From NCBI RefSeq assembly GCF_006345805.1, contig NC_043011.1, positions 64,864,464 through 64,928,463 on the forward strand: a DNA stretch of 64,000 nucleotides, in the 5' to 3' direction. Every line of letters begins with the position of its first letter. Within the stretch, counting starts at the first letter, position 1. Below the pieces are notes generated by a model. The model did no database searches, had not been told where the DNA came from, and was given only the letters and a program-made list of their open reading frames with translations. The DNA is from Octopus sinensis (Eukaryota). Both the position numbers and the translations under genes were made by a program. Positions 1-64,000 of this stretch are shown here, one piece after another.

Positions 1-248
1 AATTTGTTTTATAGAAGGAGCTTCTACAGGACTAGAACTGTTTCATTCAGATGAAATCTTCAGAAAGCTGGCTGTCAAAATAAGGTCTGGTATTTATACA
101 TTTAGGCAGATTTAATGGGATTGTGGTGGGGGGCGTTTTGGGGGTAAGTTGGTATTTAGGAGATAAACAGGGCACAAGCTATTGTTCTTAGGGGAGTGGT
201 CATATATATATATACATATACATGCACACACACGCACATACACACACA

Positions 249-284
<36 letters not shown>

Positions 285-287
<3 letters not shown>

Positions 288-1408
288 GCTCGAGAAAGCC
301 TTCGCATATCTCCAGAGTAGTCAATGTACTTGGACCATTACTAGAGATTTGAACTGCATCATTCGAACTATTGAGCCTCTGGAGGAGGGATACAATGCCC
401 CAAACTGCAAAAATAAATGTGCACGCAGTGGCCCACCCTGAGTTTCGTCGGCCCGTGAAGAACGCCACCTACACCGACACCACTTGTAGGTCCAATTCTG
501 GAGGGTAAATGAATCAGCTGGGCCGGCCCTAATGACTCACCACAGATCCATTTGTGCAGAGGCAGTTTGACGTCCTAATAGTGGCCCCATCGCCCTAGAT
601 CGTCACCAGCGGGTACGCCTGCAGTCCGTTTCAACACGTCAGAACTGGCGATCTTCGCCCTTGAGTAATCTCAGACAGTCTTTTCTGACGAAAGTCGATA
701 TTGCATTTCTGTGGCAGATGGCAGTGCTAGTATTTGGAGAAGGCGTGATTGTCATGGCGATGGCTGTGTGGTGGCGAGAGACTCGTGGGCAGGATAAAGC
801 ATCATGGTATGTGACTGGATTGAACTCAACTAGAAACTTTGACCGGTGGCCTTCCAAGACATCGGTCAAGGACGGGGCAATTAAATAGCTGTTGCTTGCT
901 AGATTGACCAAATTTTAAGACCTCACATTTTGCCATAATTTGCCAATCATGGGAATCACGCGTTCCAATACGACAACGCCCGTGCCCCTACTGCTAGGCT
1001 GATAACATACCTCCTCCAACAGCATAATTTCCAGGCACTACCATGGCCTGTCCTATGTCTGGACGTGAACCACATAAAACACCTGTGGGGCGAAATCCAA
1101 TGAAGGCTAAATGACATCCGTCCAACGCCGGCAACTACGGTACAAATCACTGAAACTTTAACAGGGCCTGGGCTGTTATCCCAATGAACTACATCAATCG
1201 TTTTTGTGCATTTAGTGTACAGAGGTTGCCTGCTGGTAATCAACGCTAACAGTGGTCACACGAGATACTGAGGTCATTTTTTTTATCCAAGACACTGCAT
1301 CATCACGTGACGTCACACATGTTTAAGGATATGGCGATTTGTCATTAGGAAAGAACCGTTTCTCTATTTCGTACGTTTGTGGTATCACTTTTGTGGTTCA
1401 GTTGATAT
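285..1408 (+). mobile_element. Degenerate Tc1-family (DD34E) transposon remnant; second copy at about 32,940-34,060
   Basis: Across frameshifts it reads FSDESRY...FQYDNARAPTA...LPWPVLCLDVNHIKHLW...ANSGHTRY*, the decayed Tc1 motifs FSDES, QDNA, WPxxSPDLNPIEHLW and GGxTxY. Confidence 0.8.
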
Positions 1409-1909
1409 GTAATTGCATGTGTATGCCTGTACCTATGTATACGTATATGTATATGCATATATTTATATGTATATATATGTTATTATTACTGGATTGAAGT
1501 ATCTTAAATTGTGGTCTATTTGAATGTTTTAATTTTAGACGCTTACCTACCAGAAGAGTTTCAATACCTTTTTATTATTAGATCATTTTTATTCTTGTAA
1601 ATGTGTTATATTTTTCATAAACTTTTTCTACATTCTGCGATTTGATATAAAAGTTATCGGTTTTTAATGTCCCTCCTCAACGCCACATGCCAGATATATG
1701 AAATCTAACATAGAAGTCAATACTTTGGAAGGAATAGAGCTAATATATCCACTGGACGATGTAGCAATGGACGATCGTACAAAAAAGGATTCCAAACAAG
1801 ATGAGGACAAATATCCATGAAATGTAAATAATGTAAATAATTATTACTGCGTTACCAATGAATTAGAAAATAAATTTAGTTGAATAATATGTAATTCTTA
1901 AAATTGTAG

Positions 1910-2009
1910 GTGCCACAGCCTCCAAAGTCTGCATGACAGTAGCCGAGAAAGAGTGCAAATATGCTCTGCTAACTTATCCTGTAAAGACTCCCGACATTCA
2001 TTTCTGCAG
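1910..2009 (+). CDS. Secreted two-domain Cys-rich protein, copy 1, coding exon 2 (end of signal peptide, first half of domain 1: GATASKVCMTVAEKECKYALLTYPVKTPDIHFC-R)
   Basis: Acceptor aaattgtag|GT, donor GCAG|gtatc. 100 nt, phase 1 to 2, open frame. Paralogous to the 100-nt exon at 14,968. Confidence 0.88.
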
Positions 2010-2495
2010 GTATCTTTTTCTCCTTTTGGTACAAATATTTGTATTTCTTTTATAGTACTATCGTTCATATTTGCAACTTCGTTTCACAAAATCAATTGTT
2101 TGTAATGTATTACACACAGAGGAACAAAAAAATGTGTTCCGCCACCAGGTGGTTAAATTTTCCATCAATCTATTCCCGAAACAAAATATTATAGCATTTG
2201 CTCGTGGTGCCCCAGCATGGCCGCGGCCTTCAGTCTAAAACATTTTAAAGGATTGTAAGTATTTAAGACCGGATTTGAAAGATAAATTACTCGAGCCTTT
2301 GATTCAACACCCATTCATACGTTAAGATTTCGCCTGATTAAGAAGAATTCAAATAATTTCGATCATAGGCTTGCGTGTTACTTTTCTCAACTATTATTTA
2401 GATAAATGTCTTTGTATTTCTAATTAACGTTATTTCCACCACAGTAATATAAAGATGATATTCTGATAAAAGTGAATCGCCCACAGAATTTTAAC

Positions 2496-3041
2496 TATGG
2501 GTTGTCCGGAAAGTTTTTGCGGATTTTAAAGAAAAGCAAAAGGGCAATTACATTTTTAATCTACTAAATATAAAACATTTTCTTGCACAATGGGTCTCCC
2601 TCTTTCCATTGACTTGAACATACCCTCTTCCCAGAATTGAGGTGGTTTCGCGGCAAAGAATTCATCAAGGTATCTTTTTCCGTCATCCAAGGAATTGAAA
2701 TTTTTACCAGTAAGACTAGACCTGAATAAGTGGAAATCCGAAGGAGCAATATCTGCTGAATATGGAGGTTGGGGTAACACATCCCAGCCGAGCTGCAGCA
2801 ATTCTTGTCTGGTTCTCAAAGCCTCAACTGCCAGAAATGAACTTTCTTACCTTCCATTTTAAAGGGTTACAGAATTAACGCAGGTTACAGGAATATAAAC
2901 CTTCTTCCACGAAAATATACCTGAAACTGTGCTCTAAATGGAGGTGTAGTCAAATCCTATTTTATGCACTCAACCATGTTCTAAAAAAAGTCGAAATGTA
3001 AGCTACTGTAAATCGGCACGAACTTTCTGGACAACCCAATA
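2496..3041 (-). mobile_element. Internally deleted mariner element with TIRs and TA flanks; second copy at 35,235-35,777
   Basis: The ends ta-tgggttgtccggaaagt and actttctggacaacccaa-ta are inverted repeats. The minus ORF 2,556-2,819 contains PPYSADIAPSDFHLF (mariner YSPDLAPSD motif). Confidence 0.88.
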
Positions 3042-3589
3042 TTTCTGATATTGTAAGATGAGCCGACCGAATTGTTAGCACGCCACACCAAATGCTTAGT
3101 GGCATTTTATCCGTCTTTATGTTCCGCATTGAAATGGAGCCGGGATCGGCTTCTCCATTCCGATGTCAATAAGTTACGTACCAGTTGAGACCTAGGGTCA
3201 AGGTAATCGGCTACCAACACACCAACAAAAAAGATACAAAGAAAAAGCAATAATTTGGTCTGGTACCAACATTTGAAATCAATACTTCAAATATTGTAAG
3301 GCGGTGGGCTTGGAGAATCGTAAATACAAAATGCAAAATCCTTAGCGATATTTTGCCCGTCTTTACGTTCTTAGTTTCCCATTCAGCTGAGTTCGATTTT
3401 GGATTCCATCTTGTCAGGGTCGACAAACTATCTACCAGTGTTGCACAAGGACTATATACATTTGAAACCAATGTTTCTTATACTAAAAACCGGGAGGTAG
3501 ATCTTGAAGACAAGTATAGAGGCACTCCGTAGGTTACGACGACCTGTGTTCCAGTTGATCCGATCAACGGAGCAGCCTGCTCATGAAAT

Positions 3590-3895
3590 TAACGTGCAAG
3601 TGGCTGAGCACTCCACAGACGTGTATCCTTCACGTATTTCTCGGGGTGATTCAGTGTGATAACAGAATGTGACAAGGCCGGTCCTTTGAAATATGGGTAC
3701 AACATAAACAGGAAGAAAGAGTGAGAAAAGTTGTGGCGAAAAATTACAGCAGGGGGTGGCACCACTCCTGCAGGGAACCTCATGTAGCTGTAAGCGTTTT
3801 TGCTCAATAAACATTCGCAACGCCCGGTCTGGGAATCGAAACCGCGGTCCTACAACCGCGAGTGCGCTGCCCTTACCACTGGGCAATTTGCCTCC
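3590..3895 (-). mobile_element. tRNA-derived SINE; second copy at about 36,320-36,625
   Basis: The reverse complement begins gcccagtggtaagggcagcgcactcgcggttgtaggaccgcggtttcgattcccag (A/B-box-like tRNA head). The same family occurs on + at about 19,400-19,630, 31,385-31,500 and 54,535-54,760. Confidence 0.75.
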
Positions 3896-4000
3896 ACGAT
3901 GACAATATGCTTACATATTCTGATATAAAAAAAAAGAAACTATATTGACCATTGCCTTCTCTCTATAATTGGTAATACTTGATATGTTTTTATCTTACAG

Positions 4001-4089
4001 ACGTCTAGAGTTGTATGAAATCTGTATTACTCATGTAGATCCTGTTTGCCAAAGAGCCATGCGCAAAGAGCTTACAAAAAAGTGCTCTG
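4001..4089 (+). CDS. Copy 1 coding exon 3 (second half of domain 1: RLELYEICITHVDPVCQRAMRKELTKKCS-G)
   Basis: Acceptor tttttatcttacag|A, donor TCTG|gtgagt. 89 nt, phase 2 to 1, in frame with exon 2. Paralogous to the 89-nt exon at 16,222. Confidence 0.9.
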
Positions 4090-4208
4090 GTGAGTGAAAT
4101 AATTTATTTTATTATTAAAAAAGTTGTAGCAAAATGAAATTCAAAGAAGAACCTACATTTGCTGGACCAGAAGGTAATTATGCAGCAGCGCGGTATTATA
4201 TACAACTT

Positions 4209-4345
4209 CAACTAATTATTATCATTATTATTATTATTATTATTATTATTGTTGTTGTTGTTGTTGTTATTGTTGTTGTTTTTAATATTACTTTTATAAT
4301 TGTGAGAAAAAATAGTAGTATTAGTTGCAGCAGCATCAAAAGCAC

Positions 4346-4388
<43 letters not shown>

Positions 4389-4500
4389 TGTTGTTTTTGT
4401 TGTTGTTGTTGTTGTAGCAGTAGCAGCAGTGGCAGAAGGAGAAGAAGAAAACGAAAAAGAAGAAGAAGGAAAAGATGAAGTAGAAGTAGGAGGAAGAGGA
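4209..4500. repeat. Compound trinucleotide microsatellite (ATT/GTT/AGT/AGA); shorter version at about 36,888-37,040
   Basis: Directly visible. Its ORFs (poly-I/V/S, poly-T/N) are repeat artefacts. Confidence 0.95.
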
Positions 4501-5229
4501 TTATAATCCATAATACACTGAGAACATTTTCTTCCGGTTTATCATGATTGCAGTTCAATTTCTAAACAGATATTCATCTATTTTTTTCCGTTGATAAGAT
4601 AAGAGGCAACCAATTGATGCAGTTCATTAAGTCTATTTAATGAACTCACCTGTACAGGTGACTTTTCATCAGGTTACACGCTTAGCTCTGAAGAAAGGAA
4701 ACTGTATTTGCATTATTGGTCAAAACATCTCTATCACTTTATGTAAATTTCTAGTAAATGTCAACGTTATTAATTAAATTAATCCACTAATTAAAAATGA
4801 GTACCACGTAAACACATTTGTTACTTGAATATTACAGATAAGAAGCCCCACAATGAGTCAACGGTCTGCATTGTAAATTTAAACAGCATGTTATTGGCAG
4901 TTCTTGTATCAACCATATTTTAATGGAATTCGAACATATGTTGAAAGATTTAATAAAGATTTAACACATATTTTTGATAGTTTTGCATTGTATAATCTCT
5001 TATCTTCATTATATAAAAAATGTAAGTATATAAAGAACTCCGAAATTTAATTTTTATTATAACGTCAAATAATACCATATTCACTTCTTCGCTTCAATAG
5101 AAACTTTCTTTACAATTTTACTTTTTTATTGAATCCAATGCCGCAAAATGTCTTATTAGTAGCTTGACATAATCCTCAAATCGATTAAATTTTAATACCA
5201 CTTCAATATGAAAGGGTTACTAGACTACT

Positions 5230-6100
5230 TGTTTTTAATAAAATATAAATATTTACCTCAATTTCAACATGATCTCTTTCGAAGTAGTGCAGATATACAC
5301 CGGTCCCAATCTTCGTGATTCTTTTAGAATCCGGGCAGGAAATGCTTTTCCGGAAGCGATTCAAAGACTTTCGGCGATTCGAGGACCTTCTCCGATTTGA
5401 GGACCTCCTGCGATTCGAGGACCTTCTGCGATTCGAGGACCTTCTGCGATTCGAGGGCCTTCTGCTATTCGAGGACCTTCTGCAATTCGAAGACCTTTTG
5501 CGATTCGCTATGGAGCTCGACAACGGTGTAATAACTGCGACCTCTGAACCTCATTTCCGTTTTGGGGCAGAGATGACATTCAGCAGGTTCCAGCTCAGGC
5601 AATTAGGGAGAATGCAGAAGCGATATCATTTTCTTTTTTTTTCCTTTTTGAGAAACTCACGTGTGAGAGGATCTCAGTTACAGAGTGCTATGTCATCGTG
5701 AAGAATCCGATTCTTCAAGCTCCATATACATGCGGCCTTTCGCGGAAGATTCTCCAACAAAAGCTTCAAAATGTCATTGTTTATCCTTTGACGATCTTCA
5801 TGCACAAACTGATGATAATTTCTCCATATTTCGTCGTAGGTGACTTGTGGCACGTCTTTGAAATAATTTATCTTCTTCCAGAGAAGTTCTTCCGGTTTTG
5901 GAGCGCTCATGCAATCCGAAATATTGCGTACATCTCATTGCCTTGTCGCCGTAAGCTTCACAAAGCAAGCTTAATGTCTCTGTATCAGACTTCTCAATAT
6001 AATCCAATGTTTGACGTTGGCTCTTTGTTTCAGCTCTCTGCGCTTGACAAGATAGCAGCGAAAAGCATACACGTGATCACATCAACTCAAATTTCATAAC
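5230..6100 (-). mobile_element. Internally deleted mariner transposase pseudogene; second copy at about 37,770-38,640
   Basis: The minus strand gives an N-terminal HTH-like ETLSLLCEAYGDKAM...KTGRTSLEED, then PELEPAECHLCPKTEMRFRGRSYYTVVELHSESQKV, then a C-terminal WDRCISA...YFERD. Confidence 0.75.
5357..5507. repeat. 18-bp minisatellite (cgattcgaggaccttctg), 8 units plus a partial; second copy at 37,897-38,047
   Basis: Units counted directly. The minus strand reads ESQKVL repeats inside the mariner remnant. Confidence 0.92.
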
Positions 6101-6731
6101 TTGGGAATTAAAGACAGTGATTTCTGTCCGTAGACAGACACACGAATACCACCGCTACCTCCCACTGTGTACGCAACCATGTACTGCCCTGTTTTCGCGC
6201 TACAGGGAACGATTGGTACCACCACGTATCGTTGCTTCCAAGTAAAATGGTGAAGATTAACCTCACTTTATAAATTACAATTTATAAATCGCAGCATGTC
6301 CATAAGTTGTATTTCTATATCACACAGACGTTCTGTTTATATTGTTTTATTAATACTCAACGTTAACAAAGGCATAACAAATTGATTACAAAGTTCTCCG
6401 ATAATGCTAGTTGTATTCATATTTACTGATATAACACAGTCAGGTTGCTTGAATGTTTATACTGTCTTTTGTCAGTGTTAACATTGTATTATTGTATACA
6501 TACATCCATTCATATTTAATATGACTTGCACATGTTATATCGCATAGAGTATAAATTTATAGGGTAATTCTTCACCATGTTTTAGTATATCATTAGGAAA
6601 ATAATCGGTAAGTAAACAGAGGTTGAATAGTAAATTCGTGTGAAGAGGAGAATCATATATATAGTATGTTTTCAAGTAAAACCATACATGCAAATTAATA
6701 GAGATAAGTATAAGTATAACTTCATTCACAT

Positions 6732-6814
<83 letters not shown>

Positions 6815-7278
6815 AATATATATCAAAATGCGGAAATTATAATACACATAAAATATTCATGTGCACATAGATCTCTACATATTTCGGTGTTTATATAGAC
6901 GCATGTGTTCACGTATGTTAATACTCATAATGAAATATGCAAATTTAGTCTACACTGGCAACACCTATAAACGCATATTTGCAATTATAAACTTTCTTCA
7001 ATTCCACACTTATAATCATATTGAAAAGAAATGGTAAAAAAACATATCCTTTTGTTTATACGATTTCAAAAATTTACTTTGTATTTCATTCATTGTTTGC
7101 AATGTTTTCTCTCACACACGCTGTTTCTCTAATATAAACACACAGAAACTCTTCTGGTTTCATTCCGTTATAACACGCATATCATATTAAAAGCTTTCAA
7201 ATCCATCATGGGCCGTAAAATAAAACACGTGCATTATTTCGCTTGAACGCGGACACTTCGATAATTACCTTATCTGAA

Positions 7279-7445
7279 GGCGGCGAGCTGGCAGAAACGT
7301 TAGCACCCCGGGCGATATGCATTCCCGCATTTCGCCTGCAGTTATGTTCTGAGTTCAAATTTCGCCGAGGTCAACTTTGCCTGTCATATTTTCGGGGTCG
7401 TTAAATTAAGTACCACCTGCGTACTGGGGTCGATGTAATCGACTG
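7279..7445 (+). mobile_element. Cephalopod-type tRNA-derived SINE (ggcggcgagctggcagaaacgttagcac... family)
   Basis: Further copies at about 20,239-20,390, 20,860-21,030, 39,808-39,980, 55,376-55,525, 55,765-55,930 and 60,175-60,335. Old degenerate copies at about 3,060-3,200, 3,300-3,450, 15,900-16,050 and 49,670-49,810. Confidence 0.8.
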
Positions 7446-7936
7446 CCCCCCTCCCCACACACACAAAAGATTTTAATAAAACATTGAAATAGTCTTTGCT
7501 TATAGAAAGCTAACATATAAATATTATCGAACTAAAACCTACATTTTGAAAAGCACCCTCACTCGAAAATATTTCAAAAGGATAAAAATATTGTTTAACA
7601 AAAGCGAAATGAGAAATATTTACAGTAAAATAAAAAGAAACAAATATAATTCCGTTGTCAAGTCATTGTCTAATCGAAAGTAGAGATTTTCCCTTTTCAA
7701 ATTAAGATTATTTTCGGGATAATTTCCCACTATGATCCGCTTGGGTATTTGTACCCTGAAAACTTGTAATATCTTAAAAAACCACTTGCCCGGTTTACAC
7801 GAAACTTGTTTTGTTTTCCGTTCATATTAGCATTTCAGGCTAAATATATTTCATTGTATTTTTCCATTATGCGCTACTTTGGCTGGGTAAATTTAAAAGC
7901 GGTCTATCAAGGAAGATCCAAACTGATTTCTAATGC

Positions 7937-7974
<38 letters not shown>

Positions 7975-8054
7975 GGGGGGATGTATGTGTGTGGGTGTAC
8001 GTGTGTGGGTGTGTGTATATGAGCTTAGAGCGGATATGCAATCCAGTATTATTA

Positions 8055-8096
<42 letters not shown>

Positions 8097-8903
8097 ACAT
8101 TACAAATCCTCTTGGATCTTCCTTGATAGACCGTTTTGAAAGTTACTCAGCCAAACTGACGCATAATGGGAAAATACAATGAATTAAATTTTTGCTTCCC
8201 TCACTTTTTGTTTACTAAAATTCACTCAAAAGTACTCGGACGACGCGAGTCTGACACAGAGGACATTAGCGCCATATGCAATGATGTAGGAATGAACCCG
8301 GAAACATTGGATTGGGTCGTAAACTCTTTATCACTAACAAAACCTTAGGTACACACAAAAAAGAAACAGGCACAGACAACCATACACATATGTGCAATTG
8401 TATGCGTACGTGTTGATTGGCAACATTAAGTGTTGGCAATATAAACTGCCATATTGAATATAATATATTACCATGCAATAAACAAGAGAATATAAATCTA
8501 GTTTCCAATTTATACTTAAGCAAAAACACCTGTTTCAGCGCTTTTAACTCTTCAGACAAAGCTGTACGTAGCAGAAACGTCAACAGCAAATATAGAGAGC
8601 TGGAAACAGAATCTTAACTACAATGAAAATTATTATATGTCTACTGTTCCTTCTTTTTGGTAAGACGTTCTTTCAAAAAGCAGTACTCAAAAAGCAACGG
8701 GTGACACACACCCGGAACAAACGGACGCTAAGAAATGCATGAATGTATATATGTGGATATGTAACTATTTATCTGTCTGTATGTATGTCTCTCTATCTAT
8801 CTGTCTATTTGTATAATATATATGTAAGCATGTATATGTATGAATGAAAGGATAAATATATAATATTGTTTATTATACATATATGTATGTGCGTGTGTGT
8901 ATA

Positions 8904-8955
<52 letters not shown>

Positions 8956-8958
8956 ATG

Positions 8959-8996
<38 letters not shown>

Positions 8997-9075
8997 ATAT
9001 ATAATGTATATATATATATATGTGTGTATATATATATATGTATATATATATGTATATATATATATATATATATAT

Positions 9076-10455
9076 GCAAAAAGCAATAAAGATTCAAGTT
9101 AATTTAAATGAATTTACTTGAATATGGTACCTAACTTAGATGCACCAAAAAAAACTATACTGTTTTAACAATACAGTAATGTAGGGTGATTATAAGCGAG
9201 AAAGAAGCAACAAGAATGGATAGGTTTTTAGTACAATCGTTTCATACAATGACAGGCTTTATTAAAAGTTGTAAAAATTACAGCATATAAACGTGTCCCG
9301 TACTCATCAGCTAAAATACATGTGAGTTCTCTAGACATCCTAGTGGTTGAGGCTATACTCATGAAGTAATGTAGATAATTAAGTAACATAAACAGATTTC
9401 CAAAGTTCATTAAAGTTCTTTAAAGATGATGTACAGTCTTATCACAGAATTTTTAAAAAGTTCTAATAGCATCACAGAGAAGGTGACCTAATCCATAGAG
9501 CACATATGAATTTCCAGAGATATGATGAGGGATTACATACTCACAGAAGACAAATTTATCCATTGTTAATCACAACGAGGTGGGTCTCAAATCCTGCTTA
9601 TTAGCATTACAGAGAGGGTGAATTAATCCTTTGTATAGATGCACAATTTCCAATGGTGTAGATGTAAGTTTCCAGAGAAACGAAGAGGAATTTCATATTC
9701 ACAGGCGATAAATTTATCAATGGTTGAACACAATGAGGTAGGTATCAGTTCTTGTTATATGATTAGGTATTTGCCACATTAATCACATTACTGCTATTTA
9801 CAAGAGGCTGTAGCTATTTAACTTTTAAAGGCTGAAGGGCTTTCTAGAGAGGCAAAGAATAGAAAGAGAAGGGAATAGGAGAAAAGAGAGAAAATAAGGG
9901 AGGAGGGAGCAAAAAAAGGGTGGGGGGAAGGGGACTAAAAGAGAAGAGAAAAGGAAAAAGAGAATAAGAAGAAGAAACAGAAAAAAGAGAAAAGAGAAAG
10001 AAATAGGGAAAGAAGGGAAAAAATAAAAATAAAAAAGGGGTTCTAGTTATACAGACGAATTAGTAGACGGCAAGTCTGGTTTTAATTTACAGGCATCTAG
10101 GAACTAGAGGAGAATATTATTCTTTGGCCAGTAAAACAGCTAATTTATTGCTGTTGAAATCAGCTATGAATTTAAAGAGAATCTAAAGAGATAACACAGT
10201 CAGGGGTTTAGGGGTCAGATGCTAAAATCAAAAGAAAATACATTAGGAAAACCTTATATAATGTTACTTAATTATCTACATTACTTCATGATTATAGCCT
10301 CAACCACTAGGATGTCTAGAGAACTCACATGTATTTTAGGTGATGAGTACGGGACACGTCTATATGCTGTAATTTTTACAACTTTTAATAAAGCCTGTCC
10401 TTGTATGAAACGATTGTACTAAAAACCTATCCATTCTTGTTGCTTCTTTCTCGCG
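9076..10455 (-). mobile_element. Non-coding Penelope-like (retrozyme-like) insertion with inverted terminal repeats, private to copy 1
   Basis: About 9,200-9,395 is the inverted repeat of about 10,258-10,455, and both arms carry a hammerhead motif. It is embedded in (TA)n and absent at the equivalent site (about 44,520) in copy 2. The terminus aatatggtacctaacttagatgcacca has a close reverse-complement match near 59,150-59,175. Confidence 0.75.
9227..9315 (-). ncRNA. Type I hammerhead ribozyme (intact core, long stem II)
   Basis: Minus strand: UUUAG-CUGAUGA-GUAC.GGGAC...GUCAU.U.GUAU-GAAA-C-GAUU-GUA/CUAAA. Stem I is UUUAG:CUAAA. The inverted copy at 10,335-10,423 (+) has C3 changed to G. Confidence 0.65.
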
Positions 10456-10463
10456 TATATATA

Positions 10464-10534
<71 letters not shown>

Positions 10535-10536
10535 AA

Positions 10537-10612
<76 letters not shown>

Positions 10613-10649
10613 TGTTTAAATATTTGTTGTGCAAGATTTTTTTATGTGA

Positions 10650-13491
10650 AGTCGTATGTTGAAACAGATATTGTTATATTTCGGAATGGTCATATTGTCA
10701 GTTTAGCCAATAAAAACACACGCACTTTATATTTGGTGTTATTTTGCTTCAGTGTTATTTATTTTTTACACTAATATTAATCTTATTTCGGCCAGAGTTC
10801 TTTCGTCACACTCTTGTGACCGCATCAGTCGTCTTTTGATTTCTTCTTTCTTATTTGTGTCTCTCCTTACAAACAGTCAGCCATTTTGTATTTCTATTGT
10901 ATGTCTTCATTTGCGCATGCTTATATCTCTTTGTGCTTCTATGTTTAATAGCGTGTGTATGTGGGGGGAGGCCTGTAATATTTGTATCTTCCGTTTATAT
11001 ATACTTTACGTACTTTACTTATGAACATGTTTCAGTCATTTGACTGCGGCCATGCTGGAGCACCGCCTTTAGTCAAGCAAATCGACCCCAGAACTTATTC
11101 CTTGCAAGCCCAGCACTTATTGTATCGGTCTCTTTTGCCGAACCGCTAGCTGACGGGGACGCAAACACACCAGCATCGGTTGTCAAGCAATGCTAGGGGG
11201 ACAAAAAAGACCCACAAACCCCCACACACACATACATATATATATATATACGACAGGCTTCTTTCTGTTTCCGCCTACAAAATCACACACAAGGCATTGG
11301 TTGGCCCGGGGCTATAGCAGAAGACACTTGCCCAAGATGCCACGCAGTGGGACTGAACCCAGAACCATGTGGTTGGTTAGCAAGCTACTTCCCACACAGC
11401 CACTCATGCGCGTATGTTCATGTAATTTGTATTTACATGTTTTTACATCCACTTATTATTATCATTACATATGCTTGTATGTATGTATGTATGTATGTAT
11501 ATATGCTTGTATGTATGTATGTATGTATGTATGTATGTATGTATGTATGTATGTATAACAACAATACTAGTAATAATAATAATAAATACTACTTCTTCTC
11601 AAAGATCATACTCACTATAATCCGGATGTCTCCAAATGTTTGTGACAGCACAGGGGATCTCAGCAGGATCAATGACTGTAACAACACTTGTGACCTGACA
11701 GGATGTATGGTGGGTAGCATGGATGTGGTATCCCTATACCCATTGATCGACGTAGATTTTGCGGTGGAGAAGTGCGTGGAGATGATTAATGAGAGCCAGT
11801 TGCATTTCCGTAACGTCAACACAGAAGAACTGGGCCTCCTACTTAGACTGACATGTAATAATGAATACTTAGATAAACATAATCTTAGTAGTTTCTGACC
11901 CAGTAGATGTTTAAGAGGTAGACCGCCCACAATTACTTCTATGGCTAGGAAAACACATATAGAAAGATGGCGCGGATGGACCAGAGCCATACGGAGCCCC
12001 GCAAATGTCCATCAAGTAAAGAAAATGATCGCATATTCACTAGGAGCTAGTATAAGAGTTACCCTAAAAGGCCACACGTTTAAGTTTAATAATAAATATA
12101 TGCCCAGGACGAGGGGACAGCCATCGGCGTTAGTATCGCTGGTGATGTGGCCAACCTTTTCATGGTATGGTGGGACAGAAGGCTTAAAGAACGCCTAACA
12201 CAGAAATCAATCCTCGTAAACATGTACTCTCGCTATGTTGATGATATCAACATAGTGGTAAAGTGCACCCCCACAAGAGAGTACTGTTGATATAGTACTA
12301 TAAACTAATACTATGGAGAGCATCCAGAAAATAGCTAACTCCATCCACTAGAGTATTATGGTCACAATAGTCTACCCCACTAAACACCCCAACCATCGAC
12401 TACAATTACTAGCCACTGAACTCTGGCTAGAAATTGTGAATAATGAAACCCAAATCCTTCATGCATCCTATGCCATATATATGGCCTCAAAATACTTGAT
12501 CCACCGGAACCCAGCAATTGCGGACAATGCAAAATTCAATATTTTGATGGCAGACCTCGTCAGAATAATGAGAGATGTGTCACGCATGTGCGAGCCCACA
12601 GAGTTAAAGAGACACATACAATATTTCATTCACCGCATGCAGCTCTCAGGTTACAGCCATAAAGAAAGGATCAGAGTATACAAAGGAGCTATGAAGAAAC
12701 TTGATAATATATTATGTAATGATAGGAATGGGATTTACCCACTCTATAGGAACAAGTCATGGAACACTATAGTAAGGATAAAAAAGAAAAATAGGGAAGG
12801 CCAATTCTTGGTATGATAGCCATAAATACCAGAGTGTCAATGTTCGTTGACACCACCCCTGGAGGTGAACAGGCGTACTGCTTTAGAAGGACCATAGACA
12901 AACTTAAGCTAAGAATTAAGGTTGTTGAAAAGCCAGGCAACTCTATCAAATCTATAATTGGTAGAACCTATCCTTTAAGTAGAACCCACTGTACGGATAA
13001 GTACTGTACTGTATGTAGATTTATCCCACAAACAAACTGTAAAGCCAGAAATGTAGTCTATAGTATAAGATGTATAGAGGGACGATGCAGTTACAAGACA
13101 ACCACATACGTAGGGGAAACGGCAAGAAGCATAAGAGAGCGGGTAAATGTTCATTGGAGACAATTCAAGGAAGGTAAAAGCTCATCGATTCTCTGCCAAC
13201 ACGCCGACCAGGAACACGGGGGATCAATCAATAACATAGAAATTAAAATATTATCCACACATAGAACAGATGCAACAATTAGACAAATTACACAAGCTAC
13301 ACACATAATAGAAAATAAACCTAGCCTGAATAGAAAACTAGAATGGAGCAATAGCACACACCACAACATATGACGATAGAGGATCCTGAAAACATAATAA
13401 ATACACAAATAAATATAAAAATAGAAATAAATAACCATATATATATATTTTTTCGATTCGATTTATTATTTTTATTACAAGTACCGTTGTT

Positions 13492-13522
<31 letters not shown>

Positions 13523-13980
13523 CATACATACATACATACATACAAGCATATGTAATGATAATAATAAGTGGATGTAAACACATGAACAAAATAAGAATAA
13601 ACAAAAACAAAAAAAAACAAAATACAAATTACATCAACATATATAACCAGAAGATACAAATATTACAGGCATCACCCCACATACACAAACTAAATAAACA
13701 TAGACGCACATAGAGATATAAGCGTGCGCAAATGAAGACATACAATAGAAATACAAAATGACTGATGGTTAGTAAGGGGAGATACAAATAAGAGAGAAGA
13801 AAACAAAGGACCACTGATGCAGTCACAGGAGTGTGACGAAAGAACTCTAGCCGAAATAAGATTGAGATTAGTGTAAAAAATAAATAACACTGAAGCAAAG
13901 TAACACCATATTTATAGTGCGTGTGTTTTTATTGGCTAAACTGGCAAAATGACCATTCCGAAATATAACAATATATAACA
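10650..13980 (+). mobile_element. 5'-truncated Penelope-like retroelement (RT plus GIY-YIG, Neptune-like) with an inverted 5' pLTR; second copy at about 44,560-47,860
   Basis: RT motifs GSMDVVSLYP and YSRYVDDI (GTALGVSIAGDVANLFM in copy 2). Linker CTDKYCTVC. Endonuclease VVYSIRC...YVGETARSIRERVNVH. 10,650-11,030 is inverted relative to 13,630-13,980. Stops and frameshifts are present. Confidence 0.88.
11036..11411 (-). mobile_element. CORE-type tRNA-derived SINE (octopus OR2-like), nested in the inverted pLTR
   Basis: The family has the head ggcgcaggagtggctgtg.ggtaag and the CORE-like ggcaccttgggcaagtg. Copies at 44,948-45,325 (-), 51,494-51,855 (+), 60,712-61,088 (-), with a fragment at about 31,590-31,760 (-). 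Confidence 0.8.
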
Positions 13981-14061
<81 letters not shown>

Positions 14062-14164
14062 ATACATATATATATATATTGATGCATACATACCATACAT
14101 AGATATAGATATATATATATATATATATATGTATGTTTGTTTATTTGTATATTTGTATGTATGC

Positions 14165-14196
<32 letters not shown>

Positions 14197-14967
14197 GTGT
14201 GTATGTGTGTGTGTGTTTATATATACGTACATGCCAATACATATGTATTTGAGTATGTATATGAGTCGTGTGCGTGTGTGCGTGTGTTTGTTTGTGTGTA
14301 TGTATATATAGGTTCAGATTATTCAAATCAAATATTTTAAATTTTTGTAAGTCTGATTATTTTGAATTATTTCGATTACGTATCAGAACTGCTTCAATTT
14401 GTTCATTATCGGGTCATCATTCTTAAAATTATTATCGTGTTCAATTTCTCTGCATTATGAAATTTGATGAATAAGGTCTCGTTTATTAACATTCGTGCTT
14501 ATGCTTACACGCCGGTTAAATGCAACATGCCTTAGAGAACAATATTTTCGGAGGGAAATACCTAAAATACTCAATGGTTATATACTCAGACAACGTTAAA
14601 TACTCACATTCCGCCTAAACTAGCAAAGAAAGTTTGGCAACTTATCTTAATGTAAAAGATGCAACAACAATTTAGTAAAGAACGATCATAAAAATAATGA
14701 TCCCATCTATTCTAGAATGACTATAAGATGTTGTGGACATTTTGAAATAATCTTTCCTTTAAGGAAGTAAAATGGCAGCATAAGATTCACAAGTATACGC
14801 ACCATCATAATCCTAAATATTGCAGTAATCGTCTACTTATAGATTCAATCAAATAATATATACTCTGATCGAAAAGAAACGTTTCGTTATATATTGACTT
14901 AATCCAGTAACTCCCATGGGAGTATTGAATGAATTGAGTAAAGAAAATTTACTTGTTAAAATTCTAG

Positions 14968-15067
14968 GTGATGCGAAATCCCAATTCTGTGAAAAGGCAG
15001 CCGAGAAACATTGCAAATATGCTCTGATTCGTTATCCTGTAAAGGAGCCAGATGAGAAGTACTGCAG
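14968..15067 (+). CDS. Copy 1 coding exon 4 (first half of domain 2: GDAKSQFCEKAAEKHCKYALIRYPVKEPDEKYC-R)
   Basis: Acceptor aaaattctag|GT, donor GCAG|gtatat. 100 nt, same phases and Cys spacing as exon 2. Confidence 0.88.
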
Positions 15068-16221
15068 GTATATATTCAGCTTTTACAAAAATCCTTCATA
15101 AAACCACCAATAAACTTTGCAAAGTTGCTTCACAAAATCAATTGTTCGTAGGGTTTTACACAGAGGAGCAAATTATGTTTCGATTATTTGTAAATCTCAC
15201 AACGAGAGATATTGAGCAACAGTACTTTGGAATAAGGATATAACTTGACTGTCCTTTTTTAGGACGAATGTTGCTGTAATTAAGCCTCAGGAGGCATCGG
15301 CTCCAGTTGGCTATACGACGCGATCTGCGTCCTTGTATTTTCTAAGGGATTCGTGATACACAGATATTGTTTTTTGAGCTGAGTTTGGATGCCAGTTTCG
15401 CTTGTTCCAAAATGTAAGGAAACAGATCGTGTCGTATAGCTAGAGGGAGATGATGGCACCTGGGGTTCAATTACAACAACATTCGTCATAAACCAGGACT
15501 GCCATGTTATGTTGGCAAACAATCTTTACTCCTATGTTATGATTGATTTGAAATGTAATCCACAAAATGCATCCCGTTTCCGGTTCTGGAAATTTTCCAT
15601 CAATCTAGCAACGCCTCAAACAAAATATTATTGCATTTGTTGATAGATCGAAAATGAAAGAAAAAATTACTTGTTCCATTGGTTCAAAACCCATTTTCCC
15701 ATTGCGGTTTCAAAACTATTTATCCATTGATGCTATACAATTAATTTCTATCATAGACTCATACGTTCCCTTTGCGAACTGGTCTTTATGTAAAACTATT
15801 TGTATTTCTAATTAACATCATTTCCAGCACAAAAATTTAAAATGGGATATTCGCACAGACGTAAAGCGACCACAGAAGGTTAATACTTCAGATATTGTAA
15901 GATAGCGGACTGGCAGAATAGTTAGTTCGCCGGTCCAAATGCTTAGCGGCTTTCCGTCCGTCTTTACCTTCACTGTTCCATATTCTGCCGTATTCGATCT
16001 TCGCTTCCGTCTTTCCAGGGTCGATAAAATATCTACCAGTGGGGCACAAGGATGATATAAATTTGAAACCAACGTCACGCATATTGTAAACTTGTACGTG
16101 CCACTTGACGCCAATTATGGTTTTCAATTCATACATTCATATTTTGAGATAAGAAAGAAACTCTATGGGTCATTATTTTCTTTATAATTACCAAATCTTC
16201 AAAAACGTTTTTGTCTTGTAG

Positions 16222-16310
16222 ACGTCTATGGTTGTTTGAAACCTGTTTTATTAATGTAGATAATCCCTGTAAAGAGATTATTCACAAAACCCGTACGGAT
16301 TATTGCCCTC
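16222..16310 (+). CDS. Copy 1 coding exon 5 (second half of domain 2: RLWLFETCFINVDNPCKEIIHKTRTDYCP)
   Basis: Acceptor tttttgtcttgtag|A, donor CCTC|gtaagt. 89 nt, same phases and Cys spacing as exon 3. Confidence 0.9.
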
Positions 16311-16396
16311 GTAAGTAATTTGTCGTATTATTAAACGTGTTATATGAACACAATAATTTGAAATCAAATTTTACTTTTGCTGGACTGTATTTTCAG

Positions 16397-16434
16397 ATAA
16401 CAAACCAGGCGACTCGCCATCGTACACAACTTAA
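16397..16434 (+). CDS. Copy 1 terminal coding exon 6 (HNKPGDSPSYTT*)
   Basis: Acceptor ctgtattttcag|AT after an 86-nt intron, phase 1 compatible, ends in TAA. ATTAAA at 16,530 and AATAAA near 16,852 are candidate polyA signals. Confidence 0.8.
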
Positions 16435-17524
16435 GCTATTGGCTTCAATTTAACCCAATAAGTGCCAGATGTTTTATTCATATTTTGGGTGATTGCCAGG
16501 TGTCTTACGAGTTAAAATAATACACAGTAATTAAATTTCTTTCATATGTGAATTATTTTGGAACTTATAATTCTTTCGAAACGTTCCAAATAGGGATCGC
16601 TGAAAAACAGCATATTTATCCAATTCTTTTCAATTGCAATAATAGACATTTTAGTCGTTTTGAATCTATAGTATCGAGTGCTAATGCGTATGAAATATCA
16701 ATGAATGTTATAGATAGGAAAACTAAAGAAAAACAAAAACCATTTTCAAAACATTTTCTATTCTTGCTGTTCACAAATTGTGGTTTATAACATAAAATGT
16801 CATTTAGAATTAGCCAGAGTTAATAATGACACAATTTAACTGCTAAATATTAATAAACGTATGCCTGCAAAGGCAATGTATATAAGCAGTTCAGCTTAAA
16901 TACGAACAACCAATCGTTAGTGAAATAGTATTTAGCAGATCCCCAAATGTGGCTCATGGCAGCCAATGGGTTTATTGAGCCTTCAGTCGCTTATCCATAT
17001 ATCAAAGTATTAGTTAATCGAGCACGACTGTTCGTACTGGTCACAGGCTATTCCTCTTAAATTTCTGTATTTACTAGATGAATGATATTATAGTGACGAA
17101 AGTATTTTTTCCGTCACACTGCACAATCATTAGATAAAATTATTTTCTACATACGTTTCCATTCGGGCAATGTGAATGCTTGCCTTTTACAACGGGTCTT
17201 CATATGTGAGAGTATATTCTACGAACGGGAAGGGGGAAATAGCAGAAACAATGTAGTAGGATAATGAATAGTTACAAGAAGCAATCTATGCAATACAACA
17301 GAATATCAATTATAAAATCATATTTGTAATTTATAAAATTTGCGAGAAATAAAAGAAGGAAAATAAAGGAGTCGACATGCTTATACTTCATTCTTTGGCT
17401 TAAAACAATACTGCAGCTTCTTTCATATAGCAGTTAATAGCATTTTGGTTGGAAGTCATTTAAAATTTCTTATGGAGCGGTAAGGAAATTTTCCGTCATA
17501 ATGTAGGTCTACGTTGCTTTAGAT

Positions 17525-17575
<51 letters not shown>

Positions 17576-17581
<6 letters not shown>

Positions 17582-18800
17582 CTAAAGATTCTAAGAATCC
17601 ATCCGGTCAGCCGCCTACATTTCATTGCCAATTTAGCAACATGCACATGAAAGGTTGCATCATCACTCATATAAATACCAAGGTCTCGCACTGATTGTGC
17701 CTCTGGGATTGCAGTCCCTCCTGGTCCAGGGTATTTAGTAGGTATTGCATTTAGTTTTGCGTGCTGATAGCATTGAGCTTCAAACCTTTCAGCATTGACC
17801 TGCATGCTATTCGTTTCAGTCTACTTGTATATTTTGTGCAGCTCACATTGTAGGTGCTTAATATCTTCAGGGTCATGTATTGCCTGTGAAACTTTTGTAT
17901 CATCCGCATAACTAGTGATCGTGGCTCTCTGCGTGACTGAGGGCATGTCTAAGAAGGCCATTATGAACAGTAGTGTTCCCGAAACAGTGCCTTGTGGAAC
18001 ACCGCTCCTTTTTTGCGTGTTAGTGGAAGTGGCCTCATTAGCTACTACCACCTGACTTCTATCCATCAGAAAGTCATGAAGCCAAGTTTCCAACTATGCC
18101 AAGATCATGCAGTTTGTGACATAGGATTCCATGAGCCACTTTATCAAAGGCCTTTGCAAAGTCGAGATATATGACTTCCACATTTCAGTGGTTGAGCAGT
18201 CGTTTCAGCACCCAGTCAGTGTTGTAGCAGCATCTTCCTGGTCGGAAACCATGTTGGGTGTCAGGCAGCAAGTCATTTTCTTCAAGGAAGGTGATTAGTT
18301 TCCTGCTGACTATTCGTTCGATGACCTTGCTGATGTGTGAGGTCAGAGAGATAGGTCTGTAGTTCTTGGCCTCCGCTCTGCTACCTCCTTTATGAATAGA
18401 GCATATTTTACCTTCCTTCAGTTTTCTTGGAAATTTGCCAGTTGCAAGGAGGCTCTGAAAGAGAAACTGCAGTGGTCTTGCTAGGACTCTCTTACATACT
18501 TTTAGAAGGATAGCTGGGTAACCATCATGGCTTGTTGCTGAGTTTGTTTTCATTTCATCAATCATTGCTGTCCCGATTTTATATCTGCAGTGGTAAAGAA
18601 GTTAGTTGGATTGGTGACTTCAAAATGCCCTAGGGGTAGAGGGAAAATACATTTGAATAGCTCATTTAGTATTTCACTTACCCTCATTGGATTTCCTGTG
18701 AGTGTGCCATCATTTTCAAGAAGTGGCCCTACCCTACAGTGCACCGTAGCTGTTTCTTTTGCATACCTGTAGAAAGCTCTGGGGTTAGATTTCATGTTGT
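17576..18800 (-). mobile_element. CR1/L2-like LINE reverse transcriptase fragment
   Basis: Minus ORFs contain KNYRPISLTSHISKVIE, QHGFRPGR, SGVPQGTVSGTLLF and SYADD. The 3' end is cut off at a (TA)n tract. Confidence 0.85.
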
Positions 18801-18808
18801 CTATATGC

Positions 18809-18902
<94 letters not shown>

Positions 18903-18991
18903 ATGTAAGGTAGGTACAATAAATTGAGGGTGAATACTTGATAAACGTACGTGCACCTGTATATGCCAGCTAATGGCAGATGTGAGAGGAT

Positions 18992-19096
18992 ATATGTATC
19001 AAATTAAATAAATAACAGGACACAAAGTGTGTCGCGGTAAACATGTGTACCGCGACATCCTTTGTGTCCTGTTTTTTTATTTAATTTGATACATAT
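18992..19096. repeat. About 105-bp hairpin abutting (TA)n; second copy at 54,092-54,193
   Basis: tgtatcaaattaaataaataacaggacacaaag...tgtcgcggta-aacatgtg-taccgcgaca...ctttgtgtcctgtttttttatttaatttgataca. Confidence 0.8.
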
Positions 19097-19109
19097 ATAT
19101 GTATATGTA

Positions 19110-19158
<49 letters not shown>

Positions 19159-20399
19159 CATATATATATATATGCATATATATATGTATGCATATATATT
19201 TATATATATATATATATATTTTATATATATATATATATATCATAAATTCCAACTTATTTTTGCAGTTCATTAACTCTACGTCAAGCTCTCTTCTGTCTGT
19301 GAGCTATTCCCCCAGGTTAGACGCAGTGCTCTGACGAAAGAAAACTATGTTTGCATTATTGGGCGAGACCATTTCTCATACTGTATATAATTTCCTGTGG
19401 GCATATGGTCTAGTTGTTAGAGCAGCGGACTCGTAGTCGAGGATCGCGGGTTCGAATCTTAGACAGGGCGACGTGTGTATTTATGAGCGAAGCAACTAAG
19501 CTCCATGCACCTCCGGCAGAAGGTAACGGCGAAATTCTTCTGACTCTCTCGCCACAACTTTCTCTGTCTTTCCTCTTGCAGCTCACCTGCGACAGGAGCC
19601 GGTCCGTCGCAGGTGGGGAAACTATACGCCAAGGAAACCGAGAAAGCGATCCTTATGAACCAGGTAAGGCTCGAGAAGGAACAAACATATAATTTTCTAG
19701 AAAATAGCAACGATATTAATGAAATATGTCCGTCAGTTTTAAATGTATTACTGATTAACATATTTTTTGTCTTGAATTCTTCAGATGACCTGCCAGAACC
19801 CAACTCAGCACCATGCATTCTAACATTAAACAGTATCTTATTGGCTGTTCCTGTATGGGCCATATTTTAGTGGAATTCGAACATATGCACTGTGCGAGGC
19901 TATTAAATATAATAAGCTTGTAACAGTCATTTTGCTTGTTTTGTATGGTACGTACACAAATCTTCTGTATATAAAGTACTTCGAAATTTTATTTTTATAA
20001 TCATGTCAAGAAATATATCTATTTCGCGTCAATACTAAATCACTTTACATTTATTGTCATTGCAATATGATGTTTATTTTCAATCTATTACTGCATTAAC
20101 TCTACATTATTTGCATGGCAAAATTTGAAATCAATTGCTTTCTGACATATGTTTAATCTCAAAATGTTCGAGGACTATTCTGTTATATATTTATTTATTG
20201 AATTACATGTTTACCTCAATTTAAACATCATCATCTAAGGCGGCGAGCTGGCAGAAACGTTACCACGCCGGGCGCAATACTTAGCGGTACTTCGTCTGCT
20301 GTTAGGTTCTGAGTTCAAATTCCACCGAGTTCGACTTTGCCTTTCATCCCTTGAGGGTCGATAAATTAAGTACCAGTTACGCACTGGAGACGGTATAAT

Positions 20400-20810
20400 T
20401 GACTTGCTGGGACTGCCTGTCATGTGACGGTCGTTTAGAAAAAGTGCGGGCTAAAACTACGCGCCTTCACTAGTCAGTTAAGGTGAGACATTGTCACGTG
20501 ACAACTTGCTGGGGCTGCCTGCTGGATCCAATGCGGCAGGTTTTTGAAGGGAAAAATTTGACAAGACAGTCAGTCACCGGCTGACACTCGCTGACGATAC
20601 ATCGAAGAGGCCATGGAACAGAAGAAAGAAGACATGCACCCAACACCAGAGGTGAAGACACCTCCGAAAGGGGGGAGCGCCACGTCAAAACGGTAGAGGA
20701 GTAAGGGCCGAAACCGGACGTGGTTCCTCCTGATGTTGTCTTGAGCAAACAGGATCCTATAAAGGAGCTGTTGTGGTAGCAGACCACGAATCACGGTTGT
20801 AACTCCTCCA
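20400..20810 (-). mobile_element. Possible Gypsy-like LTR retrotransposon 3' pol fragment
   Basis: The minus ORF has QDNIRRNHVRFRP, resembling the RRNxxHL motif at the end of many Gypsy pol proteins. There is a short direct repeat acttgctggg(a/g)ctgcctg. About 235 bp of it is missing in copy 2. Confidence 0.35.
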
Positions 20811-21184
20811 TCTTCCTGTCCTTGTTTGTACCCTCTTTGTGTTTAGTACCTTGTGGGTAGTAAAGAAATAGGTATTTCGTCTGTTTTTACGTTTTGAGTT
20901 CAAATTCCGCCGAGGTCGGATTTGCATTTCATCTTTTCAGGGTCTACAAATTAAGTACCAGTTGCGTACTAGTGTCGTTCTAATCGACTGGTCCTCCCCC
21001 AAAATTTCGGGCCTTGTGCCTAGAGTAGAAAATAATTTAAACATTATCTCCTTCGAAATAGTAACCTTCCGCAACTATATAACGGCCCCATTGCTCCTCC
21101 CTCATTTGGAATTCGTCTTGCAAATAAAAGTCCGAGAACGTTAAAAGATTCGCTATATATATGTATATGTATACATTTGGAAAC

Positions 21185-21730
21185 ATGTCAAGGTAGAAAA
21201 TGCTAAAGTAATTTTATAAAAAAAGCATTTCAGTACCGGTTTCGGTCATTGGGTCTTCTTCAAATGTAAGTATGGAAAGCAATTAAATTTTTGAAAAATT
21301 AAGTGAAAAGATTATTTAAATGAATATTTGCAAAGTATTCGAGAACAAGGGGCATTTTCTTTGTTTCTCCCTGCCTCTATTTCTCATGTAAATTCTTGTG
21401 GGTTCAAGGACGTTGTGAATTCTTGGCAGAGAAGAAGAAGAAGAAGAAGAAGAAGAAGGAGGAGGAGAACGAGAAGCAAAAGAATAATGCGCGACAACTA
21501 TGATAGGTATCCTATTACTAACATTGTACTCCCTATTTATTCTCCTCAGAAACAAGGAAAGTTCCCCTTCTTTTTTAATAATATGCAAATATTCTCTTAA
21601 AAAAATCTTTTCGGTTAATTTTTCCGAAATATAATTTTTTACCATACTTACAGTTGAAAACGTCCCAATGACTGAAACCGGTATTGAAATGTTTTTTATA
21701 AAATTATCTTAGCATTTTCTACCTTGAAGT
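21185..21730. repeat. Foldback with about 130-bp inverted arms around an (AGA)n core, probably Penelope pLTR-derived; second copy at about 56,095-56,600
   Basis: aaggtagaaaatgctaa...cagtaccggtttcggtcattggg is inverted relative to cccaatgactgaaaccggtattg...ttagcattttctacctt. The arms contain a decayed hammerhead-like GAAAC-CG-GTA. Confidence 0.65.
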
Positions 21731-21849
21731 TTACCATATATTTCAACTCGTATGTTCTTGTTCAACCTTATATATATATAATGTTGATTCGCTAGCCTCT
21801 GCACGCAGTTTTTTTCTCCTCGTTTATTTCTGTATTTCTTTTCCGTGTA

Positions 21850-21887
21850 TCTTTCTGTTGAAGAGCGTAGGCTCGAAACGTAAAAGA
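21850..21887 (+). ncRNA. Minimal hammerhead-like motif with a core deviation (A6 to U); also 56,742-56,779
   Basis: UCUUU-CUGUUGA-A-GAGC(GUAG)GCUC-GAAA-C-GUA/AAAGA. Stems I and II pair perfectly. Confidence 0.5.
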
Positions 21888-21984
21888 CTTGTTTAATTTA
21901 TATTCCTGAGCGCCATACAAATACAATTGTTTGTTTGTATTCCACCTGCCATCGTCTTTTGTTTATTTTCATAAAGCATCCCGT

Positions 21985-22087
<103 letters not shown>

Positions 22088-22092
22088 TTATA

Positions 22093-22129
<37 letters not shown>

Positions 22130-22139
22130 GAATAAAAAA

Positions 22140-23110
22140 ATGGAGTTAACGCAGGAGTAATCAAATATTTTTACTTACGACACATGTTTCGAAAATACCA
22201 CTAATACTATTCAAAAGAATAAATGGTATAAACAATGCAATCTTCTCCTGAGGAAAGTAAAAAAACGAAACTCGTCAATAATATATTTTAGCAAAAATGA
22301 TGGATTCGTATAGCGATAGACAGAACGCTATTAATATTGTTTAAAAAAACGTCATATGATATAACGTCATAAGTAGCTAACAGAAACAGTAGGGATATTA
22401 ATAGTGAACGTTAAATATAAAGGAAATTAAAGATTAAATTATATATAATGATAGAGACTACTTATATGCACTAAATGTATGTTTTTGCCAATGCTTACAT
22501 ATGTATGCTCGCTCTATAACTGTGTTTAGTACAGTATTTTTAGAAAACATAATGAAAAATAGCTCAGAATTGCAGAGAAGACAGAATTTCTTGCCTTTGT
22601 CATATGGTATCGAAATTGAGAGAATGAACCATTCTAAATGAAGTTGTTCATTGTGGTCTTTTAAATCCCAAATCAATTTGCTGAGACCGGTACTATTCCG
22701 TTTATTTCTATCCCTAAATGTTGAGTAATGGATAGAAATTCTTTTAGATAACTCTAACGATGTGCTTCCAATGTAAAGTCGTACTTTATTACGAGTACTG
22801 ATTATACACTGGTATATAGAATTTTTAATCTTAGAGTTACTTGACATAAACTTAATTCTGTTGGAATTGACTTCAGATACAATAACCTTGTTATTAATAT
22901 TTCTAGAGGGTTGGATGGTATTAGCTAAATTAACGTTAGTATTAGTAATGTATTAATATTTAACAGCTTGTTATTATGAGAAGAGATAATTTGTGTTTGA
23001 AAAACCTATCCTAAACTTATGTGAATTGATTATAGAGTAATATTACATGTGTCGAAAGTAAAAATATTTGATTACACCTGCGTTAAATCTATTTTTTTTA
23101 TTCATATTAT
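22140..23110 (-). mobile_element. 5'-truncated Penelope-like element (GIY-YIG only, Naiad-like) with an inverted pLTR piece; second copy at about 56,940-57,900
   Basis: The minus ORF 22,458-22,847 has SIYQCII...LYIGSTS...RISIHYSTF...TGLSKLIWDLK...FCLLCNSE...CKH. 22,146-22,187 is inverted relative to about 23,045-23,087. Confidence 0.8.
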
Positions 23111-23199
23111 ACAAAATATTCAACGTAAAAACGAAGTTTCTACCTTTATAAACAAGGAGTTACAACACCTTTACTTGTGAGATTTTTACTGGCCCCTCT

Positions 23200-23880
23200 A
23201 AACTTCTCTTAACTCTCGACTTCCAGGGCCATTACACAGTGATCCCTCACCACGTAGAGCTGCATGCACTCCAAAATTTCCTTGACCTTCAACACAACAC
23301 CTAACCCGAAACATCCTCACTCGTTCGTCTGGCCGAACTTGTCCTCCCTCTCAACCGCTTCTCGTTCGCTGGTAATTTCTACCAGCAGCTCGGTAGTGGA
23401 CATTGGAATGAGAATGGACCCCAATTATTCGAACCTGTTCGTTGGTTACGTTGAGGCCCAAATATGCTCAAGTTTCACTGGCCAAACTCCCGAACTAAAC
23501 GGCCGTTATATTGACGACTGTATCGGTACGAATTCACTCTTCCGCGAGCATCTAGACTCCTTCCACTCTTTTATCAAATCTTTCCATCCTACCCTCCACA
23601 TCCACTGCACTATCTCTGACACCTCTGTCCCCTTGACATTTCAATGAGCATTCATTACTCCACTCACACAACCTCCATCTACATCAAACACAGACTCACA
23701 CTCACACATCAACTTCCCCTCCTCTCACACTAAACGCACCGAGCTTTTCGTCCCCTATTTCCAATTTCTCCGTCTACGCAGGCTACACCACAACCCACGA
23801 TACCACACAACGCATCACATCACATCACACCACGACGACCACACACTAGCACTGACCACTTCCCATCCCCACATCTTCGA
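23200..23880 (+). mobile_element. Degenerate Penelope-like RT fragment at the duplication boundary
   Basis: GMRMDPNYSNLFVGYVE...GRYIDDC...SFHPTL (PLE RT GTRMGPSYANLF and RYIDD motifs). Confidence 0.75.
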
Positions 23881-23945
23881 AACTACACAGACACACACGC
23901 ACATGTGTATTTGTATGCATGTATGTTTACAGGCATGTATATACA

Positions 23946-23982
<37 letters not shown>

Positions 23983-24492
23983 TCGGGGTGAGTACTTGAT
24001 AATTATAAGCACCTGTGTATCATGTTTATTCCTATTTTTATTTTTTTACTTTTTTTTTTTTACTTTTTACTCTTATTTTTTTACTTTTTACTTTTATTTC
24101 TATTTCTATCTTTACTTTATAACCTTATGCCTTTACATTCATTTATATTTCTTTATATTTCTTTATATTCTTTATACCCCCTTTACATCTCCTTATATCC
24201 CTTTATATCTTTATACTCTACATTTTTATATTTTTCTATACTTACACTTTTTATACATACATTTTTTATCCCTCGTCCTGAATTCTCGCCCCTCCATCTT
24301 CACGTCTATATATGTATTTATTTATTTACATTACTTCAACATCCAAATTTCCTCATTCTACATTGAGAGAAGGAAGAGATGGACGCTTCAATTCTATGCT
24401 GTTGACTCATTATGTCGTACGCGAATGAGAGGATTTGCATCCCCAACCAAGAATTTTTGATGTAACACATGTCCTTGTGGAAGCTGTTGTGC

Positions 24493-24570
24493 GCGGCTGA
24501 AGAAGGCCACAGACATACATTATGCATTGTTATAAATCTGTCTAATAAAGGCCCGAAACATATGTACCGC
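24493..24570 (+). ncRNA. Type I hammerhead ribozyme in the 5' pLTR
   Basis: GCGG-CUGAAGA-AGGCC.ACAGA...UCUGU...GGCCC-GAAA-C-AUAU-GUA/CCGC. Stem III is palindromic (ACAUAUGU). Predicted cleavage after 24,566. Confidence 0.78.
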
Positions 24571-27500
24571 TGAATCCTTGGCATCATGTTTTTATTTTGA
24601 TCAATTTACTCCACCATCTACACCACCAAACGGTATACACAGGTTCTTATAATTATCAAGTACTCACCCCGAATTTCTATACTCAACTCACCTACGTTGT
24701 CACTATGATCTGATCCCACGTAACCGCGACAACCTTTAGTACTTGACGAACCCAAGCATGAAGATTCAAAGGATTCACACAAACTTCTCTCCCAAGGACA
24801 TACCTCTCCACTCCGACAAAACTTACATGACGACCCTCATCCACCGGACCACAGACTTTATTAGAAGAATCACGTGGGCGGCTTACCATTTCGATAACCC
24901 GGGGAAAAGCAACCCCAACTCTAACCAAGAAGAAATAGCACACAGGAAGATATTTAAAAGCAGAAGATACCCACCCTCTAACTACGCACTGGAAAATTTT
25001 GAAACAGACTTAATCGACCTCATTACCAACATCAACATTAGTAAGCATAAGACCATTTCCAACACCCACTTAAGGAGCCTTAAATATTTCCTGCATTCAC
25101 TTAGGAACGATGATAGTCTTATCATACCCGCCGACAAGACTGGGAACTGGTATGGGTTAGACTACCAAACCTACAAATCGCTCATCATGAGGGAACTTAG
25201 CAAAAAATATAAAACTACGTCTTCGGATAACCTTAAGGAAATTAACTACAAAATCAAGGAAGTTATGAGCAAATTAGACCTCCTGGACAGAACGGAACCT
25301 ATCAAACCACAAGTACCCAAAATTACTATTAAAGACCATAAGAAAGACTTCCCGGATAATATAGGAGTACGATTAATCTGTCTGACTAAATCGGATATCG
25401 GCAGACTTAGCAAGACTATCCTGGACAAGGTGATCCCACACATCAAACCCCACATCCCACTCCAACTATGGATTAACACCGACGATGTGCTAGAATGGTT
25501 TAACACAATCACCAATAGACCCAACTACTCATTCATCCAATTCGACATAGCTAGCTACTACGCCAGTATATCCCCCATCTTACTTAACAAATCCCTTATA
25601 TTTGCCCGCAACCTTTCGCTCATAGACAGAGAAAAAATTGACATAATACTATTAGCTAGAAAAACCATAATAGAATTCGACGGTAGACTTTGGACCAGAT
25701 CCGATACCCCCGACAATTTTGATGTGGCTATGGGCTCGAGCGATTCAGCTCAGGTGACTGACTTGGTCGGGGCCTACCTGCTCAAGAAGCTTTTCTCCGA
25801 GGTACCGGATCTTCAGGGGGGTCTATACAGAGATGACGCTCTCTTCATATACCCCACCAACAATAGGAGTAAACTAGAAAGAATTAAGAAAAAGATCAGG
25901 CTTTTTTTCAAATCCTTCAATCTTAAACTAGAATTTATGACCAATACTAAAATAGTAAACTTCTTAGATGTTACGTTAGACTTGAATAAGCACCTTCACC
26001 ACCCGTATAGGAAACCCGAAGAAACTACCAAATACATCCATACCTCTTCCAACCATCCACCCTGTATAATTAGCACCACGGTCCAAGCCATCTCAGACAG
26101 GCTTACAAACTATCCTCTAATAGAGAAATTTTCAATAATCACGCACAACACTACAACCAGGCTCTCTATAGTGCTGGGTATAACCAGAGAATATCATATG
26201 TAGACCACCCGAGAACGTCCGTCGGCCATAAAACTCCCAATTATAATCGAACTCCGCACTCAACTCACACTAGCGATAATTCTAATTTAAACTCCAAACA
26301 ACGTATAGGAAATAGGCGAACTAATAGAATAGCACACAATAGTAACCCTCTCGACGAGAGCAATATAGATCCTATTAGGAGAAATAGAAGGGATAATAGT
26401 CGATTACGCAAATTATATGGTTCAACATACCATACAACTTAGCAGGTAGGGGTACGTTATGTAAGAGAATATTCTCTATCATTTCCAACAACTTCCCACC
26501 CACCCATAAGTATAGAAGCATCTTCTCCAACAAAACCATTAGGATTTCCTACTCTCTACCCTGCCCAACAAGAGCTGCCTCATAGCTAAACATAACTATA
26601 TTAATATTAGAACAGCTAGATCAAGAGCAAGCTATAGCGACCAACCGAACCCCCCTCATCCAGATAGTAGACAATATAATCAGACTGGCAGCCATATTAC
26701 CCAAACATTAGTAATAACACCTGCCAACACAACAGAGGAAATACTACACCCATCAACAACCAGGAGGATATCAACGCCCCCACTCGTATTGCAACACCTC
26801 CGCCTGGGATTAGCAGCACACGACCGAATAATGCAATTCAATGCAACTGCATATGTGCATCAGAGTGCCCGCTACAGGGCGTATGTAGGGCGAAAAACGT
26901 AATATATTCATGTGAGGTGAGTACCCGTTTAACACACTCACCTACATAGGTTGCTCAACCTCCTGGAAATCCAGATACTACAACCACCGGTCCTCGCTGA
27001 AGCACAGACATAAGGCTAACAGCACCTCCCTTTCTAAAAAAATTTGGAATTAAAGACAAATGCAGAGGCTTCAAACTCAGGTGGTCCATCATCGGATCAG
27101 CTGCACCTTATTTAAATAATAGAGCAGGATGCCAACTATGTTGCGTAGAACTCCTGAACATCTTGAAATTCAAAGACAAACACAATCTTATTAACAAAAG
27201 GTCAGAGTTCAAACCATCCTGTATACACAAACTTATTAATACTTTCAAATACTACAAAACTTAGGTTATTATACCAACTCTCCATGCAATTTCCTCCCAC
27301 CCGGTGCAACCTGTCGACTCCAGCACATCCCGCTTTCCTATATGTGCCTGTATGTGCGTATATGTGTGCGTATATATATATATATATGTATGTGCACATA
27401 TGTGTATGTATATGTATATATATATATATATATGTGTGTGTGTGGTGTATGTGTGTGGGTGTGTGTATGTGCATATACGTTTCCCTGCATTTTCCTCCTA

Positions 27501-29232
27501 TATATGCACATTTTGTCTCCCATATATGTCTTTTTTCCCTACATATTTTTTCTCCTACACCCATATCCTTCCTATATAGTCTCTTTATTTCCCTATATCT
27601 ACATCTACACCTTTCACATTTCTAACTCGGATGTTGAACGCACACCGCCAAGCTCCACTTATACTCCACTTCATCTCATGTTAAACTTTAAAAGATTATA
27701 TTTTTATTTTATTTCTTTTTATTTTACTTTTATGTTGCTTTATCCTGTTCTATTTCACTTTACCTTTATTCTCATTTTTATTTTCATCATCCGTTATCTT
27801 AATTCTTATAATTTTTATAATTTTTATACTTCATCTCTAACTTTTACATTATATTTCTTATTTTATATTGTATTTCTTACTTTTATTTCTAATTTTTACT
27901 CTTACCCTCATTCTTACCCCTAACTTATCGCTTTATACCTCTATATATGTCTATTTTTTTTGCTTATCCCTTATTTACTTACCTATGGATCCGCTTTATG
28001 ATTATACGAGCGTCCGTGTACGTATGTATACGTATACATATGTGTACATATGTACGAGTAAACATCTACGTCTCTGGATGTGCATACCCCGTATTTCTTT
28101 ACATTTTTTTACATGTTTCTTATACTCATATGTTTACACCTATTTGTATACATCTTTTAATACCTATAGCTATACCCATATGCGCGTATGTCTCTGTGTG
28201 TGTATGTAAGTGTATATGTGCACGCACATATGAACACACAGCCATGTGTGCGTGCACGTGTGGACGTGAGTGCGTGATTCTTTACATAAGTTCTATATAC
28301 ATCCTTTAATATCTTATATATCTAAACCTGGAAGCGTGGGCATATGTGTATGTGTATGTAAGAATGGACGCACATATGTATATATGGGTGTGTACACGTA
28401 TAATGTCCGTGTATACATGCGGATATTCTGTTGTATGTATGTATATGTACGCGCGTGCGTGTGGGTGTATGTGTGTTTATGTACATGTTTACACGTGAGT
28501 GCGTGTGTATGCTTATAGCTTGGAGCCGTGTATGCGCGCGTATATGTGCTCGTGTATATGGGTGTATGTATCCATGATGGTATGTATGTACAAGATGACC
28601 AATTAATTCAAAGAACTAGATTAAACGCTCAACAGCTCTGATTTACAACCACTAGGTCCCCAGACAACTTCTACAACTAACTAGACTTTATCAATCTCCT
28701 GACCACCATGTTTTGGTCCCTAACTCTATACATCCCTTATCTTTATATTCTTTATATTTTTTTACTTTTTTATCATGTTTATTCCTATTTTTATTTTGTT
28801 ACTTTTTATTTTTTTACTTTTTACTCTTATTTTTTTACTTTTACTTTTATTTCTATTTCTATCTTTACTTTATACCTTATGCCTTTACATTCATTTATAT
28901 TTCTTTATATTCTTTATACCCCCTTTACATCTCCTTATATCCCTTTATATCTTATACACTACATTTTTATATTTTTCTATACTTACACTTTTTATCATAC
29001 ATTTTTTATCCCTCGTCCTGAATTCTCGCCTCTCCATCTTCACTTCTATATATGTATTTATTTATTTACATTACTTCAACATCCAAATTTCCTCATTCTA
29101 CATTGAGAGAAGGAAGAGATGGACGCTTCAATCTATGCTGTTGACTCATTATGTCGTACGCGAATGAGAGGATTTGCATCCCCCACCAAGAATTTTTGAT
29201 GTAAACACATGTCCTTGTGGAAGCTGTTGTGC

Positions 29233-29309
29233 GCGGCTGAAGAAGGCCACAGACATACATTATGCATTGTTATAAATCTGTCTATAAAGGCCCGAAACAT
29301 ATGTACCGC
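29233..29309 (+). ncRNA. Type I hammerhead ribozyme in the 3' pLTR
   Basis: Same sequence as 24,493-24,570 minus one nt in the stem II extension. Predicted cleavage after 29,305. Confidence 0.78.
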
Positions 29310-32019
29310 TGAATCCTTGGCATCATGTTTTTATTTTGATCAATTATATATATATATTTTTAACTGATGTCCACCGGCAGACCGTAGTTAAAATGTTTCC
29401 ATTATTTCAAGTGCTAAGCATTTAAGGTAGCGTGGTTAACTAAGATAAAATTTCCTGGAACGTTAAAATATTTTCAAAACACCAATCTGTGCAATCACTA
29501 TCGATTCCAGGATACAGATATTTGTTGTTCATTAGTTATCAATCGATTATATCTGAGTGACAATATGTATACGTGTGAGTGTTTGAATGTGTGTGTTTGT
29601 TTGAATGTGTGTGTGTATTTTTGTGTGCATATGTGTGCATTTTTTACGCTTGCCACCACATAACAATCAGTGTTCGTGCATTTACGAACGCAAAACCCCG
29701 CAGTCAAGTGAAAGCTAAGGATATCATAAACACCAAGTTTAAAAACAAAAAATACAATACACTGGGAGATATTCGATCGACTAAAACTCTTCAAGTTGGT
29801 GCCTCCGGATGACAACAGCCTAATGAATGAAACAACTAAAAATTGAAAGGCGTTGCTATTATTCATTTCATTTAGAATTTGATTAAGTTATTCGCAGTAA
29901 TATTAAATGCGTCAAAACTATTGAAAATATTGCAAGACGCAACGAAAATTTAAGGACAATAAAAATAAGAAATAAGTAGAAAATTTAGCAGTGAGTGTTT
30001 TACATAAGAAGGCACAAAAAGAAAATGACTCTCCCCAGACACAACAGATTATTGAATGACTTTCACATTAATACTACGCATTCTTGTGATGGTTTTGCTA
30101 ACTATTTCTTGGTTTTAATAACACCAATGATAGTATCAAGAGACCTTGAAACTTTACCACAGCATTATAGGAAATGAAATATTTCTCCATCAGGTACGTA
30201 TAAAAGTCAGCAACAACAAATTTTGAGTATTCTGTACTTTTGTCTTTTCGCTAATAAAATGTGTAAGTGGACCAAAGACTGTTGGATACTTTTGTAGAGT
30301 ATGGAGTCGATAATGCGGCTGTACGTATGCAAAATTGTTAGAATGTAGCTACTTTACTTACTGATGTCATTCAGAGGGAAACGTTTCTTTTGACCATGAC
30401 GAAGAAGCTAACACAAAAGTAGACATCCCGACATACACATTCATATATATATTCATCCACACACATATATACATACACTCACAACCAATACCGAATATAA
30501 ATTCTATAATACCTACATTTCTACATAGCACCAGTTTTTCTCTGTCCTGCTTGAAACATCTATTAACATCGATATCTTGGCTCCTGTTCCACTTGAATCG
30601 CTATACGTCTCGTACATCGCAGAGTCATTTCAGGGTAACTTTCTCTTAAATCCAGTAATTCTAATATAATATATCTCAAATATTCCTCTCTAATTTCGCT
30701 TACCATTATCGCTGCATGACACATAACCAATGTGTTCTTCCAGGTTAGCAATTACATTATATCTAGTGGTTACGTATTTACATGTATTTATCGCGTATTC
30801 ATACATCTAGTGCTTGATGTTGTTATCATTTGAAAAAGAAATGTAACTCACCTCCATCCTCTACAAGAGATTTAACTTTATTGTTATCTGTCGCTACTGA
30901 TTGTCAAACGATATTATCATTTTTAAAGTGAGACTGGCAGCAATAATTCAGTTAATATTAGACTCGTATATGAAAGCGATTGAAACTGCTAATGTGGCTA
31001 TGTGTGTTTTCATATGTATATTTCAACAACCAAAATGCTGCAGTGTAACACAAAGTGTAGGATGTTGTTTAACCCAATGGTCCAGGGATAATATTAGCGG
31101 CATTCTTAATCGTAGTACTTGAAGGAATTCTGCCTTCGCAACATTTTCTGGAATATTTTCTGGACAAAACCTTTAATGACTTAAGTATCATTGCGTTAAT
31201 AAGGTAAAACAAAACTTATTTTAAAGTAGGCTGCAGACGCCATATGGCACCGAACTAAAGAGCGGTCGTCCAATTCTATTTGTACAAAGCTATTCCTAGC
31301 TGTATGTTACTTATCCAAGTCAACACACACATATATATATAAGTACACACACACATATATATGCATGCATGTGTGTGTGTATATGGCCCAGTGGTTAGGG
31401 CATTGGACTCGCGGTCAGAGGACCGCGGGGTCGATTCTCAGACCGGGCGTTGTGTGCGTTTATTGAGTGAAAACACCTAAAAGCCCCACAGACAACGGCG
31501 GTGCATCAGCATGGCCGCAGCACTGAGCTGAAGCTAGAAAAAATATATATATGCACACACACACGTACACACACATATGGATATATATCTATGAATATGT
31601 ATATGAAGGTCTTTTTTCGATTCTGTTTACCAAAATGCACTCAGAAAAGTTTGGTCGTGCTGATTCTAACGTAGCAAACACGAACCCTAAATGCAAAGTG
31701 GGACTGAACCCGGAAACATAGCACTGGCCAACAAGGGCATGTTCACACACAAAGTGCAAAGAAAACAAAACCAAAAAAATCAGCGCTACATGTGTGTGAA
31801 GATTTACTTCTAAATATCGACACGTTTAATTCGTGGCAAGTTAAATACAATTTCAATCATAATATAATACCACGTAATAAATAACGGTAGAATAGTTGTT
31901 GCTAGGTTATAATGAAACGAACATCTGTTACATGTTTTTCAAGCCTAAAGACAAACTCCTGCGTAGTACATAGAGCAACACCACGTATGTAGAAAGCTGA
32001 CGAAAAGAACTAATCTACA

Positions 32020-32056
32020 ATGAAAAGAATTCTATTCATATTATCTGTAATTTGCG
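32020..32056 (+). CDS. Copy 2 coding exon 1, signal peptide (MKRILFILSVIC-G)
   Basis: ATG AAA AGA ATT CTA TTC ATA TTA TCT GTA ATT TGC G|gtaagg. The phase-1 donor joined to exon 2 gives MKRILFILSVICGATA-SKVC, with a basic n-region, hydrophobic core and A-x-A cleavage motif. Confidence 0.8.
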
Positions 32057-32558
32057 GTAAGGTATACTTACTTCATAAAACAGCGCTCATAAATGACGGT
32101 TCACAGACACCAGGTAGAAGCAGGCGCATGCAAATGCATACATGTGTTTATATATGTTTGTATGCTTGATTGCATGCATATATGTATGTAGGTGTGTATG
32201 TACACACACACACACACACATAGTATGCATGACTCTATGTATGTATATCTAGATAGATGTATACATAGATAGACAGGTGACGTTAGCGATTTTTTTTCTT
32301 CTTTGGACATTTCACTTTCTCCTTCCAGACGAAGAGCTATGCGCGAAACAATGTTTTCTTTGTACACGTTCTCTTGTTAATGCTTACATGTTTAAATGAA
32401 TTAATTGAATATCCGTTTGTATGTTTGAAAATTCCACACACCCTTGGCCTTGTCTCATTTTGACACATTATATTTAACACACACATACGTATGTATGTAT
32501 GTATGTATGCATGTATGCATGAATGTATGTAAATATGTAGATATATGTATTTTATACG

Positions 32559-32622
<64 letters not shown>

Positions 32623-32886
32623 GCAGAGTAAAGTAATTTATTTTATAGAAGGAGCTTCTACAGGACTAGAACTGTTTCATTCAGATGAAATCTTCAGGAA
32701 GCTGGCTGTCAAAATAAGGTCTGGTATTTATACATTTAGGCAGATTTAATGGGATTGTGGTGGGGGGCGTTTTGGGGGTAATTTGGTATTTAGGAGATAA
32801 ACAGGGCACAAGCTATTGTTCTTAGGGGAGTGGTCATATATATATATACATATACATGCACACACTCACACGCACATACACACACA

Positions 32887-32943
<57 letters not shown>

Positions 32944-34652
32944 GCTCGAGAAAGCCTTCGCATATCTCCAGAGTAGTCAATGTACTTGGATCATTACTAG
33001 AGATTTGAACTGCATCATTCGAACTATTGAGCCTCTGGAAGAGGGATACAATGCCCCAAACTGCAAAAATAAATGTGCACGCAGTGGCCCACCCTGAGTT
33101 TCGTCGGCCCGTGAAGAACGCCACCTACACCGGCACCACTTGTAGGTCCAATACTGGAGGGTAAATGAATCAGCTGGGCCGGCCCTAATGACTCACCACA
33201 GAACCATTTGTGCAGAGGCTGTTTGACGTCCTAATAGTGGCCCCATCGCCCTAGATCATCACCAGTGGGTACGCCTGCAGTCCGTTTCAACACGTCAGAA
33301 CTGGTGATCTTCGCCCTTGAGTAATCTCAGACAGTCTTTTCTGACGAAAGTCGATATTGCATTTCTGTGGCAGATGGCAGTGCTAGTATTTGGAGAAGGC
33401 GTGATTGTCATGGCGATGGCTGTGTGGTGGCGAGAGACTCGTGGGCAGGATAGAGCATCATGGTATGTGACTGGATTGAACTCAACTAGAAACTTTGACC
33501 GGTGGCCTTCCAAGACATCGGTCAAGGACGGGGCAATTAAATAGCTGTTGCTTGCTAGATTGACCAAATTTTAAGACCTCACATTTTGCCATAATTTGCA
33601 ATCATGGGAATCACGCGTTCCAATAAGACAACGCCCGTGCCCCTACTGCTAGGCTGATAACATACCTCCTCCAACAGCATAATTTCCAGGCACTACCATG
33701 GCCTGTCCTATGTCTGGACGTGAACCACATAAAACACCTGTGGGGCGAAATCCAATGAAGGCTAAATGACATCCGTCCAACGGCGGCAACTACGGTACAA
33801 ATCACTGAAACTTTAACAGTGCCTGGGCTGTTATCCCAATGAACTACATCAATCGTTTTGGCGCATTTAGTGTACAGAGGTTGCCTGCTGGTAATCAACG
33901 CTAACAGTGGTCACACGAGATACTGAGGTCATTTTTTTTATCCAAGACACTGCATCATCACGTGACGTCAAACATGTTTAAGGATATGGCGATTTGTCAT
34001 TAGAAAGAACCGTTTTCTATTTCGTACGTTTGTGGTATCACTTTTGTGGTTCAGTTGATATGTAATTGCATGTTATATGCCTGTACCTATGTATACGTAT
34101 ATGTATATGCATATATTTATATGTATATATATGTTATTATTACTGGATTGAAGTATCTTAAATTGTGGTCACTTTGAATGTTTTAATTTTAGACGCTTAC
34201 CTACCAGAAGAGTTTCAATACCTTTTTATTATTAGATCATTTTTATTCTTGTAAATGTGTTATATATTTCATAAACTTTTTCTACATTCTGCGATTTGAT
34301 ATAAAAGGTATCGGTTTTTAACATCCCTCCTCCTCAGCCACATGCCAGATATATGAAATCTAACATAGAAGTCAATACTTTGGAAGGAATAGAGCTAATA
34401 TATCCACTGGCTATATGCTCAGAACACGTAAAATATATACATTCCGTTAAATTTACAAAGGAAATTCGGCAAGATATCGTAAAAATGAATATTAAACCAT
34501 AATGTAGCAATGGACGATCGTACAAAAAAGGATTCCAAACAAGATGAGGACAAATATCAATCAAATGTAAATAATGTAAATAATTATTACTGCGTTACCA
34601 ATGAATTAGAAAATAAATTTAGTTGAATAATATGTAATTCTTAAAATTGTAG

Positions 34653-34751
34653 GTGCCACAGCCTCCAAAGTCTGCATGACAGTAGCCGAGAAGAGTGCAA
34701 ATACGCTCTGCTAACTTATCCTGTAAAGACTCCCGACATTCATTTCTGCAG
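34653..34751 (+). CDS. Copy 2 coding exon 2 with a 1-nt deletion (99 nt; frameshift, real or sequencing error)
   Basis: Matches 1,910-2,009 except GAGAAAGAG to GAGAAGAG near 34,690 and a synonymous TAT to TAC. Splice sites are intact. Confidence 0.8.
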
Positions 34752-36745
34752 GTATCTTTTTCTCCTTTTGGTACTAATATTTGTATTTCTTTTATAGTAC
34801 TATCGTTCATATTTGCAACTTCGTTTCACAAAATCAATTGTTTGTAATGTATTACACACAGAGGAACAAAAAAATGTGTTCCGCCACCAGGTGGTTAAAT
34901 TTTCCATCAATCTATTCCCGAAACAAAATATTATAGCATTTGCTCGTGGTGCCCCAGCATGGCCGCGGCCTTCAGTCTAAAACATTTTAAAGGATTGTAA
35001 GTATTTAAGACCGGATTTGAAAGATAAATTACTCGAGCCTTTGATTCAACACCCATTCATACGTTAGGATTTCGCCTGATTAAGAAGAATTCAAATATTT
35101 CGATCATAGGCTTGCGTGTTACTTTTGTCAACTATTATTTAGATAAATGTCTTTGTATTTCTAATTAACGTTATTTCCACCACAGTAATATAAGATGATA
35201 TTCTGATAAAGTGAATCGCCCACAGAATTTTAACTATGGTTGTCCGGAAAGTTTTTGCGGATTTTAAAGAAAAGCAAAAGGGCAATTACATTTTTAATCT
35301 ACTAAATATAAAACATTTTCTTGCACAATGGGTCTCCCTCTTTCCATTGACTTGAAATACCCTCTTCCCAGAATTGAGGTTGTTTCGCGCGCAAAGAATT
35401 CATCAAGGTATCTTTTTCCGTCATCCAGGAATTGAAATTTTTACCAGTAAGACTAGACCTGAATAAGTGGAAATCGAAGGAGCAATATCTGGTGAATATG
35501 GAGGTTGGGGTAACACATCCCGGCCGAGCTGCAGCAATTCTTGTCTGGTTCTCAAAGCCTCAACTGCCAGAAATGAACTTTCTTACCTTCCATTTTAAAG
35601 GGTTACAGAATTAACGCAGGTTACAGGAATATAAACCTTCTTCCACGAAAATATACCTGAAACTGTGCTCTAAATGGAGGTGTAGTCAAATCCTATTTTA
35701 TGCACTCAACCATGTTCTAAAAAAAGTCGAAATGTAAGCTACTGTAAATCGGCACGAACTTTCTGGACAACCCAATATTTCTGATATTGTAAGATGAGCC
35801 GACCGAATTGTTAGCACGCCACACAAATGCTTAGTGGCATTTTATCCGTCTTTATGTTCCGCATTGAAATGGAGCCGGGATCGGCTTCTCCATTCCGATG
35901 TCAATAAGTTACGTACCAGTTGAGACCTAGGGTCAAGGTAATCGGCTACCAACACACCAACAAAAAAGATACAAAGAAAAAGCAATAATTTGTCTGGTAC
36001 CAAAATTTGAAATCAATACTTCAAATATGTAAGGCGGTGGGCTTGGAGAATCGTAAATACAAAATGCAAAATCCTTAGCGATATTTTGCCCGTCTTTACG
36101 TTCTTAGTTTCCCATTCAGCTGAGTTCGATTTTGGATTCCATCTTGTCAGGGTCGACAAACTATCTACCAGTGTTGCACAAGGACTATATAAATTTGAAA
36201 CCAATGTTTCTTATACTAAAAACCGGGAGGTAGATCTTGAAGACAAGTATAGAGGCACTCCGTAGGTTACGACGACCTGTGTTCCAGTTGATCCGATCAA
36301 CGGAACAGCCTGCTCATGAAATAACGTGCAAGTGGCTGAGCACTCCACAGACGTGTATCCTTCACGTATTTCTCGGGGTGATTCAGTGTGATAAAGAATG
36401 TGACAAGGCCGGTCCTTTGAAATATGGGTACAACATAACAGGAAGAAAGAGTGAGAAAAGTTGTGGCGAAAAATTACAGCAGGGGGTGGCACCACTCCTG
36501 CAGGGAACCTCATGTAGCTGTAAGCGTTTTTGCTCAATAAACATTCGCAACGCCCGGTCTGGGAATCGAAACCGCGATCCTACAACCGCGAGTGCGCTGC
36601 CCTTACCACTGGGCAATTTGCCTCCACGATGACAAGAGTAGTTCTGAATTCTATGCTTACATATTCTGATATAAAAAAAAAGAACTATATTGACCGTTGC
36701 CTTCTCTCTATAATTGGTAATACTTGATATGTTTTTATCTTACAG

Positions 36746-36834
36746 ACGTCTAGAGTTGTATGAAATCTGTATTACTCATGTAGATCCTGTTTGCCAAAGA
36801 GCCATGCGCAAAGAGCTTACAAAAAAGTGCTCTG
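36746..36834 (+). CDS. Copy 2 coding exon 3
   Basis: Identical to 4,001-4,089; ttacag|A acceptor, G|gtgagt donor. Confidence 0.88.
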
Positions 36835-39275
36835 GTGAGTGAAACAATTTATTTATTATTAAAAAATTTTTAGCAAAATGAAATTCAAGTAGTAGTAGTA
36901 GTAGTAGTAGTAGTGTAGTAGTAGTAGTAGTTTTGTTGTTGTTGTTGTTGTTGTTGTTGTAGAAGTAGCAGCAGTGGCAGAAGAGAGAAGAAAACGAAAA
37001 AGAAGAAGAAGGAAAAGATGAAGTAGAAGTAGGAGGAAGAGGATTATAATCCATAATACACTGAGAACATTTTCTTCCGGTTTATCATGATTGCAGTTCA
37101 ATTTCTAAACAGATATTCATCTATTTTTTTCCGTTGATAAGATAAGAGGCAACCAATTGATGCAGGTCATTAAGTCTATTAATGAGATCACCTGTACAGG
37201 TGACTTTTCATCAGGTTACACGCTTAGCTCTGAAGAAAGGAAACTGTATTTGCATTATTGGTCAAAACATCTCTATCACTTTATGTAAATTTCTAGTAAA
37301 TGTCAACGTTATTAATTAAATTAATCCACTAATTAAAAATGAGTACCACGTAAACACATTTTTTACTTGAATATTACAGATAAGAAGCCCCACATGAGTC
37401 AACGGTCTGCATTGTAAATTTAAACAGCATGTTATTGGCAGTTCTTGTATCAACCATATTTTAATGGAATTCGAACATATGTTGAAAGATTTAATAAAGA
37501 TTTAACACATATTTTTGATAGTTTTGCATTGTATAATCTCTTATCTTCATTATATAAAAAATGTAAGTATATAAAGAACTCCGAAATTTAATTTTTATTA
37601 TAACGTCAAATAATACCATATTCACTTCTTCGCTTCAATAGAAACTTTCTTTACAATTTTACTTTTTTATTCAATCCAATGCCGCAAAGGTCTTATTAGT
37701 AGCTTGACATAATCCTCAAATCGATTAAATTTTAATACCACTTCAATATGAAAGGGTTACTAGACTACTTGTTTTTAATAAAATATAAATATTTACCTCA
37801 ATTTCAACATGATCTCTTTCGAAGTAGTGCAGATATACACCGGTCCCAATCTTCGTGATTCTTTTAGAATCCGGGCAGGAAATGCTTTTCCGGAAGCGAT
37901 TCAAAGACTTTCGGCGATTGGAGCACCTTCTCCGATTTGAGGACCTTCTGCGATTCGAGGACCTTCTGCGATTCGAGGACCTTCTGCGATTCGAGGGCCT
38001 TCTGCTATTCGAGGACCTTCTGCAATTCGAGGACCTTTTGCGATTCGCTATGGAGCTCGACAACGATGTAATAACTGCGACCTCTGAACCGCATTTCCGT
38101 TTTGGGGCAGAGATGACATTCAGCAGGTTCCAGCTCAGGCAATTAGGGAGAATGCAGAAGTGATATCATTTTCTTTTTTTTTTTCCTTTTTGAGAAACTC
38201 ACGTGTGAGAGGATCTCAGTTACAGAGTGCTATGTCATCGTGAAGAATCCGATTCTTCAAGCTCCATATACATGCGGCCTTTCGCGGAAGATTCTCCAAC
38301 AAAAGCTTCAAAATGTCATTGTTTATCCTTTGACGATCTTCATGCACAAACTGATGATAATTTCTCCATATTTCGTCGTAGGTGACTTGTGGCACGTCTT
38401 TGAAATAATTTATCTTCTTCCAGAGAAGTTCTTCCGGTTTTGGAGCGCTCATGCAATCCGAAATATTGCGTACATCTCATTGCCTTGTCGCCGTAAGCTT
38501 CACAAAGCAAGCTTAATGTCTCTGTATCAGACTTCTCAATATAATCCAATGTTTGACGTTGGCTCTTTGTTTCAGCTCTCTGCGCTTGACAAGATAGCAG
38601 CGAAAAGCATACACGTGATCACATCAACTCAAATTTCATAACTTGGGAATTAAAGACAGTGATTTCTGTCCGTAGACAGACACACGAATACCACCGCTAC
38701 CTCCCACTGTGTACGCAACCATGTACTGCCCTGTTTTTCGCGCTACAGGGAACGATTGGTACCACCACGTATCGTTGCTTCCAAGTAAAATGGTGAAGAT
38801 TAACCTCATTTTATAAATTACAATTTATAAATCGCAGCATGTCCATAAGTTGTATTTCTATATAACACAGACGTTCTGTTTATATTATTTATTAATACTC
38901 AACGTTAACAAAGGCATAACAAATTGATTTCAAAGTTCTCTGATAATGCTAGTTGTATTCATATTTACTGATATAACACAATCAGGTTGCTTGAATGTTT
39001 ATATTGTCTTTTGTCAGTGTTAACATTGTATTAATGTATACATACATCCATTCATATTTAATATGACTTGCACATGTTATATCGCATAGAGTATAAATTT
39101 ATAGGGGTAATTCTTCACCATGTTTTTAGTATATCATTAGGAAAATAATCGGTAAATAAACAGAGGTTGAATAGTAAATTCGTGTGAAGAGGAGAATCAT
39201 ATATATAGTATGTTTTCAACTAAAACCATACATGCAAATTAATAGAGATAAGTATAAGTATAACTTCATTCACAT

Positions 39276-39333
<58 letters not shown>

Positions 39334-40597
39334 TAATAATAATAATAATATATCAAAATGCGGAAATTATAATACACATAAAATATTCATGTGCACATAG
39401 ATCTCTACATATTTCGGTGTTTATATAGACGCATGTGTTCACGTATGTTAATACTCATAATGAAATATGCAAATTTAGTCTACACTGGCAACACCTATAA
39501 ACGCATATTTGCAATTATAAACTTTCTTCAATTCCACACTTATAATCATATTGAAAAGAAATGGTAAAAAAACATATCCTTTTGTTTATACGATTTCAAA
39601 AATTTACTTTGTATTTCATTCATTGTTTGCAATGTTTTCTCTCACACACGCTGTTTCTCTAATATAAACACACAGAAACTCGTCTGGTTTCATTCCGTTA
39701 TAACACGCATATCATATTAAAAGTTTTCAAATCCATCATTGGCCGTAAAATAAAACACGTGCATTATTTCGCTTGAACGCGGACACTTCGATAATTACCT
39801 TATCTGAAGGCTGCGAGCTGGCAGAAACGTTAGCACGCCGGGCGATATGCTTTCCCGCATTTCGCCTGCCGTTATGTTCTGAGTTCAAATTTCGCCGAGG
39901 TCAACTTTGCCTGTCATATTTTCGGGGTCGTTAAATTAAGTATCATCTGCGTACTGGGGTCGATGTAATCGACTGCCCTCCTCCCCACACACACAAAAGA
40001 TTTTAATAAAACATTGAAATATTCTTTGCTTAAAGAAAGATAACATATAAATATTATCGAACTAAAACCTACATTTTGAAAAGCACCCTCACTCGAAAAT
40101 ATTTCTAAAGGATAAAAATATTGTTTAACAAAAGCGAAATGAGAAATATTTACAGTAAAATAAAAAGAAACACATATAATTCCGTTGTCAAGTCATTGTC
40201 TAATCGAAAGTAGAGATATTCCCTTTTCAAATTAAGATTATTTTCGGGATATTTTCCCACTATGATCCGCTTGGGTATTTGTACCCTGAAAACTTGTAAT
40301 ATCTTAAAAAACCACTTGCCCGATTTACACGAAACTTGTTTTTTTTTCCGTTCATATTACCATTTCAGGCTAAATATATTTCATTGTATTTTTCCATTAT
40401 GCGCTACTTTGGGTGGATAAATTTAAAAGCGGTCTATCAAGGAAGATCCAAACTGATTTCTAATGCACTTTATATATATATATATATTATATATATATAT
40501 GGGGGTATGTATGTGTGTGTGTGTACGTGTGTGGGTGTGTGTATATGAACTTCGAGCAGATATGCAATCCATTATTATTAATATTATATATATATAA

Positions 40598-43260
40598 ACG
40601 GCCACTCCAGCCCCACATGGATAAATAAACACATACATCCCCTAAAAATAATATAAAAAAAAAAAAAAAAAAAAAAATGGGAGTAATCCCATTCACACCA
40701 ATTATATGTATACAATTATACACACTTGAATAATACATACTAGCCCTAATATACAGAACATACTAATAATCACCAACTAACCACCATCACAAATGAAACC
40801 CACACCCATACAATGACAATACTCCCCCATACCCTATTTACACCTACATAGTAATCCCAATATATTCTTTCATACATGGACGCAAGTGCGTGAAGCACAT
40901 GAACATAATTAGTACGTACAACCCCTAATACACACTAATATATACGTATCAAGCTCGACCTCCACAGTGATAAGTTTACACGCAATCACACCCAGATGGG
41001 TGAATTGCACAACCAGTGAATGCTCACACATACGGGCGCGATTACATTGTTGCATATATCGAGCCAAAATAGTATGCATATGTACATGTGAGGGGTACAC
41101 GTAAATGAAGTGAGCGTGTACCCCCTGTATTTATACCCGTGCGTGAATATACACATGGAGACTACCACACAGGTACAAATGTGTTTAGAAATGGGAGCCC
41201 CATCACTACACTTAATGTATACTCTCACCCATCCGCACGGATGTGTAAGTGTATCTCCGGTGTATATGTTGAGGCTTATATGTAGAGTTGTTGAAGGGAA
41301 CGTCGTTGAAATTGTGAATGAATGGGTAGAGTTGGGAATTGTAACTGGGTGGTGGACTAGTGTTGCTTGGAATTGTGAATGGATTAGGGTGGTAATGAGG
41401 TAGGCATTGAGTATGGGTTACTGTAAGTTGTTTGTTAGAGTTGCTAGGGTGAGCTAAAGCTCATAAATGTATATAATTGATTTTTCATGATAGTTTTTAA
41501 AGAATCCATTCATAATAAATTTTTTTTAAGTAGCGTTGGTTTGCTACGTGGAAATAGTTTTAGTTCCATTTATTATATTTCTCCATTCATACTATGAATG
41601 ACGTTTACTTTCTATGGCGCGTATTCTTTTTTTACATTAGTTATTTCCATGGTAACGTAATTTTTTTGGTTTTTTAACGGCTAAGAATCTAATTTCACTT
41701 CATATTTGTAACTGAATTGTAAGTATATATTTGATTTATCCTTATGTCATAATGTTATTTTTGATATTCTGGTTAATTACGATGTATTTATTGTTGTTTT
41801 CATAAGAGTGTTTATGTATATGAGATTGGTTGTGAGTTTTTAATTGTATAATTAATTTATTTATCTGTATGAGTGTGGGTGTAAATATTGTTGTATATAT
41901 CGAGTTTTAGTGAGTATGTATATGCGTATATGTGAGGGAGCATATGTATCTGTTGTGTGTGTGTGTTTTGCGTGTGTGTGTGTTTGTGTGTGAATGTGTA
42001 TTTGGGTTTGTTATTTAGGATTTGGGATGTATGTGTTAATTTGTCTGTGTGGGGAGGGAGTGGTTTTTGGTGTATATTGAGGTTTATAAGTTAGTATAGG
42101 TTTGTGTATAAGTCTTGGGTCTGTGGTTTACGTGTGGGTTTTTTGTGTGTGAATGTTTAGGTTAGGGGGATTGCTATATAAGTTTGTTATAGGGTTTAGC
42201 AAAGGGAGATTTTATCGTTATATGCTTTATGAGTTTTGGTTTATCATGGTTTTTTTAGGTAATTCGTGGTATTTTGTCTATTTTAGGTGTTGGTTATTTT
42301 TTTACATTGTTTCATTCATAATTTTTGAGTGGTGTTCGTTTTGCCACGTGAATAACCGGGTGGTGGACTAGCGTTGCTTGGAATGTGAATGGAATAGTGT
42401 AGTAGTGAGGTAGGCATAGAGAATGGGATTGGGTTACTGCAAGTTGTTTGTTAGAGATGCTAAGGTGAGTTAAAGCTCATAAATGTATATAATGTTTTTT
42501 GTGGGTGTGTAGTATTGTTGTATATGTCGAGTTTAGTGAGTATGTATAGGCGTATATGTGAGGGAGTATATGTATCTTTTGTGTGTGAGTGTTTTGCGTG
42601 TGAGTGTGTGTTTTGTGTGTGAATGTGTATATGGGTTTGTTATTTAGGTTTTGGGATGTATGTTTAATTTGTCTGTGTGGGGAGGGAGTGGGTTTTGGTG
42701 TATATTGAGGTTTATAAGTTAGTATAGGTATGTGTATAAGTCGTGAGTCTGTGGTTTACGTGTGTGTATTTGTGTGTGAATGTTTAGGTTAGGGGGTTTA
42801 CTTTATAGGTTTGTTATAGAGTTTAGCAAAGGGAGATTTTATCGTTATATGTTTTTAAGAGTTTTGTTTTATCATGGTTTTTTTAGGGAATTCGTGGTAA
42901 TTAGTCTATATTTTCGATATGGATTATATATAGGTTATATATGGATTATATACTTATATTTTTTCATTTATACTTTAATTATTTAAAAGTATTATTTTTA
43001 TATTTTAAAATTTTGATTTTTTAGATTGGAAGTCCACCTGAAGATTGTCGATCAAGACAAGAAACGATTGTAGTGGTGTTTTTTGACTATTTATTAAATT
43101 TTATGTATTGATTAAGTCTTTCCTTGTTTTGTTTTGCAAAATAGTGGTTTTGTCTCAAATAATATTTTATAATATTTTACTATAAAATTGGATTTAATCC
43201 TAAATCTGATTTTTTTTCCCTGTAAATTTGGATATATTCCCTAATATTTATTATTTATAT
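40598..43260 (+). mobile_element. Copy-2-specific 2.7-kb low-complexity insertion in (TA)n, probably a Penelope 3' UTR plus pLTR with an inverted 5' piece
   Basis: Absent from the matching site near 8,060. C/A-rich at 40.6-41.0 kb, then G/T-rich at 41.3-43.0 kb. Internal imperfect duplications (41,345-41,475 vs 42,357-42,492; 41,875-42,275 vs 42,500-42,900). Hammerhead at 43,034. Confidence 0.55.
43034..43076 (+). ncRNA. Minimal type I hammerhead ribozyme (intact core)
   Basis: CCAC-CUGAAGA-UUGUC(GAUCAA)GACAA-GAAA-C-GAUU-GUA/GUGG. Stem I CCAC:GUGG and stem II pair perfectly. Predicted cleavage after 43,072. Confidence 0.75.
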
Positions 43261-44137
43261 TTATATATTATATTATATATATATATTATATAATAATATA
43301 TATATAATATATATATATAAAAGTACATTACAATCGTCTTGGATCTTCCTTGATAGACCGTTTTGAAAGTTACTCAGCCAAACTGACGCATAATGGGAAA
43401 ATACAATGAATTAAATTTTTGCTTCCCTCACTTTTTGTTTACTAAAATTCACTCAAAAGTACTCGGACGACGCGAATCTGACACAGAGGACATTAGCGCC
43501 ATATCCAATCATGTGGGACTGAACCCGAAAACATTGGATTGGGTCGTAAACTCTTTATCACTAACAAAACCTTAGGTACACACAAAAAAAATATAGGCAC
43601 AGACAACCATACACATATGTGCCATTGTGTGCGTACGAGTTGATTGGCAACATTAAGTGTTGGCAATATAAACTGCCATATTGAATATAATATATTACCA
43701 TACAATAAACAAGAGAATATAAATCTAGTTTCCAATTTATACTTAAGCAAAAACACCTGTTTCAGCGCTTTTAACTCTTCAGAAAAAGCCGTACGTAGCA
43801 GAAACGTCAACAGCAAATATAGAGAGCAGGAAACAGAATCCTATCTACAATGAAAATTATTATATGTCTACTGTTCCTTCTTTTTGGTAAGACGTTCTTT
43901 CAAAAAGCAGTACTCAAAAAGCAACGGGTGACACACGCCCGGAACAAATGGACGCAAAGAAATGCATGAATGTATATATGTGGATATGTAACTATTTATC
44001 TGTCTGTATGTATGTCTGTCTATCTATCTGTCTATTTGTATAATATATATGTAAGCATGTATATGTATGAATGAAAGTATAAAATATATAATATTGTTTA
44101 TTATACATATATGTATGTGCGTGTGTGTATATATATG

Positions 44138-44168
<31 letters not shown>

Positions 44169-44210
44169 AATGTATATATATATGTATGTATATATATTAT
44201 ATATATAATG

Positions 44211-44245
<35 letters not shown>

Positions 44246-44328
44246 GTGTGTACATATATATGTATATATATATATACATATATATGTATATATACATATA
44301 TATATATATGTGTGTGTATATACATATA

Positions 44329-44522
<194 letters not shown>

Positions 44523-45133
44523 AGTATGTTTAAATACTTGTTGTGCAAGATTTTTTCATGTGAAGTCGTATGTTGAAACATATATTGTTATATTTCGGAA
44601 TGGTCATTTTGCCAGTTTAGCCAATAAAAACACACGCACTATATATTTGGTGTTATTTTGCTTCAGTGTTATTTATTTTTTACACTAATCTTAATCTTAT
44701 TTCGGCCAGAGTTCTTTCGTCACACGCTTGTGACCGCATCAGTCGTCTTTTGTTTTCTTCTTTCTTATCTGTGTCTCTCCTTACAAACCGTCAGCCATTT
44801 TGTATTTCTATTGTATGTCTTCATTTGCGCATGCTTATATCTCTTTGTGCTTCTTTGTTTAATAGCGTGTGTATGTGGGGGGAGGCCTGTAATATTTGTA
44901 TCTTCCGTTTATATATACTTTACTTACTTTACTTATGAACATGTTTCAGTCATTTGACTGCGGCCATGCTGGAGCACCGCCTTTAGTCAAGCAAATCGAC
45001 CCAGAACTTATTCTTGCAAGCCCAGCACTTATTGTATCGGTCTCTTTTGCCGAACCGCTAGCTGACGGGGACGCAAACACACCAGCATCGGTTGTCAAGC
45101 AATGCTAGGGGGACAAAAAAGACCCACAACCCC

Positions 45134-45165
<32 letters not shown>

Positions 45166-45404
45166 CGACAGGCTTCTTTCTGTTTCCGTCTACAAAATCA
45201 CACACAAGGCATTGGTTGGCCCGGGGCTATAGCAGAAGACACTTGCCCAAGATGCCACGCAGTGGGACTGAACCCAGAACCATGTGGTTGGTTAGCAAGC
45301 TACTTCCCACACAGACACTCATGCGCCTATGTTCATGTAATTTGTATTTACATGTTTTTACATCCACTTATTATTATCATTACATATGCTTGTATGTATG
45401 TATG

Positions 45405-45435
<31 letters not shown>

Positions 45436-47869
45436 GTATGCATGTATGTATGTATGTATGTATAACGACAATACTAGTAATAATAATAATAAATCCTACT
45501 TCTTCTCAAAGATCATACACCCTATAATACGGATGTCACAAAATGTTTGTGACAGCACAGGAGATCTCAGCAGGATCAATGACTGTAACAACACTCGTGA
45601 CCTGACAGGATGTATGGTGGGTAGCATGGATGTGGTATCCCTATACCCATTGATCGACGTAGATTTTGCGGTGGAGAAGTGCGTGGAGATGATTAATGAG
45701 AGCCAGTTGCATTTCCGTAATGTCAACACAGAAGAACTGGGCCTCCTACTTAGACTGACATGTAATAATGAATACTTAGATAAACATAATCTTAGTAGTT
45801 TCTGACCCAGTAGATGTTTAAGAGGTAGACCGCCCACAATTACTTCTATGGCTAGGAAGACAGATATAGAAAGATGGCGCGGATGGAGCAGAGCCATACG
45901 GAGCCCCGCAAATGTCCATCAGGTAAAGAAAATGATCGCACATTCACTAGGAGCTAGTATAAGAGTTACCCTAAAAGGCCACACGTTTAAGTTTAATAAT
46001 AAAATATATGCCCAAGACAAGGGGACAGCCCTCGGCGTTAGTATCGCTGGTGATGTGGCCAACCTTTTCATGGTATGGTGGGACAGAAGGCTTAAAGAAC
46101 GCCTAACACAGAAATCAATCCTCGTAAACATGTACTCTCGCTATGTTGATGATATCAACATAGTGGTAAAGTGCACCCCCACAAGAGAGTACTGTTGATA
46201 TAGTACTATAAACTAATACTATGGAGAGCATCCAGAAAATAGCTAACTCCATCCACTAGAGTATTAAGTTCACAATAGACTACCCCACTAAACACCCCAA
46301 CCATCGACTACAAGTACTAGCCACTGAACTCTGGCTAGAAATTGTGAATAATGAAACCCAAATCCTTCATGCGTAATATGCCAAACATATGGCCTCAAAA
46401 TACTTGATCCACTTGCCAAATTCAATATTTTGATGGCAGACCTCGTCAGAATAATGAGAGATGTGTCACGCATGTGCGAGCCCACAGAGTTAAAGAGACA
46501 CATACAGTATTTCATTCACCGCATGCAGCTCTCAGGTTACATCCATAAAGAAAAGATCAGAGTATACAAAGGAGCCATGAAGAAATTTGATAATATATTA
46601 TGTAATGATAGGAATGGTATTTACCCACTCTATAGGAACAAGTCATGGAACACTATAGAAAGGACAAAAAAGAAAAATAGGGAAGGCCAACTCTTGGTAT
46701 GATAGCCATAAATACCAGAGTGTCATGTTCGTTGACACCACCCCTGGAGGTGAACTGGCGTACCGCTTAAGAAGGACCCTAGACAAACTTAAGCTAAGAA
46801 TTAAGGTTGTTGAAAAGCCAGGCAACACTATCAAATCTATAATTGGTAGAACCTATCATTTTAGTAGAACCCCCTGTACGGATAAGTACTGTACTGTATG
46901 TAGATTTAGCCCACAAACAAACTGTGAAGCCAGAAATGTACTCTAGAGTATAAGATGTATAGAGGGACGATGCAGTAACAAGACAATGACATACGTAGGG
47001 GAAGCGGCAAGAAGCATAAGAGAGCGGGTAAATGTTCATTGGAGACAATTCAAGTAAGGTAAAATCTCATCGATTCTGTACCAACACGCCGACCAGGAAC
47101 ACGGGGTATCAATCAATAACATAGAAATTAAAATATTATCCCCACATAGAACAAATGCAACAATTAGACAAATTACACAAGCTACACACATAATAGAAAA
47201 TAAACCTAACTTGAATAGAAAACTAGAATGGAGCAATAGCACACACCACAACATATGACGATAGAGGATCCTGAAAACATAATAAATACACAGATAAATA
47301 AAAAAAATAGAAATAAAAAACCATATATATATATTTTTTTTTCGATTCGATTTATTATTTTTATTACAAGTACCGTTGTTATACATACATACATACATAC
47401 AAGCATATATACATACGTACATACATACATAAGAGCATATGTAATGATAATAATAAGTGGATGTAAAAACATGAACAAAATAAGAATAAACAAAAACAAA
47501 AAAAAAACAAAATACAAATTACATCAACATATATAAACAGAAGATACAAATATTACAGGCATCCCCCCATATACACACACTAAATAAACATAGACGCACA
47601 TAGAGATATAAGCGTGCGCAAATGAAGACATACAATAGAAATACAAAATGGCTGACGGTTAGTAAGGGGAGATACAAATAAGAGAGAAGAAAACAAAGGA
47701 CCACTGATGCAGTCACAGGAGTGTGACGAAAGAACTCTAGCCGAAATAAGATTGGGATTAGTGTAAAAAATAAATAACACTGAAGTAAAGTAACTCTAAA
47801 TTTATAGTGCCTGTGTTTTTATTGGCTAAACTTGCAAAATGACCATTCTGAAATATAACAATATATACA

Positions 47870-47912
<43 letters not shown>

Positions 47913-48741
47913 ATACATATATATATATTGATGCATACATACCATACATAGATATATATATATATATATATGTATGTTTGTTTATGTATATTTGTATGTA
48001 TGCATATATATATATGTGTGTGTGTGTGTGTATGTGTGTGTGTGTGTTTATATATACGTACATGCCTATACATATGTATATGAGTATGTATATGAGTCGT
48101 GTGCGTGTGTGCGTGTGTTTGTTTGTGTGTATGTATATATAGGTTCAGATTATTCAAATCAAATATTTTAAATTGTTGTAAGTCTGATTATTTTGAATTA
48201 TTTCGAGTACGTATCAGAACTGCTTCAATTTGTTCATTATCGGGTCATCATTCTTAAAATCATTATCGTTTTCAATCAAATTCCTCTGCATTATGAAATT
48301 TGATGAATAAGGTCTCGTTTATTAACATTCGTGCTTATGCTTACACGCCGGTTACATGCAACATGACTCAGAGAACAATTTTTTCGGAGGAAAATACCTA
48401 AAATACTCAATGGTTATATGCTCAGACAACGTTAAATACTGACATTCCGCCTAAACTAGCAAAGAAAGTTTGGCAAGTTATCTTAATGTAAAAAATGCAA
48501 CAACAATTTAGTAAAGAACGATCATAAAAATAATGATCCCATCTATTCTAGAATGACTATAAGATGTTGTGGACATTTTGAAATAATATTTCCTTTAAGG
48601 AAGTAAAATGGCAGCATAAGATTCACAAGTATACGCACCATCATAATCCTAAATATTGCAGTAATCGTCTACTTATAGATTCAATCAAATAATATATACT
48701 CTGATCGAAAAGAAACGTTTCGTTATATATTAAAATTCTAG

Positions 48742-48841
48742 GTGATGCGAAATCCCAATTCTGTGAAAAGGCAGCCGAGAAATATTGCAAATATGTTCTG
48801 ATTCGTTATCCTGTAAATGTGCCAGATGAGATGTACTGCAG
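48742..48841 (+). CDS. Copy 2 coding exon 4 (GDAKSQFCEKAAEKYCKYVLIRYPVNVPDEMYC-R)
   Basis: aaaattctag|GT acceptor, GCAG|gtatat donor, 100 nt. Five substitutions versus copy 1, all amino-acid changing. Confidence 0.87.
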
Positions 48842-49988
48842 GTATATAATCAGCTTTTACAAAAATCCTTCATAAAACCACCAATAAAGTTTGCAACGTT
48901 TTACACAGAGGAGCAAATTAAGTTTCGATTAGAAAATTAATATTTGTAAATCTCACAACGAGAGATATTGAGCACCATACTTTGGAGTAAGAACTATTTG
49001 GCGATATAACTTGACAGTCCTTGTTTAGGACGAATGTTGCTGTAATTAAGCCTCAGGAGGCATCGGCTCCAGTTGGCTATACGACGCGATCTGCGTCCTT
49101 CTATTTTCTAAGGGATTCGTGATACACATATATTGTTTTTTGAGCTGAATGTGGATGCCAGTTTCGCTTGTTCCAAAATGTAAGGAAACAGATCGTGTCG
49201 TATAGCTAGAGGGAGATGATGGCACCTGGGGTTCAATTACAACAACATTCGTCATAAACCAGGACTGCCATTTTATGTTGGCAAACAATCTTTACTCCTA
49301 TGTTATGATTGTTTTGAAATGTAATCCACAAAATGCATCCCGTTTCCGGTTGTGGAAATTTTCCATCATTCTAGCAACCCTCAAACAAAATATTATTGCA
49401 TTTGTTGATAGATCGAAAATGAAAGAAAAAATTACTTGTTCCATTGGTTCAAAACCCATTTTCCCATTGCGGTTTCAACACTATTTATCCATTGATGCTA
49501 TACAAACAATTTCTATCATAGACTCATACGTTCCCTTTGCCAACTGGTCTTCATGTAAAACTAATTGTATTTCTAAATAACATCATTTCCGGCACAAAAA
49601 TATAAAATTGGATATTCGCACAGACGTAAAGCGACCACAGAAGTTTAATACATCAGATATTGTAATATATCGGACTGGCAGAATAGTTAGTTCGCCGGTC
49701 CAAATGCTTAGCGGCTTTCCGTCCGTCTTTACCTTCACTGTTCCATATTCTGCCGTATTCGATCTTCGCTTCCGTCTTGCCAGGGACGTTAAAATAACTA
49801 CCAGTGGGGCTCAAGGATGATATAAATTTGAAACCAATGTCACACATATTGTAAACTTATACGTGCCACTTGACGCCAATTATGGTTTTCAATTCATACA
49901 TTCATATTTTGAGATAAGAAAAGAAACTATATTGGTTATTGTTTCTCATTATAATTACCAAAACTTCAAAAACGTTTTTGTCTTGTAG

Positions 49989-50077
49989 ACGTCTATGGTT
50001 GTTTGAAGCCTGTTTTATTTATGTAGATAGTCCCTGTAAAGGGATTATTCACAAAACCCGTACGGATTATTGCCCTC
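49989..50077 (+). CDS. Copy 2 coding exon 5 (RLWLFEACFIYVDSPCKGIIHKTRTDYCP)
   Basis: tcttgtag|A acceptor, CCTC|gtaagt donor, 89 nt. Four substitutions versus copy 1, all amino-acid changing. Confidence 0.88.
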
Positions 50078-50163
50078 GTAAGTAATTTGTCGTATTATTA
50101 AATGTGTTATATGAACAAAATAATTTGAAATCAAATTTTACTTTTGCTGGACTGTATTTTCAG

Positions 50164-50201
50164 ATAACAAACCAGGTCCCTCGCCATCGTACACAACTTA
50201 A
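50164..50201 (+). CDS. Copy 2 terminal coding exon 6 (HNKPGPSPSYTT*)
   Basis: ttttcag|AT acceptor, TAA stop. GGC GAC in copy 1 reads GGT CCC here. Confidence 0.8.
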
Positions 50202-51273
50202 GCTATTGGCTTCAATGTAACCCAATAAGTGCCAAATGTTTTATTCATATTTTGGGTGATTGCCAGGTGTCTTACGAGTTAAAATAATACACAGTAATTA
50301 AATTTCTTTCATATGTGAATTATTTTGGAAATTATATTTCTTTGGAAAAGTTCCAAATAGGGATCGCTGAAAAACAGCATATCTTTTCAATTGCAATAAT
50401 AGACATTTTAGTCGTTTTGAATCTATAGTATCGAGTGCTAATGTGTATGAAATATCAATGAATGTTATAGATAGGAAAACTAAAGAAAAACAAAACCGTT
50501 TTCAAAAACATTTTCTATTCTTGCTGTTCACAATTGTGGTTTATAACATAAAATGTCATTTAGAATAGCCAGAGTTAATAATGACACAATTTAACTGCTA
50601 AATATTAATAGACGTATGCCTGCAAGGCAATGTATATAAGCAGTTCAGCTTAAATACGAACAACCAACCGTTTAGTGAATTAGTATTTAGCAGATCCCCA
50701 AATGTGGCTCATGGCAGCCAATGGGTTTATTGAGCCTTCAGTCGCTTATCCATATATCAAAGTATTAGTTAATCGAGCACGACTGTTCGTACTGGTCACA
50801 GGCTATTCCTCTTAAATTTCTGTATTTACTAGATGAATGATATTATAGTGACGAAAATATTTTTTCCGTCACACTGCACAATCATTAGATAAAATTATTT
50901 TCTACATACGTTTCCATTCGGGCAATGTGAATGCTTGCCTTTTACAACGGGTCTTCATATGTGAGAGTATATTCTACGAAGGGAAGGGGGAAATAGCAGA
51001 AACAATGTAGTAGGATAATGAATAGTTACAAGAAGCAATCTATGCAATACAACAGAATATCAATTATAAAATCATTTTTGTAATTTATAAATTTGCGAGA
51101 AATAAAAGAAGGAAATAAAGGAGTCGACATGCTTATACTTCATTCTTTGGCTCAAAACAATACTGCAGCTTCTTTCATATTACGGTTAATGTATTTTGGT
51201 TGGAAGTCATTAAAAATTACTTATGGAGCGGTAAGGAAATTTTCCGTCATAAGGTAGGTCTACAGTGCTTTAG

Positions 51274-51325
<52 letters not shown>

Positions 51326-51327
<2 letters not shown>

Positions 51328-51379
51328 TCAACAATTGAGGGTAAAATTAATTAATTAATTTTACCCTCAATTGTTGAAA
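51326..51379. repeat. Perfect 54-bp palindrome in (TA)n
   Basis: tttcaacaattgagggtaaaattaatt|aattaattttaccctcaattgttgaaa, with no loop. Confidence 0.92.
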
Positions 51380-51405
51380 TTATAATATTTTGAATTTATA
51401 TATAT

Positions 51406-51466
<61 letters not shown>

Positions 51467-51886
51467 ATTATATATATATATATATATATATTAGGCGCAG
51501 GAGTGGCTGTGGGGTAAGTTGCTTGCTTACCAACCACATGGTTCCGGGTCCAGTCCCACTGCGTGGCACCTTGGGCAAGTGTGATCTACAATAGCCTCGG
51601 GCCGAACAATGCCTGTGAGTGGATTTGGTAGACGGAAATTGAAAAAGCATGGCGTATATATGTATATATATATATGTATATGTGTGTGTATGTGTTTGTG
51701 TGTCTGTGTTTGTCAGACCAACATAGCTTGACAACCGATGTTGTTGTGTTTATGTCCCCGTAACCTAGCGGTTCGGCAAAAGAGACCGATAGAATAAGTT
51801 ACTAGGCTTACACAGAATAAGTCCCAGTGCTCCAGTATGGCCGCAGTCAAATGACTGAAACAAATAAAGAATAATATATATATATT

Positions 51887-51940
<54 letters not shown>

Positions 51941-52049
51941 ATTGTATATATATATGCATATATATATATACATATATATTTATATGTATTTTTTTTTTTA
52001 TTTATCTAGTTTCAGCTCACAATCTGTGGCCATGCTGGGGCACCCTCAT

Positions 52050-53895
52050 GCGGTGTTGCAACATGATTTTACTTCACAAATGCTTTATAGCTATTGCCAT
52101 TTGGTGCATCTGAGAGTTCGATGCAGCTGCCCTCATCTGCACATCCTGCCTGAAGTTGGTTCATCTGGGATACCTGACAAGAAAGATCCAGTTTCATTTT
52201 AAAAACATCTGCATCCACCCCATGCATGTCCCTGAGATTCTTTGGGAGGATTTTGAAGAGTTGTTGGCTCTCGGAAGTCCAGGCTGTCAGAGTATCTTGT
52301 CCTACATCTTGACGGCAAATGTAGAGACCTTGGCACCACGCAGTGGCGCCCAGTTCTGGCATTTGTGTAACTCTCGATGCCAAAGTTTGGGACAAGTCCT
52401 TCTAGGATCTTCCTGATGTATATTATGGCATATTTTTCTCGCCTACGCTCTAAGGAATAGAGTTTCAATCTCTTGAATCTTTCCCAAAGGATTATATGCT
52501 GCACAGAGGCTATCTTCTTCTTGTAGCTCCTTTGGATCGCCTCAAGTTCTGTGATTAACTTGACACTGGATGGTGACCATAGCTGAGAGCAATAGTCAAA
52601 GTTGCTTAGGACAATTGTCCTTCAGCGGACCATCATGGTTTCCTGGTCTCTTGTTCTAAAGATTCTAAGAATCGATCCGGTCAGCCGCCTACATTTCATT
52701 GCCAATTTAGCAACATGAACATGAAAGGTTGCATCATCACGCATGTAAATACCAAGGTCTCGCACTGATTGTGCCTCTGGGATTGCAGTCCCTCCTGGTC
52801 CAGGGTATTTAGTAGGTATTGCATTTAGTTTTACGTGCTGATAGCATTGAGCTTCAAACCTTTCAGCATTGACCTGCATGCTATTCGTTTCAGTCCACTT
52901 GTATATTATGTGCAGCTCACATTGTGGGTGCTTAGTGTCTTCAGGGTCATGTATTGCCTGTGAAACTTTTGTATCATCTGCATAACTTGTGATCGTGGCT
53001 CTCTGCGTGGCTGAGGGCATGTCTAAGAAGGTCATTATGAACAGTAGTGTTCCCAAAACAGTGCCTTGTGGAACACCGCTCCTTATTTGCGTGTTAGTGG
53101 AAGTGGCCTCATTAGCTACTACCCCCTGAAGTCTATCCTTCAGAAAGTCATGAAGCCAATTTTCCAACTATGCCAAGATCATGCAGTTTGTGACATAGCA
53201 TTCCATGAACCACTTTATCAAAGGCCTTTGCAAAGTCGAGATATATGACTTCCACATTTCAGTGGTTGAGCAGTCGTTTCAGCACCTAGTCAGTGTTGTA
53301 GGAGCTGAGTTAAGCAGCTTCTTCCTGGTCGGAAACCATGTTGGGTGTCAGGCAGCAAGTCATTTTCTTCAAGGAAGATGATTAGTTTCCTGCTGACTAT
53401 TCGTTCGATGACCTTGCTGATGTGTGAGGTCAGAGAGATAGGTCTGTAGTTCTTGGCCTCCACTATGCTACCTCCTTTATGAATAGAGCATATTTTACCT
53501 TCCTTCAGTTTTCTTGGAAATTTGCCAGTTGCAAGGAAGCTCTGAAAGAGAAACTGCAGTGGTCTTGCTAGGACTCTCTTACATACTATTAGAAGGATAG
53601 CTGGGAATCCATCGGGTCCAGTAGCTGAGTTTGTTTTCATTTCATCAATCATTGCTGTCTCCGATTTTATATCTGCAGTGGTAAAGAAGTCAGTTGGATT
53701 GGTGACTTCAAAATGCCCTAGGGGTTGAGGGAAAATACTTTTGAATAGCTCATTTAGTATTTCACTTACCCTCATTGGATTTCCTGTGAGTGTGCCATCC
53801 TTTCCAAGAAGTGGCCCTATCATACAGTGCACCGTAACTGTTTCTTTTGCATACCTGTAGAAAGCTCTGGGGTTAGATTTTATGTTGTCTATATG
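52050..53895 (-). mobile_element. CR1/L2-like LINE fragment, copy 2 (about 600 bp more 3' sequence than copy 1)
   Basis: Same RT motifs (NYRPISLTS, QHGFRPGRSCLTQLL, GVPQGTVLG, YADD), continuing to LKLYSLERRR and FKMKLD. Confidence 0.85.
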
Positions 53896-53910
53896 CATTA
53901 TATATATACA

Positions 53911-53950
<40 letters not shown>

Positions 53951-54295
53951 TATATATATATATATTATATATATAATTATATATATATTATATATATGTA
54001 TGTATAGTAAGGTAGGTACAATAAATTGAGGGTGAATACTTGATAAACGTACGTGCACCTGTATATGCCAGCTAATGGCAGATGTGAGAGGATATGTATC
54101 AAATTAAATAAATAACAGGACACAAAGTGTGTCGCGGTAAACATGTGTACCGCGACATCCTTTGTCCTGTTTTTTATTTAATTTGATACATATATATGTT
54201 ATGTATATATGTATAATATATATATATATATAATATATATATATATTATATATATAAGCATATATATATAATTGCATATATTATGTATGCATATA

Positions 54296-54366
<71 letters not shown>

Positions 54367-56885
54367 ATATATATCATAAATTCCAACTTATTTTTGCAGT
54401 TCATTAACTCTACGTCAAGCTCTCTTCTGTCTGTGAGCTATTCCCCCAGGTTAGACGCAGTGCTCTGACGAAAGATAACTATGTTTGCATTATTGGGCGA
54501 GACCATTTCTCATACTGTATATAATTTCCTGTGGGCATATGGCCTAGGGGTTAGAGCAGCCGATTCGTAGTCGAGGGATCGCGGATTCGAATCTTAGACA
54601 GGGCGACGTGTGTATTTATGAGCGAAGCACCTAAGCTCCATGCACCTCCGGCAGAAGGTAACGGCGAAATTCTTCTGACTCTCTCGCCACAACTTTCTCT
54701 GTCTTTCCTCTTGCAGCTCATCTGCGACAGGAGCCGGTCCGTCGCAGGTGGGGAAACTATACGCCAAGGAAACCGAGAAAGCGATCCTTATGAACCAGGT
54801 AAGGCTCGAGAAGGAACAAACATATAATTTTCTAGAAAATAACAACGATATTAATGAAAAAAGCTCGTCATTTTTAAATGAATTACTGATTAACATATTT
54901 TTTGTCTTGAATTCTTCAGATGACCTGCCAGAACCCAACTCAGCACCATGCATTTTAACATTAAACAGTATCTTATTGGCTGTTCCTGTATGGGCCATAT
55001 TTTAGTGGAATTCGAACATATGCACTGTGCGAGGCTATTAAATATAATAAGCTTGTAACAGGCATTTTTGCTAGTTTTGTATTGTACGTACACAAATCTT
55101 CTGTTTATAAAGTACTTCGAAATTTTATTTTTATAATCATGTCAAGAAATATATCTATTTCGCGTCAATACTAAATCACTTTACATTTATTGTCATTGCA
55201 ATATGATGTTTATTTTCAATCTATTACTGCATTAACTCTACATTATTTACATGGCAAAATTTTGAAATCAATTTCTTTCTGATATATGTTTAATCTCAAA
55301 ATGTTCGAGGACTATTCTGTTATATATTTATTTATTGAATTACATGTTTACCTCAATTTAAACATCATCATCTAAGGCGGCGAGCTGGCAGAAACGTTAC
55401 CACGCCGGGCGCAATGCTTAGCGGTATTTCGTCTGCTGTTAGGTTCTGAGTTCAAATTCCACCGAGTTCGACTTTGCCTTTCATCCCTTCAGGGTCGATA
55501 ACTTAAGTAACAGTTACGCACTGGAATAAAGAAGACATGCACCCAACACCAGAGGTGAAGACACCTCCGAAAGGGGGGAGCGCCACGTCAAAATGGTAGA
55601 GGAGTAGGGGCCGGAACCGGACGTGGTTCCTCCTGATGATGTCTTGAGCTAACTGGAACCTATAAAGGAGTTGTTGGTGGTGCAGACCACGAATCACGTT
55701 GTAACTCCCTCCATCTTCCTGTCCTTGTTTGTCCCCTCTTTATGTTTAGTACCTTGTGGTAGTAAAGAAATAGGTATTTCGTCTGTTTTTACGTTTTGAG
55801 TTCAAATTCCGCCGGGTCGGATTTGCCTTTCATTTTTCAGGGTCTACAATTAAGTACCAGTTCGTTGCGTACTAGGGTCGTTCTAATCGACTGGCCCTCC
55901 CCCAAAATTTCGGGCCTTGTGCCTAGAGTAGAAAATAATTTAAACATTATCTCCTTCGAAATAGTAACCTTCCGCAACTATATAACGGCCCCATTGCTCC
56001 TCCCTCATTTGGTATTCGTCTTGCAAATACAATTCCGAGAACGTTAACAGATTCGCTATATATATGTATATGTATACATTTGGAAAAACGTCAAGGTAGA
56101 AAATGCTAAAGTAATTTTATAAAAAAAGCATTTCAGTACCGGTTTCGGTGATTGAGTCTTCTTCAAATGTAAGTATGGAAAACAATTAAATTTTGAAAAA
56201 ATTAAGTGAAAAGATTTTTTAAATGAATATTTGCAAAGTATTCGAGAACAAGGGGCATTTTCTTTGTTTCTCCCTGCCTCTATTTCTCATGTAAATTCTT
56301 GTGGGTTCAAGGACGTTGTGAATTCTTGGCAGAGAAGAAGAAGAAGAAGGAGGAGTAGAACGAGAAGCAAAAGAATAATGCGGGACAACTATGATAGGTA
56401 TCCTATTACTAACATTGTACTCCCTATTTATTTTCCTCAGAAACAAGGAAAGTTCCCCTTCTTTTTTAATAATATGCAAATATTCTCTTAAAAAAATCTT
56501 TTCGCTTCATTTTTCCGAAAAATAATTTTTTTTACCATACTTACAGTTGAAAACGTCCCAATGACTGAAACCGGTATTGAAATGTTTTTTATAAAATTAT
56601 CTTAGCATTTTCTACCTTGAATTTTTCCATATATTTCAACTCGTATGTTCTTGTTCAACCAAATATATATATAATGTTGATTCGCTAGCCTCTGCACGCA
56701 TTTTTTTCTCCTTGTTTATTTCTGTATTTCTTTTCCGTGTATCTTTCTGTTGAAGAGCGTAGGCTCGAAACGTAAAAGACTTGTTTAATTTATATTCCTG
56801 AGCGCCATACTAATACAATTGTTTGTTTGTATTCCACCTGCCGTCGTCTTTTGTTTATTTTCATAAAGCTTCCCGTTATAATATA

Positions 56886-56931
<46 letters not shown>

Positions 56932-58624
56932 TAAAATAATGGAGTTAACGCAGGTGTAATCAAATACTTTTACTTTCGAACATGTTTCTAAAATTCCACT
57001 ATACTATTCAAAAGAATAAATGGTATAAACAATGCAATCTTCTCCTGAGGAAAGTAAAAAAAACGAAACTCGTCAATAATATATTTTAGCAAAAAATGAT
57101 GGATTCGTATAGCGATAGACAGAACGCTATTAATATTGTTTAAAAAACGTCATATGATATAACGTCATAAGTAGCTAACAGAAACAGTAGGGATATTAAT
57201 AGTGAATGTTAGATATAAAGGAAATTAAAGTTTAAATTATATATAATGATAGAGACTACTTATATGCACTAAATGTATGTTTTTGCTATTGCTTACATCT
57301 GTATGCACGCTCTATAACCGTGTTTACTAGAGTATTTTTAGAAAAAAAATAATGAAAAATAGCTCAGAATTGCAGAGAAGACAGAATTTCTTGCCTTTGC
57401 CATATGGTATCGAAATTGAGAGAATGAACCATTCTAAATGAAATTGTTCATTGTGGTCTTTTAAATCCCAAATCAATTTGCTGAGACCGGTACTATTCCG
57501 TTTATTTCTATCCCTAAATGTTGAGTAATGGATAGAAATTCTTTTAGATAACTCTAACGATGTGCTTCCAATGTAAAATCGTACTTTATTACGAGTACTG
57601 ATTATACACTGGTATATAGAATTTTTAATCTTAGAGTTACTTGACATAAACTTAATTCTGTTGGAATTGACTTCAGATACAATAACCTTGTTATTAATAT
57701 TTCTAGAGGGTTGGATGTATTAGCTAAATTAACGTTAGTATTAGTAATGTATTAATATTTAACAGCTTGTTATTATGAGAAGAGATAATTTGTGTTTGAA
57801 AAACCTATCCTAAACTTATGTGATTGATTATAGAGTAATATTACATGTGTCGAAAGTAAAAATATTTGATTACACCTGCGTTAAATCTATTTTTTTATTC
57901 ATATTATACAAAAATTTCAACGTAAAAACGAAGTTTCTACCTTATAACAAGGAGTTACAACACCTTTACTTGTGAGATTTTACACTGCCCTGGTAACTAT
58001 TTATTTATTTTTTCCGTGTTAATTGTTAACAAGGTAAAAATACACTCATCTATTTCTATATATATATATATCAAAATTGAAAGTGTTGCTTTACAGGGTC
58101 ACTTTCTCTAGCAGAAAAGGGATTTTTATATATGTTATACATTGAAGTACGTAACACATGTTCAGCTTTTGTTGGAAAATATTTATATAATTTTTATTTA
58201 CCCTTATTTACCTTTTAAATTGTTAATTTGCTCATATAATACTAATGGTTTTTCATACTGAAATACGATTCTTTAAAATCCCCTCACAAATAGAATGTTT
58301 GGAAGACGAGAGAGTACATTTTGTATTCTAAATATAACTCAAACAGAAGAAAAAGTAACAAAGGGAGAAAAAGAAGAAAAAGGGAGAGAATGAGAGAAAG
58401 CGAAATCACATTCAGTGATGACAAAACCACACCTATGATTTTTATTTTTATTTTTAAATAGGTGGCCATCTTTAACTACATTCGAATACAATGGTAAAGG
58501 AATCAATAAAAGGTGAATAGGGAGGGAGATATCCCTTCACTCTCACTCTCTCTACCCATCTGTCTATGGACATATATCTATATATGTATATATAATATAT
58601 ATAACATATATACACAAACACAAA

Positions 58625-59175
58625 ATATATATAATCAAAATAAGCAACAAGAATGACTCCGGTAATTTGGTACGATTGCTACGTACTACATCATTTATTA
58701 AATGCTGTATGTATTACAGCAGTTTTAAAATGCTCAGCACTCATCAGCCAATTGTAGAGGTTTTCCATTAATACAAAACTTTTCATATCAAGTGGCAACA
58801 TTTTAGAGAAGGTAGATATATAGACAAATATGTGGATTTAAATTTTAAGAACATTTGAGGTAGTGGAGCCCATCAACTGACTCTTAGTCTATATATAACT
58901 GATTCTTTGTCGATATATCTACCTTCTCTATAATATTGCTACTTGATATGAACATTTTTGTATTAATGGAAAACATCTACAATTGGCTGATGAGTACTCA
59001 GCATTTTAAAACTGTTTTATTACTTAGAACATTTAATAAAATGATGTAGTAAGAAACGATCGTACCAAATTACCGCAGTCATGCTTGTTGCATATTTTGA
59101 TTATAATCACCCCACGGATATTTATGGATAACACCATACAGAATTCTGGTGCATCTAAATTAAGTACCATATTTA
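58625..59175. mobile_element. Foldback Penelope pLTR-derived element with a hammerhead in each arm
   Basis: About 58,630-58,830 is inverted relative to about 58,900-59,105. The + arm at 58,983-59,068 reads UUGG-CUGAUGA-GUACU...AGUAA-GAAA-C-GAUC-GUA/CCAA. Same family as 9,076-10,455. Confidence 0.7.
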
Positions 59176-59203
59176 TTAGAATCTAAATTTTTGCTGAACA
59201 CAC

Positions 59204-59234
<31 letters not shown>

Positions 59235-59293
59235 ATATATATATACATGAATATATATACATGAATATATATACATGAATAATTACATACATA

Positions 59294-59344
<51 letters not shown>

Positions 59345-60392
59345 ATTGGAAATTTACGGAAAATCAAATTTTGGTGTATGAACAACAAGCAGATGTATTA
59401 ACGTGACGCTCGGGAAAGTAAGAAAGTATTTTACGTCTCGAGCCAACGCTTTCAATATGAAGGAACACGAAAAAATAAACAGAGAGTGAATTGAATAGAA
59501 AAATTATCTTGTGGATATAGTAATCGATCATGGCGAGTAGCTGGAAAGAAGTATTTGAAGAGGAGAGCTAGGAATATTCGTAAATACTAAAGTACTGGTG
59601 ATGGTTTGGAGGGAGGTGAATAAACGAGAGTGACTCTGCAAAACGGTATATAAATTCCCTACTGGGAATGATGAAGTTTAAATATCTGCTTATAAACTCT
59701 ATCTTTGGAAGGACTCATATTAAGCTATGCTGGACTTTTGGATTTTACACAAAGGATATTGGAATATTGCATATATACCATTATGCCTATAACACGGATT
59801 TACAAAATCAATACACATAGATATCCTACGTCTCTTTTCTTTCCTCCACCTCACTCTCTATTTGTATCACATTGAAACTAAATATGACTTAATTTTCCTC
59901 TCACACCATCTCCGATGAAGGGATATTATTAATTGATATCCTAGAAACAGATGTAAGACCTTCTATCTATAAATGCTCTAATATTTATACAGTCTTGATT
60001 TGTTATCTTATTACGCAAAAATTATAATATACACACCCTGACCCAGAACCAACTTTAAACGCTTTATTCGCAATATGACCGAATCTGGAACTTAACTATG
60101 CTGTCTATTGCAATTATTCAGCATTACCAGACACCTTTCGGCCTCAATGAAATCATTACATATATATATGTAATGGCGAGCTGGCAGAAACGATAGCACG
60201 CCGGGCGAAATGCGTAGCCCATCTGCCGTTACGTTCTGAGTTCAAATTCCGCCGAGGTTGACTTTGCCTTTCATCCATTCGGGGTCGATAAATTAAGTAC
60301 GCACTGGGGTCGATGGAATCGACTTAATCGCTTTGTCGGTCCTTGTTAGCCCCTTTTGGTTAGTAAATGAATAAATATATATATATATATAT

Positions 60393-60609
60393 ATAGAATG
60401 GTTGTATACTGTCAATTTAATGTTACAGTAGGGATTACACCACCGCTGTTTAGCCCTAGGAAGCATCGACGCTTCCTGATGGCTTCGACACAGAAAATAA
60501 AAAGTGTCGAAGCCACCAGGAAGCGTCGATGCTTCCTAGGGCTAAACAGCGGTGGTGTAATCCCCTACTGTCACGTTCACGTTAGATTGACAGTATAGAA
60601 CCATTCTAT
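60393..60609. mobile_element. MITE-like hairpin element (about 100-bp arms, 12-nt loop) at a (TA)n edge
   Basis: atagaatggttgtatactgtcaat...ggcttcgacac-agaaaataaaaa-gtgtcgaagcc...attgacagtatagaaccattctat, with nested GAAGC-N6-GCTTC hairpins in both arms. Confidence 0.75.
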
Positions 60610-61319
60610 CGCCCCACCACCGTACATATCTCTATGAGAGATTTAGAAATTTAATATTTCTGATATATATATATATATATGTATACTCTTTTACTCTTTT
60701 ACTTGTTTCAATCATTTGACTGCGGCCATGCTGGAGCACCGCATTTAGTCGAGCAAATAGACCCCGGGACTTTTTCTTTGTAAGCCCAGCACTTATTCTA
60801 TCTGTCTCTTATGCCGAACCGCTAAGTGACGGGGACGTATACACACTCGCATCCGTTGTCAAGCAATGCTAGGGGGACAAACACAGACACACAAACACAC
60901 ACACACATACATATATACAGATATACGACAGGCTTCTTTCAGTTTTCGTCTACCAAATCCACTCAGAAAACATTGGTCAGCCCGGGGCTATAGCGGAAGA
61001 CACTTGCCGAAGATGCCACGCAGTGGGACTGAACCCGAAACCATGTGGTTGGCTAGTAAGCTACTTACAACACAGCCACTCCTGCGCCTATATATACATA
61101 TATATCTTTTAAAAATTATAATTTAGATTATCTAAGAGATACCTCCTCGCTGGAAATGGCAGCCAAAACCTGACTGTAAAACCACATTAAATGTTCATGC
61201 AGCACCAGGAGAGAAGAGAAAAGAGCAAAATAAACTAGAAAAAAACAATTACTGGATAATTCTTTGCAGATCACGCATTTCTGGCTTTGCATAAGAAATA
61301 CACACGCACGCACACACAC

Positions 61320-61373
<54 letters not shown>

Positions 61374-62518
61374 ATATATATATATATATATATATATATA
61401 ACAGACGAATACTTACATATACGAATGTATACATAGATATATATGCACGTATGCACACGACCAGTTGAAATTGCCCGCCTATAACTCCTCGTGCAATATG
61501 GCTAAAACATCACCGCAATAAATACAATGACGTAATAAATATTAAATTGTATATAAATAAGTATAATTTCTTTAATTCAAATATCGATCTTATCAAGTGG
61601 GCACCATGGGAATACAAACTTTCAATCTCCATTTATACAATCATAATGAAATGTCGTTCTTTAAACAACGCTCATTTCTTCCTAAATTCAATTTGTTTGT
61701 AGAAAAAGCACATGATTATTTTTCACTCTTTTTTTTGTGGATACGTACAAGCTGTCTCCGGGTTCACCACGCTAATTATTTTGGACAATTCACTTATAAT
61801 CGAAAGATAGTAACAAGAAATAAAAGAAATAGTGAACGTCAACGTACCTTCTGCAACTGCTTAATATGCCTCCGGTGAGCTTATTGAGACATATGTAGTA
61901 CATACGAACTACATAACTTTCATTCACACAATCATAACTGCCTAAGTATGTTTTGCTCTCGTGCAACATAGTGCATTGCAATAGACATCTTAACGGAATT
62001 CTGTGTAATTTAATAATAGGACGAAATGTATTTTACTCGTGAAGAAAATATATTCATCAACTGTAATCTATATTGATGTTATCTGTACAAGCGTTGGCTA
62101 TGCTCGGTACGAAGCCAACAAATTGTACCCTTATGGTCATGGATTTAACTACGCTTTTATAATGATGGTCTTTGGAATTTACGTTGTATTGAGCCTATCT
62201 CTACTTTCACACAATAAAAACACAAATACAAACACATACCCACATATGTATATTTTATTCTTTTTTTATTTCTACTAGTTTCAGTCATTACGCTGCGGCA
62301 ATCCTGGAGCACCGCCTAGAGACGAACAAATCTATCACAACCAGCCGCCATAATTGGACGATAATTCTATAAGATCTTTAATTCACCCTCTGTTTCCTCA
62401 TATTCCCTTCTGCTCAAGAGCGTAGGCTTCAAACGTAAAAAAAAATTCTTTCATTCCCGAGCCTCGAAATAATTCACCTGTCTTCGTCTTATGTTTTTCT
62501 GTAAATTATACACACGCA

Positions 62519-62559
<41 letters not shown>

Positions 62560-62606
62560 ACATATATATATACATACTTATATATACATATATATATATA
62601 TATATA

Positions 62607-62889
62607 ATATTGAGGGTACTACTATTCGTAGATACCAACACGCTAAGAGGGACCAATGCGGTCAAAACTACTAAAAATAAACAAAATTTTACCGAATGCA
62701 AAACTTCAAAACACATCATTTTAAAAAAGGAATTCAGTTACATATCACATGTGATATGTAACTGAATTCTTTTTTAAAATGATGTTTTTGAAGTTTTGCA
62801 TTCGGTAAAATTTTGTTTATTTTAGTAGTTTTGACCGCATTGGTCCCTCTTAGCGTGTTGGTATCTACGAATAGTAGTACCCTCAATAT
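62607..62889. repeat. Near-perfect 283-bp palindrome with no loop, abutting (TA)n
   Basis: atattgagggtactactattcg...catatcaca|tgtgatatg...cgaatagtagtaccctcaatat. Only a few small mismatches or indels; centre at 62,749/62,750. Confidence 0.92.
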
Positions 62890-62999
62890 AATACAAATGA
62901 ATATTTTCAAATAGGAAGAATTTACGGTTTTTTCTCTTACGAGGTTTTTCACGCTGACTACTGATAATTCTTTTAAAGATTTTATCCTCAATTGTTTAA

Positions 63000-63450
<451 letters not shown>

Positions 63451-64000
63451 ATACACAAAAATTAGTCGTTCGAATGTACTTAAATTTGAAAAATTTGTAA
63501 ACGATTTTAAATATATTTATTTACATACTTACCAAACTATTTTCAGAAATATTTGCTTATCAATGTTAAACGTTTAAAATTATGAATTAGAAAGACATGC
63601 GTAAAAGATTTAATGTTTACAAGTATCAATAATATTAAATATGATATAAATATTCACAACGTTCAATGATATAAAAAATGCAGATAATTTTGTTTAACTG
63701 TGCAAAATTCAATAGCTTTAGAAGAGATCTATAAAGAATGTGGATCATCAAAGCTTCGATTACGGTGTTAAGAAGGCGAAAAACAACGAAGAAATGAAGA
63801 TAGAAGGAAAAAGAAACGTTTCATTTAGTTTCTGTGATTCTCTCTATTTTTTGTGTATGTTGGAAACATTTAAATAATGTTTGATATTTAAAAACAAATT
63901 TAGGTGCATTTCCAACATCAGGTTTTCCTATATTTTTTCTCCTCTTTGTTTTATGCACACACACACATACACACACACCACACACACACACACACACACA

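Follow-up and report, generated by a model that had tools for sequence, protein, structure and literature searches.

Putative secreted six-cysteine peptide genes in a tandem segmental duplication of Octopus sinensis, with coding change probably near the neutral rate

The segment at positions 48742-50201 of a 64,000-nucleotide stretch of Octopus sinensis DNA (contig NC_043011.1; hereafter the window) probably consists of exons 2-4 of one of four unannotated genes for secreted six-cysteine peptides, here called gene 2B, whose coding sequence has changed at about the neutral rate since a recent duplication, with an 11:1 ratio of non-synonymous to synonymous differences that lies within neutral expectation. 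The original prediction for this segment had joined its exons with others upstream into one two-domain protein present in two copies, the first domain unchanged and the second, with its tail, differing almost only by amino-acid replacements, and had read this as a diversifying toxin, ligand or recognition surface on a fixed disulfide scaffold. If the genes are real and expressed, cephalopod biology would gain a lineage-restricted family of secreted disulfide-rich peptides that is so far unannotated, and disulfide-rich secreted families are the usual source of venom components, chemical signals and immune effectors. The locus is also a cautionary case, in which an 11:1 excess and a contrast between a frozen and a changing part vanish when measured against how far the neighbouring non-coding DNA of a mosaic segmental duplication has diverged.

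Results

All four genes lie on the forward strand and share one layout: the signal peptide has a 37-nt exon to itself, exons of 100 and 89 nt come next, and gene 2 adds a 38-nt tail exon; exon junctions are in phase 1 throughout genes 1 and 2. Exon 1 of gene 2B (43850..43886) holds the ATG and the signal peptide MKIIICLLFLLF, ends at G|GTAAGA in phase 1 and is identical to its counterpart in gene 2A (8623..8659). Exon 2 (48742..48841, 100 nt; exon 4 in the original numbering) carries cysteines 1-3, exon 3 (49989..50077, 89 nt; originally exon 5) carries cysteines 4-6, and exon 4 (50164..50201; originally exon 6) encodes the tail HNKPGPSPSYTT and the stop codon. The twin of this segment, exons 2-4 of gene 2A, is found at 14968-15067, 16222-16310 and 16397-16434. 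Every one of these exons in 2A and 2B has ag/gt borders, and both genes are intact 87-codon reading frames encoding an 87-aa precursor. In gene 2B the ATG, the six cysteines and the splice borders are all intact and there is no disabling change.

Exon 1 of gene 1B (32020..32056) encodes the signal peptide MKRILFILSVIC and ends at G|GTAAGG in phase 1, whereas the expected position of exon 1 of gene 1A is to the left of the window. Exon 2 of gene 1B (34653..34751; also exon 2 originally) is 99 nt long and contains a frameshift with a stop codon soon after. Exon 3 (36746..36843; originally exon 3) comprises 89 nt, to 36834, followed by GGTGAGTGA, which can be taken either as read-through to a ..KKCSGE-stop end or as a G|GTGAGT donor. 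The reading frame of gene 1A exons 2-3 (1910-2009 and 4001-4089, with GE-stop to 4098) is intact. A tblastn search of the window for further family members returned only these four units.

Genes 1 and 2 arose by tandem duplication long ago (K about 0.5), and a later segmental duplication copied the pair into arrays A and B. The old event took in a complete gene, beginning at least 400 nt before the ATG and reaching to the tail; the signal exon regions of the two genes (31701-32263 and 43515-44072) match at 61%, and the ATG, length and donor of the signal exon are conserved in their alignment. Unit 2 probably has an independent start, given by its own conserved signal exon and by upstream homology to unit 1, and the framing as two domains of one protein is doubtful. 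What had been taken for two domains are, from the sequence, probably separate genes, a pair of older tandem paralogs.

A single two-domain gene would run from the signal exon at 32020 through exons of 100, 89, 100, 89 and 38 nt, splicing exon 3 to exon 4 across approximately 12 kb and leaving the second signal exon either as a relic or as an alternative first exon. We regard this as possible but doubtful. The phase 1 junctions would make such a fusion in frame, the consensus donor G|GTGAGT of unit 1 exon 3 is kept in both copies, and the ancestral tail exon of unit 1 has decayed in 1A and been deleted in 1B; against this, the extent of the old duplication speaks for complete genes, in both copies unit 1 meets a stop two codons beyond exon 3 and has ATTAAA some 20 nt further on, and unit 2, despite about 0.5 substitutions per site, still has an upstream region of its own and a 37-nt exon for a signal peptide, in which ATG, length, GTAAG donor and hydrophobic core are all preserved. 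The choice between one gene and two alters the gene model and not the verdict on selection.

Between the old paralogs, the exons are about as diverged as the DNA around them (K of 0.47 compared with 0.54 for non-coding sequence), with an omega of 1.01, or 1.48 when the cysteine codons are left out. Gaps are distributed very differently, with one gap column in the exons, which is the 1-nt deletion in gene 1B, versus 286 in the aligned non-coding DNA. All six cysteines are kept (P = 0.006 under omega = 1), and in a neutral nucleotide simulation the probabilities of retaining the ATG with no stop codon, the cysteines and the splice sites were 0.0185, 0.0014 and 0.0115, respectively. Given that cysteines, frame, ATG and splice sites have all been retained between the old paralogs, the genes appear to encode real, fast-evolving scaffold peptides, on which constraint seems to act only at the cysteines, the frame, the start codon and the splice sites, with omega at about 1.

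Within the window, the recent event appears as a tandem segmental duplication, with copy A at 1-23186, cut by the window start, copy B at 32635-57981 and unique flanking DNA to the right of 57981. The duplicated unit is at least 23 kb long and probably about 34.8 kb. Divergence between the copies is not uniform: the block at 1-8070 of copy A differs from B by 1.44% (113/7,827) and that at 8047-23186 by 3.35% (443/13,226), a difference that includes introns and intergenic DNA (p = 4e-18). A stretch of DNA specific to copy B (40597-43270) is found at the boundary of the two blocks, and copy A has a kilobase-sized insertion of its own at 9076-10455. The block difference is most likely the result of gene conversion or unequal exchange that affected the left block later, or else of mis-polishing. 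Around the 48742-50201 segment, the non-coding flanks are 2.1-3.9% diverged between A and B, and 3.2% overall.

In the exons themselves, the counts of the original prediction are exact. Exons 2-4 of gene 2 differ between A and B by 12 substitutions, 11 of them non-synonymous and in changed codons, giving the ten named replacements (H>Y, A>V, K>N, E>V and K>M in exon 2; T>A, N>Y, N>S and E>G in exon 3; D>P in exon 4), and one synonymous (GGC>GGT). The synonymous change and D>P come from three consecutive altered bases (GGCGAC>GGTCCC), which reduces the total to at most ten mutational events; pairs of substitutions at adjacent bases are also common in the non-coding alignment (39 among 444 substitutions). 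Exons 2-3 of gene 1 differ, likewise as described, by a synonymous TAT>TAC and by a 1-nt deletion in B (GAGAAAGAG>GAGAAGAG). The reported retention of all six cysteines and all splice sites is correct too, but uninformative at 5% divergence.

The resulting 1:12 asymmetry reflects the position of the two genes, gene 1 being in the block with 1.44% divergence and gene 2 in the one with 3.35%. At local non-coding rates, 1.4 exon substitutions would be expected in gene 1 and 7.2 in gene 2, and 1 and 12 were observed (p = 0.35 for the asymmetry). Hence, the contrast that had been drawn between the two domains is real, but it is regional and not specific to a domain, and the higher divergence is shared by the whole right block, introns included.

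The excess of replacements is not statistically significant. On 178.8 non-synonymous and 46.2 synonymous sites, the 11/1 ratio gives a pN/pS of 2.84 (NG; Fisher p = 0.47, binomial p = 0.26), and the pairwise maximum-likelihood omega of gene 2A versus 2B is 3.2 (likelihood ratio test p = 0.20). Exon divergence is 5.3% (12/227) compared with 3.2% (384/11,989) in non-coding DNA, a 1.7-fold difference with p = 0.086, or p = 0.34 when ten events are counted; for non-synonymous sites against non-coding DNA the value is p = 0.05. Among random 227-nt windows, 13.9% have at least 12 substitutions. Since the exons have diverged approximately as much as the adjacent non-coding DNA in both blocks, the coding change is best described as close to neutral. 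With only 12 differences the tests have little power, and real positive selection could be hidden.

Positive diversifying selection after the duplication on the surface residues of gene 2, or 'domain 2', as in toxins, pheromones and recognition proteins, is in our judgement unlikely. The raw pN/pS and omega values and the higher exon divergence, above all at non-synonymous sites, point towards it, as does the long-term omega of about 1, rising to 1.48 outside the cysteine codons. Of the nine replaced core positions, seven are variable between the old paralogs as well (p = 0.12), and the polarisable exon changes lean to one lineage, with four B-derived and one A-derived, compared with 17:17 in non-coding DNA. 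The tests are nevertheless all non-significant (p = 0.47, 0.26, 0.20, 0.086, 0.12 and 0.37), three of the substitutions form a single adjacent cluster, and the asymmetry, which was the main argument, belongs to a whole block including its introns. What stands of the earlier reading is the secreted cysteine scaffold; diversifying selection, as deduced from the asymmetry and the 11:1 ratio, does not follow. A stronger version, in which an octopod-restricted helical three-disulfide family varies at or above the neutral rate outside its cysteines and gene 2B is positively selected, as an undescribed toxin, pheromone or host-defence scaffold, is quite unlikely. We also considered gene conversion from gene 1 into 2B as a source of the clustered changes and rejected it, given that the B-derived states, one site excepted, do not match gene 1.

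The frameshift in gene 1B, next to the intact gene 2B, is due to one missing A of GAGAAAGAG near 34690. It lies in a patch of copy B (34640..37550) in which 19 single bases are missing in B and one in A, alongside 25 substitutions, and in which substitution divergence is at its lowest (0.5-0.6%). Outside the patch, single bases missing in B are much less frequent and the bias towards B is weaker (Fisher p = 0.009), and we infer that about nine in ten of the one-base sites in the patch exceed what divergence predicts. The frameshift is probably an assembly or polishing error, and its position in the patch led us to reject it as proof of pseudogenisation. In an annotation, such a patch, a probable assembly-quality problem, would miscast an intact gene as a pseudogene.

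We consider it very unlikely that array B as a whole is decaying, with the 1B frameshift as pseudogenisation and the 2B replacements, including the loss of five charged residues, as neutral decay. The deletion and early stop in gene 1B exon 2, an exon substitution rate at or above that of non-coding DNA, the mostly B-derived polarisable changes and the direction of the charged-to-uncharged changes, all five of which run from A to B, would fit decay. Gene 2B, however, keeps its ATG, 87-codon reading frame, six cysteines and splice sites, and a signal exon that is the same as that of 2A; the frameshift is one of the 19 missing-in-B sites of a 3-kb patch with 25 substitutions; and change in B alone predicts exon divergence at about half the non-coding level, whereas the observed value is above it. 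The low divergence of the patch and its one-sided excess of single-base deletions might also suggest that A and B are haplotypes wrongly placed in tandem, or that B was partly polished with reads from A, in which case the differences would be allelic or artefactual. With no N gaps in the window, 3.35% divergence over 13 kb, kilobase-sized insertions specific to each copy and the unique right flank, this is highly improbable.

Discussion

The predicted products share the core cysteine pattern C-x7-C-x16-C-x8-C-x7-C-x11-C and would yield a basic mature peptide of 61-72 aa and 7-8.6 kDa with a pI of about 8.6. An N-terminal signal peptide is encoded on its own exon (MKRILFILSVIC|G in gene 1B, MKIIICLLFLLF|G in 2A and 2B); signal peptides and cleavage sites were judged by eye from the hydrophobic core and the -3/-1 rule. 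These features support a putative secreted peptide on a disulfide scaffold, with non-cysteine positions varying freely. The signal peptide would direct export of the precursor and be removed by cleavage near GATA|S or GDA|K, as read by eye, after which the peptide would probably fold into a compact helical module with three disulfides, the helicity again being read by eye. Outside the cell, the peptide would probably use its freely varying surface to bind a partner, and its candidate roles are probably those of a salivary or skin effector, a chemical signal or a host-defence peptide.

The spliced 137-aa product found no homologue in a word-indexed search of 5.8 billion proteins and no match in NCBIfam, and in Pfam it gave only sub-threshold matches to RGM_N, NPR2 and cofilin. 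PDB sequences, RGM structures included, gave nothing at E <= 10 by phmmer and with a three-sequence profile, and literature searches by keyword and by 7-residue motifs in full text found nothing relevant. Both units match the same part of the RGM_N profile (PF06535) weakly, with E values of 0.004 and 0.033 and a score of 17.8 bits against a Pfam gathering cut-off of 24.2, and BLASTP against an approximate RGMB N-terminal stretch gave E values of 0.28 and 1.1. With the score below the gathering threshold and no match to a solved RGM structure, we rejected an identity as an RGM N-terminal domain and treat the RGM_N score as a chance match of cysteine patterns.

In gene organization the family resembles families of secreted disulfide-rich peptides that combine an invariant cysteine framework with a rapidly evolving mature region, such as the conotoxin superfamilies of cone snails, with a short signal-peptide exon, a small cysteine-framework peptide, few exons, long introns and both tandem and segmental duplication. 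The mode of change is similar as well, in that cysteines, frame and splice sites are kept while other codons change at approximately the neutral rate (omega about 1). The octopus peptides differ in resembling no toxin family by sequence or in Pfam, in having a cysteine spacing of their own and in lacking a propeptide. Moreover, the octopus signal peptide is not the conserved part, given that 9 of 12 residues differ between paralogs, and omega above 1 is not demonstrated for these genes. Pheromones of the Aplysia attractin type are small, helical, three-disulfide, water-borne mollusc peptides and offer another comparison. Like them, the octopus peptides would be secreted mollusc peptides of about 60-70 aa with six cysteines and, by inspection, a helical look, but the cysteine spacing is different, there is no common motif, and our searches detected no similarity.

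A tRNA scan found none, and the long intron between the signal exon and exon 2 of gene 2B contains a degenerate retroelement with fragments of a reverse-transcriptase-like reading frame (45341..47054, forward strand), with a counterpart in copy A at roughly 11426-13373. The best named protein matches of a retroelement reading frame, from Argonauta hians, reach only 38-41% identity.

Divergence between the two copies

Self-comparison of the window reveals a large tandem segmental duplication, with copy A at 1-23186 and copy B at 32635-57981 (94-98% BLAST identity), a period of 32,634 bp and a spacer at 23187-32634. There are no N gaps within the window. Copy A is truncated on its left by the window start, so a full unit probably measures about 34.8 kb. 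Each copy probably carries two small genes for predicted secreted six-cysteine peptides, gene 1 (1A and 1B) and gene 2 (2A and 2B). On the forward strand, exons 2-4 of gene 2B, with ag/gt borders, lie at 48742-48841 (100 nt), 49989-50077 (89 nt) and 50164-50201 (38 nt, ending in TAA); their twins in 2A are at 14968-15067, 16222-16310 and 16397-16434.

The original prediction proposed diversifying selection, given a first domain (gene 1) that is unchanged and a second (gene 2) that is rich in replacements. Its counts are exact: the three gene 2 exons differ by 12 substitutions, 11 of them in changed codons, giving ten replacements from A to B (H>Y, A>V, K>N, E>V, K>M, T>A, N>Y, N>S, E>G and D>P) and a single synonymous change, GGC>GGT. 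The latter and D>P occupy three adjacent bases (GGCGAC>GGTCCC), so the 12 substitutions represent 10 events at most; adjacent substitutions are frequent in the non-coding alignment too (39 pairs among 444 substitutions). As also claimed, the gene 1 exons (1A 1910-2009 and 4001-4089; 1B 34653-34751 and 36746-36834) differ only by TAT>TAC and one A missing from B (GAGAAAGAG>GAGAAGAG); the resulting frameshift leads to an early stop. Every Cys codon and splice site is indeed kept between copies, which at 5% divergence is uninformative.

The asymmetry is thus real, but its cause is a mosaic of divergence along the duplication. In the left block (A 1-8070) the copies differ by 113 substitutions over 7827 aligned bases (1.44%), and by 0.5-0.6% in its lowest stretch (A 2001-4000), compared with 443 substitutions over 13226 bases (3.35%) in the right block (A 8047-23186; Fisher p=4e-18). 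The boundary coincides with copy-specific insertions (B 40597-43270 and A 9076-10455), and a further B-specific insertion lies at 51325-52650. Gene 1 is inside the low-divergence block and gene 2 inside the high-divergence block. Given local non-coding rates, the gene 1 exons should carry 1.4 substitutions and the gene 2 exons 7.2, against 1 and 12 (10 events) observed, and the 1:12 split fits this background (p=0.35). The asymmetry is therefore a property of DNA blocks, introns and intergenic sequence included, and not of protein domains. The similarity of the left block may stem from gene conversion or unequal exchange at a later date, as is usual for such mosaics, or alternatively its low divergence could come from mis-polishing.

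Tests of selection on gene 2

The 11:1 excess of replacements does not hold as evidence of selection (Fisher p=0.47; binomial probability of at least 11 of 12, 0.26). By the Nei-Gojobori method, 2A and 2B have 178.8 nonsynonymous and 46.2 synonymous sites, with pN=0.0615 and pS=0.0217 (ratio 2.84), and the pairwise maximum-likelihood omega (F3x4) is 3.2, with a likelihood-ratio test against omega=1 giving p=0.20. Divergence is 5.3% in the gene 2 exons and 3.2% in the block's non-coding sequence, measured over 11,989 bases (p=0.086); recounted as events the difference gives p=0.34, and with nonsynonymous sites only p=0.05. Twelve or more substitutions occur in 13.9% of random 227-nt windows. 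Polarised against gene 1, four exon changes are B-derived, one is A-derived and seven are uninformative (non-coding changes, 17:17), and seven of the nine replaced core positions vary between genes 1 and 2 as well (p=0.12). All point estimates lean towards positive selection and none is significant; no purifying selection on the gene 2 exons since the duplication is detectable either, and these data cannot tell neutrality from positive selection.

Gene structure

The two 'domains' of the six-exon gene originally proposed, each of 100+89 nt, correspond to whole-gene repeats that are collinear and include introns. Homology between units 1 and 2 (B ~31621-36960 and ~43433-50250) runs from about 400 nt upstream of the start codon to the tail exon. 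The signal-peptide exon of unit 1 (32020-32056; ATG..MKRILFILSVIC) ends G|GTAAGG in phase 1. Unit 2 has a homologous one (8623-8659 in A, 43850-43886 in B; MKIIICLLFLLF, ending G|GTAAGA) of the same 37-nt length and phase, conserved around the ATG and identical in both copies. Spliced from this exon, gene 2 reads as an 87-codon ORF, intact in 2A and 2B alike, and unit 1 reaches a stop two codons past its 89-nt exon in both copies (..KKCSGE-stop, GGTGAGTGA). Together these features favour two tandem single-domain genes, each duplicated again to give 1A, 2A, 1B and 2B; the 5' end of 1A falls outside the window. An in-frame fusion transcript joining the exon 3 donor to the exon 4 acceptor is a less probable, though by no means negligible, alternative, and the verdict on selection is the same either way. 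Of the ancestral gene 1 tail exon, 1A retains a relic without the acceptor (4090-4214), alignable to the gene 2 tail exon with TAA changed to TCA; in 1B the exon is deleted, and a (GTA)n/(GTT)n microsatellite takes its place at 36835-36960.

Two rounds of tandem duplication lie behind the four genes, and constraint is visible across the older one. Units 1 and 2 differ at 35% of exon sites (K=0.47; alignable non-coding sequence, K=0.54), with one gap column in exons (the copy B deletion) versus 286 in the non-coding alignment. In nucleotide simulations at this divergence, the probability of keeping the ATG with no stop is 0.0185, that of keeping all six Cys 0.0014 and that of keeping five splice dinucleotides 0.0115; when omega is set to 1 in a fitted codon model, six Cys are kept with a probability of 0.006. 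These low values indicate that frame, start, splice sites and Cys framework were maintained by selection, and, judged from sequence, the four units appear to be real genes, at least until recently. The paralog omega is 1.01 overall and 1.48 without Cys codons, neither different from 1, and the remainder of the peptide has changed at about the neutral rate.

Frameshift in gene 1B

Within A 2001-5000 (B ~34640-37550), 19 one-base sites are missing in B, among them the A near 34690, and this patch has only one such site missing in A and only 25 substitutions. The rest of the duplication has 38 missing in B and 22 in A (Fisher p=0.009 versus the patch), and one-base indels outside the patch run at about 0.1 per substitution, suggesting that some nine-tenths of the patch sites, most of which lie in short homopolymers, exceed what evolutionary divergence predicts. 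Given this one-sided excess, the 1B frameshift is probably an assembly or polishing error rather than a pseudogenising mutation, and the patch, set against 1900-5000 of copy A, has the look of duplicated sequence that was locally under-polished or had reads assigned to the wrong copy. Since the patch is also the stretch of lowest substitution divergence, part of the sameness of gene 1 could be artefactual, arising from reads that the two copies share. Such one-base deletions would give false frameshifts in annotation.

Predicted peptides

The precursors have at least 75 aa (gene 1) and 87 aa (gene 2), with predicted mature peptides of 61 and 72 aa (7.1-8.6 kDa, pI 8.6-8.8) that are rich in K and E and share the framework C-x7-C-x16-C-x8-C-x7-C-x11-C; by eye, the sequence between Cys suggests three amphipathic helices. 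No homologues were found among 5.8 billion clustered proteins, PDB sequences and NCBIfam, which is weak evidence for true orphan status because the host's own proteins are apparently absent from the database. The sole Pfam signal, RGM_N, scored 17.8 bits (cut-off 24.2), was backed by neither PDB nor pairwise comparison, and was rejected. Full-text literature searches with keywords and six sequence motifs returned nothing relevant. The peptides would be secreted, would fold into compact three-disulfide helical modules and may work outside the cell, binding a partner through a surface where rapid change is tolerated or possibly beneficial; they are candidates for chemical signals, host-defence peptides, or effectors in saliva or skin. 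The remaining interest is modest: an unannotated, apparently lineage-restricted family of fast-evolving secreted peptides whose small genes have signal-peptide exons, with the six-Cys framework maintained by selection and near-neutral change elsewhere.

Other elements in the window

Both copies carry, between the gene 2 signal exon and exon 2, a degenerate retroelement whose ORF fragments are RT-like (11426-13373 in A, 45341-47054 in B), so its insertion predates the recent duplication. An intact 486-aa ORF on the forward strand (24743-26203) lies within 24018-29345, flanked by direct repeats (24018-24606 and 28771-29345, 96% identical). PF26215 and PF28514 domains occur in its relatives, sometimes with GIY-YIG (PF01541), so the element resembles a young retroelement of Penelope-like or related type; the best named relatives of the retroelement ORF are proteins of the octopod Argonauta hians (only 38-41% identity), in keeping with an octopod-like host whose proteins the database lacks. 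Downstream of gene 2B, two adjacent minus-strand ORFs of 181 and 202 aa (52622-53898), with RVT_1 matches just below the Pfam cut-off, point to a LINE-type element fragment. Long palindromic stretches at 62592-62904, 58630-59105, 51276-51439 and 48984-49298 (arm identity 95%, 82%, 86% and 70%, respectively) are possibly foldback or MITE-like elements; the last is inside a gene 2B intron, and its copy A twin is at 15240-15532. Both copies also have, upstream of gene 1 exon 2, a relatively GC-rich, microsatellite-free stretch of about 1 kb (300-1300 and 32960-33950) that looks like what is left of a DNA transposon or of another coding sequence.
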